Assembly: GCA_028688325.1 (NCBI GenBank)
Contig: JAQTYI010000002.1
Span: 9,395 to 73,394, forward strand
DNA from: Candidatus Portnoybacteria bacterium
GTDB lineage: Bacteria; Patescibacteriota; Minisyncoccia; Portnoybacterales; GWB1-42-6
Length of the DNA stretch: 64,000 bases
Reading direction: 5' to 3'
Of this stretch, positions 1 through 64,000 are shown one piece after another (within the stretch, counting starts at the first letter, position 1; every line of letters begins with the position of its first letter). The notes under the pieces are model-generated. The model saw only the letters and a program-made list of their open reading frames with translations. It was not told where the DNA came from and searched no databases. The translations under genes and the position numbers were made by a program.

Positions 1-1868
1 CGTAAAGAATTGAGCAGGGGCAAAAAATCCGTTATAAAATTATAAGCGGCGGCGGCTCCGGGATCAAGGTAGCCCATAAAGACCAGCGCCAAGCCCATAA
101 CATTCACCGTCCCCCAAACCCAAAGGTCCTGGCTGATTATTTTCATCGTGAAGCGGCCCAAATTCATAACTTCCGCCAAGCCCCTCAAATTGTCTTTGGC
201 CAAAATAATATCCGCCGATCCGATGGCCGCGTCCGAACCGATGGATCCCATGGCGATGCCGATATCAGCCAACGCCAAACCGGCCGCGTCGTTGACTCCG
301 TCGCCCACCATCGCCACTTTATATTTCGGACTTAAAACGCCTTTTATAAAATTTACTTTATCCTGAGGCAATAAATTCGCCTGTAATTCGTCTATTCCGA
401 CCATCTTAGCCACCTCGCCGGCTATCTTTTCATTGTCGCCGGTCAACATCACGGTGCGTTTGACGCCAAACTCCTTGATCTGCGCGATAGCCAGAGGAGC
501 CACGGGACGGACGGCATCGGAAAAGGAGATGAAGCCCAGAAGCTCCTTGCCGATGCCAAGCGAGGTTAGCATGCGCCGCTTCTTTTTTTGCTCCTCTATC
601 GCGTCCAGTTCGTCCGGCGAAAAATCGATGCCATTGTCTTTTAGGAATTTGACCTTGCCGGCCACGACCTCCTGGCCGTCCACCCGCCCCTTGATACCAA
701 AACCCGGCTCCTCATGGACCAGGGTTATGGGCGGCACCGTGATATTTTTTTCAGCCACATATTTTTGTGCGGCTCTGGCGGCCGGATGCGCCGAATCCTG
801 TTCGGCGGCGCCGAGCAGCGCCAAGAATTTTTCCTTTGAATAGCCGTGGAAGGTCGCGACTTCCACAACCTGCGGCTGGCCTTCGGTTATCGTGCCGGTT
901 TTATCGAATATCATTATTTTCGTTTCGCTCAGCCCCTCGATGAAGTTGCCACCTTTAACGATAATGCCACGCTTGGCCAGTGTGGCGATGGCTGCGCTAA
1001 AAGCCAGAGGGATTGCCACGGCCAAATCGTCCGCGCAGGTAACCAGCAATATCGCCAGAGAAAGCCCTATGTTGCGGGTGAGGTAATATGAAACTCCTGC
1101 CAGAATGAAAGTTGCCAGAATATACCAACCGGTAAACTTTTCCGTCACGGAAACAATCTGCGCTTTGCTGTCTTGGGATTTTTCCACCAATTCCAAAATT
1201 TTGGCAAAGGCGGTATCCGCGCCAACTTTGGTGGCGCGGACGATGAGGGAGCCCCCGACATTCAGGGTGGAGCTCAAAACTTCGTCTCCCGTTTTTTTGC
1301 CAACCGGATTTGATTCGCCGGTCAAAGATGACTGATCTATGCTCGCTTCGCCCGATTGCACAATGCCGTCCACCGCAATTCGTTCTCCTGATTCAACCAT
1401 TACTATATCGCCCACTTTTATCTCGTCTATATGCGTTTCCTTGGGCTTGCCGTCCGCTCCCACCAGATGGACCATAACCGGCCGTAATTTTAACAAGCCC
1501 CCTATGGACCGTTTGGCGCGGCCGGCGGTGTAGCGGGTGAAAAGGCGTGCCGAAGCCAGCATCAAGCTGATAAAAACCGCGCTGTGCCATTCGCCAGCCA
1601 GCAAAGAAAAGATCAAAGCCACGCTGGCCAAAAGATCTATAGTTAAGTGCTTCTGGATAAGAGATTTTATCGCGTTAAAAATGACCGGCAAAAGACCGGC
1701 AACGGAAACGGCGATTAAGACCGGCACATCTATGGCGGCAAGATAAGGGCTTGTAAAATTAATTATCAGAATCAATGCCGATACGGCAACCAAAAAAGAA
1801 TCTATCCAAAAAAATATTTGGCTGTCGTTTAAAGCGAACGCCGAAATTTGATGGTGTTTTTTTCGCAT
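1..1868 (-). CDS. Cation-transporting P-type ATPase (HAD-type P1B-like topology), C-terminus truncated by the window edge
   Basis: The minus-strand translation contains GDIVMVESGER, LTGES, DKTGTIT and MVGDGVNDAAGLALADIGIAMGS. The start ATG is at 1868-1866, immediately after the stop of the upstream gene. The TM6 motif reads TCADD where CPC is expected. Confidence 0.85.
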   Translation of the reverse strand, partial: MRKKHHQISAFALNDSQIFFWIDSFLVAVSALILIINFTSPYLAAIDVPVLIAVSVAGLLPVIFNAIKSLIQKHLTIDLLASVALIFSLLAGEWHSAVFISLMLASARLFTRYTAGRAKRSIGGLLKLRPVMVHLVGADGKPKETHIDEIKVGDIVMVESGERIAVDGIVQSGEASIDQSSLTGESNPVGKKTGDEVLSSTLNVGGSLIVRATKVGADTAFAKILELVEKSQDSKAQIVSVTEKFTGWYILATFILAGVSYYLTRNIGLSLAILLVTCADDLAVAIPLAFSAAIATLAKRGIIVKGGNFIEGLSETKIMIFDKTGTITEGQPQVVEVATFHGYSKEKFLALLGAAEQDSAHPAARAAQKYVAEKNITVPPITLVHEEPGFGIKGRVDGQEVVAGKVKFLKDNGIDFSPDELDAIEEQKKKRRMLTSLGIGKELLGFISFSDAVRPVAPLAIAQIKEFGVKRTVMLTGDNEKIAGEVAKMVGIDELQANLLPQDKVNFIKGVLSPKYKVAMVGDGVNDAAGLALADIGIAMGSIGSDAAIGSADIILAKDNLRGLAEVMNLGRFTMKIISQDLWVWGTVNVMGLALVFMGYLDPGAAAAYNFITDFLPLLNSL

Positions 1869-2444
1869 TTAAATTTTCTTTTCCAATCCGTATCTGCCTA
1901 TCAAAAAATCCGCGATAAAAAACAAAACGACTCCCAATGCCAAGGCGTATTCAGTAAATTTCAAATAATGTTTAACATATTGGAACGACGCGCCCGAAAG
2001 ATATCCGAGCCCTCCGATAATGGCGACCCAGGCCAAATTGGCGAGAAAATCATCTTTAAAAAATTCCCGGAATTTCAATTTTATGACTCCCGCCCGCGCC
2101 ATCATCAAATGATGGGCGCCATAAACGAATTTGGAAATAAATATCGTGCGCAAGGAGTTATTCAGCAGGTGCTCGTCGAACCGGCCCGTTTTGGCAACCA
2201 GCCAGCGGCTAATAAAGGTCTCTGAATGGTTTATCTTGTGGCCCAGCCAATACCACAGGGAATCGCCCGCCATAGCACCGCCAAAAATGGTCAAAAAGGT
2301 AAGTTCGGGACTTAAAAATCCCTGCGACGCCAAAAAAGCCGCCGCGAAAAGGAAAACTTCACCCTCAATTACCATGGCCGCAAAAATAAAAACATATATC
2401 GCCGGCCCCAAAAGAGGCAGATAATGGAAAACCAATGAATTCAT
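1869..2444 (-). CDS. DedA/SNARE-associated (VTT-domain) membrane protein
   Basis: 191 aa, multi-TM, with DedA-like G(A/G)xxGDSLWYWLG and ARAGVIKLKFREFF segments. It overlaps the rlmN stop by 4 nt. Confidence 0.65.
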   Translation of the reverse strand: MNSLVFHYLPLLGPAIYVFIFAAMVIEGEVFLFAAAFLASQGFLSPELTFLTIFGGAMAGDSLWYWLGHKINHSETFISRWLVAKTGRFDEHLLNNSLRTIFISKFVYGAHHLMMARAGVIKLKFREFFKDDFLANLAWVAIIGGLGYLSGASFQYVKHYLKFTEYALALGVVLFFIADFLIGRYGLEKKI

Positions 2445-3457
2445 AGATCCGTATTTTTACCTGATAATTGTCCGCACGCGCCAGCGATATCATCCCCAAA
2501 CCTATACCTCTCCAATGCTTGAACGCCCGCTTTCATTAAAACATCCTTAAATTTTTTCACTTGGGACGGCTCCGACGGAGTAAAATCTCCCGTTTGATTA
2601 TACACAATTAAATTGACAAAATACAGGCGGTTATCCAAAAGCGTTGCCAACTCTTTGGCCTGTTCAACGGAATCATTAATATCTTTTATCATAATATACT
2701 CAAACATCAGCTTGCGGTTGGTCTTGGCGGCATAATCGCCGGCCGCCGCCATCACTTGTTCCAGCGGATATTTTTTGGCTACGGGTATCAGTTTCAGCCG
2801 CAACTCATCATTTGGCGCGTGAAGCGAGATCGCCAGATTTATTTGCGGCATATCTTCGGCCATTCTTTCCATCCCGTCAATGATGCCGGCTGTGGAAATA
2901 GAAATATGCCGCGCGCCGATACCCAGCAAATTATCATCATTCAAGATTTTTATCGCGCCAAAAACATTATCGTAGTTCAAGAACGGCTCGCCCATGCCCA
3001 TAAAGACGATGTTCGCCACGCGCTCATTTTCTTTTTTCAGATAACGCGCCCAGAATAAAACCTGTTCGGATATTTCTCCCGACGATAAATTTCTCTTTAG
3101 GCCCATCTTGCCCGTGGCGCAAAAAAGACAACCCAAAGGACAGCCGACTTGCGAAGAAACGCAGACGGTATTTCGGCCTTGGTGACGCATTAAAACCGTT
3201 TCCACGCTTAAGCCGTCTTCAAGCGTTAACAGCGCCTTAAATGATTGCATGTCCTTGCCCGTAAATATTTCCGCTTTTATTTCCAGCGATGCTTCCGCCT
3301 TCAATTTTTCGCGCAATTCGCTCGGCAAAGTCGTGGCCTGCGTCCAGTCGTCGATCAAGTCGCGCCAGATAAGCTGCCCTGCCTGTTTGGCGCGGAATTT
3401 TTTCTCGCCGGATAAAATTTTATCTATTTTTCCAAAATCCATTCCAATCCTTTCCAA
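2441..3457 (-). CDS. rlmN: 23S rRNA m2A2503 / tRNA methyltransferase RlmN (radical SAM)
   Basis: CVSSQVGCPLGCLFCATG radical-SAM cysteine motif and overall RlmN collinearity. Confidence 0.9.
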   Translation of the reverse strand: MERIGMDFGKIDKILSGEKKFRAKQAGQLIWRDLIDDWTQATTLPSELREKLKAEASLEIKAEIFTGKDMQSFKALLTLEDGLSVETVLMRHQGRNTVCVSSQVGCPLGCLFCATGKMGLKRNLSSGEISEQVLFWARYLKKENERVANIVFMGMGEPFLNYDNVFGAIKILNDDNLLGIGARHISISTAGIIDGMERMAEDMPQINLAISLHAPNDELRLKLIPVAKKYPLEQVMAAAGDYAAKTNRKLMFEYIMIKDINDSVEQAKELATLLDNRLYFVNLIVYNQTGDFTPSEPSQVKKFKDVLMKAGVQALERYRFGDDIAGACGQLSGKNTDL

Positions 3458-3561
3458 TTTTTAATTTTCTTATAAGGGTCTTCCTTTGTTTTTATGCCGC
3501 ACACTAATATATCATACTCAAACCCTCCGAAATTATCAATCGGCCACTATGTTCCATCTAT

Positions 3562-3590
3562 TTGACAAGCTATTATAAATATTGTATCAT
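3562..3590 (+). promoter_or_regulatory. Sigma70-like promoter for the FadL-like gene
   Basis: TTGACA, a 17-nt spacer, then TATCAT. A GGGAGG ribosome-binding site lies 7 nt before the ATG at 3652. Confidence 0.45.
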
Positions 3591-3651
3591 TATGTATTCG
3601 GCAAGTTCTTCAAAAACTGGGCCAGGCCCCAAAAATACAAGGGAGGAAAAA

Positions 3652-4797
3652 ATGAAAGCGAAAAATTTGATTTTTTGGCTGATTGTTTTGTCTGTTTTTA
3701 TTGCGACCGCATCTTGGGCCGCAGCACTCAATCCCCTGGGAGGATTCGGGCCGCGCAAGGCCATGCCTGCGGGCATTGCCGTGGCGGATGATCTGGCGGC
3801 ATTTTATTACAATCCGGCGCTGCTGCTGAAAGCGGGAAATTTCGCGCAGGCGGGACTGGAAGGCATGAGAGCGAACTTTGTTTACAAGAACGCGGCCGGC
3901 CGCGAATATAACGCCAAAACAGGCAATTATCTCACGCCTTCAATCGGAGTCAATTATCGGATAAACGACAAGCTGGCAGCGGGTCTGGGCATTTACACGC
4001 CCTACGGCTTTGGCGCGGATTTCAAAGACGAGCTGGGTCTTTATTCAAAAATGTCTCTGACCAATCTGGCGCCGGCCGTTGCTTACAAGGTATCGGATAA
4101 ATTGACGCTCGGCCTTTCAACAAAAGCAGGTCTCGGCCAGATAGAGCAAAGCCAGCCGACCGCTTCCGGCCGTCTAGATAGCAGATCGGACGGCTACGGC
4201 TACTCCGCGCAAGTCGGCTTGCTGTGGGAAGCAGCCGACTGGCTGCGATTCGGCCTGACCTATCAGACCAAAACTAAGGTTATGCTGGACGGCAATGCTA
4301 AATATGTGGATACCGGCGCCAGCGACACCTATACGGGAGAATTTTACTTTCCCGGCTATTACGGCTTTGGAGTGGGCATGGAATTCGGCAATCTGCTGAT
4401 CGCAGCCGATGTTATGCGCTTTGATTATTCGTCCACCGACACGGCGCTCACCAACTACCGCCACTGGCCGCAAGGCGTCCAGGCGCTTCATTGGGAAAAC
4501 AACACCTTCTGGGGTGTCGGCGCGGAATATAAATTCAGAAATGTCTGGCGTCTGCGCGGCGGGCTGGTCTACCAGGACGCGGTAATTCCCGACAGCACCA
4601 TCAATGCTTCGGGGCCCGACATGAATGGTTATTCAGCCGGTCTGGGCCTGGGGTATCGCGGCCAAAACATCAATATGGATATAAATTATATCCATATTTG
4701 GGGCCCGGAAAGAACGGTCCAGGGTACCTATTTTGGCGCCGGCCGCTACTCGGCCGACATCAACATCATCTCAACGGCAATAAGCTGGCGATGGTGA
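3652..4797 (+). CDS. FadL/TodX/OmpP1-family outer-membrane beta-barrel transporter
   Basis: Signal peptide MKAKNLIFWLIVLSVFIATASWAA. FadL-type N-terminal hatch (AAFYYNPA), many G/Y-rich beta strands, and a C-terminal aromatic residue (…ISWRW). Confidence 0.75.
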   Translation: MKAKNLIFWLIVLSVFIATASWAAALNPLGGFGPRKAMPAGIAVADDLAAFYYNPALLLKAGNFAQAGLEGMRANFVYKNAAGREYNAKTGNYLTPSIGVNYRINDKLAAGLGIYTPYGFGADFKDELGLYSKMSLTNLAPAVAYKVSDKLTLGLSTKAGLGQIEQSQPTASGRLDSRSDGYGYSAQVGLLWEAADWLRFGLTYQTKTKVMLDGNAKYVDTGASDTYTGEFYFPGYYGFGVGMEFGNLLIAADVMRFDYSSTDTALTNYRHWPQGVQALHWENNTFWGVGAEYKFRNVWRLRGGLVYQDAVIPDSTINASGPDMNGYSAGLGLGYRGQNINMDINYIHIWGPERTVQGTYFGAGRYSADINIISTAISWRW

Positions 4798-4806
4798 GGC
4801 GACAAA

Positions 4807-4845
4807 GGGAGCGATTCGCACAAGCGAATCGCTCCCTATTTTTTT
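4807..4845 (+). terminator. Rho-independent terminator (bidirectional)
   Basis: 13-bp perfect stem gggagcgattcgc/gcgaatcgctccc, loop acaa, followed by tattttttt. Confidence 0.7.
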
Positions 4846-4867
4846 ACTCCGCGCCCGCAAATCAGGC

Positions 4868-5089
4868 CTAAGAGTTTATTTCAAATATCTTGCTTCTCTC
4901 CTTGAATCCTTTTATTATTCTCACTTTCGAAACATCCACATTAAAATACCGCGCCAGGATATTGCGGATAGACAAGTTAGCGCGGCCGTTAACCGGCGGT
5001 TCGCGCGTTTCCACGACAAAATGCGCCTCGTCTATTTTTTCCATTTTGTCTTCATAGCCATCGGGCTTGGCTTTGATGTGAATTATCAT
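4868..5089 (-). CDS. DUF167 (YggU-like) small protein
   Basis: 73 aa containing KAKP…GRANL…LA, the YggU family signature. Confidence 0.55.
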   Translation of the reverse strand: MIIHIKAKPDGYEDKMEKIDEAHFVVETREPPVNGRANLSIRNILARYFNVDVSKVRIIKGFKERSKIFEINS

Positions 5090-5109
5090 ATAAGGTTTAA
5101 ATTAACGGC

Positions 5110-5265
5110 CCTAAAAAAGATTATGTCATTCCCGCCCCGCATCAAGTGCGGGGAGAATCCAGGTTTTTTGTCGCCCTGAACTTGCTTGCCTCGCCAAAGC
5201 TTTAGCGACGGTTGGGCTTCAGGGCCTGGATCCCGGGTCAGGCCCGGGATGACAATTCTATTAAT
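5110..5265. repeat. Palindromic dispersed repeat (tgtcattcccgcc…ggatcccgggtcaggcccgggatgaca)
   Basis: Related copies at 28076-28150 and 43048-43090. Confidence 0.55.
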
Positions 5266-5933
5266 CTTCTTTGCACCGCTTCGCTTCTAAGCTCCCGCAA
5301 CGCATCTGCTGCTACCCAGCGCGCGGCGCGCGAATCAATTTTAGCAATTTCCCGTGCCAAAGATATCGCTTTTTTATTCAAATTCATATTCCTCTTACCG
5401 ATCTGGCGCAGCGCCCAATTCACCGCCTTACGGACATAATTGCGCTCGTCCGCGGCGTATTTTTTTATCAGCGGAAAAAATTTTATAAAATCGCCGTCTT
5501 TCGCTTGTTTGTTTTTGAATGCCGCCGTGGCCATCAGCGCGAATCCCGCCCGGCGTTCGAATTCTGATTTTCTATCAGCCCAAGTCGCGCATTTTTTGAA
5601 CACCAGCGGATGGCTAAAAAATAGATTCAAGCAAACCTGGTCGCAAACATCCCAAGAATCAAAACCTTTTATCCATTTGTCCATCTGCGCGCCGCTCACC
5701 ATTTTTACATCGTCCACCATACTCGCCAATATTTTTGCCTCGTGAATTCCCGATCTCCAAAGTTTTTGCGCCAAGACATGATCGCGGCCGATTTTTTTGA
5801 CTAAAGACCGCAAAAGAGGCATCGGCGCTCCCAGTACCTTGCTTTTGGGCCGGATGCCAAAACGCGCCATACCGGCGGCGTTTTTTGGATCAGACATTGA
5901 TTTCAGTTTTTTTAGAATATCTTTATCCGTCAT
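5238..5933 (-). CDS. DNA alkylation repair protein (AlkD-like HEAT-repeat glycosylase family)
   Basis: 231 aa alpha-helical repeat protein of AlkD/PF08713-like composition. It overlaps csaA by 4 nt. Confidence 0.65.
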   Translation of the reverse strand: MTDKDILKKLKSMSDPKNAAGMARFGIRPKSKVLGAPMPLLRSLVKKIGRDHVLAQKLWRSGIHEAKILASMVDDVKMVSGAQMDKWIKGFDSWDVCDQVCLNLFFSHPLVFKKCATWADRKSEFERRAGFALMATAAFKNKQAKDGDFIKFFPLIKKYAADERNYVRKAVNWALRQIGKRNMNLNKKAISLAREIAKIDSRAARWVAADALRELRSEAVQRRLIELSSRA

Positions 5934-6268
5934 CTGATTTTGCTGCCAACCGGCGCTTCCTTGTCCGGCACAAGCAAGATCGGCTCTTCGTCTCCCGCCG
6001 CCAGCAGCATTCCTTGGCTTTCTTCGCCCATCAATTTGCGCGGCTCCAAATTTATCACCACGATTATCTGGCGGCCGAGTAATTTTTCCGGCTCATAAAA
6101 TTTCGCGATGCCGGCTAAAATTTGCCGCTCCTCATCTCCTGTGGAAATTTTAAGCTTCAATAATTTTTCCGAACCGTCAACGCGTTGGGCATCTAAAATT
6201 TCTGCTACCCGCAAATCAAGCTTTTTAAAGTCATCGTGAGTTGTCATAAAAATGTCAATTTCCGTCAA
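5930..6268 (-). CDS. csaA: tRNA-binding protein CsaA/Trbp111 (EMAP domain)
   Basis: 112 aa with a LKVGKI-like core (LRVAEIL…GRQIIVVINLEPRKLMGEESQGMLLAA). Confidence 0.85.
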   Translation of the reverse strand: MTEIDIFMTTHDDFKKLDLRVAEILDAQRVDGSEKLLKLKISTGDEERQILAGIAKFYEPEKLLGRQIIVVINLEPRKLMGEESQGMLLAAGDEEPILLVPDKEAPVGSKIR

Positions 6269-7166
6269 TTAATTCAATAATTCTTTCCATCAAGGTCTCC
6301 GGCTCCTTTTTGAGGTAGCCCGCTTTGACCCTGATCTCGTCCAGTCCACTCTCGGCCTCCTTGCGTCCCGCATCAATGATGTCTCCAGCGCGTTCAAAAT
6401 CTATCCATTGAAAATTCGCTACCAGCGGCTTTAAAACGAAATCCGCCTGCCCGACCGCCCTGCGCGACAACTGATAATTCAACGCCATAAACGCATGCGA
6501 AACTATGCGGTTTAAATTTTGTTGTGTGATCAAATCGTCAGAAAAGTTAACCCAGCGGCTGGAAACATCCACCGCAATGACAAAATCCGCGCCCATATTT
6601 TTTACCACATCAACCGGCAAAGGGTTGACCATTCCGCCGTCCATCAGTAATTGCTCCTCGAATTTTACCGGCTGAAAAATCACCGGCAAGGAAACACTGG
6701 CCAAAATTCCCTGTGCCAAAGAGCCGTTGCCGATGTCAACTTCTTTACCGGTCTCCACATTCGTGGCCACCGCCTGGAACGGAATTTGGCACTGTCTAAA
6801 GGTTTTCACATCCATCAGTTTTTCCAGCAATGCCGTCATTTGCTCACCCTTAAACAATCCCTTGCTGAAGTCCATATTGATTTTCTGCGATTCCTTTTCG
6901 GAAAATGTCTCCACGCCATCGGCGAATAGATCCTTGGTGCTGGTTTTTAAAAAAATGTTGCGCAAAAATTTGATGTTTTTGGTCGCCGCGTACCAGCCGC
7001 CGACCAGCGCTCCCATGCTTGTGCCGGCGATAAAATCAATAGGGATGCCGGCTTCTTCCAGCGCCAAAATTACGCCGATATGCGCCAACCCCCTGGCTCC
7101 GCCGGCACCCAGCGCCAGGCCTATTTTTTTGCGCTTCTGGCCGAGATTTGTCTGAATTCTCGCCAT
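6255..7166 (-). CDS. Patatin-like phospholipase
   Basis: GLALGAGGARG oxyanion loop and a GTSMG lipase serine motif. The alternative start MARIQ at 7166 avoids overlap with the upstream ORF. Confidence 0.85.
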   Translation of the reverse strand: MARIQTNLGQKRKKIGLALGAGGARGLAHIGVILALEEAGIPIDFIAGTSMGALVGGWYAATKNIKFLRNIFLKTSTKDLFADGVETFSEKESQKINMDFSKGLFKGEQMTALLEKLMDVKTFRQCQIPFQAVATNVETGKEVDIGNGSLAQGILASVSLPVIFQPVKFEEQLLMDGGMVNPLPVDVVKNMGADFVIAVDVSSRWVNFSDDLITQQNLNRIVSHAFMALNYQLSRRAVGQADFVLKPLVANFQWIDFERAGDIIDAGRKEAESGLDEIRVKAGYLKKEPETLMERIIELIDGN

Positions 7167-7167
7167 A

Positions 7168-7434
7168 TTATTTAGTCCAAAATTCTTTGGCTTCTTTTTC
7201 CATTCTCTCAAGACGGGTGTAATAATCGGCAAACTCATTCAAATGCGCCAAAGCGATTTTACCAGTCATTAACGGATCATCGTTTGTCACATTGGTAGCG
7301 GCATTCTCGGTGCCGTGTTCCAACTCCACATCCATACCCGTGCGGAATTGTTCAATATCGAATTTAAACCAATCAACGCCCAATTGTTCGCCGATCTGTT
7401 TGGCAACATCGGCTGTAAAATTTTGCTTTGTCAT
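7168..7434 (-). CDS. Hypothetical small protein
   Basis: 88-aa ORF in an operon with the patatin gene; no recognisable motif. Confidence 0.4.
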   Translation of the reverse strand: MTKQNFTADVAKQIGEQLGVDWFKFDIEQFRTGMDVELEHGTENAATNVTNDDPLMTGKIALAHLNEFADYYTRLERMEKEAKEFWTK

Positions 7435-7557
7435 AGAATTTTAATTTAATGATTTATGCTCTTGTATTATATTTTATCCTTTCCCCGCCGGAAGCGCAAC
7501 CCAAACGCGACGCCAGAAAAATAAAAAGGCCCCCCTTGAAGACGAGGCCTTTTCCTG

Positions 7558-7968
7558 TTAACTCCAGGGAAAATCCCTAAGCCAACCCCTGATTCTCATT
7601 AAGGTGGGCCTCGGATATTTTAACGGATTGGATATTATCACTTCTTTCAAGGCCTCTCTTAATTTAGCGTTATTGATTCTCTGAATCTCATAGCTGAAGT
7701 CATCGTTACCCATAGATAATTGAAGCTTATGGTGCCGCTCGCTCTCTTCGTCCAGAAGCCGCATTTGACAATCCCAGATCGTTGGCGGACCGGGTCTTTT
7801 TCTCGGTTTTTTTTTACCATTTCCGTTTTTTTTACCGTTTTTTCTTCCATGGATATGGTGTCCGACCAGCCGACCGCCGTTCTTGCCGGATAGCTCCGAG
7901 CAATATCCCAGAAAATCGCATCTTATCTTCTTTATTGTGTCCCACAACTCTCCGTTTTTGACGACCAC
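7558..7968 (-). CDS. Small HNH-family endonuclease
   Basis: CSELSG…VGHHIHGRKNG followed by CQMRLLDEESERHH, an HNH beta-beta-alpha zinc-finger arrangement. Basic K/G/N-rich linker. Confidence 0.45.
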   Translation of the reverse strand: MVVKNGELWDTIKKIRCDFLGYCSELSGKNGGRLVGHHIHGRKNGKKNGNGKKKPRKRPGPPTIWDCQMRLLDEESERHHKLQLSMGNDDFSYEIQRINNAKLREALKEVIISNPLKYPRPTLMRIRGWLRDFPWS

Positions 7969-8064
7969 CCCCTTTCAATAAAAAATAAAAAGAACTTCTG
8001 AAGTTCCCTCATGCAAATATTTTAACACCGACAGGGCCCTCGCGCAAAACCAACTTATCCACAA

Positions 8065-8781
8065 CTAACCCCGGCAAACCAAATAAGAAGCCACCATCGC
8101 CGCGGTCTCGGCGCGCAAAGTCAGTTTTCCCAGCGAAATTAGCTTAACCCCCGCTCCTCTGGCCGCGCCGATTTCCTCTCCGCTCCATCCGCCTTCCGGG
8201 CCGATAAAAATTCCGACTTGCTCTTTTTCCTGTTGCACCAAATTATTGATGTCAGACATCAATAATTTGGTGCCGGACGCATCAAATAATATGTTTGCCG
8301 TGTTTTCTTTTGCGCCAGCCAGCGCATCGTTGAAACTTATTGCTTCCCGCAAAACCGGAATTATTCCCCGGCCGGATTGTTCCGCCGCTTCTTTGATGAT
8401 TTTTTTCAGCCGGTCATATTTCAAACCTGTTTTAACCGTGCATCGCGATATCACGGGCACTATCTCGCTTACGCCGGCTTCCACGGCCTTCTGGACAACC
8501 AATTCAAAATTTTCCCGCTTTAAAACCGCGCAATACAAGATTACTTGCCTTTCCGGTTCATTCTCATTTTCTTTTACTTCCAAGATTTCCACCTCAACAA
8601 AATCTTTGCCGTATTGTGCAATTTTCGCTGACGCCTCTTTTCCTTGTCCGTTGACTAAAATAATTTCTTCACCTGCGCCCAGGCGCAAAACATTTTTCAC
8701 CTGATGCAAAAAATCCCCGTCGGAAATTCGCAGGGTTTTTTGCGCAAGATCAAAATCGCCGAAGAATCTGTTCAATCTCAT
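8065..8781 (-). CDS. rsmE: 16S rRNA m3U1498 methyltransferase RsmE
   Basis: 238 aa with an RsmE PUA-like N-terminus and a C-terminal SPOUT fold (GPEGGWSGEEI). Confidence 0.85.
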   Translation of the reverse strand: MRLNRFFGDFDLAQKTLRISDGDFLHQVKNVLRLGAGEEIILVNGQGKEASAKIAQYGKDFVEVEILEVKENENEPERQVILYCAVLKRENFELVVQKAVEAGVSEIVPVISRCTVKTGLKYDRLKKIIKEAAEQSGRGIIPVLREAISFNDALAGAKENTANILFDASGTKLLMSDINNLVQQEKEQVGIFIGPEGGWSGEEIGAARGAGVKLISLGKLTLRAETAAMVASYLVCRG

Positions 8782-8819
8782 AGATACAATCTAATGAAAA
8801 TGGTCGTCAATCCTGACCA

Positions 8820-9848
8820 TTACAAGTATTTTTTATTTATTTCCTTCACAATATCATATCCGTTGCAATGCTTCAACATTCCCGAATATGACTGTAAACT
8901 CTGGCCAAACGACTCCTCCAATATTAATCCGTCCTGCCAATTATTATATTTGTTTTTAATATTTTTAAACATTCTCCTTCTGGTTTTAGTCCGCAAAATT
9001 CTATAATCAGGAAAATTGACCAAACCCAAAAAATCCACCCCCGAAGCCAATGTTTTAATAAAAATTTTATCCGGATGCAATTCTAATTTTAGCCCTCGTC
9101 GCAAAAATTGCCGTATCGGCTCAATTTGTTGCTCCAAGCGTTTTTTGTCATCAGAAAAAAACACGAAATCGTCCGCGTACCGTATATATCGTTTATCTTT
9201 CAATTTATGCTTGGCAAACTGATCAAATTTATTCATGTAAATATTCACAAATAATTGCGAGGTGAGATTGCCAAGCGGCAAACCAATGCTCATCCCCTTT
9301 TCTGATGGAAAACTATCTACCACTCCTTCCAGCAGCCAAATAATATTCTCATCCGGAATATACTCTTTTAATATTTTGACTAAAATTTTGTGGTCAATAT
9401 TGGCAAAGAATTTTCTGATGTCACATTTCAAAACCCAGCATGTTTTTGTGTTATTTTTACTCACCTTCCAGACAAATTCCCGAAACCTGTTAACGACTTT
9501 ATGTGTTCCTTTCTTCAGTCGGCACGAATATGAATCGACAATAAAGGTTTTATCAAAAAACGGATATAAAATTCTGTAAATCGCGTGGTGAAGCAATCGG
9601 TCACGGACGCCCGCCTTATGAATGTTCCTGGGCTTAGGATCATTGATTTTAAACGCTTGATACCCGCCGTGCTTATAGGTATGATTAATAAGGTCGTTGT
9701 GGAGCGAAAAAATATTGTCCATTAAACGCATAGAAAATTCTTGAACATCTTTTCGCTGTTTTTTACCCTTCAAAAATTCCTTCCATGCTTCCAGCAAATT
9801 TTCAATGTTAATTATATCTTCAAATTTATGGACCAATTGAATTTTCAT
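8820..9848 (-). CDS. DGR-type reverse transcriptase
   Basis: 342-aa RT with YADD catalytic motif (IRYADDFVFF). DGR-diagnostic motif 4 reads IGLPLGNLTSQLFVNIYMN. No maturase or endonuclease domains. Confidence 0.85.
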   Translation of the reverse strand: MKIQLVHKFEDIINIENLLEAWKEFLKGKKQRKDVQEFSMRLMDNIFSLHNDLINHTYKHGGYQAFKINDPKPRNIHKAGVRDRLLHHAIYRILYPFFDKTFIVDSYSCRLKKGTHKVVNRFREFVWKVSKNNTKTCWVLKCDIRKFFANIDHKILVKILKEYIPDENIIWLLEGVVDSFPSEKGMSIGLPLGNLTSQLFVNIYMNKFDQFAKHKLKDKRYIRYADDFVFFSDDKKRLEQQIEPIRQFLRRGLKLELHPDKIFIKTLASGVDFLGLVNFPDYRILRTKTRRRMFKNIKNKYNNWQDGLILEESFGQSLQSYSGMLKHCNGYDIVKEINKKYL

Positions 9849-9942
9849 AAAAATTCGGCTTTTAACGCCCCCCCCCCAGACCCTTCCTTCACTGCTTCAG
9901 AAAGTAAAAATTCTTTACCTTTTATGGTACGGTTATTATCTG

Positions 9943-10227
9943 GTGTTGCCAAAAACCCATCGCCACACTTTGGGACAAAAAATAGATAATTTATTGGTAG
10001 AAATTATTGAAGCAATTGCCATTGCTATTTTCTTGAAACCCGAGGAAAAAATATCGTATGTCAGAATAGCAATCAGAAAAACTGACACTTTAAAAATTTT
10101 TCTAATGATACTTTGGGAAACTAAATCTTTGGATAATAAAAAATACATTGCTCTTTCGGAAAAATTAAACGAGGTTGGCAGAATGCTCGGCGGTTGGAAC
10201 GGACAACTTTCAAAACCCATAAAATAA
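9943..10227 (+). CDS. avd: Avd-like accessory variability determinant (four-helix-bundle, 23S-rRNA-IVS protein family)
   Basis: 94 aa that aligns with the C-terminal three helices of the in-window paralog at 52721-53083 (FLRIT/YVRIA; LETQIIIAKDL/LKIFLMILWETKSL; EVQKML/EVGRML). It appears N-terminally short and lies on the strand opposite the RT. Confidence 0.55.
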   Translation: MLPKTHRHTLGQKIDNLLVEIIEAIAIAIFLKPEEKISYVRIAIRKTDTLKIFLMILWETKSLDNKKYIALSEKLNEVGRMLGGWNGQLSKPIK

Positions 10228-10266
10228 AACTCTCCCGGCAAGCAGCCAGGAGAGAAATGAAAAGAG

Positions 10267-10397
10267 TTGCGCAACCCGCAGACGGATTGTCGGCGTTCCA
10301 ATCGTTGTCAAGCCAGTTGTAGTTCCAGTTCCACTCGCCATCGTCGTTGCGATAGAGATAGAGCACATTGCGGTTGCCGTCCGGGTTGCGAAGAATT
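10267..10397 (-). repeat. DGR template repeat (TR)
   Basis: 131 bp matching 10799-10929 except at 15 positions. All 15 are T on the plus strand, i.e. A on the coding minus strand, in this copy. Confidence 0.85.
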
Positions 10398-10787
10398 GTA
10401 TAGAATGCCTTCTATTCCACCACCCATTGAATTCTCTTTGGGTTGAATTTTATTCGACATCTCATTCAGCAGAATGACCTACTGGGTTAATGCCATAGCA
10501 TCTTACACCAAGTATCTTCATTTTTTGAAGTTTCTGCATACACCACTCTATCCGAAACCATAGTCGCGGATATTCTCAATGTATGGATACTGGTTTCGAC
10601 TGCGAGAAACCTTAATCGCTCGCACATTCATCTACTTCCATTCATATTTTAGCATAAAAAAAGACCCCATGCATTTTGTTGCAGGAGGTCTGGAAATGTA
10701 TTCGCACATTTCGAAAGCGTTGCGGAAAAATTTCCGCGCTCCAAGGACAAAGAACAAAGGATTCAAAAGATCCCAGATTCAAATGCC

Positions 10788-11474
10788 CTATGACTGACTT
10801 GCGCAACCCGCAGACGGACCGTCGGCGTTCCAAGCGATGCCAAGCCAGTAGTAGCGCCAGTGCCACTCGCCATCGTCGTAGCGATAGAGACAGAGCACAT
10901 CGCGGTCGCCGCCCGGGTAGCGAAGAATTTGGCCGAAGAAATCCAGGTAGGAGATTTTGAAATTCCGATAAAACCACTCGAGAATACTGTTTTCCTTGTT
11001 GGCCTGGTAATCAAGCCATAAAGCGAGGAAAACATTGCCTCCGAAGCGGATGAAGTCGGGTTTTTCTTCTTTCAGGCGGCGGAGCTTTTCTTCGCCCTTG
11101 ATTGACTTCTCGTCTGCCCGAAGGCAAGTTTCAAAAACAAACCTGGCAAGCTCAATTTCTGAGAGAGCCAATGAACGAGGATCAATGTCTTCCTCGCCAG
11201 TTAACCCGTCGCCGTCAATCGGACCTTTCCAGGTTGCCCAACCCTTGCCGAGAAATTCGGCGGGATTGAAGGATTGGGTCAGAACGGATTTCGGATCGCC
11301 GATGATGAAACGGCCGCCATTCTTAAGGAAAGCGGTGAAACGCTTGCCGAATTCCTCCGGTGAAAGATTGATAACATTTTTTTGAAGACGATCTCCATCA
11401 ATTTCGTCCCAACTAACTTGCGTCCCGACACGGGCCGCGACCTCCAGAGCTTGACCGCGAGAAACTGTTTTCAT
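10788..11474 (-). CDS. DGR target protein with C-terminal C-type-lectin/FGE-like variable domain
   Basis: The VR occupies the last ~44 codons. Likely start MKTVSRGQ at 11474, with GGAGAA 5 nt upstream. The annotated longer ORF begins at 11540. Confidence 0.7.
10799..10929 (-). repeat. DGR variable repeat (VR) within the target-gene 3' end
   Basis: It differs from the TR only where the TR has A (A-to-N changes). It encodes …[35 protein letters not shown]. Confidence 0.85.
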
Positions 11475-11764
11475 GGCTATTCTCCTTTTCTGAATTTGCG
11501 CTTTAACCATATTTAATGGCTCTACGCATGTTTGGCTCACCCCTCATCCCGCCCCATGCGGAACTCCAAGATTGCCGTTATTTGCTTTAAATACGCTGTT
11601 TTTAATGTACTTTATTAATATACACCTTAATAAGATTCTTGTCAAGTCGAGGTGCGGATTATACACAAATAAAACACCCCGTAAAATGCAGGGTATTTTA
11701 TTTGAGATTGAGCCTACAATAAGCGACTCTATCTCATTAAATTATCGTGGACGAAATTTACATA

Positions 11765-12547
11765 CTAATAAATTTCGTAAGTGAGATTCACATCAATGAT
11801 TATTTCGTTCTGGCCGGCTTGTATCTGCGGCACCACTCCGCCTCCGCCGCCCTGACCCCGCGCGTCGCTGGCGTACATCGGAATCGGCTGGCCCGCCGAG
11901 CTTTCATTGAAGCTGGTTATCTTGCCCAAGCTCACGCCCAAGCTCTTGGCCAGGTCGCCGGCTTTCTGTTTGGCTTGTTCAATGGCCTTAGCACGCGCTT
12001 CGTTTTGTTGCGCTTCGGGATTGTCGAAAGTGAAAGTCAGGGAGCCCACCTGGTTGGCGCCGGCCGTAGCGGCCTTGCTCAAAACATCGCCGACTTTCGT
12101 CAAATCCCTTATCTTAACATCCAAATTCTGCACAACTTCATAACCGATAATATCGCTTCTGCCGGAGATATATTGATAGCGAGGCATAACGCTGTAGCTG
12201 GTAGTCTTAAGATCTTCTTCTTTAACTCCCAAGTCCTTCATGGCCTGAGTGATCTTATTCATCTTGTCGGTATTGTCCTTTTGCGCCGCGGCCACCGTGG
12301 CGGCGTCGGAAATAACGGACAAAGAAACCTGGCTGATGTCGGGCTTGGCCACAACTTTCCCCTCGCCGGAAACGGAAATCGTATTTTTATACTGCGATGA
12401 CTGGCCGACATAGCGGCCTTCGATTATCTTGGTATAAGCAGCCGCGGCCAAGAAAATTATCAAAAACGCCGCTACCGCCAAAACCGCCCCCGGCAGATAC
12501 TTTGCCGGCGGAATGATCCTCAGATTGACATTTTTCTCTTCTATCAT
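11765..12547 (-). CDS. SIMPL-domain (DUF541/YggE-like) protein with N-terminal membrane anchor
   Basis: 260 aa of SIMPL family composition with one N-terminal TM helix. Confidence 0.7.
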   Translation of the reverse strand: MIEEKNVNLRIIPPAKYLPGAVLAVAAFLIIFLAAAAYTKIIEGRYVGQSSQYKNTISVSGEGKVVAKPDISQVSLSVISDAATVAAAQKDNTDKMNKITQAMKDLGVKEEDLKTTSYSVMPRYQYISGRSDIIGYEVVQNLDVKIRDLTKVGDVLSKAATAGANQVGSLTFTFDNPEAQQNEARAKAIEQAKQKAGDLAKSLGVSLGKITSFNESSAGQPIPMYASDARGQGGGGGVVPQIQAGQNEIIIDVNLTYEIY

Positions 12548-12571
12548 ATTTTTAAATTAATTATTAATTTA

Positions 12572-12940
12572 TTATTTATTATTTGCCGCTTTTTTTGCGC
12601 CGAATTCTCCGCTCCCGAAATGATGCGCTATCTCGTGGCGCACGGTATCTTGAACTAGTTTTTTGATGGCCTCGGGCGTATGGGCGACCAGTTCAATTGA
12701 ATTTTTAAAAATAGAGATCTTATCAGGCAGCGCCATCGTGTAAGAATTTCTCTGAGTCAGGGGAACCCCTTCATACAGTCCCAATAGGGTCAAGTCGCTT
12801 CTCAATTTCAGCTTTCTCAATTGTTCATTATTGGGCTCATCTTCAACCACAATCGCCACATTTTTCAATCGCGCCAAAAATTCATCCGGAATCTCGTCTA
12901 TTGCCTCCGCTACCAGTTTTTCAAATTCCCCTCTATCCAT
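12572..12940 (-). CDS. Zincin-like metallopeptidase (DUF1025-type)
   Basis: TVRHEIAHHFG HExxH motif in a ~120-aa protein. Probable true start MDRGEF at 12940; the upstream MNIAEFLLPGM is encoded by a dispersed repeat. Confidence 0.6.
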   Translation of the reverse strand: MDRGEFEKLVAEAIDEIPDEFLARLKNVAIVVEDEPNNEQLRKLKLRSDLTLLGLYEGVPLTQRNSYTMALPDKISIFKNSIELVAHTPEAIKKLVQDTVRHEIAHHFGSGEFGAKKAANNK

Positions 12941-13072
12941 ACCAGGTAGTAGAAATTCGGCTATATTCATAAATCCGAATGGACTTGATCAAGCTTGCCA
13001 AACTCCATGATTTTATCTATTTTTACCAGTTAGCGATGATTCGGTTAAACAGCCGAATTTTCACTACCTGGC
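12941..13072. repeat. MITE-like element with terminal inverted repeats (copy 1 of 3)
   Basis: ccaggtagtagaaattcggct … agccgaattttcactacctgg termini around a ~100-bp core shared with the copies at 33036-33180 and 33512-33650. Confidence 0.7.
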
Positions 13073-13120
13073 ATATATATTTCATTATACAATAAAACAG
13101 AGAAAGATTAAAATAAAATG

Positions 13121-13148
13121 AAAAGGCCCCGGTTTTAAGGGGCTTTTT
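13121..13148 (-). terminator. Rho-independent terminator after typA
   Basis: aaaaggcccc-ggttttaa-ggggcttttt hairpin with T-runs on both strands. Confidence 0.55.
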
Positions 13149-13188
13149 CATTTGTTATTCGCTATATGCTATTTGCTAATAGCTAATT

Positions 13189-14973
13189 TTATCTGTTCGC
13201 CCGGGTCCTGTCGACCGCGGTCAGAAGCTGTTTTCGCAAACGGATGCTTTTTGGCGTGACTTCCAAATACTCATCCGCGTTCATTATTTCCAACCCCCGC
13301 TCCAAGGTCAAATCCAGCGGCGGAGTCAGATTGATGGCTTCATCCGTGCTTTTGGAGCGCATATTGGTCAACTGCTTTCCCTTAATGGGGTTCACGCTCA
13401 GATCCTCGCCCTTGGAGGTATTGCCGATGACCATTCCTTCATAAACTTCAACGCCGGCGTCGATATAAAGCACGCCGCGTTCTTGTAAATTATAAAGCGA
13501 AAAGCCCAGCGCCTTGCCGGTCATCATAGAGATCATGGAGCCGACGGAACGGCGCGAGATGTCGCCGGCATACGGCTTGAAACCGACAACCCTGCTGCTC
13601 AAAATTCCTTCGCCTCGCGTATCGATGACAAATTCGCTCCGGTAGCCCAAAAATCCGCGCGTTGGGATCTCAAACATCAAGCGCATATGGCTTTGCTCCG
13701 GTTTCATTTCAACCATTGAACCCTTCCGGCGCGACAGTTTGTCCATCACCGCGCCCACCATGTCGCTGGGCACATCAATGGTTAATTCCTCGAACGGCTC
13801 CAATTTTTGGCCGTCTTGTTCCTTGATAATAACTTGGGGTTGGGAAACCTGCAGCTCATAGCCCTCGCGGCGCATATTTTCCAGCAAAATGGCGATATGC
13901 AATTCGCCGCGACCGTAGACCTTAAAATATTCGCTGGCTGAAAAATCAACCTTGAGCCCCACATTGACTTCCAGCTCCCGTTCCAAGCGTTCGCGGATTT
14001 GGCGGGTCGTCACGAATTTACCCTCACGGCCGGCAAAAGGAGAATTGTTGACCAAAAAATTAAGAGAGATAGTCGGCTCGTCGATATTGATGGCCGGCAA
14101 GGCCTCCTGCGTTTCGTTCTGGCAGATTGTCTCACCGATAAAAATATCGGGCAAGCCCGCCACCATCACAATGTCGCCGGCCGAGGCCTCGTCTGCTTCA
14201 ATGCGTTCCAAGCCCTTGAACGAAAAATTTTTGGTAATTTTTCCCGAGCGCGCCTCGCCCGTCGGCTTTTTAATGAAAACACTCATACCCGGCTTGATGG
14301 TTCCCTCATACAGGCGCCCAATGGCCAAACGGCCCAAAAAATTATCATAAGCCAGATTGAACGGCTGAAAACGCAATTCTTTGGCCGTTGCTTCCAGCGA
14401 AGAAGCCACTGGCACTTCTTTTAAAATTGTTTCGAGTAGCGGAGTCAGATCGTTTGATTCGTCGGTTAATTTCAACTTGGCAATCCCCTGTTTGGCGATA
14501 GCAAAAACCGTTGCAAAATTTAATTGCTCGTCATTGGCGCCCAGATCCATAAAAAGCTCCAGCACCGCGTTATGGGTCCACTCGGGCCTGGCCGCGGGTT
14601 TGTCTATCTTGTTTATGACGACTATGGGCTTGATTCCCAGTTCCAGAGATTTTTTCAGCACAAATTTCGTTTGCGGCATCGGGCCCTCCTGCGCGTCCAC
14701 CACCAGCAAAACCGAATCGATGGAGCGCAAAATGCGCTCAACCTCGGAGCCGAAATCGGCGTGGCCGGGAGTATCCACGATATTTATTTTCGTATCTTTG
14801 TAAAAGATAGACGCGTTCTTTGAATAAATAGTGATGCCTCGCTCCTGTTCCAGATCGTTTGAGTCCATGCTCACGCCCGCGGCCGCCACGCCTGTTTGCT
14901 GCAACAGGGCGTCGGTCAGGCGCGTTTTTCCATGGTCCACATGAGCGATAATGGCAATATTGCGAATCTCCAT
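13189..14973 (-). CDS. typA: Translational GTPase TypA/BipA
   Basis: AHVDHGKT G1, DTPGHADF G3, NKIDK G4, and full EF-G-like domain order. Confidence 0.95.
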   Translation of the reverse strand: MEIRNIAIIAHVDHGKTRLTDALLQQTGVAAAGVSMDSNDLEQERGITIYSKNASIFYKDTKINIVDTPGHADFGSEVERILRSIDSVLLVVDAQEGPMPQTKFVLKKSLELGIKPIVVINKIDKPAARPEWTHNAVLELFMDLGANDEQLNFATVFAIAKQGIAKLKLTDESNDLTPLLETILKEVPVASSLEATAKELRFQPFNLAYDNFLGRLAIGRLYEGTIKPGMSVFIKKPTGEARSGKITKNFSFKGLERIEADEASAGDIVMVAGLPDIFIGETICQNETQEALPAINIDEPTISLNFLVNNSPFAGREGKFVTTRQIRERLERELEVNVGLKVDFSASEYFKVYGRGELHIAILLENMRREGYELQVSQPQVIIKEQDGQKLEPFEELTIDVPSDMVGAVMDKLSRRKGSMVEMKPEQSHMRLMFEIPTRGFLGYRSEFVIDTRGEGILSSRVVGFKPYAGDISRRSVGSMISMMTGKALGFSLYNLQERGVLYIDAGVEVYEGMVIGNTSKGEDLSVNPIKGKQLTNMRSKSTDEAINLTPPLDLTLERGLEIMNADEYLEVTPKSIRLRKQLLTAVDRTRANR

Positions 14974-15257
14974 AAAATTTAAATTTATGACTCGAGCAAA
15001 TCAAGGACTTCCTTATTATACTATAATTTATCCCGAGCTCAGCGAGGGAAAACAAAAACTGCCCGAAAGCAGTATAAAAATATTATTCCTCGAGCGAAGC
15101 CCTGAGCGCAGTCGAGAGGTCTTACCACTTGCTTATTCCAAGTTTACCACGAAACTTTAAAAATGGCAAATATATTCCCGCGCCTATGCGCAAATGCGGA
15201 AACAAAAAGAAGTCGGAGTGAGTATGGCTCCGAAGTGGAAACTAATGAACACGCGGG

Positions 15258-16238
15258 TTAAGTCCCGCATTGAGCGCTGACGCCGGAGCTGACTCCGGTA
15301 CCAAAACCCGGCGCCGGCTCAACGGACGATAATTTTTCATCGCACTCGCCCGGCTTATTCGTAAAAGCGGAGCAAACCGCATCCAGCAACGATTGAGGAT
15401 TCCTATTCGGCTGGACCATCTTGCCGTTTATCACCAGAGCCGGAGAACCCTGAACACCATATCTGGCGTTGTCGGCCTGATTAATATCGAATGGCGGAAA
15501 AGACGAATTTCGCCACTGGCTTTTATCAGCCGCTTTGGCGTTGATCTTGAATTGCGCGTCTGTTTGCCCGACGCAACTTGCCACATCAACCTTGGCAGCG
15601 CTCAAACAGAAGTTTGAATCCCCTTGTTTAACAAAGCAACTCAGATAAGCATCCAGCTTGTCCAGTCCTTTTTTTTGAATGCAATATTGCCTGAGATTTT
15701 CATCTATTTCTTTCTGACCGTGCATAGCGTAATCCACGAACTTCAGCTGAAAATTAATCTTTGACTCCAGCAATTCCACCACCGGCAAGATTCCTTTTTC
15801 GATCTGCAAACCATAAGGGCAATAACTCATCACAAACAGCTCCACATCCGGCTTATCCGTTTTAGCGATGTCGCGGTTGGCATTTTGGGCCGGATTAGCC
15901 GATGCCGACGGGCTGGTCTGCTCCGTCTTCTGCTCATCTATATTATAAACTTGCGGATAAAAATTCTTGCCGTCCTTGCTGATATAAGCCGCGATCTCCT
16001 GCGCCCCCACGCCGACCAGAATTTTATACATTCCGTTTTCTTCAACAATACTTTTGACCGCCGCATTAGTTCCGGGCTGGACTAGCTGTTCATTGATGAA
16101 TTTTTCCGCTTTTGTCTTTATCGCTTCCATCTGGCTGGCCGAAACTGAGCCGCCGTTTCCTTTGGCAGAATAAAAATACGCTCCCGTTCCCAGGGCTATC
16201 AATATCAAACTAACGGCGATGATTTTTTTGTCCTGCAT
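15258..16238 (-). CDS. Membrane-anchored thioredoxin-fold (DsbA-like) protein with degenerate CPYG active site
   Basis: N-terminal TM helix. DsbA-like length and Cys pattern, but CPYG in place of CxxC. Confidence 0.4.
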   Translation of the reverse strand: MQDKKIIAVSLILIALGTGAYFYSAKGNGGSVSASQMEAIKTKAEKFINEQLVQPGTNAAVKSIVEENGMYKILVGVGAQEIAAYISKDGKNFYPQVYNIDEQKTEQTSPSASANPAQNANRDIAKTDKPDVELFVMSYCPYGLQIEKGILPVVELLESKINFQLKFVDYAMHGQKEIDENLRQYCIQKKGLDKLDAYLSCFVKQGDSNFCLSAAKVDVASCVGQTDAQFKINAKAADKSQWRNSSFPPFDINQADNARYGVQGSPALVINGKMVQPNRNPQSLLDAVCSAFTNKPGECDEKLSSVEPAPGFGTGVSSGVSAQCGT

Positions 16239-16311
16239 TTTTTTAGTTTAAAATATTTAATACCCGCTAATTTTAACCGATTCGCTTTTTGGCGTCAATG
16301 AATAAACTAAA

Positions 16312-17286
16312 TCAGTTCGGCGTGCAAACAGCGTCGAGTTCTTTTTGGTCCGCCGCGGTCGGCTTATCGTTCGCGCTGATATTTAATTTATACATTATGG
16401 CTTTAGGATCATCTGCGTGAGGAAGACCAAGCGCGTGGCCGAGCTCGTGCGCCAGAAGCCGCACCAGCTTTTCACGGCTGCTGAATTCGTAAATATTGAT
16501 AGCTTGATTTCCGTTGTTGACCTCATAATCTCCTTCGGTGAATTCTTCGCCGCGAGAGGCACCGATTTCATTATATTTTTCCACATTCAAATTAAGGACC
16601 GACACCAGGCGGTTCAGCGCCAGCGCCAAGGAATTTATTTCGGACACATATTCGTTCAAGGCGGCTTCCATTTTCTGTATATCGGTTAACTCGGCTTTTA
16701 TGGTCGTTTCTTCCGCTCGAAGACGGTCGTATTCGGCTTTCGACGCGCTCCTGCCCTTATTAAAAGATTGCACTTTCTGATTATAAGCGGCTTGTCTCTG
16801 GTTAAACAACGCCAAACGCGCGTCGTAAGCCGCTTTTGCCTGGCTATATTGCGCGTTAAGCGTGTTATATCTCGCTTTTAAACTGTCATACGAGGCCCTG
16901 TCTTCATTCACCGTAATACCCAAGTCATTGAGCTTATCGGTTGCCCGCTGGCGGTAATCATAAATAAGATTTATTTTCAGCTCTCCGCTATCGGTGTAAC
17001 CAAAAAGCTGCTTGCCGGCCGTTTTCTCCCATATTGTACCCGCCTCTTTAACAGCTGACAAAAGATCATTTTTGGACAAGCCGAATTTATCATCGAATAA
17101 GCCGAGCGAATAAGTTATGGGCTTTTCACACGGAGCGTAGATGGAAGAAAATCTCACCAAATTTTCTATCTGATGCCGGAAAATAAATCCCGCGATAATC
17201 AGCAATACTGCTGCGATAATGTCGACTAACTTTATTTTCATAAAAAACTTAAAAAATAAATATTCCACGCGATACAACATTCTCAC
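16312..17286 (-). CDS. Matrixin-like zinc metalloprotease with coiled-coil region
   Basis: HELGHALGLPH HExxHxxGxxH motif, N-terminal TM, central Q/A-rich coiled coil. Confidence 0.65.
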   Translation of the reverse strand: MRMLYRVEYLFFKFFMKIKLVDIIAAVLLIIAGFIFRHQIENLVRFSSIYAPCEKPITYSLGLFDDKFGLSKNDLLSAVKEAGTIWEKTAGKQLFGYTDSGELKINLIYDYRQRATDKLNDLGITVNEDRASYDSLKARYNTLNAQYSQAKAAYDARLALFNQRQAAYNQKVQSFNKGRSASKAEYDRLRAEETTIKAELTDIQKMEAALNEYVSEINSLALALNRLVSVLNLNVEKYNEIGASRGEEFTEGDYEVNNGNQAINIYEFSSREKLVRLLAHELGHALGLPHADDPKAIMYKLNISANDKPTAADQKELDAVCTPN

Positions 17287-17310
17287 ATTCTTGAGAATGT
17301 GAGAATGTTA

Positions 17311-17877
17311 TTATTTAAAGCGCACAGGCAAGGAAATTGAATCTTCAAATTCCGGCAAGCCGGACGGATTGTCTTTTTCCAAAACCAGCATTCCGGTGGC
17401 GGTTTGCGGCAAAGTAAATTCCAGCACGACTTCAAAGGGCACAAATTCCGTAGTCATCCAGTCGCTTTGCGCCTGCGCCGGTTTGATTGCCAGCTGCCTG
17501 CCTTGGCCATCAAATAATTTAACGGGGAAAGACGCTTCAAAATACCATGCGCCCCTGGCCCGGCCGGCCACTTTTAGCGGGCTTTGCACGATGGCGTTAA
17601 GTAGTGGCGCGCTGACTTCGATTTTTTCGTTGCCGACCGGAACAATTTCAGTAAAATTTTTATCGCCCGCTCGGCACCGGCGCGGATAGCTTTCCATAAC
17701 GGGATTGCCCATTGCTGCGCATTTTTCAAAGCTGTCTATCACTCTGTTTTTTTGCCAATCAAACACCAAGCACCAATCGCTCTGGCACCAAAAAAGAAAA
17801 ACTGACACCATCGCTCCGGCGCCAACCAAAATTATCGTTAAAATAATATAAATTGATTTCATTTCTGCTTCGTGCAA
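17311..17877 (-). CDS. Exported Gmad2/Ig-like domain protein
   Basis: N-terminal TM or signal peptide. [20 protein letters not shown] resembles the Gmad2 immunoglobulin-like domain. Confidence 0.4.
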
Positions 17878-18155
17878 TGTCTTAGCCCTGTGGAGGTCTG
17901 ACTTCCACAGAATTTAATCAGATCTATCTTCTTTTTTCTCGGCCAAGTTTTAATTTCCGCTTCGCGGCGGCGGGCCTTTAAGAGAGCTTTGAATTTTTCC
18001 GAGTGTTTTAGGATAACGGGCCGGCGGATTTTAGTGTAGTGCGCGCCTTGCTTGGAATTGTTGTGCTGATGCAATCTTTTTTCCAGGTCGTTGGTGCAGC
18101 CGACATACAGGGACTTGTCGACGCATTCGAGGATGTAGGTATAGTAATATGGCAT
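17859..18155 (-). CDS. GIY-YIG nuclease family protein
   Basis: YYTYILEC…[17 protein letters not shown] is a canonical GIY-YIG motif. Confidence 0.85.
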
Positions 18156-18640
18156 CGGACTTTGTCGTTCATTATAAAACTTCTTCTTTTCTCTCTGGCT
18201 TTCTACTAAATTCTTCCGTTAATTTTCTAAATGACTCCTTCCCCAAGAAACCTTCTGTGGTCCGAGCGAGTGGAAAAAATTACCGTATTGGGAAGGAGGG
18301 ATTCGGTTTCGGTTCTCGGCTCGCCGTCGCTCGCCTCGGCCTAACCACCGCCTCGCGGCGCCAGAGAAGAGGCAAACACAGTAAGATGTACTTGAGTTTT
18401 ACCCTCGCAGTTTCACTGCTCGGGGTCTTTTTCTTTTTTATTTAATTTTGCTCTAATTCTGCTGAATTTTCGCAAAATACTAAGGAAACGGAAAAGAGTT
18501 GACTGACTCGTTGTGAACCTATACCTATCAAGCATTATAGAGCTTTCTTGGACATTTTTCCAGAGCCAAACCGACGCAGCCCGGTAGAGGTCAAAAATAC
18601 TAAGAGACCAGATAAAGCCGTGTCTCGTTTTACTAATCCG

Positions 18641-19027
18641 CTACTTCATCCTCGCCTTAATACTTTTAGCAAATTCTACCGGCGTGGTTTGGATCTTTAA
18701 GATAAATTCTATAGCTCCGAACTTGGCGCACTCCTCCCGCAATCCTTTTTTCTCATAATTTGTAAAAACAATCACGGGAATATTTTGGGTTTTTGGATTG
18801 GCCTTTAGGTCTTTTAGAACATCCAGGCCGCTTTCATTGCCCAATAACAAATCAAGCAAAATGAGCTCGGGCTTTTCCGTCTGAGCCATTCTTAACGCTT
18901 CCTGGTGATAAGTAGCCGCCATTAGACACATTCCTTCCAACTCAAAGACGCTCTGATACATAAATATCTGAGCCGGATCGTCTTCAACGAATAAAACCTT
19001 GCGTAGATTTTTTAGTGTCTCAAGCAT
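18641..19027 (-). CDS. Stand-alone response-regulator receiver domain (CheY-like)
   Basis: VLFVEDD…LILLDLLL…VIVFT receiver motifs. The start was trimmed to MLETLKN to reduce overlap with the kinase. Confidence 0.8.
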   Translation of the reverse strand: MLETLKNLRKVLFVEDDPAQIFMYQSVFELEGMCLMAATYHQEALRMAQTEKPELILLDLLLGNESGLDVLKDLKANPKTQNIPVIVFTNYEKKGLREECAKFGAIEFILKIQTTPVEFAKSIKARMK

Positions 19028-20300
19028 TTGTTTTTTGGGCAGATTCTCCCGCCCGTTCAATAATTGTCGCTTTAATGTTTATGTCTTTAGGCGGATTGGT
19101 CGGCAAACTCGCAAAAAAGCTGGAACCCTTGCCAAGTTCGCTCTCGGCCCAGACCCGGCCGCCATGGCCTTCAATGATTTCTTTAACAATGAATAGGCCC
19201 AGGCCAGAACCGTCGGTATACATATCTCTGGCGTTTGAACCGCGCTGGAATTTTTTAAAAATGTTGGCGATTTCTTCTTTGGGCACGCCGATGCCGTTAT
19301 CCTGAATCTTAAAAACAACCTCATTATCTTTTTGATAGATAAAAACGATAATTTCGGCTTTGCCTTCCCTGATATTCCTAGTATACGAATCGGCCTTGGC
19401 CGAAGGCGTATATTTGATGGCGTTTTCAATTAAATTGCCAATGGCATCTTTTAGAAAATTCTCCTGACAGAGAATTTTGGGCAACAGGATTTTTTCAATA
19501 TTAATCTTTAAATCTATCTGCCGCTCGGCCAGCTTGGGCTCAAAACCGCTGGCTAGTTCCTTAATGAATGATTCCGGGTCAATCCACTGAGCATGGTCAG
19601 GGGTTACCTTAAATTTAGTGCTCGTCATTTCCGAGGCGTTTAAAATATCATTGATAATATCTTCCAACTTTAGGGCTTTATCATACAGGCCCTCTATGAA
19701 AGTAGCTTGCTTCTCTTTGGGAAACTTCTCAAAACTCCCCTCTTTAATCATCGAGGCAATGCCTTTAATAACTGAAATCGGGGTTCTTAGCTGATGCGAA
19801 GCTAAATTAAGAAATTCGGTTTTAGCTTGATTGAGTTTTTGCAGCTCCTCGCGGGCCTGCTTTTCAACTTCCAGAGCCGACTCTACTTTGACCTTGCCGG
19901 CCTGAAGCTCGGCTGTGGCCTTAACAACTTCTTGCTGAAGATTATTGCTTAGCTCTTTAAATGCATTTTTGGCTTTTTTCTCTTCAAAATTTGATACAAT
20001 TATTTTTTCTGTGCTTTTATTAAAAAAATATCCGTAAGTAATAATTAAAACGAAGATGGAAACAATCAACGATTTTGAAATATTTTTTTCAACTAAATAT
20101 GATCCGAGCAAAAGACAAGAAGCTAAAATTAAGCTTATTAAAAGATAGCGCTCAAATAAGCAATCACTGAATTTTAGTTCGCAATATTGGCATCGTTTAG
20201 CGGGAGGATAATTAAGGTTTCTTGCGAGCCAACAATTTTTATTAACGCACCCGGATCCTCCCGACATCTTTTCCGTTTGTATTTTTTGTTCTTTCTCCAT
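19020..20300 (-). CDS. Sensor histidine kinase with N-terminal Cys4 zinc-ribbon and 2 TM helices
   Basis: HisKA H-box (LASHQLRTPISVI) and HATPase_c N/G1/G2 boxes (DNGIGVP, GSGLGL). The N-terminus reads CVNKNC…CQYC. Confidence 0.85.
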   Translation of the reverse strand: MEKEQKIQTEKMSGGSGCVNKNCWLARNLNYPPAKRCQYCELKFSDCLFERYLLISLILASCLLLGSYLVEKNISKSLIVSIFVLIITYGYFFNKSTEKIIVSNFEEKKAKNAFKELSNNLQQEVVKATAELQAGKVKVESALEVEKQAREELQKLNQAKTEFLNLASHQLRTPISVIKGIASMIKEGSFEKFPKEKQATFIEGLYDKALKLEDIINDILNASEMTSTKFKVTPDHAQWIDPESFIKELASGFEPKLAERQIDLKINIEKILLPKILCQENFLKDAIGNLIENAIKYTPSAKADSYTRNIREGKAEIIVFIYQKDNEVVFKIQDNGIGVPKEEIANIFKKFQRGSNARDMYTDGSGLGLFIVKEIIEGHGGRVWAESELGKGSSFFASLPTNPPKDINIKATIIERAGESAQKTNA

Positions 20301-20729
20301 TTATTTATTGAAAATTTTCTTAAAAAGAACATACATTAAAGCGGCTATGCAAATATTGGCGAAGCTCGCCAAAAGAGTTAAGAAAGACACCAGCAAATCC
20401 AACCCCCAAGCAAAAATGATAAATTTCCCAAGATAGAGAAGCGCGAAAGAAATAAAAAATAGTACAGCCGTAAATCCGTAAACGAATTTCAGCTCTCCGG
20501 GGTCTTTTTCAATCGGCACGATACCCTGTTTTAAAACATTCCTTGAGAATAATCCATAAAACTGATAAAGAAAATTAAGCTTCATTGAAAAAACTCCAAA
20601 AAAAAATAAAAGAGCCGTTGCCAAAACTAACCAGTGATTTTGGATTAAAAAAGCGATCAGCGCCAAAAAACCACTGGTGGCCCTAAAAAAATTAAGAGAT
20701 CGGTTATCGTAAATTGAACATTGTTGCAT
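20301..20729 (-). CDS. DUF4395-like integral membrane protein
   Basis: 142 aa with 4 predicted TM helices, co-directional with the kinase. Confidence 0.35.
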   Translation of the reverse strand: MQQCSIYDNRSLNFFRATSGFLALIAFLIQNHWLVLATALLFFFGVFSMKLNFLYQFYGLFSRNVLKQGIVPIEKDPGELKFVYGFTAVLFFISFALLYLGKFIIFAWGLDLLVSFLTLLASFANICIAALMYVLFKKIFNK

Positions 20730-20757
20730 ATAAATGTTTTTAAAAATTATTTTATTT

Positions 20758-22143
20758 TTATTTACTTATAAACTTTTTTGCGGCGCTAATAAAATGCCAT
20801 TTAGAAGTCCCGGCATTTTTAAGTTGAGCGCGATCTTTAACTGCGGAGCACGCTTTTACCACATCTTCAATATTGTTATATATATAAAAACTCAATCTGC
20901 AGCTAGCCGGCGGATTCAATTCATATTGATGGTGCGCTAAAGTCGCGCAATGACACCCGGCCCGAGATTCTATCCCTTGGCTGCTTAATTCTTTGGAAAT
21001 TTCAAATGGATCCCTTCCTTCGCAAGTAAACGAAACTAAAGAAGTCCTATTTTTAGAATCTTTGGGACCGTAAATTTTTAACGACGGCACCTCTTCCAAT
21101 ATCTCCAACGCTTTTTTTATTAAATCATTTTCGTGTGATTCTATACTGCTCATCGCCTTTTCAACATCCGACGCTTCTATCTTTTTGTCGGCCATAAAAT
21201 AATTGGGCACACCGGGGTTTAAAGAAAAATCCATTAACAATCTTATCGCCTGAGCGGAAAGGATTGTCCCTAAGATATTGGGAGTCCCTGCGGTAAATTT
21301 CCAGGGAAGCAAATTATATTCCACTTTTTCCGGACTAACCTTTCCCTCAGCTATCATGTCTCCCCCATAAAGAAACGGCCTCATTTTTGTAAGCAATTCC
21401 TCTTTCGCGTACAAAGCTCCGACTCCAAAAGGTGCAAGCATTTTATGAAAAGACCAAACCAGAAAATCCACATCTAAATCTTTAACATCAACAAAAATAT
21501 TTGGAACAACCTGGGCGCCGTCAATTAAAAGATATGATTTTTTTTCTCCGCTTGGTTGAATATATCCGCTGGAATCGGCAATCTCCCTTATTTTTTTAAT
21601 CGGATTTTTTGTTCCTAAAAAATTGGATGCTCCGGTGCAACAAACTATTTTAGTTCTTTTGTCCACCAGGGATCTTAAATGATCTAAATCAAGTTCTCCC
21701 GTTTCTTTGTCAAATCTTGCCAGTCTGCATTCAACTTTTACTCCAAATTTTGGCAAAATTTCACTGCATAGCCCGTACCAGGGAACATAATTTGAATTAT
21801 GCTCCATAAATGTCGTGACTACATTATCTCCGTCTTTGAATTCGGTCATCAAAGAGTACATAACCGAATTGATCGCTTCGGTGGCGTTTCTGTATAAAAT
21901 AATACTTCTCTTGGACGGAGCGCCGACGAACTGAGCGATAGTGTCATAGGAAGATTCAAACTTTTCGGTAGTTAATAGTGAAGACCGAGACTGGCCCCTG
22001 TGCACATTATCGTATTGCACGATAAGTTCATCCATCAAATCTAACAATTGGATCGGCGCTTGGGTGCTGGCCGCGTTATTAGAAACAACCCTTCCGGTCT
22101 TTATTGCCGGAAAGAATTTTCTTATTTTTTGAGTATCGATCAT
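20758..22143 (-). CDS. Class-V aminotransferase / cysteine desulfurase family (SufS/CsdA-like)
   Basis: PLP-lysine motif SFHKM and a C-terminal catalytic-Cys region (RAGCHCA). Confidence 0.8.
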   Translation of the reverse strand: MIDTQKIRKFFPAIKTGRVVSNNAASTQAPIQLLDLMDELIVQYDNVHRGQSRSSLLTTEKFESSYDTIAQFVGAPSKRSIILYRNATEAINSVMYSLMTEFKDGDNVVTTFMEHNSNYVPWYGLCSEILPKFGVKVECRLARFDKETGELDLDHLRSLVDKRTKIVCCTGASNFLGTKNPIKKIREIADSSGYIQPSGEKKSYLLIDGAQVVPNIFVDVKDLDVDFLVWSFHKMLAPFGVGALYAKEELLTKMRPFLYGGDMIAEGKVSPEKVEYNLLPWKFTAGTPNILGTILSAQAIRLLMDFSLNPGVPNYFMADKKIEASDVEKAMSSIESHENDLIKKALEILEEVPSLKIYGPKDSKNRTSLVSFTCEGRDPFEISKELSSQGIESRAGCHCATLAHHQYELNPPASCRLSFYIYNNIEDVVKACSAVKDRAQLKNAGTSKWHFISAAKKFISK

Positions 22144-22273
22144 GCCCTATTATTATAGTATTCCTCTAATTCAATTTTAACATATTTCAACTAAAAGCGA
22201 ACCTGCCCTTATCAACATTCCTATCCTTTGCTTCCCTTACTTTAAATCCTGCCTCTGCATATTTGAATACCCC

Positions 22274-22819
22274 GTGGGCGGCAATACCTGGTACCAAGGC
22301 AAACACGAGCCGATTGTTAGCAAAGATTTATTTGACCTGGTGCAGGATAGAATAACCAGCCAGACATCAAGAGTTAATAATCAAGAATTCGCCTTTACCA
22401 AACTGATGAAGTGCGGACTTTGCGGCTCGGGCATTACGGCAGATGAAAAAATTAAGAAACAGCTAAACGGCAATATCCACCGCTATGTTTATTACGGCTG
22501 CACCCGATTCAACGATAAAGAATGCAAATGCGGCTATATCCGGGAAGACGACTTAATCAAGCAGCTTGAAAATCTGATAGACCAGATGTCCTTGGACGAG
22601 ATTGGCATTAAGCAAAAAATTAAAGCTGAAGTTGAGCGGCATAAAAAATTCCAAGCCGGGATGCTCGGAATAAAATCGATAATAAAAGTGGCTGATATAG
22701 ATATACGCAACTACGCCAAATACATTCTTAGAGACGGCACAAATCTTGAAAAAAGAGAGCTGATATCTTGTTTCAAAAGCAAGGTTGTAATAAAAAACAA
22801 ACTAGTTTCTTTAGAATAA
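22274..22819 (+). pseudogene. Large serine recombinase remnant (C-terminal zinc-ribbon/coiled-coil part only)
   Basis: Contains the CGLCGS…YYGC zinc ribbon and recombinase-domain residues, but lacks the N-terminal resolvase catalytic domain. Confidence 0.7.
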
Positions 22820-22821
22820 AC

Positions 22822-22849
22822 TAAAATCACCCGAATTCGGGTGATTTTA
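22822..22849. terminator. Bidirectional Rho-independent terminator between convergent genes
   Basis: Perfect 12-bp stem taaaatcacccg/cgggtgatttta with aatt loop. Confidence 0.75.
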
Positions 22850-22874
22850 GTTTATGACATCCAACACCTTTTAT

Positions 22875-23417
22875 CTACTCAGTCTCTAATAATATTTGAA
22901 CTAATGGATTTAAGGTTTTATATCCATGCTCCACAAAAAGACGATCTCTTCTGTCCTCTGGATTCTTTGCTCCATGAAAAAGATTATTACGAATTGAATA
23001 CCAAAACTCGACCATATTTTCCCAGTCTTCTAAATTATAAATATATCCTTTTACTTTATTCTTATCGTCTATAGCATGACCTCCAAGATCCGAATGAGAA
23101 CAATTCCACCATTTTATCTCTTCCACATTACCACTGTTACCGCTTACATTACCAAGTCGTGCAATTTTTAGTTCCTTTTTTATTTCTTCCCAAGAAAGAT
23201 GCAAATCTACATTATTTAGAACTTTATTTAAATATTTTATCTTGATACTTTCGTCCTGCTTTAAAAATTGGATAGCGGCTCTATCGTTTTGAGAATTGGT
23301 GAATTTTTTCTTTTTCAAAAAAGCTATGAACGCCAAATATTCAAAAACAAACTTAGAAAAGAAATCGTCATCTGAGGCCTTTACGTGCCAATTTATAATT
23401 AATTGATTATAGTTCAT
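22875..23417 (-). CDS. HEPN-domain protein (putative RNase effector/toxin)
   Basis: 180 aa, alpha-helical, with the Rx4H motif RNNLFHG near the C-terminus. It overlaps the upstream small ORF by 1 nt. Confidence 0.5.
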   Translation of the reverse strand: MNYNQLIINWHVKASDDDFFSKFVFEYLAFIAFLKKKKFTNSQNDRAAIQFLKQDESIKIKYLNKVLNNVDLHLSWEEIKKELKIARLGNVSGNSGNVEEIKWWNCSHSDLGGHAIDDKNKVKGYIYNLEDWENMVEFWYSIRNNLFHGAKNPEDRRDRLFVEHGYKTLNPLVQILLETE

Positions 23418-23418
23418 A

Positions 23419-23649
23419 TTAAGTTTTTAATTTCCAACGATAGGTTCCTGAGTTTTTTATCAGCCCTCTTTTACAGGGTTTTCCATAAAAGAAGTACTGT
23501 CCAAAAGCATTGCCAAATGGCCAATTTTTAATCTCTATTTTCTCCACTACAGCGTAGTGTTTAGCTTCGTTCCAAGAATCCAATATAACAATAAATGAAA
23601 TTTTTTCTCCGTTTTCGCGCCATAATTCAAAGATATTCTTTTTATCCAT
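23419..23649 (-). CDS. Small hypothetical protein (possible HEPN partner/antitoxin)
   Basis: 76-aa ORF immediately upstream of, and overlapping, the HEPN gene. Confidence 0.35.
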   Translation of the reverse strand: MDKKNIFELWRENGEKISFIVILDSWNEAKHYAVVEKIEIKNWPFGNAFGQYFFYGKPCKRGLIKNSGTYRWKLKT

Positions 23650-23711
23650 TATTTTTTAACATTTACTTCGGTTGTTATAAACATATAAATACTAAAAATC
23701 TATTTAAGGCC

Positions 23712-25460
23712 CTAAAATCTAAACCCTAACAGACCACCATTTTCTTTAGCGTCTGTAAAGATAATCCTTATAGCCTTTTTAAATTCAACCCCAAATTCTT
23801 CGCTAAATTCTGAATAAGGAACATCGTCAGAGTTTAATGTGCAAATATACTGGGTCTTCGTTTCGCTGGCTATCTTTGCTGCAGACTCCAAGGCTTTTGC
23901 TGTTTGCCTTTCGTCAACACCATCAAAAATAGTGCTATCATGGATTAAGAATCTGGGACTCGGCTTCTTCTGTCTAAATTCTAAAACAGTAATATCATAA
24001 GTAAAAACTTTCATATAACTAATCCCTTGACTTCCCGCCCTCAATATCTCTACATTAAATTTATAGCCGGCATTAGTTATCGAGATCAAGAAATTACCTG
24101 GCTGAGAATATAAAAACTCTGAATTTTTATTAAATAATTTTATAATTTTTTCAATCTGGTCCTCTCTTTCTTCTTTATCTTGTCTAGCTTTTTTAATTAA
24201 GTCTTCTTTTTTAATTTTAATATTGCTAACGCCTTCTTCAATTTTTTTTATATCTCTGACTCTGTTATTTTTTTCCTCCAAAGACTGTCTTATCACTGAG
24301 AGGTGATTTTGTAATTTTGTATATTCTTCTAAGGCGCCATGGGTCTGCAAAATCATTAATAACTCAGCTCGCTTTGCGGATAATTCCTCTGTCTTCACTT
24401 TTTGCTCAGCCATTTCTCGTTGTATTCTTTGAACCTCTGATAATAGATAATCTTTCCTATTCTTTATAACTTTAATATGGAAATTTAGAACATCTTCTAC
24501 TCGCTTCTTTATTGCATCCGAAAATACAAACCTAGCTTCCGCATAAAGTTGTTCGACCTTTTGCAAGGAAATGTCTTTTTCTTCAATAAAACTCTCTTGG
24601 TATTTATCTAAAATATTTTTATTAATCGCAGAAGCATTAATGACATTATGGATTTGCTCTGTTAAAAGATCGGCTTCTTGCTGAATTTTATAATACTGTG
24701 GATGAACATTAAATGAATTGAGCTCTTCCTCATTCGCTTCAACCTCACTCAATAAACGAACTTTTTCTGCTTCTAGCTCGCTCAAAGAGCCCACCAAGCT
24801 ATCAAGCAATCCCAGCCCTAATGCTTTTTTTAAATTTTCTATTATACCCAATTCATCCTTCAATACCTGGAACTGACTAGCATACTCATCATTCATACCC
24901 AACAAAAAAGAATTATTTACTTGAACATCCCATTCTTTTTGCTGCGGATAATGTCTAAAGGGATCCTGAAAGCCGCCTAAACCTCTTCTGACTGCATAGG
25001 ATATCAGACTTCTAAATGTTGGCGAATATTTCCGCTCTTCAATTACCGGAAGACCATACATAAAAAAACCTAAGACTATTGTCCAGTCCTTAATAGGCAA
25101 AGTGCGTTTTCCGTCTCTTATCCCTACCTCTGGTTCTATGGGCCAACCAGAAAAATTACCCTCCAGCGTTACCCTCGAAAATTCTTTCGTATTTCTAGAA
25201 ACCGTTATAATTTTCCCATCAAGCTCAAGATCCAAAATAAAAGTCCATCCTTCAAGTTCTTTTCTACGAACACCAACATTTGGACTCGTACTTGAGCCAA
25301 GACAAAAATGTATGATTTCAATTAGAAAGCTTTTACCTAAACCATTTCTAGAATCTTTATCAGAGGAGTCGTTAGTACGCTCAGCGAGCACGACATTAAA
25401 ACCAGGGGAAAAATCAACTCGTTTGAATAAAGGATTTGTACTCCTAACCGATTTGATCAT
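23712..25460 (-). CDS. ABC/SMC-like coiled-coil ATPase (Septu PtuA / Lamassu LmuB / ABC-3C-like)
   Basis: N-terminal P-loop with insert (FNVVLAE-x12-NGLGKS). ~350 aa of coiled coil. C-terminal signature-like RAGSQGIS and Walker B/D-loop PRFLIHDSTIFDGVDE. Confidence 0.6.
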   Translation of the reverse strand: MIKSVRSTNPLFKRVDFSPGFNVVLAERTNDSSDKDSRNGLGKSFLIEIIHFCLGSSTSPNVGVRRKELEGWTFILDLELDGKIITVSRNTKEFSRVTLEGNFSGWPIEPEVGIRDGKRTLPIKDWTIVLGFFMYGLPVIEERKYSPTFRSLISYAVRRGLGGFQDPFRHYPQQKEWDVQVNNSFLLGMNDEYASQFQVLKDELGIIENLKKALGLGLLDSLVGSLSELEAEKVRLLSEVEANEEELNSFNVHPQYYKIQQEADLLTEQIHNVINASAINKNILDKYQESFIEEKDISLQKVEQLYAEARFVFSDAIKKRVEDVLNFHIKVIKNRKDYLLSEVQRIQREMAEQKVKTEELSAKRAELLMILQTHGALEEYTKLQNHLSVIRQSLEEKNNRVRDIKKIEEGVSNIKIKKEDLIKKARQDKEEREDQIEKIIKLFNKNSEFLYSQPGNFLISITNAGYKFNVEILRAGSQGISYMKVFTYDITVLEFRQKKPSPRFLIHDSTIFDGVDERQTAKALESAAKIASETKTQYICTLNSDDVPYSEFSEEFGVEFKKAIRIIFTDAKENGGLLGFRF

Positions 25461-25680
25461 GCTTTAATTTTATTAGATTGTTTTCAATTGTTATCAAGTC
25501 CAAAAGATGAAGTAAATCAAGAGTTAAAACAAATTTCTCAAAATTATTTACTTCTGGAATTTTATTATTTTTTTCCCACAAGGAAGAAACGGAACACGGT
25601 CTTCTAATTTCACCAAGCAAAACAGAGCCGACCCCAATAAGAGAATTAGATAATTTTATATTTTTATCAGGTAAAATCAT
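25444..25680 (-). CDS. Small hypothetical protein (middle component of ATPase operon)
   Basis: 78 aa. It overlaps both neighbours (17 nt and 4 nt). Confidence 0.4.
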   Translation of the reverse strand: MILPDKNIKLSNSLIGVGSVLLGEIRRPCSVSSLWEKNNKIPEVNNFEKFVLTLDLLHLLDLITIENNLIKLKHDQIG

Positions 25681-26408
25681 TTTTCAAATATATCACACTG
25701 CTCAAAAAAATAAATTAAAACAGATAAGCCAGCTGCTTGCTTTAAAATGTCTGCTGAATTAGATGAAGCGAAATCGGAAAGAATGTAAAATAGGCCGTCA
25801 CTCGAATTTCCTTTTTCTCTAAGCTCGCGATATTTTTCTATAAAACCGCGCTTCAGCCTTTCGGCAAAATCAGTGTCGGGGTGAGAATTTAAATATCTTT
25901 TAACTAAAGTTACCTTACTTAGTCCCATTTTTATTCGTTCCACAACATCCAGAGACAGGTCATTCTTTTTTATCTTTTCTTGCGGGGTTATTAAATCTAG
26001 TGTGCTTACTTCAAAATCATATTGCTTAACCAAATATTTTATCGTATCCTCTAACTCGCTAAAAGTAATCTGGGGCAAATTCATAATCAATTTCTTCTTT
26101 ACCCAGTCTTCGTGGTCTAGCTTTATCTTTTTTAATATATCTACCGTGTAAGCAATAGGATCTTTATCAATTTCTGTATGACAAGAAGAACACAACAAAA
26201 TATGATTGGCATAACAAGCCCTCTCTTTTTCTGTCATAGATTTATTGTATCTTGCAGAACCAGGCTCCTTGCCCTCAATGTGTGCGTCCTCTCCTTTGTG
26301 CTGGACATGACTTTTTACGCTCGTATGTGTAACTTGCCCTTTACACTTATTGCATATGCCAGCACTTCTCCCCCAAAGAATAATTTTTTCTGCCGGAGAA
26401 ATTTTCAT
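25677..26408 (-). CDS. HNH nuclease domain protein
   Basis: N-terminal CNKCKG…HIEGKEP…YANHILLCSSCH HNH zinc-finger nuclease motif, plus a ~150-aa helical C-terminal domain. Confidence 0.6.
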   Translation of the reverse strand: MKISPAEKIILWGRSAGICNKCKGQVTHTSVKSHVQHKGEDAHIEGKEPGSARYNKSMTEKERACYANHILLCSSCHTEIDKDPIAYTVDILKKIKLDHEDWVKKKLIMNLPQITFSELEDTIKYLVKQYDFEVSTLDLITPQEKIKKNDLSLDVVERIKMGLSKVTLVKRYLNSHPDTDFAERLKRGFIEKYRELREKGNSSDGLFYILSDFASSNSADILKQAAGLSVLIYFFEQCDIFEK

Positions 26409-26738
26409 AATCTTAATTATTTATAATATTAACACTTTCTAAAAAAACAGAACAGATAGAAACTGTTAATATTCCATCAAAAATGGCCTTTGAAAATACA
26501 AATAATGAAAAGAGTCGAATAACTTTTCTATTAATTAAGTTGCACTCAAAAACGGCGCAATCTAAATTGCGCCGTTTAAAAGCGATCTTTGACCCAAGCT
26601 AAATTTTTGGACATTTATTGTCATTTAATTTAACCCCCCTTCTGAATCGCCTCTGACGATACAGAATCTAAGAATCAAATTCTTGACATAACCCAGAAAT
26701 AAATCTGTTAAACCGTCTCGGTCGGTCTCACATGAGTG

Positions 26739-26809
26739 TTGGGGAGGAGGGATTCGAACCCCCGATGACGGATTCAGAGTCCGTTGCCTTACCGCTTGGC
26801 TACTCCCCA
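26739..26809 (-). tRNA. tRNA-Gln (anticodon CUG)
   Basis: 7-bp acceptor TGGGGAG/CTCCCCA with U1 as in E. coli tRNA-Gln. D-arm GCCAAGCGGTAAGGC. Anticodon stem ACGGA/TCCGT with loop CTCTGAA. T-arm GGGGGTTCGAATCCCTC. CCA is not encoded. Confidence 0.85.
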
Positions 26810-26894
26810 GAAATAGCTTATAGCTGATAGCTTTTAGCTAATGGAAAAACTCAATTCTTGCGCGGATCGCTGCACTCGGAATGACAAAGTTTTT

Positions 26895-28058
26895 TTATTT
26901 ACTTTCCGTCCCCGCCCATTCCACCACCGCCAATTCCAGCGGCAACTGAGGCAAGGAGGCGGATTTGATTTCGTTTTCCGCGCGGATCAAAAACCGGATA
27001 AGATTGATAAAGTCCGCACCGGTGAATTTACGCCCTTGCTCCAAAATAACCGTAAATTGCTCGTCCGTCAATTCCGGCGCGATGAGCTGGCGCATTTTTT
27101 CCGTTTCACCGCTTTGCTTCCAAGCGGCCAGGATCATCATTTTGCGGGCGTAATTTATCAATGATTTGGCAAATTGCCCGAGCTCATAGCCATCTTCCGC
27201 CAGCTTATTCACATAGCCCAGCGCTTCTTTGGCATTTTTAGTGACCAAAAAGTTCATCATATCCGCCACCGCCGCCATATCTGTGATGCCTAAAATCGTT
27301 TGCGCTTCGACCAGAGTAATGTTTTTATCTTCCATTGCCATCACTTGGCCCAGAAGCGACTCGGCGTCGCGCGCCGCGCCATCCGCGTTCAGCGCTATCA
27401 GTTCCAAAGCACCTTTATCGATCTTCAATCCTTCCTCCTTAGCGATGATTTTTAATCGCTCGATTATTTTATCCAGCGTCAATTTATGGAAATCAAACCT
27501 TTGGCAGCGCGAAATTATTGTCTGCGGAACCTTATGCGTTTCGGTGGTAGCTAAAACGAAAATGGCGTGACTTGGTGGCTCTTCCAGTGTCTTGAGCAGC
27601 GCATTGAAAGCTTCACGCGTCAACATATGCACTTCATCGATGATGAAAACCTTATATTTTAATTTGGCCGGCGAAAATTTTATGCCTTCGCGCAATTCCC
27701 GGATCTCGTCTATGCCGCGGTTTGACGCCGCGTCGATCTCTATTAAGTCCATGGCCCGGCCTTCGTTTATTTCCGCGCAAGAAGCGCATTTGTTGCAGGG
27801 CTCATAACTTTTTACTCCGAGCGATTTATCCCGAGTAGAATCGAGGGAAGTCGAAGAGCGGGCTTCGCAGTTCACGGCTTTTGCCAGCAAACGCGCAACT
27901 GTCGTTTTGCCCGTTCCGCGCGGCCCGCAAAACAAATAAGCGTGCGCTACTTTTCCCAGTGTCAAAGCATTGGTTATGGTGCGCACCACATGTTCCTGGC
28001 CGGAAACCTCAGCAAAGGTTTTTGGCCGGTATTTGCGGTATAAAACCAGATTTTCCAT
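26895..28058 (-). CDS. dnaX: DNA polymerase III subunit gamma/tau
   Basis: Walker A GPRGTGKTT, DEVHML, zinc module CNKCASC. It carries a ~15-aa in-frame repeat-derived insert (ARSSTSLDSTRDKSLGVKS). Confidence 0.9.
   Translation of the reverse strand: MENLVLYRKYRPKTFAEVSGQEHVVRTITNALTLGKVAHAYLFCGPRGTGKTTVARLLAKAVNCEARSSTSLDSTRDKSLGVKSYEPCNKCASCAEINEGRAMDLIEIDAASNRGIDEIRELREGIKFSPAKLKYKVFIIDEVHMLTREAFNALLKTLEEPPSHAIFVLATTETHKVPQTIISRCQRFDFHKLTLDKIIERLKIIAKEEGLKIDKGALELIALNADGAARDAESLLGQVMAMEDKNITLVEAQTILGITDMAAVADMMNFLVTKNAKEALGYVNKLAEDGYELGQFAKSLINYARKMMILAAWKQSGETEKMRQLIAPELTDEQFTVILEQGRKFTGADFINLIRFLIRAENEIKSASLPQLPLELAVVEWAGTESK
27806..27870. repeat. Dispersed palindromic repeat inserted in frame within dnaX
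   Basis: gagcgatttatcccgagtagaatcgagggaagtcgaagagcgggcttcgcag matches intergenic copies at ~38700-38760 and ~15040-15130. Confidence 0.6.
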
Positions 28059-28266
28059 AGAATTACCCTCTCTTTTTTTATCTTGTCATCCCGGGCTTAA
28101 CCCGGGATCCAGGCCTTGCCATTCCCGCCCCGTACTTGATATGGGGCGGGAATGGCAGAAAAAAGGATACCAGTATCAGCCAAAATTCACTCATATTTTA
28201 TCCTAAAAACAAAAAAGGCGCAACCGAAATTACGCCCCCGCATATCGAGATTAAATCTCAATATTT

Positions 28267-28932
28267 TCAGTTTTTAAACACCATCAGTTTATACCCCACG
28301 AAATTCCAGCCCATGCTCAGCACCGTACCGGCTAACGCGCCAACATTAGCCCAAAGCTTGGCACTCAAGCCGAATTGCGGACCAAAAACATTAACCAACA
28401 AAGTGGCCCCACCCACATTCAAAGCAAACCCTACCACGCTCACGATAAAAAACTGCAGCATTTCTTGGCCGCTTTTTTGAAGCTCGCTTGCCTCCTTTTT
28501 CTTAAAAGTCCAGAATTTATTCCAAAAATAACTGCTGGTCATAGCCGCCAAAAAAGAGATCCCCTTAAAAACCGCATAAAGCGCGCCGGAACTGATGCCG
28601 GCCAAGAACATCAGCAAATTTAAAATTCCCCAGTCAAACAAGGAGTTAAGCGCGCCAACCAGCACAAACTTTGCTAATTGATAGAAAATTTTGACTTTTT
28701 GGGCCAGCCAATAGGCCGCGGCCATGCCGGCAACAGACAAAACCGGCAAAATCACCAGCAAGGTGAAAGCAAAAGATTGCTGAATTTTTAAATTCTGCGC
28801 AATAGGCAAGGCCAACGCGGCGCAAAAAAATCCGATTATCGCCGAAATTATCAAGTCCTTTTTGAATATTGATGTGTTTCCTGTTGCCAACGCATACGCG
28901 GATGCATTTTGTTGCGGTGTTTTTTCATCCAT
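28267..28932 (-). CDS. GtrA-family membrane protein
   Basis: The C-terminal ~120 aa have GtrA-like 4-TM composition (KFVLVGALNSLFDWGILNLL … GWNFVGYKLMVF). Confidence 0.6.
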   Translation of the reverse strand: MDEKTPQQNASAYALATGNTSIFKKDLIISAIIGFFCAALALPIAQNLKIQQSFAFTLLVILPVLSVAGMAAAYWLAQKVKIFYQLAKFVLVGALNSLFDWGILNLLMFLAGISSGALYAVFKGISFLAAMTSSYFWNKFWTFKKKEASELQKSGQEMLQFFIVSVVGFALNVGGATLLVNVFGPQFGLSAKLWANVGALAGTVLSMGWNFVGYKLMVFKN

Positions 28933-29028
28933 ATTTGTCGCGATCCCAATCTACGAATAACATCCGAATGCAACGAATGGATTCATTCGGATAATTCGAA
29001 TGGAATTTTTATTATTCGGATCGCTATC

Positions 29029-31479
29029 TTATGATTTATATCTGCTGTTTATTTCTCCCTCCACCAGATGCTTGTCCCGCCCGTATTTCAGCCGCGACAG
29101 GTCCTTCAGGGCGCCGATTATCTCTTTGTTTTCCTGCGGCGGGCGGTCAAAGACCATATTGAAGGGCTTGGAGGTCAGGTTGTTTATTAGAAGCTTGGCA
29201 TAAGCGCTGAAATTGTCCTGATTTATCAGGTCGTTCTGATCGAAAATAGGCGTGAACTGTTTGACCAAAAATTCCGCGTCTTCCGCGCCCACGCGCATAG
29301 CCAGCATTGAGCCCACATTGCCAAACACCGCGTCTCTTATCTTTTCCGGAATTTGTTTAATATATTGGTGCGTTATCACCAGGCACAATTTATATTTCCT
29401 GGCTTCCGACAATATAGTGGAAATGCTGTCGGTGGTGAAATTTTGGAATTCGTCGATATAAAGATAAAAATCGGAACGCAGCTCTTCGGCCGTATCCACG
29501 CGAGAAAAAGACGCCATCATCAATTTGCCTACAATTATCAACCCTAAAAGATAAGCGTTCAAATCGCCGATGCGGCCCTTGCTCAAATTCACTATCAGAA
29601 TTTTTTTGTTATCCATTATGTCGCGGAAATTGATGGCTGATTTGCTCTGCCCGATTATCGGCCGCATAAAATCATTGGCGATAAAGGTGTTGAATTTGGA
29701 AGTGATATACGGCACAACATTGGCCAGCGCCGCCTCGCCTCCGGCTTTTTCCGCCTCTTTCACCCAGAAATCTTTCACCACAACATTCTGGCATTTATCC
29801 AGCAATCGTTTGCGATATGCCGCGTCCGCCAACACCCTTGGCACCTCCATCAGCGTGGCACCTTCATTGGGATCATCCATCAAAAGCTGCAGAGCATTGC
29901 GGGTGTATTGTTCAAAGATCGGCCCGCCGGTGGTTTTTAAGTCGTATAATTTATCAAAAATGCTTATCAGCTCGTTGACGATGAAAGTTTTCTGCTCGGG
30001 GTATTTCGGATCGTATTCCAGCATATTGATTCCCAAGGGGCGCTCAATATCGGCCGGGTTAAAATAGACAACATCTTCCGCGCGATTTGGCGGCACACAA
30101 CCCAAAACATAATCGGCAAAATCGCCATGCGGGTCGATGACGGCCAGCCCCTCCTCTTTGACATCCTGCGCCAGCATTCCCTGCATGGCTGAGGTTTTGC
30201 CGGTACCCGTCTGGCCCACGATATAAAGGTGCCGGCGCCTGTCGTCTCGCTGCATACGCACCACCGTTTCCACGCCCCGGAAAAAATTCTTGCCCAAAAT
30301 AAGGCCTTGTGTTGGCATATTGGGAGGAGGAGCGGCCTGTTTTGATTTTATAAATTTGACTTTGGGCGTTTCCACTTCCGTGGTCGGAAAATGGAAAATG
30401 GAAGCCAACTCTTCAGTGCTTAAAATAATTTTTCGGCTCGAGTCAAAAATACGGAAAGAAAAATCATAAAGCAGCTGGCGCAATCTCCGGCCAGTGCCGG
30501 CCCGCGATGATTTCAACAGATTCAAATTAAGCCCGTTAAATTGCGAAAAAGCGCTTTCCATCTGCAGCAAAATCCGGTCCGCTTGTTCGGGCATTTTGGC
30601 CGAAACGATCATATTGATATTCGCTTCATAGGCCACTTTGCTGGCCTTGCTTTCCAATGCTTTTATGACTTCCAAGCTCAGAGGCGTAACCGAAGGCGGG
30701 CCGGGAGACGGCGCTTCTTTTTTGGAGAACAAAGTGGAGCCGGTCAAAAGGTCGATTAAAATAACCAGCCAATTTTTATCCACCCGTATTTTTGACAGTT
30801 CATATCTTTTGCCCTTCTGCATCTCCTGGGCGATCTTCAAGGAATTTTTGCGCCAGCGCTTGGCCTTGCTCGGCCGGATGGCAATCTGAATGGCCGCACC
30901 TTCGCCTTCCGCGTCCAACTTGCTCAGCGAGTTGACTATTTCATTTAACGGGTCGGTTTCCAGCCCCTGATAGGTCTTAAAAGGCAGGGAAATTCCTCTG
31001 CCCGCAAAAAGATACGCACCCGTCCCCGCGCCCTGAGGATTGAAGATGTTGTAATCGTCTATCGGCCGCACATCTGCCAACGGGAAAAATCCGTGGATCT
31101 GTTTTTCCATTACTTCCTTCAGGCGCCTGGGACAAGCGACATAAAAAGCTATCTCTTCGCCCACATTCTGCACCGCCATTTCAAAGGTGAAAACCGGCTG
31201 ACCGAAAAGAAACGCGCTGCTCCCTTTTTCTTTCAGGTTGCTCAAGCTGGCATAAAACTGTTCCATCACCGCCACCAGCTCCTTGAACGGCTTTTTATTT
31301 TTATCATCCGCGGGGAGCTTGGGCACAGTCACCAGAAACAGCGACATATTCAACGCCCGGGTTATCCGGCCCTTGCCGCGAACCAGATTTATCAAAAAAT
31401 ATATACCCAAAAAAACCACGATAAAAAATAATACCATGGTTAAGGGAAACAAGATTAAATTAAGGTCGAATGTTTGCAC
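29029..31479 (-). CDS. Type IV secretion coupling-protein-like ATPase (VirD4/TraG/TraD family)
   Basis: Two N-terminal TM helices. Walker A GQTGTGKTS. 816 aa with TraG/VirD4-like layout. Confidence 0.65.
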   Translation of the reverse strand: MQTFDLNLILFPLTMVLFFIVVFLGIYFLINLVRGKGRITRALNMSLFLVTVPKLPADDKNKKPFKELVAVMEQFYASLSNLKEKGSSAFLFGQPVFTFEMAVQNVGEEIAFYVACPRRLKEVMEKQIHGFFPLADVRPIDDYNIFNPQGAGTGAYLFAGRGISLPFKTYQGLETDPLNEIVNSLSKLDAEGEGAAIQIAIRPSKAKRWRKNSLKIAQEMQKGKRYELSKIRVDKNWLVILIDLLTGSTLFSKKEAPSPGPPSVTPLSLEVIKALESKASKVAYEANINMIVSAKMPEQADRILLQMESAFSQFNGLNLNLLKSSRAGTGRRLRQLLYDFSFRIFDSSRKIILSTEELASIFHFPTTEVETPKVKFIKSKQAAPPPNMPTQGLILGKNFFRGVETVVRMQRDDRRRHLYIVGQTGTGKTSAMQGMLAQDVKEEGLAVIDPHGDFADYVLGCVPPNRAEDVVYFNPADIERPLGINMLEYDPKYPEQKTFIVNELISIFDKLYDLKTTGGPIFEQYTRNALQLLMDDPNEGATLMEVPRVLADAAYRKRLLDKCQNVVVKDFWVKEAEKAGGEAALANVVPYITSKFNTFIANDFMRPIIGQSKSAINFRDIMDNKKILIVNLSKGRIGDLNAYLLGLIIVGKLMMASFSRVDTAEELRSDFYLYIDEFQNFTTDSISTILSEARKYKLCLVITHQYIKQIPEKIRDAVFGNVGSMLAMRVGAEDAEFLVKQFTPIFDQNDLINQDNFSAYAKLLINNLTSKPFNMVFDRPPQENKEIIGALKDLSRLKYGRDKHLVEGEINSRYKS

Positions 31480-31565
31480 TAATTTTCAGATGTCCGACAA
31501 CCCAAATATTAAAAAGAATTTTTGGTTGTCGGACATCTCTAGATTTAAATTTATCTTGCCTAAAG

Positions 31566-32582
31566 TTAAAATGTTTCTTTTGCACCATCAACATAAATGA
31601 TAGTTGAAACGCTCCATTTATATTTTAGATCTTTTAATTCTGTGTCTTTTAATTCCACATCTTCCTCTTTAAATTGATTATAATCGGTTCCCGACTTCCA
31701 AATTTTACTGCCACGAGCAGGAATTCCTTTGTCATAACTTACTTTCGATACGGAAATTTTATTATCAAAAATATCATAAAAGGTAAGTGCGCCCTCGACG
31801 CCTCTTATTTCTTTATCGGTTTCGTTGATAAATTTTAAATCCATCGTGATTTGATCCTCGTAATCGCCGGACATATAATCGGCTTTATGAAAACCCTTAC
31901 TTGTAATTTCCAGATTAACCCTTTTTGCGTCCGATTTTAACTGCGAGATGCCACCTTGTTGCATCTCCTTGCCTAACTCTTCCTTTTCTTTTACATCTTT
32001 CTTGTAAGCTTGCACGCTTGAAACGGAACCCATAATAATGGCAAGCAGAATTATGGCGGCAATTGAAAGAGCTATGCCATGTTTATTAGATAGCGATTCT
32101 TGCTGTCTAATTTCAATTTTTTCCGCCTTTTTCTCATATTTATTAGCAATCAAATGAACAACCATACCGCCAATAAGACCGATAATGAAAGACAATATAA
32201 TTACAACAGTTGCGCCCATCGCCGCACCTAAGGCGGCTCCCCCTCTCTCAATCCCGCTCGATGTTGACATCGCTGCCTGCGAACCAAAAATAAACGCAAA
32301 AACAATGGCCGATAAAGGAAGAAAAAACAAAGATATTTCCGTCAAACGAAAACATCTTTCTAGAATGTGATTTCTTTCGGTAAATTGCCAAACATTCCAG
32401 ATCGTCAATGCCCAAATAATCCAAAACGCTATACCCAAATAAGAATTAAGCGTCATCCACGCATAATTTTGAGTAAAGATTAAAGCAGGCAATAGCGCCA
32501 AAAAAATCTTTAAAACAGCATATTCTTTTATTATATTTTTCATAACAATTAAATTTATCTTCGTGTTTTCTTCAATTTGCAA
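31566..32582 (-). CDS. Hypothetical polytopic membrane protein with soluble C-terminal domain
   Basis: 338 aa with ~6 TM segments. Confidence 0.4.
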   Translation of the reverse strand: MQIEENTKINLIVMKNIIKEYAVLKIFLALLPALIFTQNYAWMTLNSYLGIAFWIIWALTIWNVWQFTERNHILERCFRLTEISLFFLPLSAIVFAFIFGSQAAMSTSSGIERGGAALGAAMGATVVIILSFIIGLIGGMVVHLIANKYEKKAEKIEIRQQESLSNKHGIALSIAAIILLAIIMGSVSSVQAYKKDVKEKEELGKEMQQGGISQLKSDAKRVNLEITSKGFHKADYMSGDYEDQITMDLKFINETDKEIRGVEGALTFYDIFDNKISVSKVSYDKGIPARGSKIWKSGTDYNQFKEEDVELKDTELKDLKYKWSVSTIIYVDGAKETF

Positions 32583-32585
32583 GCT

Positions 32586-33041
32586 CTAAATCTCTTCCAA
32601 CTTCCCTTTTTCCACCAATTCCTTATGCAACTCTCCCACCAGCGCGTCATGGAATTCATCCATCAAATACGGGTTCTCCAGGTCGCGCGCCACATCCGCC
32701 GCGTAGACGACGCCTTTTTGAAACGCCAAATCAACCAAATTTTTTAACTGCTGGTTCTTTTCCAGGCGCTTGAATTGCCTTATTTCGGGCTTTGCCTCTT
32801 TGGCGGGAAACGGCAGTGCGCTAACGGGCTCCGCTGGAGCGGCTGAAGATAAAACGGCCGGTTTTTCCGCCGCGACAACCTGCTCCAAAGGCCTCTCTTT
32901 TTCTTTTTGCAACGCCGCTCTTTTGGCCGCTATTTGTTTTTCCAAGTCCGCAAGTTCCATCTCGGCCGAACTTAACGGCGCGGGAGGCGCCGATAGTGTT
33001 TCCGCCGATTGGTCGACCGGTTCGCGATATAGGTCTGGCAT
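32586..33041 (-). CDS. Hypothetical protein
   Basis: 151 aa, A/P/E-rich. The start codon abuts a MITE terminus. Confidence 0.4.
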   Translation of the reverse strand: MPDLYREPVDQSAETLSAPPAPLSSAEMELADLEKQIAAKRAALQKEKERPLEQVVAAEKPAVLSSAAPAEPVSALPFPAKEAKPEIRQFKRLEKNQQLKNLVDLAFQKGVVYAADVARDLENPYLMDEFHDALVGELHKELVEKGKLEEI

Positions 33042-33180
33042 ACCAGGTAGTAGAAATTCGGCTATATTTAATTAAATTCTATGGGCTTAATTAAAATCGC
33101 CAATTTTCCTATTTTTATTAAACTTCACCAGCCAGCAATAATTCGTTTAAACAGCCGAATTTTCACTACCTGGCATAGGG
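33036..33180. repeat. MITE-like element (copy 2 of 3)
   Basis: Same inverted termini and core as 12941-13072. Confidence 0.7.
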
Positions 33181-33212
33181 ATAGTTTTTAGTTAATAGTT
33201 TTTAGTCAAAAC

Positions 33213-33512
33213 TCATACCAGCAAAGAATCCACTGTTTTTTGCATGTCTTGCTTAAAGTTCGCCACTTCTTCTTTGACCAGCTCTTCGTGGTTGGGAATA
33301 TTAGCCGCCAAAAATTGGCTTATTTTTTCCGTGTCTTCTCCCAGGGCCTCAAGCTCGCTCTTTTTTTCCTCGGCCAGCGCGCCGATGAGCCGTAGCGTTA
33401 TCCTTTTTAAAACCGCTTCGGTCATGGCGGTTAAAACCTCTTCTTGGCGCTCTTGCGGTAATTCCGCAATTCCCAATTCTTGAAAAATATTTTCCTCGAT
33501 TTGAGTTGGCAT
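33213..33512 (-). CDS. Hypothetical small helical protein
   Basis: Probable start MPTQIEENIF. The extra upstream MNIAEFLLPGM is encoded by a MITE. Confidence 0.4.
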   Translation of the reverse strand: MPTQIEENIFQELGIAELPQERQEEVLTAMTEAVLKRITLRLIGALAEEKKSELEALGEDTEKISQFLAANIPNHEELVKEEVANFKQDMQKTVDSLLV

Positions 33513-33650
33513 TCCAGGTAGTAGAAATTCGGCTATATTCATAAATCCATCTGGATTTAATTAGCTTACCGAATTCTATAATTTTATTTTTGTTTACCAG
33601 ATAATCTTAATTCGGTTAAACCGCCGAATTTTCACTACCTGGCATTTTTT
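33512..33650. repeat. MITE-like element (copy 3 of 3)
   Basis: Same inverted termini and core as 12941-13072. Confidence 0.7.
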
Positions 33651-33666
33651 TTATTTTAATATTTTA

Positions 33667-36618
33667 TTATTTGTTTTCAAGGTGGCCCTGGTTAAAATCC
33701 GCCGCTATTTCCTTATCGGCGTTTTCCATATATTTATTGAAAAATTCTCCCACTGTCATATTTTTTACTCCCCCAATACCTTGCTTGCCAATGCTATTTC
33801 TCAAAAATTTGGCCATCTCGGCGTATTTTGTATAGTCGCTATAAGTCAAGCCGAGCCAGCTGGAACCGGGTAAATTTAACTGTGATAGTTTGGCTTCGTG
33901 CCAAAAACGGCTCAAGGCGTATTTATCCTCGTAGGCCTCCGGCGGTATGGCATCCAATATCTTACCCAGCGGCACTTTGGCTGCGGCCTTGAAGGTTTCT
34001 TCGGTTAAAATATTCGGTTCAACCAGGCGGGAAACTATTTTTTTTATCTTTTCATCCGCCGGGCCCGCATTGTCCAGCGCTCCATTCAATATATGCTCTT
34101 TTGCGGTCAAATCGGGAACACCCGAACTCGCCGCCCTTAAAAAGGTTGCCTTATCGCTCAAATGCATATGCCCTTGTCCGTCCAATTCCACAAAAGCGCC
34201 CCGGCCAAGATGGCGCATGGCCTTGGCATAACCCTCGGCATTCGCCGTAAAACCGTGTTTAACCAAATTTTCCGCCATACCCGGCTTAGCCAATTCTCCC
34301 TCCGCGCTTTTTAACCACAGCTGATGCGCGCGAGTTCCGGCCCATTTATTGATATCTGTTTTACCGTCCCAGCCAAAGGCCTTGGCCACATCCGGCTTAG
34401 CCCTGAAATTATCAATTATCGCGCCTTCCGGACCTCGGCTGCCGATTTTCAAATTAAAAATTTCTTCGCCGGCTTTGGCGCCGCCCGGCGAAGGCAGAAT
34501 TTCCGGATTCACAGCATCGCCCCCGAGAATCGGCATTCCCGATTTTGGCACATTGCCCGGCAAATGGCTCTTCATTTCGCCGTACCCCGTCTCTCTCAAT
34601 GCTTCTTTTTCTAAATCAAAACCGCCGGTCAAAGGGTGTTTTGCAAAATCGATCGTTTTTTCAGCCGCAGCTTTTATTTTTTCAATCATTTCTTGGCCGA
34701 ATCCAGAATTGATTCCATTGCGCACTGCTTGAGCCAACGCACCGCTGCCGACCAGTGCGCCCAGCGTGCCGGCCAAAACGAACCGCCTGTTTTTTTCGCT
34801 TTCCTTGGCTTTTATCAACTCAAACAGCTTATCGTCCAGTTCGCCATTCTGATTTTTTAGCGCTTCCAAAAACTTCCCGCCAAATTCCTTGCTTAATTTT
34901 TTCTCCGCGCTTTTTTCCTGAGATCTTTTAATGAGCTGCTCGGCGCCGGCTGTCATCATTGAACCGCCAAGCACGCGCAAAGCTGCCTGCCCCGCAAAAG
35001 CCGCCGAGACAATCGCCGTGCTGCCGACCAAACCGCCCGCCAAACCCCCAACAAATAAACCGGCCGAAACCGCCATCTTATATTTAACCGGCAGTTTTTT
35101 ATACCAATCCGTGAATTCCTCGGCTTTTTCATTCATATACCGGCGCGCCGCGCCCATTTGCTCAATTTGCTTGTCGGACTTCAAAGAGTCAATTTTTGCC
35201 GCCTCGCGCAAAGTCACGGCCAGCAAGATATCCTTGGCGTATTTTTCCAGTTCTTCCTTGATGTTTTCGTCCGACTTTCCAGCGGCTTTCAATTCCGCCG
35301 TTTTCCAGGCGATTTCTCCGTCGCGATATGCTTTTAAAGACCCCTTTAAACTTTCTTGCGCCTTTGAAAAATTTTCCCGCGCCTGGGCGGCCTCCGCTTG
35401 TGCGCCGCCGATGTTTTCCTGCCTGACCGGCACTCGGGTTTTGTCGCCTTCAAAACTCGTAAAGCCGCCGACAATGAATTCCTTGATTCTGGCCCGCAAG
35501 CCAGTTAACTTATTTTCTTCTTTTTCCGCCCTTTCTTTGGCCAGCTCCGCCGCCACGAAATTCTCACGCGCTTTATCCAGCGCGGCTTCGGCTTGTTCTT
35601 TTTCGGCTTTTCTGTTGGCTTCTTGGACCTTTTCGAGGCCGTATATTTCTTTTTCTTCGTCTTTGCCGTAGTTTTTGCGCTCGCCCAGAGGATGCTCTTC
35701 CGGCTCTATTTCCCTTTCCGCTGACAACCCCGTTTCGTCCGCCGCATAAGGCCGAGCTGTTGGATGCATCTTGTCTTCCAATATCTCATTTATCTCTTCT
35801 TGCGTCTTATCTTCTGTTATCCGAGAATCAGTTTTTTTCTCGCGTCCCTCCGAAGCGTTTTCTTTTTTCTCCTGCGCTTTTCGCTCCTCTTTTTCGTTTT
35901 CTTTTTTGCCTCTTTCATCCGCTTTATATTTTTCCTTCATTTTTTCCGCTATGCCGCTCACTTCGCCGCTATGAATTACGCCGCGCAATTCACTTTCCGT
36001 CCGGGCGATTAAATCATAAAGTTCTTTGGGCGCATCTTTTTTATTGTTCAAAAAATCGTAAAGTTGCTTAAAGGCCCCTTCCAGCCGATTCACCAGTTCT
36101 TTTTTCTTGTCCGGCAATATAATTTTTTCTTTTTTGCCCTCCTTGGTTTTTTCGCCGCCCGCCTCGTTTTTCGCCGCTTCCAGCGCATCCGCTTCCCTGA
36201 CATCGCGGAGTTTTTTGGTTTTTTTCTTCAACAGAGAAATTTCCCCTTTAAACTCGCCCGGGTTCTCTGTTTTTTCTTTTTTGTCGACAAAGTTGGGGTC
36301 AAAAAAAATCTCGTTTCTTTTTCGCTCGAGCGCTTGATAATAATTTTCCAGTCCGGACAATAAATCCTCGGTCCGCTCGCCATTGGCATAACGATCCAAA
36401 AGAGCGCTGTTGTCCCTTACAAAATCAAACAGCTCCTTCTCCTGCGCCAGAGAGATAAATTTATTTTTTAAAGCCATCTCGGCTTTAAATTCCAGTTTAT
36501 TGCCGTTTAATCTGTCTATCTTGCCCACCATGTCTTCCACTTTATTGTCCAAATCTCTCATTTCTTCCGCCGACAAGCCGCTTTTTTGCTCACCGGAAAT
36601 ATATTTGCTTCCGCTCAT
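33667..36618 (-). CDS. Large (983 aa) K/E-rich coiled-coil membrane-anchored protein
   Basis: N-terminal ~500 aa highly charged coiled coil. Central Gly/Ala-rich TM segments. C-terminal ~350 aa globular region. Confidence 0.5.
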   Translation of the reverse strand: MSGSKYISGEQKSGLSAEEMRDLDNKVEDMVGKIDRLNGNKLEFKAEMALKNKFISLAQEKELFDFVRDNSALLDRYANGERTEDLLSGLENYYQALERKRNEIFFDPNFVDKKEKTENPGEFKGEISLLKKKTKKLRDVREADALEAAKNEAGGEKTKEGKKEKIILPDKKKELVNRLEGAFKQLYDFLNNKKDAPKELYDLIARTESELRGVIHSGEVSGIAEKMKEKYKADERGKKENEKEERKAQEKKENASEGREKKTDSRITEDKTQEEINEILEDKMHPTARPYAADETGLSAEREIEPEEHPLGERKNYGKDEEKEIYGLEKVQEANRKAEKEQAEAALDKARENFVAAELAKERAEKEENKLTGLRARIKEFIVGGFTSFEGDKTRVPVRQENIGGAQAEAAQARENFSKAQESLKGSLKAYRDGEIAWKTAELKAAGKSDENIKEELEKYAKDILLAVTLREAAKIDSLKSDKQIEQMGAARRYMNEKAEEFTDWYKKLPVKYKMAVSAGLFVGGLAGGLVGSTAIVSAAFAGQAALRVLGGSMMTAGAEQLIKRSQEKSAEKKLSKEFGGKFLEALKNQNGELDDKLFELIKAKESEKNRRFVLAGTLGALVGSGALAQAVRNGINSGFGQEMIEKIKAAAEKTIDFAKHPLTGGFDLEKEALRETGYGEMKSHLPGNVPKSGMPILGGDAVNPEILPSPGGAKAGEEIFNLKIGSRGPEGAIIDNFRAKPDVAKAFGWDGKTDINKWAGTRAHQLWLKSAEGELAKPGMAENLVKHGFTANAEGYAKAMRHLGRGAFVELDGQGHMHLSDKATFLRAASSGVPDLTAKEHILNGALDNAGPADEKIKKIVSRLVEPNILTEETFKAAAKVPLGKILDAIPPEAYEDKYALSRFWHEAKLSQLNLPGSSWLGLTYSDYTKYAEMAKFLRNSIGKQGIGGVKNMTVGEFFNKYMENADKEIAADFNQGHLENK

Positions 36619-36865
36619 AAAGTTGTTTCTGTTTGATTATATTGTATCATACTCTCTTTATTATTTAAATCGTTTTTCTGTGGATTACAAACAGGACCGA
36701 AAATGTTAAACTATGCTTAAATTATCACTAACTCGGACTATCTAACAATAAATAATGCGTTTTTTGAAAACTCCCGTCAACCTAATCAGGAAACAACAAA
36801 AAATGCGCTAATTCTTAAAAGAGTCGGTTCCTTGTTTGCGCAAATAAGAAAATAAAAAACACTTT

Positions 36866-38689
36866 ATGACAAAATACGCTTCTTGGATTGCTTCTTTGAT
36901 GTTAATTTTTATGGTCGGAATCGCGTTTTTCAGCCTGCGGGGCGACTCAGCCATAATGGACGAGGTTTCCCATCTGCCCGCCGGCTATTCATATGTCACC
37001 CAATTGGATATGCGCATCAATCCCGAGCATCCCCCGCTGATAAAAGACCTGGCGGGCGGAGCAGTTTTGCTTTGGTCGAAGATCACCGGCGCTAAAATAA
37101 ATTTCCCGTCCAATATCCCGGCTTGGCAAAGCATGATCAACGGCCAGTGGGACTTTGGTTTTGACCTTATGTATAAAGAAGGCAATCCGGCGGACCAAAT
37201 GCTGTTTTTCGGCCGCCTGCCAATGTTGGCGATAATGCTGCTGCTGGGAATTTATGTTTTCAAATGGACGCGGGAGCTCGCCGGTCCCGCCGCGGCGCTG
37301 CTGGCTACATTCTTGTATTCTTTCTCGCCGACCTTCATTGCCCACGGGCGGTTCGTCACGACCGATGTTGGCGCCGCGGCCGCGGTCTTTATCGCCAGTT
37401 ATTATTTCGTCCGCTGGCTCAAAAACCCCTCGGCTAAAAATTTGATCGCCGCCGGCTTGGTCTTTGGCATAGCACAGCTGGCCAAATTCTCGGTCTTTTT
37501 GCTGGTAATACTCTTTGCCATTATCGCCCTGCTTTGGGTATACCTAAAAACCCGGGAGGATAAGAAGTTCTGGCATAATCTTTATAAATACCTGGGCGGC
37601 ACGATATTGCTCTACGCCATCGGCTACATCGTTATCGTCTGGCCGGTCTACCTTTTCCATGTAGCCGACTATCCCATCGCCCGCCAGATCCAAGACACCG
37701 AATACAACCTAGCGACATTCGGCATGCGCCCCATCGCGAACCTCATAATTTGGATGGCTGGGATTCCTTATCTGCGCGCTCTGGCCCAATACGGACTGGG
37801 CCTGGCTATGGTGCTGCAGCGGGCGGTCGGCGGCAACACTGCTTACTTTTTGGGCGAAATTTCCAATACCGGCTCAAAAATTTATTTCCCGGTGGTATAT
37901 TTTCTCAAGGAAACCCTGACTCTCCATGTTCTGACCATCATTGCTTTGTTTTACGGCCTCTGGCAATTTGGCAAAAATAAAATCTACCGCCGGTATAATT
38001 TCAACAAGTTCTTAGAGCAAAACATCGCCCAGATAACAATGTTGGGATTTTTGGCAATCTATTGGTACTCCAGTTTGCGCTCCATCCTGAATATCGGCGT
38101 GCGCCATCTTATGCCGACAATCCCCTTGGTTTTTGTAATGACCTCCCAACAGATAGCTTTATGGCTGGAAGGAAATACCGAAGAGACCAAAACAAAACTC
38201 AAGCAAAATCTGAAATATGGATTTGTCGCCGCCTTAATAATCTGGCAAGCAATAAGCGTGGTCAGCGTTTACCCCTCCTTCCTGGCCTACTTTAACGAAT
38301 CCATCGGCGGCCCGGCCAACGGATACAAATATGTCACCGACTCCAACCTCGACTGGGGCCAGGATCTGCGGCGCCTGACCGCCTGGGTCAACGATAACAA
38401 GATTGATAAGCTCTATCTGGACTTTTTCGGCGGGGTTTTGCCGCAGTATTATTTGAACGGCAAATTCATGCCTTGGTGGGGCGAACGCAACCCGCAAGAC
38501 ATCCAAAAACAAGGCGGCTGGCTGGCGGTCTCCGCCTCCTTCCTGCAAGGCGGCCGAGGCAAGTTCGCGCCGGGATTTTACGATAAGAACGGCTACTACA
38601 ACTGGCTGAACGCCTATGAACCGACAGCCGTCATCGGCTACTCCATATTTGTTTATCATATCCCTGCGCAATTTGATTTTACTCCTTAG
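36866..38689 (+). CDS. ArnT/PMT-like (GT-C fold) integral-membrane glycosyltransferase
   Basis: 607 aa with ~12 TM helices. The N-terminal loop contains DE…H (DEVSHLPAGYSY), GT39/83-like. Confidence 0.6.
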   Translation: MTKYASWIASLMLIFMVGIAFFSLRGDSAIMDEVSHLPAGYSYVTQLDMRINPEHPPLIKDLAGGAVLLWSKITGAKINFPSNIPAWQSMINGQWDFGFDLMYKEGNPADQMLFFGRLPMLAIMLLLGIYVFKWTRELAGPAAALLATFLYSFSPTFIAHGRFVTTDVGAAAAVFIASYYFVRWLKNPSAKNLIAAGLVFGIAQLAKFSVFLLVILFAIIALLWVYLKTREDKKFWHNLYKYLGGTILLYAIGYIVIVWPVYLFHVADYPIARQIQDTEYNLATFGMRPIANLIIWMAGIPYLRALAQYGLGLAMVLQRAVGGNTAYFLGEISNTGSKIYFPVVYFLKETLTLHVLTIIALFYGLWQFGKNKIYRRYNFNKFLEQNIAQITMLGFLAIYWYSSLRSILNIGVRHLMPTIPLVFVMTSQQIALWLEGNTEETKTKLKQNLKYGFVAALIIWQAISVVSVYPSFLAYFNESIGGPANGYKYVTDSNLDWGQDLRRLTAWVNDNKIDKLYLDFFGGVLPQYYLNGKFMPWWGERNPQDIQKQGGWLAVSASFLQGGRGKFAPGFYDKNGYYNWLNAYEPTAVIGYSIFVYHIPAQFDFTP

Positions 38690-38867
38690 ACCTTTTAACT
38701 TCGCAGTTTACCCTGAGCGATTTATCCCGAGCGGAGCTGAGGGAAGCCGAAGGGTCTATCACATTCCGCCAAGTCCCGCCAGATAAATAATACACCAAAA
38801 ATAAAATTTCCCTCTCTGGGGGGATTTTATTTTGACCCTAACTCTAAGCGGGGCCTTCGCCTGCAAA

Positions 38868-39120
38868 AAATGTGTTGTATCAATCAGCGAGGGAGTCGGT
38901 TTTAAAACGCTCAATCCGATGAGTCAAACTTTTGGCGAGGCGTCCGCTGAGAAAAATGTCGCACACGAACTCCCTTGCAATTAGCGAGGGAGTTCGTTTT
39001 AAAACGCTCAATCCGACGAGCGGGCACGGTTTCCCGCTTTAGCGGGAAGAGCGAGGAGGATTGGCGAGTGAAATTTTCCTGGCTGGGGAAAATTTCACGA
39101 TTTTAAAACCGACTCCCGAG
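38868..39120. repeat. Composite/nested MITE region
   Basis: Two ~38-bp direct repeats (gcgagggagtYcgttttaaaacgctcaatccgaYgag) and an inverted terminal copy (ttttaaaaccgactcccgagcg). Internal copies of the gcgaggcgtccgctgagaaaaatgtcgc element. Confidence 0.55.
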
Positions 39121-39123
39121 CGC

Positions 39124-40002
39124 TTATTTATAATAGACCTTATTCGCCATCCTCAAATCCACATATTTCAGCCCGGCTCCCTTATTTTTTATTTCATTAT
39201 TCAGTAAAGCGTCCAAAACCCTGGCCTGCGCTTGGGCAGCGCGGCTTAAATTAAAATAGGCCAGCCAGCCCTCGCCGGTAAAAGCGACCAAGCTTTGGGT
39301 GTCGCCGGCCATCAGAGTGAAACCGGACAGATCCGCTCCGCTTTCCCGCAGTTGTTTTTTTATTTGCGCGGCAAATTTAATTGTTGAAGACGCGACCGCG
39401 CTGTTGCCAGGGCCGATATTTTGGCCCGGCTGGCTGAAAAATGTCGGCAAAGCGGTGCCAAAAATTTCCGGCGCTTCGCGGAAAACCAATCCGTCATCAT
39501 CCATAAAGAAGCATCCGTTGCTTTGCGGCATAAGAAAAAACATCTCCGTTGTTGTCGCGCTGTTCCCGGTCTGCGCCGCGTTTTGGCACCAAAAAGCCGC
39601 TGCCTGGCGCCCTTTCACAGTTATTTTGACCCCCTTGAAGATGTTTTTATCCACCGCCACGCTAACTGCCTCGGGAAAAGATCCCATAATCTTATCAGAT
39701 AGGTCGCTGCTGGAAAACATCAGCCAATTATCCCTGGGAATCTTTTTCCATATCTTCGCCCGGAAAAAATCATCCGCCAGTTCCTGCGCTTGCGCCGCAG
39801 CGGTGAAATTCACACCCTCGACGGCCAGTTTTTTTATCTTCAGGACAGGCGAGAAAATCGCCAAATATAAAAGCCCGGTCAGGGCTAATAGCAAGATTCC
39901 CAACCAAAGCCATACCCGCCAATTGATTGCGAACTTACGGCGGCTGGCTTTAACCGAGATAGCAAAAATTTTAGAGCGTTTTTTTCTCCGATAAGCGAAC
40001 AT
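39124..40002 (-). CDS. ftsQ: Cell-division protein FtsQ/DivIB-like (POTRA)
   Basis: Single N-terminal TM followed by a POTRA-like domain. Confidence 0.5.
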   Translation of the reverse strand: MFAYRRKKRSKIFAISVKASRRKFAINWRVWLWLGILLLALTGLLYLAIFSPVLKIKKLAVEGVNFTAAAQAQELADDFFRAKIWKKIPRDNWLMFSSSDLSDKIMGSFPEAVSVAVDKNIFKGVKITVKGRQAAAFWCQNAAQTGNSATTTEMFFLMPQSNGCFFMDDDGLVFREAPEIFGTALPTFFSQPGQNIGPGNSAVASSTIKFAAQIKKQLRESGADLSGFTLMAGDTQSLVAFTGEGWLAYFNLSRAAQAQARVLDALLNNEIKNKGAGLKYVDLRMANKVYYK

Positions 40003-40110
40003 AATATCCGGATTTTTTACCCGCCAAATCCGCCCCGGGCGAAGAAGGAGGGCTATTTCTTACTTTTATTTTATACCCTGACCGGCATTGAGGCAAATCA
40101 GTTATCTACA

Positions 40111-40144
40111 AAAAAGAAAAACCGCCAAGACCCGGTCTTGGCGG
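40111..40144. terminator. Rho-independent terminator
   Basis: Perfect 15-bp stem aaaaaccgccaagac/gtcttggcggttttt with ccgg loop. Confidence 0.75.
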
Positions 40145-40147
40145 TTT

Positions 40148-40522
40148 TTATGCTTTTTTCATTTTCCGTAAAACTTCCCAGACATCATCGGGGATCGGTG
40201 GCGGCTCGCGCAACGGGCTCACGCCCGGATAGCGCCAGGCGGAAATGATAATTATCTGCTCTCCGTCAGGATTGAATTTAGTTTTGACTTTTGAGTTTTG
40301 ACTTTTGAGTTTTTGTTGCCACATCACCCAGATCTCAAACGGATGCTTGGCGCTTCCGGCCGGCTGCATGCCCGCCACCGTGTTTTCCGCCACGCCCACT
40401 TCCAGGCGTTTGGGATGGCGCAGCACTCTTTTGACGCGGCTGGCCGACAAACCATACCGGCGCATCTTCCCTTTGACATGGTCGGTCCAGTAATAATTTT
40501 CCCTGATATTTTGCAGATTCAT
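40148..40522 (-). CDS. DUF4258-like (RelE-fold toxin-like) protein
   Basis: N-terminus YWTDHVKGKMRRYGLSASRVKRVL is DUF4258-like. Contains an in-frame 15-nt tandem repeat. Confidence 0.4.
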   Translation of the reverse strand: MNLQNIRENYYWTDHVKGKMRRYGLSASRVKRVLRHPKRLEVGVAENTVAGMQPAGSAKHPFEIWVMWQQKLKSQNSKVKTKFNPDGEQIIIISAWRYPGVSPLREPPPIPDDVWEVLRKMKKA

Positions 40523-40609
40523 ACTCTTTATTTATGTCTATATTATAGCAACGACAAAAATAAAAAACCACCGCCAAACTTTAGTTCAACGGTGGCTGGC
40601 AAGAACAGC

Positions 40610-41248
40610 TCATTCAACAAAATTTATTTTTAAGCTTCTGAAATCAAATGGATTTTCCTCATCTTTAACATCGTTCTCAAAAACCATAAAATGAAGGTGA
40701 TCTCGGTCTGTCCAGCCGGTTTTACCGACTTTGGCGATCACATCCCCCTCCGAAACAAGAGACCCGATTGAAAAACGGACGGAATTTTTTTCTAGATGAC
40801 AGTACTGCGAGTATTCAATGCTGTGACCGAGATCGTGCGCCAGATGCTTTATAGTCACATAATTCAGCTTGTCTCGATAAGCGGGGTCATCTCCCCATTC
40901 ATCAAAATGATCTACGATATCCACCACTACGCCCGATTGCGCGGCCAAAACGCCTGTTCCGTCCGGAACCAAAAAATCAATCGCGTGTGAAAACGGGCCG
41001 ATGTGAGACTCGGGACTGGCAGCGGTTAAAAAAGGGCCGACCCTTTTTAGCTGATCAGCCGGAATCCCCTGCGCCAACGAATCTCCCGCCTTTATCACGC
41101 TTTCATTCTTTAAGGATAATGGAAAGTTGTAAATGAGCGCCGATGAGCTTTTAGATTTCCTCCACGCCTTATTCGCCTCCAAACATCTCTTACTAAAATC
41201 ATCCATGGACATCCTCCCTATTTGCTCCCTTGATATTTTATTTATCAT
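40610..41248 (-). CDS. M23 (LytM-domain) peptidase
   Basis: HxxxD … HLH zinc-ligand arrangement (HAIDF…DHLHFMV). Confidence 0.75.
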   Translation of the reverse strand: MINKISREQIGRMSMDDFSKRCLEANKAWRKSKSSSALIYNFPLSLKNESVIKAGDSLAQGIPADQLKRVGPFLTAASPESHIGPFSHAIDFLVPDGTGVLAAQSGVVVDIVDHFDEWGDDPAYRDKLNYVTIKHLAHDLGHSIEYSQYCHLEKNSVRFSIGSLVSEGDVIAKVGKTGWTDRDHLHFMVFENDVKDEENPFDFRSLKINFVE

Positions 41249-41288
41249 CAGTAATAATAACGGCCGCTTGTTACTCTGTCAATGTTTT

Positions 41289-42740
41289 TTAATCTTGTTT
41301 TTCCCGCATCGCCGGAAATAAAATTACCTCACGCATAGTAGGAGCGTTGGTTAATATCATCACCAAACGGTCGATGCCGATACCCCAGCCGGCGGCCGGC
41401 GGCATGCCGTATTCCAAGGCGTCAATGAAATCCTGGTCGAACCGTTGGATTTCCTCATCCTTGGCGTGATGGTGTTCTTGTTTTTTCATACGGCTCGCTT
41501 GGTCTTGTGGGTCGTTCAATTCGGAATAGGCATTTATCAATTCGGTTCCGGCAACAATTAGCTGGAACCTGGCGGCTTCTTGCGGGTCCTCATCAGACGC
41601 CTTGGCCAACGGAGACATCTCTAGCGGATGATTTATCACAAAAGTCGGCTGAATTATTTTTGACCGGATAGTTTTGAAAAGCTCGTCCACCATTTTGCAG
41701 GCGGGCATATCCTCATCGATTTTTTCTCCGGCCTTGACCAGGGTTTTCACCAGCACCTCCTTGCCGCAATCTTTAATATCGATATCGTAATATTCTTTTA
41801 TCAGATCGGCCATCGCCACGCGCTTAAATGGAGGGGAAAGATTTATTTTTTCTCCCTGATATTCGATTTCCAGCTCGGGTACCAAAAATTCAAACATCTC
41901 TTCGGTCAGCTCCATCAGCTGCTCGTAGTCGGCATAGGCCCAATAAAATTCCAAGATGGTAAAATCCGGATTGTGCAATTTATCCATTCCCTCGTTCCGG
42001 AAACACCGGCCCAGCTCATAAACCTTTTCGAATCCACCCACCAAAAGACGCTTCAAATACAGCTCCGGCGCCACGCGCAAATATAAATCCATATCCAACG
42101 CATTCAGGTGCGTTTTAAACGGCTTGGCCAATGCGCCGCCTGGCAAGGCCTGCAATATAGGCGTTTCCACTTCCATAAATCCCTTGCCTTCCAAAAATGC
42201 GCGCATATTCTTGATTATTTCGCTGCGCATTTTAAATCTTTCCCGCGCATCCCTGTCCATCACCAAATCCAGATAGCGGTGGCGGAATCGCTCCTCAACA
42301 TCTTTCAGGCCGTGCCACTTATCCGGTAGCTGGTTAAGCGACTTTGACAATAATTTTATTTTTCTAACCAGCAGGGTTTTCTCTTCCGTTTGCGTTTTGA
42401 AAAGCTCTCCTTGCGCTTCAATAAAATCGCCGATATCAAAATTGTCTGCGAATAATTTATATTCTGCTTCACCCAAAACATCTTTTTTGAAAAAAAGTTG
42501 GATTTGGCCGGAAACATCTTCCAAGCGCGCAAAGCACGAACCGCCATGCAAACGCAAGAGGCGCAAGCGGCCGGCTAAAATTATTTCTTTTTTTGTTCGT
42601 GCATATTCGTCGAATTTTTCCAGCACCTGCTCAGCCAAAAACCGGCCATGCGCCGTTTGCGCCGGATAAGGATTTACGCCCGACTCTTTCAGCCGGGTCA
42701 ATTTTTCCAAACGGTCGTTTTTTATTTTTTCCAGAGACAT
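41289..42740 (-). CDS. lysS: Lysine--tRNA ligase (class II)
   Basis: N-terminal OB anticodon-binding domain plus class II motifs 1-3 (FMEVETP, FRNEG, GIGIDRL). Confidence 0.95.
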   Translation of the reverse strand: MSLEKIKNDRLEKLTRLKESGVNPYPAQTAHGRFLAEQVLEKFDEYARTKKEIILAGRLRLLRLHGGSCFARLEDVSGQIQLFFKKDVLGEAEYKLFADNFDIGDFIEAQGELFKTQTEEKTLLVRKIKLLSKSLNQLPDKWHGLKDVEERFRHRYLDLVMDRDARERFKMRSEIIKNMRAFLEGKGFMEVETPILQALPGGALAKPFKTHLNALDMDLYLRVAPELYLKRLLVGGFEKVYELGRCFRNEGMDKLHNPDFTILEFYWAYADYEQLMELTEEMFEFLVPELEIEYQGEKINLSPPFKRVAMADLIKEYYDIDIKDCGKEVLVKTLVKAGEKIDEDMPACKMVDELFKTIRSKIIQPTFVINHPLEMSPLAKASDEDPQEAARFQLIVAGTELINAYSELNDPQDQASRMKKQEHHHAKDEEIQRFDQDFIDALEYGMPPAAGWGIGIDRLVMILTNAPTMREVILFPAMREKQD

Positions 42741-42784
42741 ATATAATTATAATTCAATTTAAAATCCGCATCTCTTCCGCGCAT

Positions 42785-43040
42785 ACGAAAAATTTTGTTA
42801 TAAAATCCTGGCGAGCCGAGCGTCTAAAATTGCCAGCGGGACAAGAGAACGGAGCGAATCGAGTTGTCCGCGGCGATTTTAGCAAGGCGAGGCGGATTTT
42901 ATATAAAATATATTTACTTGCTCGCTCGGAAATAAAAGTAATAACTTCTATTTCGCTCACTCGCTTCTTAAATCAAAATTTTATCGTCGCGCGCAGTCTT
43001 TTGGCTACTTTTCTGCTGCCAGAAAAGTAGCGAGATAAAT
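42785..43040. repeat. Dispersed repeat family (gctacttttctg…cagaaaagtagc hairpin plus cgtctaaaat…attttagacg)
   Basis: Matches 49215-49390. Confidence 0.55.
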
Positions 43041-43092
43041 ATTGATAAAAAATCCTGGATCCCGGGTCAAGCATGGGATGACAATTTATTTA

Positions 43093-43545
43093 TTAGCTTA
43101 AAGCCACTATCTTGTAGGTTGTTTTGCCGCCGGGGGTTTCAACCTCCACCGTATCGCCGGCTTTGTGGCCCAAAAATGCTTTGCCCAAAGGCGATTCGTT
43201 GGAAATTTTGCCGCCCGCCGGGTTGGCCTCCTCGGAGCCCACAATGGCGAATTCCTGGCTTTTTCCGTTGGCGCGCACTTCAACGGTTGAGCCGATATGC
43301 GCAATACTTGAACGACGATTTTTGTCTATTATGGTCGCTTCCCGCAATAATTGCTCCAATTCCAGTATTTTTCCTTCGTTGAATGCCTGGGCTTCGCGCG
43401 CAGAAATATATTCCTGATTTTCCGAAAGGTCTCCCAGGGCTTTGGCTTCTTCAATGCGCGCGGCGACTTCCTGGCGCTTAAGCTTTAATTCTTCCAATTC
43501 CTGCTTATGTTGCCGAAATCCTTCCTCGCTCAAGTACTGTGGCAT
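43093..43545 (-). CDS. greA: Transcription elongation factor GreA
   Basis: N-terminal coiled coil plus C-terminal FKBP-like domain; conserved acidic tip. Confidence 0.95.
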   Translation of the reverse strand: MPQYLSEEGFRQHKQELEELKLKRQEVAARIEEAKALGDLSENQEYISAREAQAFNEGKILELEQLLREATIIDKNRRSSIAHIGSTVEVRANGKSQEFAIVGSEEANPAGGKISNESPLGKAFLGHKAGDTVEVETPGGKTTYKIVALS

Positions 43546-43666
43546 ATCCTGAAAATTTCTAAATCCTAATTTCTAATCTTTAATCCCGTCCCGCAAAGCG
43601 GGACCTTATTGCCGCCCTGCGGGCGGTCATCCGAAGGATGAAAAATTGAAAATTGAAAATTGAAAA

Positions 43667-45601
43667 TTATTGTTTATAGTATTCCTTCAAGACCTCTTTT
43701 ATGACCGGCATGGCCACTTGGCTTCCTTCGCCCGCTTTTTCCACCAGAACGACCAGAACCATCTGCGGATTATCGTATGGGGCGAATACGACTCCCCAGG
43801 CGTTCGGGCTGGCATTCCCCGCCACCTGGGCGGTGCCGGTCTTAGCGCCAACCGCCACGGGCAAGTCATTAAGCAGAAGCGCCGAACCGTCGGTGACGGT
43901 TTGGCGCATGGCTTTTTTTATGACGGCAAAGTTCGCTTCGTCAATGAAATTTCGGCTGATGATTTTTGGCTCAACATTAACAATAACATTCTTGTCTGAA
44001 TCAATGATTTTGTCAACTACATGCGGCTTCAAAACTTTTCCGCCGTTTAAAATGGCGGCGGTGGCCGCGGCCATCTGTAAAGGAGTCGCCAGAAGGTCGC
44101 CCTGCCCAATGGAAATATGATAGGTATCGCCGGTATACCAGTCCTCTTTTTTGACCTGCTGTTTCCATCGCTCGCTCGGCACAAGGCCGCTGCCCTCTCC
44201 GGGCAGATCAATGCCCAAGATATTGCCGAACCCGAACAATTTGAAATATTTTTCCAAGTTTCCCATTCCCAGCCCTTTTATATTACCATATCCGCCGCCG
44301 ACTGTATAGAAATAAACATCGCAGGACTGGGCGATAGCGGAATAGATGTTCACTGTGCCATGCGCTTTCCAGTCGGCAAAACGATAGATGATGCTGGAAT
44401 CGTATTGATTCATCAAGGCAAGCTCTCCCGGATCATAAATCGATGTGCCCGGAGTAACAATTTTTTCCTGCAGCGCCGCGGCGCCTATCAGCGGCTTTAC
44501 TGTAGAACCCGGCGGATATTGGCCGGATACGACCCTGTTGAACAACGGCTGAGTGGGATTATTCGCCAAGTCGCCGTAATCCTTGGAAGAAAAATTCTGT
44601 CCGAAAAGATTATTGTCAAAAGACGGGAAGCTCGCCATCGCCAGGACGCCGCCGCTTGAAGGATCTATGGCCACTGCGGCGGCCCTTTTTAATTGTCGGC
44701 TCTGCAAAGCACGGCTTAAACTGCCGTAAAGAAGTTCCTGCAACCGGCTGTCAATGGCCAGAACCAACCCCTGCCCGTCTTTTGCTTTTTGTTCCGACAC
44801 CTCGCCTTTTAACCGCCCCATTGAGTCAACTTCCAGTAGGCGCTGGCCGGGAGTTCCCCGTAAAATTTTTTCGTAAAACGCTTCCAATCCATTTTTGCCG
44901 ATCTTTTCCGTTAAAAAATAATCCGGATTCTCGACAATATCCCGGCCGGTCAACTTTCCCAAATATCCCAAAATGTGGGAGTATTGAGGGCCGCTAACAT
45001 ATTGGCGGGAAATATTCTGTTCGATGCGGAACCCGGGCAGTTCATTCAACTCCGCTTGAATTTCAAGCATTTTTTTGTGCTCCAAACCGTCAATGACGAT
45101 GGCCGAGGAGTTATACTTTGAATTAATATCGCCGATTTCCTTCAATATTTCCTCTTGGGGCGCGCCGGAAATATCGGCCGCCTTTTTTATTACTTCCCGG
45201 CGCACGGCAGCATCCCTGGGTAAGTCCGGCAAGCTCACCACGAGATTGAAACTGGGCGCGTTAAAAACCAGCTGCTTCATATTTTTATCATAAATGATCC
45301 CGCGCGCCGCGAAAATCGGCAAAGACCGGGTGCGGTTTTTCTCGGCCAAATTCTTGAAATATCCGCTGTTCCAAATTTGCAAATAGGCGGCCTGCCCCGT
45401 CAAGACCAAAAAAGCGCCTAAAATTATCGCCCCAAAAAGCCGAAAAATTCTGCGCCTGATGGGCACCTCTATTTTTTGCTCTTCCAAATCCGACGATTTG
45501 GTCGCATCAAGCAAAATTTCCTCCGGTTCTATCGTTTCTTTGAATATCGTTCTTATCTTGAATTTATCCAGGTTTTTATTTAATTTTGGCAAGTGGTCCA
45601 T
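43667..45601 (-). CDS. mrdA: Penicillin-binding protein 2 (transpeptidase)
   Basis: STVK active site, SxN, KTGT. N-terminal TM plus dimerisation domain. Confidence 0.9.
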   Translation of the reverse strand: MDHLPKLNKNLDKFKIRTIFKETIEPEEILLDATKSSDLEEQKIEVPIRRRIFRLFGAIILGAFLVLTGQAAYLQIWNSGYFKNLAEKNRTRSLPIFAARGIIYDKNMKQLVFNAPSFNLVVSLPDLPRDAAVRREVIKKAADISGAPQEEILKEIGDINSKYNSSAIVIDGLEHKKMLEIQAELNELPGFRIEQNISRQYVSGPQYSHILGYLGKLTGRDIVENPDYFLTEKIGKNGLEAFYEKILRGTPGQRLLEVDSMGRLKGEVSEQKAKDGQGLVLAIDSRLQELLYGSLSRALQSRQLKRAAAVAIDPSSGGVLAMASFPSFDNNLFGQNFSSKDYGDLANNPTQPLFNRVVSGQYPPGSTVKPLIGAAALQEKIVTPGTSIYDPGELALMNQYDSSIIYRFADWKAHGTVNIYSAIAQSCDVYFYTVGGGYGNIKGLGMGNLEKYFKLFGFGNILGIDLPGEGSGLVPSERWKQQVKKEDWYTGDTYHISIGQGDLLATPLQMAAATAAILNGGKVLKPHVVDKIIDSDKNVIVNVEPKIISRNFIDEANFAVIKKAMRQTVTDGSALLLNDLPVAVGAKTGTAQVAGNASPNAWGVVFAPYDNPQMVLVVLVEKAGEGSQVAMPVIKEVLKEYYKQ

Positions 45602-46109
45602 GATTTTTAAGTATTTTCATATTGTTTAAAGCCCAAAGAAAGGACAAGCTAAGAATCCCGTTATATAAAACGCCGATCGGTAAAACGGCATAGAAGTAGA
45701 AAGGCGACAGAACAACCGGCTCGGCTAAATGCCAAATTGAAAAAACATAACCCAGTAAAATCCTGAAAAATTCATAAGACAACAAGCCGACAAAGGCCAG
45801 CGACAAAACCGCCAAAAAATCATTTTGCTTTAAAAAAGTGTTCTCCATCCGTTCGATAAAAAAATACATCAGCCATAAACTGAGCGCAAAAAGACCAAAC
45901 GGCCGGCCCGCAGCCAGCTCAAAAAACAGGATGGGAATCAAAATAAGCCAGGCGTTTTTTCGTTCCGATTGCCAGACCGCGACAGCCAAAATGCCGGATA
46001 AAATTAAATTGGGCGCGACCGCCAAAACGGCCAGGCGCGCCGCTACGGTCAGCTGCAAGACCGCGATAATGATTGAAAATAAAACTGCAAAAAAAATCCG
46101 CATAATCAT
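45576..46109 (-). CDS. mreD: Rod shape-determining protein MreD
   Basis: 177-aa polytopic membrane protein positioned between mreC and PBP2. Confidence 0.55.
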   Translation of the reverse strand: MIMRIFFAVLFSIIIAVLQLTVAARLAVLAVAPNLILSGILAVAVWQSERKNAWLILIPILFFELAAGRPFGLFALSLWLMYFFIERMENTFLKQNDFLAVLSLAFVGLLSYEFFRILLGYVFSIWHLAEPVVLSPFYFYAVLPIGVLYNGILSLSFLWALNNMKILKNHGPLAKIK

Positions 46110-46140
46110 TTATTCTCTTTATATCCGCTGAGTTTCGCCG

Positions 46141-46941
46141 CTATTGAACAATCACAAAAACCTGCTCCAAATTTTTAATTTCCATTGCCGGCGTTATGGA
46201 AGCGCGTTGAAAAATATCATTGGCCTTTTTGACGACATCCGTTATTTTTCCGATAATCAGGTCTTTCGGGACGCCGTCATTCAATCCCGATGTCAACACT
46301 GTTTCTCCGACATTGATCCGGACATCAATCGGTATCATTTCCATCGCCACGCCAAGACCGTGGCTTCCCTTGACGGCCCCGCCCACCCGCGTATCCTGAG
46401 TCACCGCATTCACGGACGAATTGCTGTCAAAAATCAAAAGCACCTTGGAATGATTTCCTTCGACTTCAGCCACTCGGCCGATCAAAAAGTCATTGGCCGC
46501 GACCACCGCCTGCCCCGCCGACAGGCCGTCCGCTCTGCCTTTGTCTATCAAAAAATACTGGCCCAAAACGGGATTATATCCGACAACATCCGCCATCACC
46601 GACCGGCGATTGGCCGTTTCGTCGTTCTCTAAATGCCGGCGCAACGCTTCATTTTCCCTGGCCGTTTCTTTTAATCGCGACACCTCTCCCAAAAGCGCCA
46701 GATTGGCATTTTTTAAATTAGCATTCTCTTTGTTCAGGTCTTTGATTTCCACAAAAAAATCCCAAGCGCCCGAAAATCCCTTATCAACGGAACGGAATAA
46801 TTTTAAAAACGGGCCGGCGGTCCAAAGCGCCAGATCCTTGGCGGGCGAGAGCAAGCCGCAAAAATTAAAAAAAATCAGCAGCAAGATTACCGCCAAGACC
46901 GCAAAAAAGTTAATTAATTTTGATTTATTTACATTTTTCAT
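46141..46941 (-). CDS. mreC: Rod shape-determining protein MreC
   Basis: N-terminal TM, coiled coil, beta-rich C-terminus; sits in the mreBCD order. Confidence 0.8.
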   Translation of the reverse strand: MKNVNKSKLINFFAVLAVILLLIFFNFCGLLSPAKDLALWTAGPFLKLFRSVDKGFSGAWDFFVEIKDLNKENANLKNANLALLGEVSRLKETARENEALRRHLENDETANRRSVMADVVGYNPVLGQYFLIDKGRADGLSAGQAVVAANDFLIGRVAEVEGNHSKVLLIFDSNSSVNAVTQDTRVGGAVKGSHGLGVAMEMIPIDVRINVGETVLTSGLNDGVPKDLIIGKITDVVKKANDIFQRASITPAMEIKNLEQVFVIVQ

Positions 46942-47036
46942 TGAATAACTCTCTTCTTTTCTTCCGCGTGATTCCGCGAAACTACGCTAAATTGCAGAGG
47001 ATAAACGCAGAAATAAGTTCCGCGTTTATCCGCGGC

Positions 47037-48095
47037 TTATCTGGGCACTTCCCTGTATTGAGGCGAGACCAAAACTTCGCTTAGTCGCTCAATATCTTCC
47101 AAGACAATGCCGCATCCCCGCACCACCGCGGTCAAAGGATCTTCGGCCACCCGCACCGGCATTTGCGTTTCCTCGGCCACCAATTTGTCCAGCCCCCTCA
47201 GCAAGCTGCCGCCGCCCGACAAGACAATGCCGCGCTCCATGATGTCAGCCACTAACTCCGGCGGCGTTTGCTCAACAGCGGCTCGAATGGTATTAACTAA
47301 TATTTTTACGGACCTGGCCATGGCTTCCCTAATCTCAAAATCGCTCACCATCAATTCTTTGGGCAAGCCGTTGATAAGATCGCGGCCGCGCATCAAGGCC
47401 TTAGATTTTTCGTTCATATCATAAGCCGAACCAATGGAAATTTTAATATCTTCGGCGGTCCGCTCGCCAAGCAATAATTTAAATTCATCCCGCGCATATT
47501 TAATGATATCCTCATTCAATTTGTCGCCGGCAATCCGCAAACTTTTGCTGATGACTATTCCGCCAAGAGAAATTATCGCCACTTCACAAGTGCCTCCGCC
47601 GATATCCACTATCATATTGCCCACTGCGTCCTGCACGGGTAAGCGTGCGCCAATCGCCGCGGCCATTGGCTCCTCTATCAAAAAAACCTCGCGAGCCCCC
47701 GCGTTGCGCGCCGCATCTTCCACGGCCCGCTTTTCCACCTCCGTCACACCGCAAGGCACGCCGATAACCACCCTGGGCCGCGCCAAAAAAGACAAATTTT
47801 TGTTATTCACCTGGCCGATGAAATATCTGAGCATCTGCTCGGTCACTTCAAAATCCGAGATTACTCCGTCAACCAGAGGGCGCGTCGCCACGATATGGCC
47901 GGGAGTGCGGCCCACCATTCTTTTGGCTTCATTGCCGATCGCTAAAATCTGGCCGGTCTTTTGGTTAACCGCCACTACCGACGGCTCATTGATGACAATG
48001 CCTCGGCCGCGGACATAAACCAAAGTATTGGCCGTGCCCAAATCGATGCCGATGTCTTTTGAAAAATTTCCGAAAATTTTGCTTATCATAATCAA
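47037..48095 (-). CDS. mreB: Rod shape-determining protein MreB
   Basis: Actin-fold motifs GIDLGTANT, DIGGGT, LSGGGS. Confidence 0.95.
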   Translation of the reverse strand: MIMISKIFGNFSKDIGIDLGTANTLVYVRGRGIVINEPSVVAVNQKTGQILAIGNEAKRMVGRTPGHIVATRPLVDGVISDFEVTEQMLRYFIGQVNNKNLSFLARPRVVIGVPCGVTEVEKRAVEDAARNAGAREVFLIEEPMAAAIGARLPVQDAVGNMIVDIGGGTCEVAIISLGGIVISKSLRIAGDKLNEDIIKYARDEFKLLLGERTAEDIKISIGSAYDMNEKSKALMRGRDLINGLPKELMVSDFEIREAMARSVKILVNTIRAAVEQTPPELVADIMERGIVLSGGGSLLRGLDKLVAEETQMPVRVAEDPLTAVVRGCGIVLEDIERLSEVLVSPQYREVPR

Positions 48096-49168
48096 AATAA
48101 TCTCGCTATGTCTTTCAAAGTTATCACAACCATCAATAAAATCAAGAAAACAAAGCCCGCCGCGTGAACCGCCTTTTCCACCGACTCGCTCACCGGCGAA
48201 CCCTTTATTTTTTCTATTATCAGAAAAAGGACCCGCCCGCCGTCCAGCGCCGGAAAAGGCAGGGCATTAACGATGGCCAGATTTATCGAAAGGAAGGCGG
48301 CCAGCTGCAGCAGATAGACAAAACCCATTTGCGCGGCCTGTCCGGTTATCATATAGACGCCCACCGGCCCCACCACTCCGCCCGCCGCGCCGCCGGAGCT
48401 GAAAAACTTCCAGATGATATATGCCAAGGAAGAAATAATGACCCAAATTAGAACAAAAACGGTTTTTACGCCTTCATATATCGCCTGATACCAGGGAAAA
48501 GCTATTTTGGCCACGCGCGCCAGTCCCACGCCCATTGCGCCCTCGCCTTGAGGCGGATTGGAGCGCGGCACGATATTTATCTGAAATTGCGACTGCCCTC
48601 TTTTGAGCCACACGGAAATTTCCTTTCCCTTGTTTCTATCAACGAAGCCCTGAAAATCAACGACTTTTTTGACATCCGATAATTGGTTGCCAGACGCGTT
48701 GGCGCCCAAAACGATATCCCCCGCTTTGATGCCGGCACTCTCTGCCGGCGAGCCGGCCGCGATCTGAGTTATCTGAACTATTGCGCCGTTAATATTTTGG
48801 GCGTCGTCTATCGTTTGAGGCAGGCCTATCATATAGCCCATGCTAAGCAGCAATATCGCCAAGATTATATTCATTGTCACCCCTGCCAGCAAAACAATGG
48901 CACGCTGCCAGGCCTTTTTGGCGGCAAAAGAATGAGTGCTGTTTTTTTCTTCCCCATCCTCACCAAAAATTTTAACAAATCCCCCCAGCGGAATCAGATT
49001 AATAGAATAAATTGTCTCACCTCTTTTCACGCCAAAGAGCCGAGGCGGAAAACCGAACCCGAATTCCTCCACGCGTATGCCCATCTTCTTGGCGGCAAAA
49101 AAATGCCCAAGCTCATGGACAAAGACCAGCGGGCCCAATATTAAAATAAAAGCGATGACGGTTAGCAT
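48092..49168 (-). CDS. rseP: Site-2 protease RseP (M50) with PDZ domain
   Basis: HELGHFFAAK HExxH in TM1, PDZ insert, LDG motif. Confidence 0.9.
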   Translation of the reverse strand: MLTVIAFILILGPLVFVHELGHFFAAKKMGIRVEEFGFGFPPRLFGVKRGETIYSINLIPLGGFVKIFGEDGEEKNSTHSFAAKKAWQRAIVLLAGVTMNIILAILLLSMGYMIGLPQTIDDAQNINGAIVQITQIAAGSPAESAGIKAGDIVLGANASGNQLSDVKKVVDFQGFVDRNKGKEISVWLKRGQSQFQINIVPRSNPPQGEGAMGVGLARVAKIAFPWYQAIYEGVKTVFVLIWVIISSLAYIIWKFFSSGGAAGGVVGPVGVYMITGQAAQMGFVYLLQLAAFLSINLAIVNALPFPALDGGRVLFLIIEKIKGSPVSESVEKAVHAAGFVFLILLMVVITLKDIARLF

Positions 49169-49214
49169 TAACTTAGATTAAAATCATTTTCAAGCCGCCC
49201 ATAGCGAAAAAATA

Positions 49215-49390
49215 ATCAGAAAATCGAGATGAGCGAGTCGTCTAAAATCGCGTGCTGTGGTGGGGCCCCGACCGTCAGGTCGGGGCGTTGCGGATAGCGA
49301 TTTTAGACGAGCGAATCCGATTTTCTTTATTTTTTACGCTCGGGCGCGGTCTTTTGGCTACTTTTCTGCCGACAGAAAAGTAGCAAGAAA
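49215..49390. repeat. Dispersed repeat family copy
   Basis: cgtctaaaatcgc…gcgattttagacg inverted repeat plus ggtcttttggctacttttctgccgacagaaaagtagc hairpin. Confidence 0.55.
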
Positions 49391-49394
49391 AATT

Positions 49395-49976
49395 CTATAT
49401 AGTCATGATCTCTTTCTCTTTTCCCCCGCCCATCTCTTCAATCTTCTTGTTATATTCATCTATCATTTTCTGCAATTCTTCCTTGCCGCGGAATTTATCA
49501 TCCTCGCGGATCGCTCCGGCGCGCTCTCCGTCCTGCAGTTCTTTCCAGACCTTCTCGCGGGCGTTGCGCACTGCCTGCTTGGCGGTCTCCATTTTTTGCT
49601 TCAGATTGCGCACCAATTCCTTGCGTGTCTCTTCGGTCAGCTGAGGAATAGCCACTCTGATGATATCGCCGGTACTGGAAACGGAAAGCCCCGAGCGGGA
49701 ACCGCTGATGGCTTTTTCAATCTCTTTGTTGATAGTCTTATCCCATGGCTGAACCGTCAAAAGGCGCGGCTCGGGCGCGTTGATAACTGCCAATTCGCGC
49801 AATTGCGAACGGCTGCCGTAGCATTCAACTTCCACCGTCTCAATTAAAGCCGGTGTGGCTCGGCCCGTGCGCAAAGTGCCCATTTCTTCCTTGAAATGGA
49901 CCATTGTTTTTTCGAGTTCCGGTTTTATTCTGTTGATGATTTCTTTATACATTTTTTGCTTTTGAGACATATTCAA
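49395..49976 (-). CDS. frr: Ribosome recycling factor
   Basis: Full-length RRF collinearity. Confidence 0.95.
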   Translation of the reverse strand: MNMSQKQKMYKEIINRIKPELEKTMVHFKEEMGTLRTGRATPALIETVEVECYGSRSQLRELAVINAPEPRLLTVQPWDKTINKEIEKAISGSRSGLSVSSTGDIIRVAIPQLTEETRKELVRNLKQKMETAKQAVRNAREKVWKELQDGERAGAIREDDKFRGKEELQKMIDEYNKKIEEMGGGKEKEIMTI

Positions 49977-50712
49977 TTATTTTATCCCAATCCAAATTGC
50001 TTTTTGAATAAAATAATTCGACTATATCTTCTGTCATCTCGTTTATTTTTTTAATATATAAATCCTTAAATGTCTCGTCTCGTTTTTTTGCCTCTTTATC
50101 AAGAGGTTGAACTATTTTTTTATATAATTCGTTATCGCCAGAAATTAACTCCCAAAATTTTTGACCGCAAATTTTATAATAACTAAGGGCAGGATCTTTA
50201 CTAACCTTATGAGGACTGTTGTCCCTTCCATACATACATCCATTAACGGCAATAATTGTTTTTTTGTCTGCGCCCACACGAATCTCTTTTTTTGCTAATT
50301 TAAAATTTCTTCTCATTATATTAACTTGGTCGCTATTGCCCCAATTTGGCCCAGATTTAATACCAACAATATAAAATTTATTTTCTCTTTCAAAAATTAA
50401 ATCAATACTTTTATATTTTCCTTCTTCTGCTTTTTTACCATTAAATATCTGGCGGCAAATATGGATCGCAAGATTTTCCATAAGGTCTCCGAATATGGTT
50501 TCTTCCTGAGATGACAAAAAGGCATCCAGAATAGCTTTTGCCAAATCACCCGCGGTCTCAATATTTTTTGCTTTAAAAAGATAGGGATTTTTTCTCGCAA
50601 ATATACTTGATAAATTAGCTGATTCCAGACGATCTAGCCTGATTTTATAAAATGGCCGTATAATATCAAGGGCAATAAAAGAATTTAATTTATTGTAATC
50701 AATTTTTTTCAT
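49945..50712 (-). CDS. Putative type II restriction endonuclease
   Basis: 255-aa AT-rich gene overlapping by 4 nt the stop of the adjacent DNA methyltransferase. Confidence 0.45.
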   Translation of the reverse strand: MKKIDYNKLNSFIALDIIRPFYKIRLDRLESANLSSIFARKNPYLFKAKNIETAGDLAKAILDAFLSSQEETIFGDLMENLAIHICRQIFNGKKAEEGKYKSIDLIFERENKFYIVGIKSGPNWGNSDQVNIMRRNFKLAKKEIRVGADKKTIIAVNGCMYGRDNSPHKVSKDPALSYYKICGQKFWELISGDNELYKKIVQPLDKEAKKRDETFKDLYIKKINEMTEDIVELFYSKSNLDWDKIIEYVSKAKNV

Positions 50713-51602
50713 AATTTATTTCTGTTTAATTCATTAAGGTTTTGAATTGCAAGATTATAATATTCCTCTTTAATTTCAATCCCGATTGAATTGCGGTCTA
50801 ATTGAAAAGCGGCAACTGATGTTGTGCCAGAGCCCAAAAAAGGGTCCAATACTGTATCACCCGGTTTAGTAAATAGTTTAATAAACCAGGATGGGAGTTC
50901 TCTTGGAAATACTGCGCTATGCTCTTTATTTGATGTTTCGGTAGCCATAGTTAAAACATTTGTAGGATATGCCATATCTCTGCCTACCCATTTTGAAACA
51001 TTTTTACCAAAACCGCTTCCCACCCTTGAATTATCTCGTTTTTTATCTGTCTCGCTAAGATTTTTAAGCCGAGTTTTAGCCCAGTCGCCCATAGGAACCA
51101 TCACTCCGTCTTGATACATGTTAAAATCTTTTTGTTTATTAAATTGCAATAAACGCTCCCAGGCATCACGAAATCTATTTGGCCACTTTCCTGGAAAACA
51201 ATTTTTTTTATGCCATATAAATTCTTCCGTCCAAAGCCAACCTTGCTTCCTCATTTCCATTATCAATTCCATTACATATGTATGCCTTTCGCTTTCAACA
51301 ACTTTTTCCTTAATATTTAAAATAAAAGTCCCCTTTGGGCTTAAAACGCGTAAAAATTCCTCTGTTTTTGGTAGAAACCATTTTACATAATCATCAGGAT
51401 TGATACCCCCGTAGGTGCCTTTTCTTTGGTCGGCATACGGTGGAGATGTAATTATTAAATCAATACTACCGTCAGAAAAACTTTTCAATGTTTTATAACA
51501 ATCACCAAGCACTATATCAGCCCTAATTTTTTCTTTAAGGTTTTGGGTAAATAAATTTAATTTTTCTACGGTTTTAATTGTCATAGTCATTTCCTTAATC
51601 AA
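50709..51602 (-). CDS. DNA methyltransferase (beta-class N4-cytosine/N6-adenine, SPPY)
   Basis: Motif IV DLIITSPPYA in the N-terminus and motif I DPFLGSGTT in the C-terminus (circularly permuted beta-class arrangement). Confidence 0.8.
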   Translation of the reverse strand: MIKEMTMTIKTVEKLNLFTQNLKEKIRADIVLGDCYKTLKSFSDGSIDLIITSPPYADQRKGTYGGINPDDYVKWFLPKTEEFLRVLSPKGTFILNIKEKVVESERHTYVMELIMEMRKQGWLWTEEFIWHKKNCFPGKWPNRFRDAWERLLQFNKQKDFNMYQDGVMVPMGDWAKTRLKNLSETDKKRDNSRVGSGFGKNVSKWVGRDMAYPTNVLTMATETSNKEHSAVFPRELPSWFIKLFTKPGDTVLDPFLGSGTTSVAAFQLDRNSIGIEIKEEYYNLAIQNLNELNRNKL

Positions 51603-51610
51603 ACAAAAAC

Positions 51611-52702
51611 CTATTCTCCCAATCCCGCGTAGATCACTTGGGGATTTTGCGGGTCGATGGCGATAGCGTTAACCGTTTTGACGCTGTTTATGGGATGCAG
51701 CGTCCAGGTCTGGCCGTTATCCTGCGTGCGGTAAACAACATTGCCGGCCGCGTAATACAAGAAAAAAGAAGTAACCGGATCCAGCGCTATGGCGCTCACT
51801 GAAACGGAGGAAGGCGGTATCGCGATATTAACCCTCTGCCACGATTGTCCGGTGTCGGTGCTTTTTAAAAGCCCCGATTTTGAGCCGACATACAAAACTT
51901 CGGGGTTTTTATTATCCATAACCAAAACTTGCATTTCTTGCATTTCGCCGGGAAAATTTTTCAAGTTCTCCAGCGCCTGCCAAGTATTTCCCTTGTCATT
52001 AGTTTTATAAACGCCTTTATCGTAAGTGCTGACAAAAACGGTCCGGGTATCGTGGGGATTGACCTTGATGTCGGTTATGACATCGTCAAACCATTTAATA
52101 ACTTTCCAGCTTTTGCCGTAATCGGTGCTCTTTAAAAATCCGCCTTCGGCCGTGCCCATATAAACGACCGACGGGTCGTAGGAATCGATTTCCACCGCGA
52201 AGACCGCGTATTGTTCGCGGGACACTCGATAAACCTCCTGCCAACTTTTGCCCGCGTCGCCCGATCTTAGCAAGCGGCCAAGTTTGTTTTGATAAATGCC
52301 GGCATACAGGATATTTGTGTCCCTTGGATCAATGGCTATATCATAAACATTGGCCCGCTTATCAAACACCGAATTCATGTCATCCAGATGATACCAGATA
52401 TCTCCGCCGTCGCTTGATTTATAAATTCCCTCTCCCCTGGTACCGGCATAAACGATATTTGGGGTTCTGGGATCCAGCGTGATGAACGAAATGTTGGAAG
52501 CGGAAATATTCTGGTTTTTGGAAATAGTTGTTTTTTGCTCCCAGGTTTCGCCCCTGTTAAGCGAGCGCCAAACCCCGCCGTCCCGCGCCGTTGAGCAATC
52601 AAAAGGAAAAGCCGCCAGAATGCCGGTGAAGAAGACAGGAAGAATCATAACAAATAAAGTATTTTTTAATTTTGGCATCTTCTTTAAATTATCGTTTACC
52701 AC
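51611..52702 (-). CDS. BNR/Asp-box repeat beta-propeller protein (Ycf48/sialidase-like)
   Basis: At least six SxDxGxTW-type repeats (SDGGDIW, GDAGKSW, TDYGKSW, NDKGNTW, TDTGQSW, QDNGQTW). N-terminal signal anchor. Confidence 0.7.
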   Translation of the reverse strand: MVNDNLKKMPKLKNTLFVMILPVFFTGILAAFPFDCSTARDGGVWRSLNRGETWEQKTTISKNQNISASNISFITLDPRTPNIVYAGTRGEGIYKSSDGGDIWYHLDDMNSVFDKRANVYDIAIDPRDTNILYAGIYQNKLGRLLRSGDAGKSWQEVYRVSREQYAVFAVEIDSYDPSVVYMGTAEGGFLKSTDYGKSWKVIKWFDDVITDIKVNPHDTRTVFVSTYDKGVYKTNDKGNTWQALENLKNFPGEMQEMQVLVMDNKNPEVLYVGSKSGLLKSTDTGQSWQRVNIAIPPSSVSVSAIALDPVTSFFLYYAAGNVVYRTQDNGQTWTLHPINSVKTVNAIAIDPQNPQVIYAGLGE

Positions 52703-52720
52703 AGTCCTTGATTATAGCTG

Positions 52721-53083
52721 TTAGCTGTTAGGAAATTCTAACTTTTTAATTATCGTTGACAGCATTTTTTGAACCTCATCAAATAAAATATCGGCTCTTG
52801 AAAAATCTAATTTTATGAATAAATCTTTAGCTATAATAATTTGTGTTTCCAGCTCTGCCACAGAACCGTCTGTTATTCTTAAAAATTGCACAAAATCTTT
52901 TTTTGTTTTTCTCTTCTTACCTTCTGCTATGTTTGACGGGATAGAAACGGCTGCTCGCCTCATCTGACTTGTTAAACCATATAACTCTGAACTGGGAAAA
53001 AGCCCGGTAATTTTATAGGTTTCTTTTACTAATCCTATCGCTTTCTGCCAAACTATCAGTTGTTTAAACGATTCGATATACAT
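52721..53083 (-). CDS. Four-helix-bundle protein, 23S-rRNA-IVS protein family (Avd paralog)
   Basis: 120 aa with the TIGR02436-like pattern (SQMRRAAVSIPSNIAEG … FLRITDGSVAELETQIIIAKDL). Flanked by 17-bp inverted repeats. Confidence 0.75.
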   Translation of the reverse strand: MYIESFKQLIVWQKAIGLVKETYKITGLFPSSELYGLTSQMRRAAVSIPSNIAEGKKRKTKKDFVQFLRITDGSVAELETQIIIAKDLFIKLDFSRADILFDEVQKMLSTIIKKLEFPNS

Positions 53084-53118
53084 AACTAAAAGCTAACAGC
53101 TATCAGCTAAAAGCTCCC

Positions 53119-54108
53119 CTAAATTTTCGTCATTAAAACCTCCAGCGCCAGCCGCGCGTTAAAGCTCGGATTGTGCAAAATCGACTGGGTTTTTTGTATC
53201 TCGCGGCATATGCTAAGCAAATTGCCCGGGTGATATCCGCCTGCGGAAGTTCCACTCGTCCGACCGCTAACAGCCAGATCGGCGCAACCGCTGATTTCTA
53301 AAATTCTGTCCCTGAGACACAACACCCACTGATCCAGCGTTTCCCGCGCTTCAACGGTATTCTGTGCTAACTTTGCGGCCTGTTCCAAGCGCCAAACCAA
53401 CGGCGCTTTCAATATTTTTTCAAAAATTTCTATACTCCTTTCCTGCTCCGCCAGGCGTTCCGGCTCCCGTAATAATTGGATGGCGAGTCCCGGCCTGCCG
53501 GCGGATAATTTTATAGCCCGCTTGAAATCCGCTTCTTTTTTTGACAGACCTCCGAGCTTGGCCGACATTTCAATTTCGGGCACCGGCAAAAATTTTATCA
53601 GTTGGCAGCGCGAAACGATTGTCGGCAAGGCCGCCTGCCAAGATGAGCTTATCAAAATTATCAAACTGCGCGGGCTCGGCTCTTCCAGCGTCTTTAATAA
53701 AGCATTCGTTGCCTCGCCGCTTAAAGCCGCCGCCTCTTCGATTATGGCAATTTTATGCGAAGCGCCGTAAGCGGATAAACTTAACTTATGCTGCAAGGCG
53801 CGAATTTCGGCAATGCCGATTTCCTTATTTTTTAAAATATCATCTTTATCCGTTTGCTTGGCCGACAAAATAAGCATATCCGGATTTTGACCGCGCTCAA
53901 CCGACAAACACGATTTGCATTTGCCACAAGGTTCGGTAGGGCTTGTCCTGAGCTTTGTCGAAGGACAAAAAAGCCACTTAGCAAATTCCAGCGCGGTTGT
54001 TAGCTTGCCGACCTGCGCCGAGCCGACGAAAAAATAAGCATGCGCCAATCTATCCTGCTTGGCGGATCCGGTCAAAAAATCCCAAATTCGCTGATGGCCG
54101 ATAAGCAT
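53119..54108 (-). CDS. holB: DNA polymerase III subunit delta'
   Basis: AAA+ clamp-loader fold with degenerate P-loop GSAQVGKLT, CxxC zinc module, SRC-like motif. Confidence 0.8.
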   Translation of the reverse strand: MLIGHQRIWDFLTGSAKQDRLAHAYFFVGSAQVGKLTTALEFAKWLFCPSTKLRTSPTEPCGKCKSCLSVERGQNPDMLILSAKQTDKDDILKNKEIGIAEIRALQHKLSLSAYGASHKIAIIEEAAALSGEATNALLKTLEEPSPRSLIILISSSWQAALPTIVSRCQLIKFLPVPEIEMSAKLGGLSKKEADFKRAIKLSAGRPGLAIQLLREPERLAEQERSIEIFEKILKAPLVWRLEQAAKLAQNTVEARETLDQWVLCLRDRILEISGCADLAVSGRTSGTSAGGYHPGNLLSICREIQKTQSILHNPSFNARLALEVLMTKI

Positions 54109-54303
54109 AAAATAAATTACAACAATCCGCCTCGCGTATACAGAGAATCTTCTTCAGATCAAAAGCGAGGGGGTATTTTCTGAAACGCTCAGTTTTGCGA
54201 GCGGGCACGGTTTCGCCTTTAGGCGAAGAGCGAACAAAACTGGCGAATAAAATTTCCTGGCTGGGGAAATTTTATGATTTCAGAAAATATTTCCGAGCTT
54301 ATT

Positions 54304-55422
54304 TTAATTATACCGCACCTTCTCAATAAACTCCATTATCTCCCGCCTGAACCTTTCCTCCGAGAATTTCTCCGCCCATTTACGAATAACCAAGGGGCTG
54401 TAATTTTTATAATTCTCACGCAAGCGGCGCACTCCGTCAGCCAGAACTTCCGGCGTTGCCTCATTAAAAAGCTCCCCGGTCATGGACGGCAAAACGGTTT
54501 CTTGCGCTCCGCCGGCGTTCAATGCCAGCACCGGCTTGCCATAACCCATGGCCTCAACCGGCGCGATGCCGAAATCATCTTCGCCCGGAAAAACAAAAGC
54601 ATAGCAATTCTTATAATATTCGGCTGTTTCTTTATCGCTGCGCCAGCCCAGAATACTGATATTCTCTTTAGCGATGCTTCGCAAATATTCTTCCTGCGGG
54701 CCCTCGCCGATTATCACCAAGGGCAAGCCGAGCTTATTGAACGCCTCAATAGCCACATCCACTTTTTTATACGGCGTGAGCTGAGAAACTATAAGAAAAT
54801 ATTCTTCGCCTTCTTCCACTGTCTCGTTTTTGGCAAGCAAAAATTCCGTGTCGGGCAGATATACGGGCGGATAGATGACTTTGGCCGTCTGGCGGTAGAA
54901 CTTCTGAATGCGCCCGGCCGTGGCCCGGGAGTTGGCAATAAAAGCGTCCACCCGTTGGCCTGCCGCCCTGTCCCATAAGCGTAAATAGCTTATGGCAAGT
55001 TTGGCAAAAAGTTGGCGCAGCCCGCCCACTTTTTGCTGACCCAGATATTCGTGGGAATAATCCCATAAAAACCGTGCGGGGTTATGGCAATAATTTATAT
55101 GGACCGTTTTGGGGCGGGTGATTACTCCTTTGGCAAAAGCCGAAGAAGAAGATATGACAAGGTCAAAGTCGCGCAGATCAAAGGTCTCGGGCGCCACCGG
55201 CAAAAAAGGCAGGAGATACTTGGGCCGCGACCTCAGCCATTTAGGAAATTTTTGCAAAAAAGAAACGCGCACGCGCCCGACCGGAAAATATCCGCCCATC
55301 TTGGCTTCATCGTATAAAAAAGTATAGATCGGCGCTTCAGGAAACATTTCCGCCAATTCCAAAAGCACCCTCTCCGCCCCTCCAAATCTTGTTAGATAAT
55401 CATGGACCAATGCTACCTTCAT
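54304..55422 (-). CDS. GT4-family glycosyltransferase
   Basis: C-terminal E-x7-E region (FVFPGEDDFGIAPVEAMGYGKPV). Start trimmed to MKVALVHDY; upstream codons derive from a repeat. Confidence 0.8.
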   Translation of the reverse strand: MKVALVHDYLTRFGGAERVLLELAEMFPEAPIYTFLYDEAKMGGYFPVGRVRVSFLQKFPKWLRSRPKYLLPFLPVAPETFDLRDFDLVISSSSAFAKGVITRPKTVHINYCHNPARFLWDYSHEYLGQQKVGGLRQLFAKLAISYLRLWDRAAGQRVDAFIANSRATAGRIQKFYRQTAKVIYPPVYLPDTEFLLAKNETVEEGEEYFLIVSQLTPYKKVDVAIEAFNKLGLPLVIIGEGPQEEYLRSIAKENISILGWRSDKETAEYYKNCYAFVFPGEDDFGIAPVEAMGYGKPVLALNAGGAQETVLPSMTGELFNEATPEVLADGVRRLRENYKNYSPLVIRKWAEKFSEERFRREIMEFIEKVRYN

Positions 55423-55469
55423 TTCATTAAGTTTTGTATTACTATTCCGCGCATGCGAAAAATGACAAT

Positions 55470-55600
55470 TTATTGTCATCCCGAACGAAGTGAGGAATCT
55501 CTGGCTAATGCCAGACCCGTTGCGCGGATCTCCGCCTGATGGCGGATCCCGCGAGATCCCTCGCTACGCTCGGGACGACACTTCGTGTCGATTTTATCGT
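55470..55600. repeat. Palindromic dispersed repeat (gtcatcccgaacgaagtgagg … ctcgggacgacacttcgt)
   Basis: Homologous to 58385-58500; partial copy at 56024-56080. Confidence 0.6.
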
Positions 55601-55676
55601 CGCGCGGCGGTTTTTCTGGTTCTCTGGCGTCCACCCCGTAATTTATACGGGGCCCGGGCAAAAGAGAACGAAAATA

Positions 55677-56927
55677 TCAACTTATCAGTATCTTTAGCGT
55701 TTCCCTCGCGCATTTATCCCAGCTAAACCTCTTAACATTCTCATAACCCAATTGTATCAGTTTATCACGCAATGCCTTATCGTCAATTATCTGTTTGGCC
55801 GCCTCGGCGATTTGGGCGGGATTTTGGGGATTAACGAACAATGCCCCGCTGCCGGCAATTTCCGGCAAACAAGAACCATACGAAGTTATCACAGACACGC
55901 TCGCGGCCTGGGCTTCAAGCACGGGTAGTCCGAATCCTTCGTAAAAGGAAGGGAACAGAAAAACGGCCGCGTTAGAAAGTAATTGCCATTTTGCATCTTC
56001 AGATATATAACCAAGTTCGACTATTTTGTCATCCCGAACTTGTTTCGGGATCCCGCGAGATGCCGAAATAAATTCGGCATGGCAATTATTAAATTTCTCT
56101 ATCTCTTTTTTTAAATTTTTGTAACCATAGCCGGGCGCACCTGCCAAGACAAGTCGGTGCGGCGCGCCATATTCTTCTTTCAAAATCTTATACGCCTCCA
56201 AAATTCCTTGAATATTTTTTTTGGTTTCAATACGGCCGATATATAATAAATATGGTTCAAATAACTCCCCCTTACCCCCTCTTAATTTAAGAGGGGGTGG
56301 TTCTCCCTCCTTTTGCAAAGAAGGACTGGGGTGGTTTTCTCCTCCACTTAGATTAAGGGGAGGTTGGGAGGGGTTAGAAAAAGTCACTCCATGATGCACC
56401 ACGCTGATTTTCTCCGCTTCGCCGCCATATAATTTTACCAAGTCCCGCTTCGTGTTTTCCGATATCGCGATAATTTTTTTAGCGCGCTTGAACGCGTGTT
56501 TTGTACTCCAACGCAAATACATTCTGCGCCAAAACGAATAATACTGCGGGAAATGCTCATATTCCAAACCGTGCAGCGCCACTACGGAATTTGGCGGCGC
56601 GCCGAAGGGCAGAATATGAACGGGAATAAACAGCGTATCTGGTTTGTGCCGCCATACTTCCCAAGCCAACCGGATTTGCGTCCATAAAAACGGCAACGGC
56701 CAGCGCAGAATTTTTATTTCAAAATTAGGAGGCAATAGAAAATCGAAATATTTTTTATTCGTGTCATTCGCGCTAATTCGTGTATCGGTGTCGGGTAAAT
56801 ATAACAAAAACCGATGCTCGCGGGCCTCCGGAAGCATCGTTAAATGTTTTATCAGCTGATACGCATATTCTTCAACACCCGTGCGCGGCTGTTTTATCGC
56901 CGCCGCGGCATTAATGCCAATAATCAT
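55677..56927 (-). CDS. GT4-family glycosyltransferase carrying two in-frame repeat-derived insertions
   Basis: GT4 C-terminal domain (FLFPSFYEGFGLPVLEAQAASVSVI). Extra segments NCHAEFISASRGIPKQVRDDK and …GGENHPSPSLQKEGEPPPLKLRGGKGE coincide with palindromic repeats at 56024-56080 and 56270-56390. Confidence 0.75.
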   Translation of the reverse strand: MIIGINAAAAIKQPRTGVEEYAYQLIKHLTMLPEAREHRFLLYLPDTDTRISANDTNKKYFDFLLPPNFEIKILRWPLPFLWTQIRLAWEVWRHKPDTLFIPVHILPFGAPPNSVVALHGLEYEHFPQYYSFWRRMYLRWSTKHAFKRAKKIIAISENTKRDLVKLYGGEAEKISVVHHGVTFSNPSQPPLNLSGGENHPSPSLQKEGEPPPLKLRGGKGELFEPYLLYIGRIETKKNIQGILEAYKILKEEYGAPHRLVLAGAPGYGYKNLKKEIEKFNNCHAEFISASRGIPKQVRDDKIVELGYISEDAKWQLLSNAAVFLFPSFYEGFGLPVLEAQAASVSVITSYGSCLPEIAGSGALFVNPQNPAQIAEAAKQIIDDKALRDKLIQLGYENVKRFSWDKCARETLKILIS

Positions 56928-57319
56928 AAAGAATTGAAATATAAATCACAAAATTCCTTAACTCTTTTTCTCTGCTCTTCTATGTGTGCGTTTTTATAAT
57001 TATATCCCTTCAATTCGTTCAATAGGTGTCGTCCAATTTCTTTTATAGTCGCTCCTTCTTTTTCTTTTCTCTCTTTTTTTGTATGAATGTCTTTGTGTCT
57101 AATATCTACTATTATATTCTGTCTTCTTTCTCGTAAATATTTTATTGCTTCTCCAACTTTAAAATCCGTTGACGATTTAAAACTCGCCCTGCAATAATCG
57201 CCAATTCTTCCCCATAAGCTGGAGCTTTCTCCTACATAAATAGGTATTTTCCTATTATCTTTCGCTGAATAAATAATATATACCGCGCTAATATCGTTAG
57301 GAAAATTAAATGTAAACAA
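56924..57319 (-). CDS. GIY-YIG-like small nuclease
   Basis: VYIIYS…IYVGESSSLWGRIGDY resembles GIY-YIG. Overlaps the GT4 start by 4 nt. Confidence 0.45.
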   Translation of the reverse strand: MFTFNFPNDISAVYIIYSAKDNRKIPIYVGESSSLWGRIGDYCRASFKSSTDFKVGEAIKYLRERRQNIIVDIRHKDIHTKKERKEKEGATIKEIGRHLLNELKGYNYKNAHIEEQRKRVKEFCDLYFNSL

Positions 57320-57334
57320 ATCTTTAAATTTTAT

Positions 57335-58348
57335 TTATTTTTTACTCATTATGCTCCTCTTGTAAACCTCCAAATGGTCCAGCGCCAAACCCGCGCCCTT
57401 GGCCACGCAAAGTTCTGGTTCATCGGCCCTGTAGCAGGGCACGCCAATCGCTTTTTCGATGAGTTCGGGCAAATTGCGTAACTTGGCGCTGCCGCCCGAC
57501 AATATCATTCCTCTGTCCATCACATCCGCGGAAAGTTCGGGCGGAGTATCTTGCAAGACCGCTTTCACCGTTTGGACAATTTCGCGCAGCTGCTCGGCGA
57601 TGGCCTCGGTTATTTCGTTGGTTTTTATTTCCACATTTTTGGGCAGGCCGGAAATCAGGTCGCGGCCGCGAACCTCAAAATATTGCTCTTCTTTGGGCGG
57701 CAAAGGCAGGGCCGAACCGATGGCGACTTTTATTTCTTCGGCTGTGCGCTCGCCGATGGCCAAGTTGTGTTTTTTCCTGACATATTCTGCAATGGCTTGG
57801 TCGATCTTGTTGCCGCCCACGCGCGCCGAAGCCCAGGCCACAATTCCGCCAAGAGAAATAACGGCCACTTCCGAAGTCCCCCCGCCGATATCAATTATCA
57901 TGTGGCCGGCCGGCTCATTGATGGGGATGCCCGCGCCGATGGCGGCCAGAACCGGTTCTTTCACGATATAGGCGGCCTTGGCGCCGGCATTCAGAGTAGC
58001 GTCAACGACCGCGCGCCGTTCCGTTGAGGTAATGCCCGCCGGAACTGCCACCATAACCTCGGGCCGGAATAAACGGAACGCGCCCGTGGTTTTATTGATG
58101 AAATAGCGCAGCATGGCCTCGGTCACCCGATAATCAGCTATCACGCCATCTTTCATGGGGCGCGATGCAACTATGGCTTCGGGGGTTCTCCCTAACATTT
58201 CTTTGGCTTCATTTCCCACCGCCAGTATCTTGTTGTCATCCAAAGATATCGCCACAACCGTGGGCTCGTTTATGACAACGCCTTTTCCCGGCACGAAAAC
58301 CAAAGTGTTGGCCGTGCCCAGGTCTATGCCGATTTTTTTAATAAACAT
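57335..58348 (-). CDS. MreB-like actin homolog (second paralog)
   Basis: GIDLGTANT, IDIGGGT, LSGGSA motifs. Start trimmed to MFIKKIG; upstream codons derive from a repeat. Confidence 0.85.
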   Translation of the reverse strand: MFIKKIGIDLGTANTLVFVPGKGVVINEPTVVAISLDDNKILAVGNEAKEMLGRTPEAIVASRPMKDGVIADYRVTEAMLRYFINKTTGAFRLFRPEVMVAVPAGITSTERRAVVDATLNAGAKAAYIVKEPVLAAIGAGIPINEPAGHMIIDIGGGTSEVAVISLGGIVAWASARVGGNKIDQAIAEYVRKKHNLAIGERTAEEIKVAIGSALPLPPKEEQYFEVRGRDLISGLPKNVEIKTNEITEAIAEQLREIVQTVKAVLQDTPPELSADVMDRGMILSGGSAKLRNLPELIEKAIGVPCYRADEPELCVAKGAGLALDHLEVYKRSIMSKK

Positions 58349-58384
58349 TTTTCTGTTAATTAAAACCAATTTATTCTTGCCATA

Positions 58385-58500
58385 CAACATCGTCATACCG
58401 AACGAAGTGAGTGATCCCTCGCGAATGCGAGATTGTCCGCCCATTCGGGCGAGATTCCTCGCTCCGCTCGGAATGACACATCGTCGCGCGGCAAAAGTAT
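58385..58500. repeat. Palindromic dispersed repeat copy
   Basis: cgtcataccgaacgaagtgagtgatccctcgc … ctcgctccgctcggaatgacacatcgtcgcg. Confidence 0.6.
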
Positions 58501-58501
58501 T

Positions 58502-59764
58502 TTATATCTTCTGAATGTCTGCACCAATATTTTTCAGCCTTCCTGCCAAATCTTCATATCCCCTCTCTATCTGATAAATATTGCTTATTTCCGTCTTTCC
58601 TTTCGCTATCAAAGCAGCGATAATCAAGGCGATGCCGGCGCGCAGATCGGGAATCACGAGCTTGCGGCCGTAAAGTTTGGTCGGGCCATTGACCACTGCC
58701 CTGTGCGGATCGGCCATAATAATATCGGCTCCCATTTGCGTTAAAGTATCGGTAAAAAGTAAACGGCGGTCGTATATTGTTTCGTGTATCAAACTGGAAC
58801 CATGGGCCTGGGTCATAAGCACTGTGTAGGCAGATTGCAGGTCGGTGGCAAAGCCCGGGTATTCATGGGTCACAACATCTTCCGCTAAAATTTTGGCGCT
58901 CGGCTTTATTTTGATGCTGCTTTTGCCCAATTCATAATTTACGCCGATCTTGTCAAACAAAGCCCAAAGCGCGCCCAAATGCGCCGGCTCGCAATCCTCG
59001 ATAATGATTTCACCGCTGTTTGACGCGGCCGCCAGAATGGCGAAAGTCCCCGCTTCAATGCGATCGGGAATTATTTTATACTCCCCGCCACCCAATTTAT
59101 CAACGCCCGTTATTTTAATGGTCGGCGTGCCTGCGCCGCTGATTTTCGCCCCCATGCGGTTTAAAAGATCCGCCAGCGCCGAAATTTCCGGCTCCATGGC
59201 GCAATTTTCCAAAATGGTTTCTCCTTGCGCCAGGCAAGCCGTGGTCATCAAGCTTTCCGTGCCAGTCACGGTGACTTTGGGAAAAAATATTTTCGCACCC
59301 CGCAATTTCTTAGCAGTCAGGCGATAACTGTTTTCTAAAATTTCCGCCTTGGCGCCCATTTTGGCGAACCCGTCCAAAAACATATCGATGGGGCGCGTCG
59401 CGCCGATAACACAGCCGCCTGGATGAGGAAAATAAACCTCGCCGCAAGTGGCCAGAAGCGGCCCGACAAACATGACCGCCGCGCGGAATTTATTGACGAG
59501 GTCCGCCGGCAGATTAACGCAAACCTTGCTTTTTCGCTGAATTTGCATCACGCTGCCGCCCAGATCTTTTACCTCATGGCCCAAAGCAACCAGCATTTCC
59601 TGCGCCCGGTGGCAATCTTCGATGTCCGGCACATTGATCATTTTTATCGGCTCATCCATCATTAAGGCCAGCGGAAAAACCTTAAGCGCGGCATTTTTTG
59701 CGCCCTTGACCTTAATGGTTCCGCTAAGCGGTTTTTGGCCATTTATGACGAATTTCGACTCCAT
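58502..59764 (-). CDS. murA: UDP-N-acetylglucosamine 1-carboxyvinyltransferase
   Basis: Full-length MurA collinearity with catalytic Cys loop (…HPGGCVIG…). Confidence 0.95.
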   Translation of the reverse strand: MESKFVINGQKPLSGTIKVKGAKNAALKVFPLALMMDEPIKMINVPDIEDCHRAQEMLVALGHEVKDLGGSVMQIQRKSKVCVNLPADLVNKFRAAVMFVGPLLATCGEVYFPHPGGCVIGATRPIDMFLDGFAKMGAKAEILENSYRLTAKKLRGAKIFFPKVTVTGTESLMTTACLAQGETILENCAMEPEISALADLLNRMGAKISGAGTPTIKITGVDKLGGGEYKIIPDRIEAGTFAILAAASNSGEIIIEDCEPAHLGALWALFDKIGVNYELGKSSIKIKPSAKILAEDVVTHEYPGFATDLQSAYTVLMTQAHGSSLIHETIYDRRLLFTDTLTQMGADIIMADPHRAVVNGPTKLYGRKLVIPDLRAGIALIIAALIAKGKTEISNIYQIERGYEDLAGRLKNIGADIQKI

Positions 59765-59765
59765 G

Positions 59766-59935
59766 AATTTATGCTTTAGCGAGGCGTCCGCTGAGAAAAA
59801 TGTCGCGCAGCCGCGCTGCTAAATCTTTTTATTTAAACCATCATTGCGCGGCGAGCGCCAAGCAGCAGCCGGGGTTGTACATTATGCTATCGCGACATGG
59901 CTGACTGCGGTTTTTCGAAGCGGACGCCGAGTCGC
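59766..59935. repeat. MITE-like element (gcgaggcgtccgctgagaaaaatgtcgcgcagccgc … ctgactgcggtttttc…)
   Basis: ~160 bp with imperfect inverted termini; second copy at 62268-62432. Confidence 0.65.
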
Positions 59936-60054
59936 TTTCATCTTAAATTAAAACGCCCCATCTGACAAGTTTTACTGGATATCGGACTTAAGTTGTAGTA
60001 TAGTGGATTTAATATATGACCCGTAAAATTCGCCGTTAGATTTTTTATTGCCTC

Positions 60055-61056
60055 GTGCTTCTTTTTCTCATCGCCACCCCGCCCACTATTTTTTACGCCA
60101 TGGGTTATTCTTTCGATTGGCAAACAAAAACTTTGGCGCAAAGCGGCGGTTTTTATTTTAAATCGCTGCCTGATGCCGCCGATATTTTCATCAACGGCCA
60201 GAACCAAAAAACTACTCCGCGGCTGATATCCCGCCTGGCTCCAAAAACTTACGACATAACCATAAGCAAAAATGGTTTTTTCCCCTGGCATAAAAACCTG
60301 GCGATCGAGCCGAGCTTGGTGGCCGAAGCGCGAAATATAATATTGTTCCCGCAAAATATTCAACCGGAAAAAATCGCCAACACCACTTCCACCATCACCG
60401 ATTTTTTGGCTTCGCCCGAAGAAAAGCAGAACCAGTTAAGAGCCAAAAAGATTGCAACAAGCACCGCCGGCTGGCTAAACAAGGGCAACGATATCTTCTA
60501 TGTCAGCAACGCCAATTTCATCTTATACCGCCAGGACCTGGGCGGATTTATCAAAGAACAGCTTTCTAAGGAGCCGCTGCCCAAAGAAAATTACAAGATA
60601 ATCAACAGCTCCAATGGCCGTTTTCTGGCGCTGGACGGCAAAGGCGTTCTATATTTGCTAAATAAAAATACCGGCATATTTGAGCAAGCCGCGGACCGGG
60701 TCAAAGACGCGTTATTCTCCGGCGACGACAAAAAAATACTGATAAGAAAAACCAACGAGATAAGGATTTTATACATCGAGGATATCCTGATCCAGCCCTA
60801 TAAAAAAACAGGCGAGGAAGAACTTATCACCCGCTCCGGCCAGACAATTTTGCAGGCCGTTTTTTACCCCGACAACGAACATATCGCTTTTGTCGCGAGC
60901 GACCAGATAAAAATTATTGAGCTTGACGGCCGCGACAGCCGCAACAGCGTTGATTTCGTCTCCGCGCCCAATTCCCAAATTTATTTTGACGGATCAAATT
61001 CATCTTTTTATTATTTATCCAAGAACGAGCTTTTCCGGGTGAAATTGGAATTATAG
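60055..61056 (+). CDS. PEGA-domain membrane-anchored protein
   Basis: GTG start. N-terminal TM. PEGA motif ADIFINGQNQKTTP…LAPKTYDITISKNGFFPW. Confidence 0.55.
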   Translation: MLLFLIATPPTIFYAMGYSFDWQTKTLAQSGGFYFKSLPDAADIFINGQNQKTTPRLISRLAPKTYDITISKNGFFPWHKNLAIEPSLVAEARNIILFPQNIQPEKIANTTSTITDFLASPEEKQNQLRAKKIATSTAGWLNKGNDIFYVSNANFILYRQDLGGFIKEQLSKEPLPKENYKIINSSNGRFLALDGKGVLYLLNKNTGIFEQAADRVKDALFSGDDKKILIRKTNEIRILYIEDILIQPYKKTGEEELITRSGQTILQAVFYPDNEHIAFVASDQIKIIELDGRDSRNSVDFVSAPNSQIYFDGSNSSFYYLSKNELFRVKLEL

Positions 61057-61276
61057 CAGCCCCGGCAAATAACTCGGGAAACCAAAAATCCCGTTTCGCG
61101 TTAGGCGAGCGGGATTTTTATATTGCAATTAGCTATAAGCCATTTGCCATAAGCTACTTTACCGCTTTGCCCACTGCGGTCGCTTCGCTCCTTAAAACCT
61201 TGCGGTTTTAATATTTCCACCGCGGGGAAACACCCAGTTTCCCCGTCGCCCCTTCTGCCGCATCGGTCAAAACGGA

Positions 61277-61870
61277 TTACCGCTTTGCCCACTGCGGAGC
61301 GCGGCGGGCTTTTTTCAGGCCGTATTTCTTTCTTTCCTTGGCTCGCGGGTCGCGTTTTAAGTAGCCGACTTTTTTCAGTTTCTTGCGAAAATCAATATTG
61401 AAATCAACCAGCACGCGGGCGATGCCATGACGCAGGGCCTCGGCCTGGGCGTGAGCGCCCCCGCCTTTTATCTTGGCCACTATCTCGAACCTGTTCAGGG
61501 ATTTTAACCGGCGCAGCGATGCCTCGGCTATCTGGCACAATTCCATGGTCGTAAAATATTGCCGGTACGGCTTGCCGTTTACGGTTATTCTGCCCTCATC
61601 GCCTTCAAAGGGCTTGATGGTCAAAAGGCGCACGCGAGCGATGGCGGTCTTTCTCCGGCCGACAGCTTCGTAGTAACGCTTGTTCTTTTTGTCTTTGGGC
61701 TCAAAATCGGCTTCGGTCAATTCCCTATCCTCGACAACAGCAGTTGGAATATTTTTGATTTCTTCCATCGGCAACTCCAAAATTTCCTCTTTTCGGGGCT
61801 TAATCGGCTTTTTGACCGCCGGCTTCCTTGCTGCCGGTTTCTTCGGTTTTGTTTCTTTTTCTTTTACCAT
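61277..61870 (-). CDS. rpsI: 30S ribosomal protein S9 with ~65-aa lysine-rich N-terminal extension
   Basis: C-terminal …GGGAHAQAEALRHGIARVL…KARRAPQWAKR is canonical S9. Confidence 0.9.
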   Translation of the reverse strand: MVKEKETKPKKPAARKPAVKKPIKPRKEEILELPMEEIKNIPTAVVEDRELTEADFEPKDKKNKRYYEAVGRRKTAIARVRLLTIKPFEGDEGRITVNGKPYRQYFTTMELCQIAEASLRRLKSLNRFEIVAKIKGGGAHAQAEALRHGIARVLVDFNIDFRKKLKKVGYLKRDPRAKERKKYGLKKARRAPQWAKR

Positions 61871-61894
61871 ATTATCTGTTTTGCGGTTTTAAAA

Positions 61895-62257
61895 CTATTT
61901 TGCTTCTTTCTTAAAAAGTTTCAGATTATTAATGATTTTGTCGCGCGTGCGGTTTTTCGGCAGCATGCCATAAACCGCGAGCTTCAACACTTCCCGAGAA
62001 TCCTTGGTCATAAGCTTTTCCAGGGCTATCTCTTTAAGCCCGCCCGGATAGCCGGAGTGATGCCTATACATTTTCTGTTTCAATTTTTTGCCGGTGAATT
62101 TTAAAAGGTCGGTGTTATAAACTTTCACGATATTTTCCGGAGTTATCCTGGGCAGAAAATTAGCGGTATTCTTGCTGCGCAGTAAAACCGCCGCCTCAAC
62201 GGCCAACCGGCCAAGGATTTTTCCCTTAGCATCAATTGTATGCTCTTTTCTTTCCAT
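61895..62257 (-). CDS. rplM: 50S ribosomal protein L13
   Basis: KGKILGRLA… L13 N-terminus. The ORF-track start at 62308 includes repeat-derived codons. Confidence 0.9.
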   Translation of the reverse strand: MERKEHTIDAKGKILGRLAVEAAVLLRSKNTANFLPRITPENIVKVYNTDLLKFTGKKLKQKMYRHHSGYPGGLKEIALEKLMTKDSREVLKLAVYGMLPKNRTRDKIINNLKLFKKEAK

Positions 62258-62267
62258 ATTTTTACTC

Positions 62268-62432
62268 TTAAGCGAGGCGTCTGCTGAGAAAATGTCGCGC
62301 AGCCGCACCGTTAATCAATTTATGCTTATTCTGTGTTTATTGCGCGGCGAGCGCCAAGCAGCAGCCGAATTTGAACTCTCTATTATGCCTTTTGGCTGAC
62401 TGCGGTTTTTCTCAGCGCCTACGCCGAACGAT
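62268..62432. repeat. MITE-like element inserted between rplM and rplQ
   Basis: Homologous to 59766-59935. Confidence 0.65.
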
Positions 62433-62434
62433 TT

Positions 62435-62767
62435 TTATTTCAAAATTTCAATGAAAGCCATTTTGGCGCTGTCGCTCAGGCGCCGGCCAAGCTTGGTAAC
62501 GCGGGTATAGCCGCCCTGTCTTTGAGCAAAGCGAGGCGCAATTTCTTTATAAACCTTCTTAGCCGCAGTCGAAGGCAAAACAGCCGCAATGGCGCGCTTT
62601 GACGCCAGGGTGTTTTTCTTGCCGTAGCTTATTAATCGCTCAACCAAAGAACGCACTTCCTTGGCCCGGGCCTCGGTGGTCTTGATCTTTTCTTTCAGGA
62701 TCAGGTTCGCCGCCAACGATTTCAGAAACGCCCGGCGCTGATCTTTTGTTCTTCCGAATTTTCGCAT
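62435..62767 (-). CDS. rplQ: 50S ribosomal protein L17
   Basis: MRKFGRTKDQRRAFLKSLAANLI… is canonical L17. Confidence 0.9.
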   Translation of the reverse strand: MRKFGRTKDQRRAFLKSLAANLILKEKIKTTEARAKEVRSLVERLISYGKKNTLASKRAIAAVLPSTAAKKVYKEIAPRFAQRQGGYTRVTKLGRRLSDSAKMAFIEILK

Positions 62768-62889
62768 AATTATGTTTTCCGCGTTTTTCCGCAAAAATTA
62801 ACCTTATTCTATTAACTCGTCTTCGCTGAACCGTGCGGAACTATACGCAGAAATACGCTGAAATTAAGTTCCGCGCAGTTTCGCGGTTT

Positions 62890-63831
62890 TTATTCTTTCA
62901 ATGTCAACCCCAATTTTTTCAAAGCTTTCTTTATTTCCGCTATCCCTTTGTCTCCCATGCCATCAAGTTCCCGCAAAGACGCTTCGCTCTTTTTTATCAG
63001 CCCGCCGACGGTTTTGATTCCGCCGTCCGTTAAAGAGCTTATGGTCCTGGTTGATAATTTTAAGTCCTCTGTTTTTATCTTAGCCGCGTCTTCTTTGCCG
63101 TCCGCGTCTTCTTTTAATCCGCCGCCGGCCTCTTCTTCCGCTTGTTCTCTTCCTGCCAAAGCTGAAAATTGCTCCACTAAAATTTCGCAGGTCTTGGCAA
63201 AGGCCTCTTCCGCGGAAGTACTGCCGTCGGTCTCGATGTCAAAACGCAATTTATTATAATCTGTCCTGTCGCCGACGCGCATATTTTCCACTTCAAAATT
63301 GACTTTTCTAATCGGAGAAAAAAGCGCGTCTACGGCGATCATGCCGATATCCTGCTTGTCTTTTTTTCTTGACTCCACCGGCACAAAGCCCAGTCCCGAA
63401 GCCACTTCAATTTCAATTTCCAGCTCCGCTTTTTTGTCGGTTAACGAGGCGATTGGCGCTTCTTTGTTTATAATCTCTATGTCGGCGCTTGTTTTAATGT
63501 CCGCGGCCGTAACATCTTTTTCGCCTTTTACCGACAAAGTTAGCATCACCGACTCCTCTATGTGCTTTTTAAAGCGCACCTGGCGCAAATTCAAAATTAT
63601 TTCAATAACATCCTCGGCCACATGAGGAATGGTTGAAAATTCATGATGCACGCCCTTAATCTTCACAGCCACCACGGCCGCGCCGGGCAGCGAAGACAGT
63701 AAAACGCGCCTCAGGGCATTGCCCAAAGTCACGCCGTAACCGGGGTATAAACCTTCAATTTCAAAAATAGTCCTGTTGCCTTCGTTTTTAACTATCTTCG
63801 GTTTTTGCGGAAGATTTATTTTCATAGACAT
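62890..63831 (-). CDS. rpoA: DNA-directed RNA polymerase alpha subunit
   Basis: N-terminal dimerisation domain plus C-terminal CTD helix-hairpin-helix (…ELDGMGDKGIAEIKKALKKLGL). Confidence 0.95.
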   Translation of the reverse strand: MSMKINLPQKPKIVKNEGNRTIFEIEGLYPGYGVTLGNALRRVLLSSLPGAAVVAVKIKGVHHEFSTIPHVAEDVIEIILNLRQVRFKKHIEESVMLTLSVKGEKDVTAADIKTSADIEIINKEAPIASLTDKKAELEIEIEVASGLGFVPVESRKKDKQDIGMIAVDALFSPIRKVNFEVENMRVGDRTDYNKLRFDIETDGSTSAEEAFAKTCEILVEQFSALAGREQAEEEAGGGLKEDADGKEDAAKIKTEDLKLSTRTISSLTDGGIKTVGGLIKKSEASLRELDGMGDKGIAEIKKALKKLGLTLKE

Positions 63832-63898
63832 ATAGATCAGTCCCCCTTGCCAATCATTGATTTATATGATCGGCCCGAAATCCTGAACCATAAAATTA

Positions 63899-64000
63899 TT
63901 ACCTGGAATAATATTCAACGATTAAGCCGATGGAAGAAACATCTCCCAGTTCATCTGCCGTCGGCGCGGCCAGAACTTTAGCTTCCAATTTATTTTGCTC
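63899..64000 (-). CDS. rpsD: 30S ribosomal protein S4, C-terminal fragment (window edge)
   Basis: The minus-strand translation ends …SSIGLIVEYYSR, then a stop at 63899. Confidence 0.75.
   Translation of the reverse strand, partial: EQNKLEAKVLAAPTADELGDVSSIGLIVEYYSR

What the first reader, a model, noticed from the sequence alone, without database searches (positions are those of the whole stretch)
56024..56390. Two further in-frame repeat insertions in a GT4 glycosyltransferase
The GT4 gene at 55677-56927 contains two inserted segments. The first, at 56024-56080, is gtcatcccgaacttgtttcgggatcccgcgagatgccgaaataaattcggcat, a member of the gtcatcccgaac… family. The second, at 56270-56390, is rich in perfect palindromes such as ccccctcttaatttaagaggggg. 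Both are translated in frame (NCHAEFISASRGIPKQVRDDK and …ENHPSPSLQKEGEPPPLKLRGGKGE) at loop positions of the GT-B fold. Together with the dnaX case this points to a genome-wide propensity for coding-sequence MITE insertion.
Basis: seen in the sequence. Interest (0 to 1): 0.55.

Follow-up and report, generated by a model that had tools for sequence, protein, structure and literature searches.

The report
In-frame palindromic repeats in glycosyltransferase
An intact sugar-transferase gene of a tiny CPR bacterium carries two small palindromic repeat elements that are read through as extra floppy surface loops, as is known from Rickettsia; the unusual point is that these inserts are conserved as DNA hairpins, not as protein.

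Summary
The GT4 gene (55677-56927, minus strand; Candidatus Portnoybacteria) holds two in-frame inserts that 36 to 120 orthologs show to be extra, and both lie in low-confidence loops of a GT-B model.

Insert 1 is 56027-56084 (58 nt, residues 282-300). It is a heterodimer of two TGTC/CGTC-tagged REP hairpins and meets every structural criterion of the CGTC REP superfamily (Di Nocera 2013), which includes Rickettsia RPE-4 and RPE-6. It is present in some orthologs and absent in others. A second copy sits at a different loop of one ortholog. Its 28-nt unit occurs unchanged in at least 10 phyla.

Insert 2 is 56262-56376 (115 nt, residues 185-222). It belongs to a second family of compound palindromes with TAAC...GTTA ends. 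Five orthologs inherited it, and the same element sits in frame in unrelated genes (Mur ligase, UvrA, DnaG and others).

Length variation across 120 orthologs is confined to three loop hot spots with mixed repeat content. Insert 2 is conserved equally at all three codon positions (70/70/62% invariant columns, against 66/78/27% in the gene core), and stems are more conserved than loops. That indicates constraint on the nucleotide sequence.

The kind of event is known (RPE-like). The lineage, the second family and the DNA-level constraint are new details. How the elements move is unknown.

The parts
55677..56927 (-). Host gene: GT4 (GT-B fold) glycosyltransferase, 416 aa, intact
   Evidence: Pfam Glyco_transf_4 plus Glycos_transf_1. 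100% identical to a Candidatus Portnoybacteria MAG protein on a 788,852-bp contig. AlphaFold pLDDT 83, pTM 0.82. Foldseek top hits are GlgM, MshA, BshA and WaaG. EX7E residues E330 and E338 are invariant in 36 orthologs.
56027..56084 (.). Insert 1: 58-nt heterodimer of two TGTC/CGTC-type REP hairpin units, tags outward, encoding residues 282-300 (CHAEFISASRGIPKQVRDD)
   Evidence: Absent from orthologs P0002, P0004 and P0005; present at the same codon in P0003, P0006 and P0007. Lies between helix 269-282 and strand 302-306, block pLDDT 56-59.
56027..56054 (+). Insert 1, unit a: TGTC tag, 8-bp stem ATCCCGAA/TTCGGGAT, loop CTTGT, tail CCC
   Evidence: perfect unit. The same 28-nt unit was found in 70 genome contigs of at least 10 phyla.
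56057..56084 (-). Insert 1, unit b: TGCC tag (degenerate), stem ATGCCGAA/TTCGGCAT, loop TTTAT, tail CTC
   Evidence: (I20). Orthologs carry TGTC or TACC at this tag.
56262..56376 (.). Insert 2: 115-nt compound palindromic element with TAAC...GTTA ends, encoding residues 185-222
   Evidence: (I1, I4). Shared at the same codon by P0002-P0005. Residues 187-222 have pLDDT<50 and form the inter-domain linker before strand 226-230.
56275..56297 (.). Insert 2 hairpin H3: perfect palindrome CCCCCTCTTAA-T-TTAAGAGGGGG (peptide PPLKLRGG)
   Evidence: The core motif is present in more than 120 metagenome contigs and 14 IMG/VR contigs.
56305..56325 (.). Insert 2 central hairpin H2 within the spacer (peptide SLQKEG); specific to this gene lineage
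   Evidence: Absent from the two-hairpin copies elsewhere, e.g. L175.
56341..56363 (.). Insert 2 hairpin H1: CCTCCACTTA-GAT-TAAGGGGAGG (peptide PPLNLSGG)
   Evidence: I1. Two compensatory pair changes among orthologs.
55472..55582 (.). Intergenic relative of insert 1 (TGTCATCCCGAACGAAGTGAGGAATC ... GATCCCTCGCTACGCTCGGGACGACA) between the two GT4 genes
   Evidence: (D9, D14).
58390..58478 (.). Intergenic relative upstream of mreB (CGTCATACCGAACGAAGTGAG ... CTCGCTCCGCTCGGAATGACA)
5125..5254 (.). Element with TGTCAT...ATGACA ends; contains a perfect unit TGTC|ATCCCGGG|CCTGA|CCCGGGAT|CCA at 5230-5254 (minus strand)
28084..28160 (.). Element upstream of dnaX, starting with the perfect unit TGTC|ATCCCGGG|CTTAA|CCCGGGAT|CCA (28084-28108)
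43054..43086 (.). Degenerate TGTC unit, related to the unit at 5225-5257
   Evidence: (D14).

Best explanation
Both segments are copies of small, non-autonomous palindromic repeat elements of the REP / Rickettsia-RPE kind. They inserted into a functional GT4 glycosyltransferase gene and are translated as disordered surface loops.

Insert 1 is a dimer of two TGTC/CGTC-tagged hairpin units. Insert 2 is a member of a second family built of nested C5/G5 palindromes with TAAC...GTTA ends.

Shown here:
- The inserts are extra relative to orthologs.
- The same DNA elements occur elsewhere, both intergenically and inside unrelated genes.
- Only reading frames free of stop codons are seen in intragenic copies.
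- In this gene family, insertions are found only in three structural loops.

Inferred:
- Insertion occurs more or less anywhere, and selection keeps only copies that are in an open frame and in a tolerant loop.
- The encoded peptide is incidental.
- The elements are moved in trans by an enzyme that recognises the hairpin plus its 5' tetranucleotide. By analogy with REP/RAYT this would be a Y1/HUH transposase. None is encoded in the window.

Once inserted, the hairpins are kept by constraint at the nucleotide level (shown as a pattern; its cause is unknown).
For: Extra relative to orthologs:
- The 36-sequence alignment and the codon-level DNA alignment show both inserts as additions.
- In 120 orthologs, length variation is confined to slots after residues 49, 188 and 278. 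Inserts of at least 6 aa occur in 78, 81 and 37 sequences; no other slot has more than 2.

Loop location: pLDDT<50 at residues 50-57 and 187-222, and block pLDDT 56-59 over 283-301, in an otherwise confident GT-B model.

Mobility of insert 1:
- Its presence at site 3 is patchy on the ortholog tree.
- Ortholog P0006 has a second copy, in the same frame, at site 1.
- Further units and elements lie in the window.
- The 28-nt unit is found in 70 contigs from many phyla, with the architecture TGTCATGCTGAAC..GTTTCAGCATC - spacer - GGGATCCCGAAACAAGTTCGGGATGACA.
- 19 of 74 copies lie inside long ORFs (MetRS, GT4, DHH, UvrD and others), using all five stop-free frames of the unit.

Mobility of insert 2:
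- More than 120 metagenome contigs carry the core inside TAAC...GTTA arms.
- 19 of 122 copies lie inside long ORFs (UDP-glucose dehydrogenase, YchF, DnaG, Mur ligase, UvrA), always in the one open frame per strand.
- L175 matches the GT4 protein only across the insert.

Structural match to CGTC REPs (tag, 8-bp stem starting AT, 5-nt loop, 3-nt tail, dimer).
Against: - No transposase and no target-site duplication were identified. 36 ORFs of the window gave no transposase domain, and tblastn with IS200, RAYT and CPR Y1 queries found nothing in the window. Transposition is therefore inferred, not shown.
- Both elements are 3n+1 nt long, so the event that restored the frame is unexplained.
- Insert 2 has no second copy in the 64-kb window.
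- The inserts are more conserved than expected for neutral passengers. This fits a functional reading at least as well.
- Translation of the inserts has not been observed. It is inferred from the intact frame and the conservation of the gene.
Confidence: 0.8

Rival explanations
1. The inserts began as repeat insertions but are now functional nucleic-acid elements inside the coding sequence. The hairpins, as mRNA structure or as a DNA/RNA protein-binding site, are what selection maintains. One possibility is slowing of the ribosome at the GT-B inter-domain linker; others are control of mRNA stability or binding of a host factor. The peptide would be a by-product.
For: - In insert 2, the share of invariant columns among five orthologs is 70/70/62% at codon positions 1/2/3, against 66/78/27% in the gene core (third position, Fisher p=3.7e-5).
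- The rise in third-position identity (0.79-0.82) is confined to residues 181-222, with flanks at 0.51-0.52.
- Paired columns are invariant in 61 of 80 cases, unpaired in 15 of 35 (p=0.001).
- 94% of stem cells stay paired, with two compensatory changes.
- Insert 1 shows the same excess: third-position identity 0.65-0.89 against 0.53-0.58.
- The sense-strand RNA folds into the four-helix structure at -49 kcal/mol.
- Insert 2 sits exactly at the domain boundary.
Against: - Only five sequences were compared, and covariation support is weak (18 of 500 shuffles reach the observed value).
- The closest orthologs do without insert 1, and most orthologs do without either insert.
- The three loops hold many unrelated repeat types, which looks like tolerance rather than need.
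- No terminator-like or Rfam-type signal on the sense strand.
- Conservation of the units could also reflect gene conversion from other genomic copies or a younger age.
Confidence: 0.25
2. The segments are lineage-specific protein loops that arose in place, by ordinary indels or duplication, and are selected for a protein-level role. Their resemblance to repeats is coincidental.
For: Insert 2 is inherited by five orthologs at one site. Loops of GT-B enzymes vary naturally.
Against: - The same DNA elements, including their terminal arms, occur in unrelated genes and in intergenic DNA.
- The same element is read in different frames in different genes.
- Conservation within the inserts shows no codon periodicity.
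- The insert-1 element sits at two different loops of one ortholog.
Confidence: 0.03
3. The inserts are assembly or binning artefacts: repeat-induced chimeric joins in a metagenome-assembled genome.
For: The window comes from a MAG, and short palindromic repeats can mislead assemblers.
Against: The same inserts lie at the same codons, with independent sequence differences, in contigs from separate projects: ENA ERZ27297473, NCBI GCA_018901455.1, JGI 3300025308, ENA ERZ928008, ERZ27237541 and ERZ27293400. The frame is preserved in all of them.
Confidence: 0.01
4. The elements are removed before the protein is made or matures (intron-like at the RNA level, or intein-like), so the enzyme is unaltered.
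For: Strong hairpins at both inserts.
Against: - The inserts are 58 and 115 nt, with no ribozyme or intein features and no Rfam match.
- Intragenic copies are found only in stop-free frames. Selection for an open frame would be unnecessary if the element were spliced out.
Confidence: 0.02

Closest known systems
CGTC-tagged REPs (Di Nocera, De Gregorio & Rocco 2013, BMC Genomics 14:522; PMC3733652), including Rickettsia conorii RPE-4/RPE-6 and Neisseria dRS3
   Same: Insert 1 has the defining anatomy:
[quoted passage not shown]
- an 8-bp stem beginning AT;
- a 5-nt loop;
- a 3-nt tail;
- pairing into heterodimers with the tags outward;
- no associated transposase.

Intragenic copies encode 20-30 aa, with peptides of the same type. 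The paper lists VIPAKAGI, DSRFRGND, WIPAFAGMT and WTPDQVRGD; here the peptides are VIPNLFRDP and GIPKQVRDD.
   Different: - The host is a CPR bacterium (Portnoybacteria); the paper covered 5 phyla, mostly Alphaproteobacteria.
- The tail is CCC/CTC in the intragenic copy, whereas CCA is seen in the copies at 5230 and 28084.
- The exact 28-nt unit is shared by at least 10 phyla.
- Intragenic copies are strongly enriched in CPR: 13/21 against 6/53.
Rickettsia palindromic elements (RPE; Ogata et al. 2000 Science 290:347, as summarised in PMC10969869)
   Same: Palindromic repeats inserted in frame into unrelated housekeeping genes. They are translated and sit at positions compatible with the protein fold.
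   Different: - RPE-1 is about 150 bp; the elements here are 58 and 115 nt.
- The lineage is different.
- Here one gene family shows three recurrent hot-spot loops whose repeat content differs between orthologs.
- Here there is evidence for nucleotide-level conservation of an inherited copy.
REP / REPIN elements mobilised by RAYT tyrosine (Y1, HUH) transposases
   Same: Both inserts are doublets of short hairpins in inverted orientation with a variable spacer and a conserved terminal tag. A CPR-wide family of single-copy Y1_Tnp genes flanked by short hairpins exists.
   Different: - There is no GTAG tag.
- There is no RAYT in the window.
- The hairpins flanking the CPR Y1 genes (TAACACCTCC..GGAGGTGTTA, CACCTCGGAGGTGATA) only loosely resemble the arms of insert 2. 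The link is a lead, not a result.
Bacterial MITEs found intragenically (ERIC, Nezha, QMITE1; reviewed in PMC10969869)
   Same: Small size, terminal inverted repeats (TGTCAT...ATGACA; TAAC...GTTA), multiple dispersed copies, and occasional in-frame fusion with host ORFs.
   Different: No target-site duplication and no parent insertion sequence with matching ends could be found. The internal organisation is REP-like hairpin modules.

Membership tests
CGTC-tagged REP superfamily (Di Nocera 2013) | Unpaired 5' tetranucleotide tag CGTC (variants TGTC, CCTC) | tested here: met
   Unit a has TGTC at 56027-56030. Unit b has TGCC here and TGTC in orthologs P0003 and P0006 site 1. Across the sampled loci, 143 perfect units carry TGTC and 30 carry CGTC.
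CGTC-tagged REP superfamily (Di Nocera 2013) | Stem of 8-9 bp whose first two bases are AT | tested here: met
   ATCCCGAA/TTCGGGAT and ATGCCGAA/TTCGGCAT, both perfect 8-bp stems (I19 and I20).
CGTC-tagged REP superfamily (Di Nocera 2013) | Loop of 4-5 nt | tested here: met
   Loops CTTGT and TTTAT, 5 nt each.
CGTC-tagged REP superfamily (Di Nocera 2013) | Short unpaired 3' tail, consensus CCA | tested here: met
   A 3-nt tail is present. It is CCC or CTC in insert 1, and CCA in the window units at 5230-5254 and 28084-28108.
CGTC-tagged REP superfamily (Di Nocera 2013) | Multi-copy, mostly as dimers of inverted units with tags outward | tested here: met
   Insert 1 is such a dimer with a 2-nt spacer. 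The same dimer architecture with 5-45-nt spacers occurs in many loci. Three perfect and several degenerate units lie in the 64-kb window.
Rickettsia palindromic elements (RPE) | In-frame insertion in unrelated protein-coding genes at structurally tolerant positions | tested here: met
Rickettsia palindromic elements (RPE) | Sequence membership in one of the named RPE families of Rickettsia | not tested
   No RPE consensus sequences were available. The only link is through the statement in PMC3733652 that RPE-4 and RPE-6 are CGTC REPs.
MITE | Terminal inverted repeats, small size, many copies | tested here: met
   TGTCATSCCGAA...TTCGGSATGACA and TAACNCCCCC...GGGGGNGTTA.
MITE | Target-site duplication flanking the element | tested here: inconclusive
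   No consistent direct repeat flanks the copies. Empty sites in orthologs are too diverged to compare. Both elements being 3n+1 nt long would fit a 2-bp duplication, but this is not shown.
MITE | Parent insertion sequence with the same ends encoding a transposase | tested here: not met
   None was found in the window or in about 1.5 Mb of fetched loci. There was no annotated feature in plasmids and no match in phage records. This is a weak test, because only a small sample of each genome was held.
REPIN/RAYT system | GTAG tag at the 5' end of the hairpin | tested here: not met
   The tags are TGTC/TGCC (insert 1) and TAAC (insert 2).
REPIN/RAYT system | Single-copy RAYT gene flanked by the same repeats in the same genome | not testable with these tools
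   Only 64 kb of the 789-kb genome is held, and it contains no Y1 gene. CPR Y1_Tnp genes with flanking hairpins do exist in other genomes.
GT4 glycosyltransferase (host gene) | GT-B two-domain fold with Glyco_transf_4 and Glycos_transf_1 domains and an EX7E motif | tested here: met
   (E330 and E338 invariant).

The most novel reading that the evidence does not exclude
The intragenic hairpin elements are not passive passengers. They are maintained by selection on nucleic-acid structure inside an essential coding sequence, for example as a programmed mRNA structure at the GT-B domain boundary or as a binding site for a conserved factor. The identity of the TGTC hairpin unit across phyla (conserved loop and loop-proximal pairs, covarying mid-stem) would then reflect recognition by a widespread trans-acting protein that has not yet been identified, possibly a Y1/HUH enzyme of the kind found with hairpin flanks in CPR genomes.
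Probability: 0.2. Interest if true: 0.75.

Novelty: new member of a known kind. Interest (0 to 1): 0.5.

Why it matters
In-frame palindromic repeats in genes are best known from Rickettsia. A 2013 survey described them for CGTC/GTAG REPs in a few phyla. This locus extends the picture in four ways.

1. The same class of element is active in ultra-small CPR bacteria. There most copies of the sampled unit sit inside genes (13 of 21), which may reflect how little intergenic space these genomes have.

2. One glycosyltransferase family serves as a natural experiment. Three loops accept, lose or exchange at least five different repeat types across 120 orthologs. This maps where a GT-B enzyme tolerates 20-50 extra residues.

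3. An inherited insert is conserved as DNA or RNA structure, equally at all codon positions and more in stems than in loops. This makes the old question testable: are such repeats junk, or do they work as nucleic-acid elements?

4. A 28-nt hairpin unit is identical in at least 10 phyla and has no known mobilising enzyme.

On the practical side, these repeats inflate and distort protein annotations in CPR genomes. The called starts of mreB and of the neighbouring GT4 gene both lie inside repeat elements, and such repeats can also yield spurious small ORFs.

Tried and rejected
- Rfam, at gathering thresholds on the whole window and at E-value thresholds on 55400-56600. Only a tRNA was found, plus far sub-threshold hits to miRNA-precursor hairpins.
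- Literature search by raw sequence strings of both elements. Only chance primer matches came back. Searches for CPR/Patescibacteria together with MITE or palindromic repeat found nothing relevant.
- BLAST of the insert-1 consensus against plasmids and phages. Four plasmid records matched (Treponema, sphingomonads), none with a repeat or mobile-element annotation under the match. No phage record matched. An IMG/VR scan gave 0 contigs for the insert-1 unit and 14 for the insert-2 core.
- Tandem Repeats Finder on insert 2. No array was found. The ~34-nt spacing of the hairpins is therefore not a clean tandem repeat.
- Terminator and promoter scan. Nothing on the sense strand inside the inserts.
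- Search for a transposase. tblastn with IS200 TnpA (sequence recalled from memory), three RAYT/TIRYT sequences from the 2013 paper's supplement, and CPR Y1 proteins gave no hit in the window. Pfam on 36 window ORFs gave no transposase; the reverse transcriptase that was found belongs to a DGR.
- Link between the CPR Y1_Tnp family and insert 2. The hairpins flanking those genes share only the TAAC..CC/GG..GTTA and GGTGATA ends with family-B arms, and no dispersed copies were seen in the loci held. This is kept as a lead only.
- Target-site duplications. None was consistent.
- The GIY-YIG-like ORF next to the gene, considered as a homing endonuclease. It is a conserved small gene at this position in several orthologous loci, not an obvious mobile insertion.
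Full report
**What is there**

The ORF at 55677-56927 (minus strand, 416 aa) is a family-4 glycosyltransferase. Pfam finds Glyco_transf_4 over residues 17-181 and Glycos_transf_1 over 224-395. The protein is 100% identical to one from a Candidatus Portnoybacteria MAG on a 788,852-bp contig.

An AlphaFold model built on 36 orthologs is confident (mean pLDDT 83, pTM 0.82). It shows the two Rossmann-like halves of a GT-B enzyme. Its best Foldseek matches are GlgM, MshA, BshA, WaaG and PimA. The EX7E glutamates E330 and E338 are invariant, so the gene is not a pseudogene.

Gene order is murA - mreB - small ORF - GT4 - GT4 - holB. This order is shared with orthologous contigs.

**Checking the observation**

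The complete element is 56027-56084:

TGTC ATCCCGAA CTTGT TTCGGGAT CCC - GC - GAG ATGCCGAA ATAAA TTCGGCAT GGCA

It consists of two perfect 8-bp-stem hairpins that together form a 60-nt near-palindrome (I2, I19, I20). It folds far better than shuffled sequence: z = -3.9 as DNA on either strand and -4.2 as sense RNA.

The second element runs from 56262 to 56376, not 56270-56390. It has three parts:
- an outer stem, TAACTCCCCC / GGAGGGGTTA;
- two related palindromes, 56275-56297 (perfect, 11+11) and 56341-56363;
- a central hairpin, 56305-56325.

The minimum-free-energy fold of the sense RNA reproduces this four-helix arrangement at -49 kcal/mol.

Both elements are read in the gene's frame. They give residues 282-300 (CHAEFISASRGIPKQVRDD) and 185-222 (NPSQPPLNLSGGENHPSPSLQKEGEPPPLKLRGGKGEL).

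**They are insertions**

An alignment of 36 orthologs (350-448 aa) shows both segments as additions. Re-aligning all 120 listed orthologs confines length variation to three slots, after window residues 49, 188 and 278. Inserts of at least 6 aa occur in 78, 81 and 37 sequences respectively. No other slot has more than two.

The three slots coincide with the only long low-confidence stretches of the model:
- residues 50-57;
- residues 187-222, the inter-domain linker before strand 226-230;
- the loop 283-301, between helix 269-282 and strand 302-306.

At the DNA level, the insert-1 element is at the same codon in the window and in the genes of P0003, P0006 and P0007. It is absent from the closest relatives P0002, P0004 and P0005. 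P0002 has two different small hairpins at that site. P0006 carries a second copy of the same element, in the same frame, at slot 1.

Insert 2 is at the same codon, with the same unique central spacer hairpin, in the window and in P0002-P0005. It is therefore one old insertion inherited by that group.

Other orthologs fill the same slots with other repeat-type peptides, such as HSDP..AGEES..LGMT, VIPAKAGIQ, RSAQGISPE and PPF.KGG. On a neighbour-joining tree the insert types are interleaved. This suggests gain, loss or replacement at the same loops, although the tree is crude.

The same inserts recur in contigs from six separate assemblies, so chimeric assembly is excluded.

**What insert 1 is**

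The window holds other members of the family:
- perfect units TGTC|ATCCCGGG|loop|CCCGGGAT|CCA at 5230-5254 and 28084-28108;
- longer elements with TGTCAT...ATGACA ends at 5125-5254, 28084-28160, 55472-55582 and 58390-58478;
- a degenerate unit at 43054-43086.

This anatomy is the definition of the CGTC-tagged REPs of Di Nocera et al. [quoted passage not shown]

That paper equates R. conorii RPE-4 and RPE-6 with CGTC REPs. It lists intragenic copies whose peptides (VIPAKAGI, DSRFRGND, WIPAFAGMT, WTPDQVRGD) are of the same type as VIPNLFRDP and GIPKQVRDD here. Insert 1 is therefore a heterodimer of two such units with the tags outward.

A scan of one genome per GTDB species with the 28-nt right-hand unit (four positions degenerate) found 70 contigs. 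They come from Treponema, cultured Mucilaginibacter, Gamma- and Alphaproteobacteria MAGs, Gottesman-, Roizman-, Levy-, Davies-, Berkel- and Magasanikbacteria, Ignavibacteria, Zixibacteria, an anammox planctomycete, Bdellovibrionales and Gastranaerophilales.

Most copies have the same dimer plan, tGTCATGCTGAAC(T/C)(T/C)GTTTCAGCATC - 5-45-nt spacer - GGGATCCCGAAACAAGTTCGGGATGACA.

In 178 perfect units from the sampled DNA:
- the loop-proximal GAA/TTC is nearly invariant (174 of 178);
- the loops are CTTGT, CTCGT or TTTAT;
- the middle three stem pairs covary (CCC, GCT, TCT, TCC, CCT, GCC).

The CCC class is inflated because the loci were chosen by that unit.

Nineteen of the 74 copies lie inside long ORFs, with at least 60 codons on each side. 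The hosts include MetRS, two GT4 enzymes, a DHH phosphoesterase and UvrD (Pfam). Together they use all five stop-free frames of the unit, so no particular peptide is being selected.

The intragenic share is 13 of 21 in CPR genomes and 6 of 53 elsewhere (Fisher p = 2e-5).

**What insert 2 is**

Nothing like it recurs in the window.

These copies share a clear plan:
- a simple form, (A)TAAC(T/G/A)CCCCC - 3-5 nt - core palindrome - 3-5 nt - GGGGG(A/C/T)GTTA(T);
- a compound form in which a second palindrome, CCTCCCCTTAAnnTAAGGGGAGG, with its arm GGAGGGGTTA follows after a variable spacer.

The window's element is the compound form with a longer spacer that holds the central hairpin.

Nineteen of 122 copies lie inside long ORFs, always read as ..(N/I)(S/T)P.PPL(N/K)LRGG... 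This matches the fact that only one frame per strand is free of stop codons. Hosts confirmed by Pfam are UDP-glucose dehydrogenase, YchF, DnaG, a Mur ligase and UvrA.

The Mur ligase of L175 carries SNPSQPPLNLRGGEISPLKLRGGEGELF. By tblastn it matches the GT4 protein only across the insert. So insert 2 is also a dispersed element, of a family that the library searches did not find described. Fourteen IMG/VR contigs carry the core.

**An unexpected property**

Among the five orthologs that inherited insert 2, nucleotide identity at third codon positions is 0.79-0.82 across residues 181-222. It is 0.51-0.52 in the windows on either side, and the rise is confined to the insert.

| Region | Invariant columns, codon position 1 | Position 2 | Position 3 |
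|---|---|---|---|
| Insert 2 | 70% | 70% | 62% |
| Gene core | 66% | 78% | 27% |

The third-position difference gives Fisher p = 3.7e-5.

Within the element, paired columns are invariant in 61 of 80 cases and unpaired ones in 15 of 35 (p = 0.001). Of the stem cells, 94% remain paired, and two pairs changed on both sides.

Insert 1 shows the same excess: third-position identity is 0.65-0.89, against 0.53-0.58 in the core.

Conservation without codon periodicity means selection is not acting on the peptide. Three causes remain open. The hairpins could be constrained as DNA or RNA. Their unit sequences could be refreshed by gene conversion from other copies. Or part of the signal could reflect a younger age, though the unique shared spacer argues against a younger age for insert 2.

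**Mechanism**

The best-supported account is as follows. Small hairpin elements are copied into new sites. Copies that land in a stop-free frame in a tolerant loop of an essential gene survive and are translated as disordered loops.

The structural facts and the frame and loop filters are shown. The act of transposition is inferred, and the enzyme is unknown.

- No transposase lies in the window: 36 ORFs were scanned.
- tblastn found none in the window.
- No target duplication could be read.
- Both elements are 3n+1 nt long, so two further bases must have been gained, or one lost, to keep the frame.

One lead came up. A Gottesmanbacteria contig holding a family-A unit (L040) encodes a 222-aa Y1_Tnp protein (Pfam E = 9e-9). 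It belongs to a family of more than 4,000 proteins, and the few with source names are Gottesman- and Levybacteria (CPR). In four loci the gene is flanked on both sides by short hairpins:
- CACCTCGGAGGTGATA;
- TAACACCTCCGAGGTGTTA;
- TAACACCCCGGGGGTG;
- CACCTGGGAGGTGATTTA.

These flanks share TAAC..CC/GG..GTTA and GGTGATA ends with family-B arms. The resemblance is loose, and no such gene is in the window.

**Comparison with what is known, and verdict**

The phenomenon is the one described for Rickettsia RPEs (Ogata 2000, as summarised in PMC10969869) and for intragenic CGTC/GTAG REPs (PMC3733652). Insert 1 passes every structural criterion of the CGTC REP superfamily. Insert 2 is a further family of the same general kind.

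Neither insert meets the GTAG/RAYT definition of REPINs. The MITE criteria of a target duplication and a parent IS are not met or remain undecided.

The new points are:
- the CPR host and the high intragenic fraction in CPR genomes;
- the three-loop hot-spot pattern with mixed repeat content in one enzyme family;
- the identity of the hairpin unit across phyla;
- the second family;
- the codon-phase-independent conservation of an inherited intragenic copy.

I rate this a new member of a known kind, of moderate interest. A minority reading remains open, in which the hairpins function inside the coding sequence.

Noticed in passing
window 8820-11540: A diversity-generating retroelement. There is a reverse-transcriptase ORF at 8820..9848 (minus strand; Pfam RVT_1) and a 134-nt repeat pair, 10264-10397 and 10796-10929. 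Fifteen of the 16 mismatches are T in the first copy on the plus strand, which is A on the coding strand. This marks 10264-10397 as the template repeat and 10796-10929 as the variable repeat, at the C-terminal end of ORF 10788..11540.
   Followed up: partly
window 26895-28058 (minus strand): dnaX (Pfam DNA_pol3_delta2, DNA_pol3_gamma3) has an extra ARSSTSLDSTRDKSLGVKS between NCE and PCNKCASC. The peptide looks repeat-derived, resembling the RSAQGIS / STRSSTS type seen in GT4 orthologs. The gene is flanked by TGTC-type elements at 28084-28160 and about 26876-26885.
   Followed up: partly
window 23712-26408: Two adjacent genes with DUF2326 (23712..25460) and the CTD10 domain of ABC-three-component (ABC-3C) systems (25677..26408). 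They are a probable conflict or defence module.
   Followed up: no
window 56924-57319 (minus strand): A small ORF (131 aa) with a weak GIY-YIG match (E=6e-5) overlaps the GT4 start codon. A small ORF of similar size sits at the same place in L003, L004 and L006, but not in L001.
   Followed up: partly
window 57335-58444 and 54304-55479 (minus strand): The mechanically called starts of mreB (MGGQSRIREGSLTSFGMT...) and of the second GT4 gene (MTINCHFSHARNS...) lie inside repeat elements. The real starts are probably MFIKKIGIDLG and MKVALVHDY. Repeats of this kind can create false N-terminal extensions in annotation.
   Followed up: partly
L028, L033, L037, L051, L053, L059, L070, L075 (positions of the unit as): In at least 8-10 of the 74 cross-phylum copies, all outside CPR, the complete TGTC unit is followed by 4-5 nt (X), then about 6-8 nt, then a partial repeat of the unit's end (TTC)GGGATGACA, then the same X. 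This is a duplication of the element-flank junction with a period of about 19-21 nt. It is unexplained and may be a footprint of the copying mechanism.
   Followed up: no
L040 4869-5537 (minus strand); L212 1501-2178; L213 1501-2169; L215 1501-2172: A large family of ~222-aa Y1_Tnp (IS200/RAYT-like) genes; the named members are CPR (Gottesman- and Levybacteria). More than 4,000 proteins match at E<=1e-10, mostly in clusters of one to a few sequences. Each of the four genes examined is flanked on both sides by short conserved hairpins, and they sit next to housekeeping genes such as recA, hrcA-grpE, cca and secDF.
   Followed up: partly
window 38886-39095, 54164-54273, 59760-59880, 62253-62376, 42979-43040, 49332-49393: Several other short dispersed repeat families lie in intergenic DNA. 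Examples are AGCGAGGGAGT...GCGGGCACGGTTTC, TTAGCGAGGCGTCCGCTGAGAAAA, and hairpins GCTACTTTTCTGC..GCAGAAAAGTAGC. The window is generally rich in repeats.
   Followed up: no
window 47037-48095 and 57335-58444: Two mreB paralogues share about 75% nucleotide identity over parts of the gene. The first is followed by mreC (46141..46941) (D5, D7, D15; 16; 92).
   Followed up: no
L175 (metagenome contig Ga... locus), ORF around 1073: The Mur ligase that carries the family-B element also has other repeat-like inserts: ITPSQSPPYQGGEEILNFSQPPLTKGGEIQNPPQPSFTKGGSK near the N-terminus and QQPTPSSTEEERKKSK. Multiple in-frame repeat insertions in one gene are therefore not peculiar to the GT4 gene.
   Followed up: no
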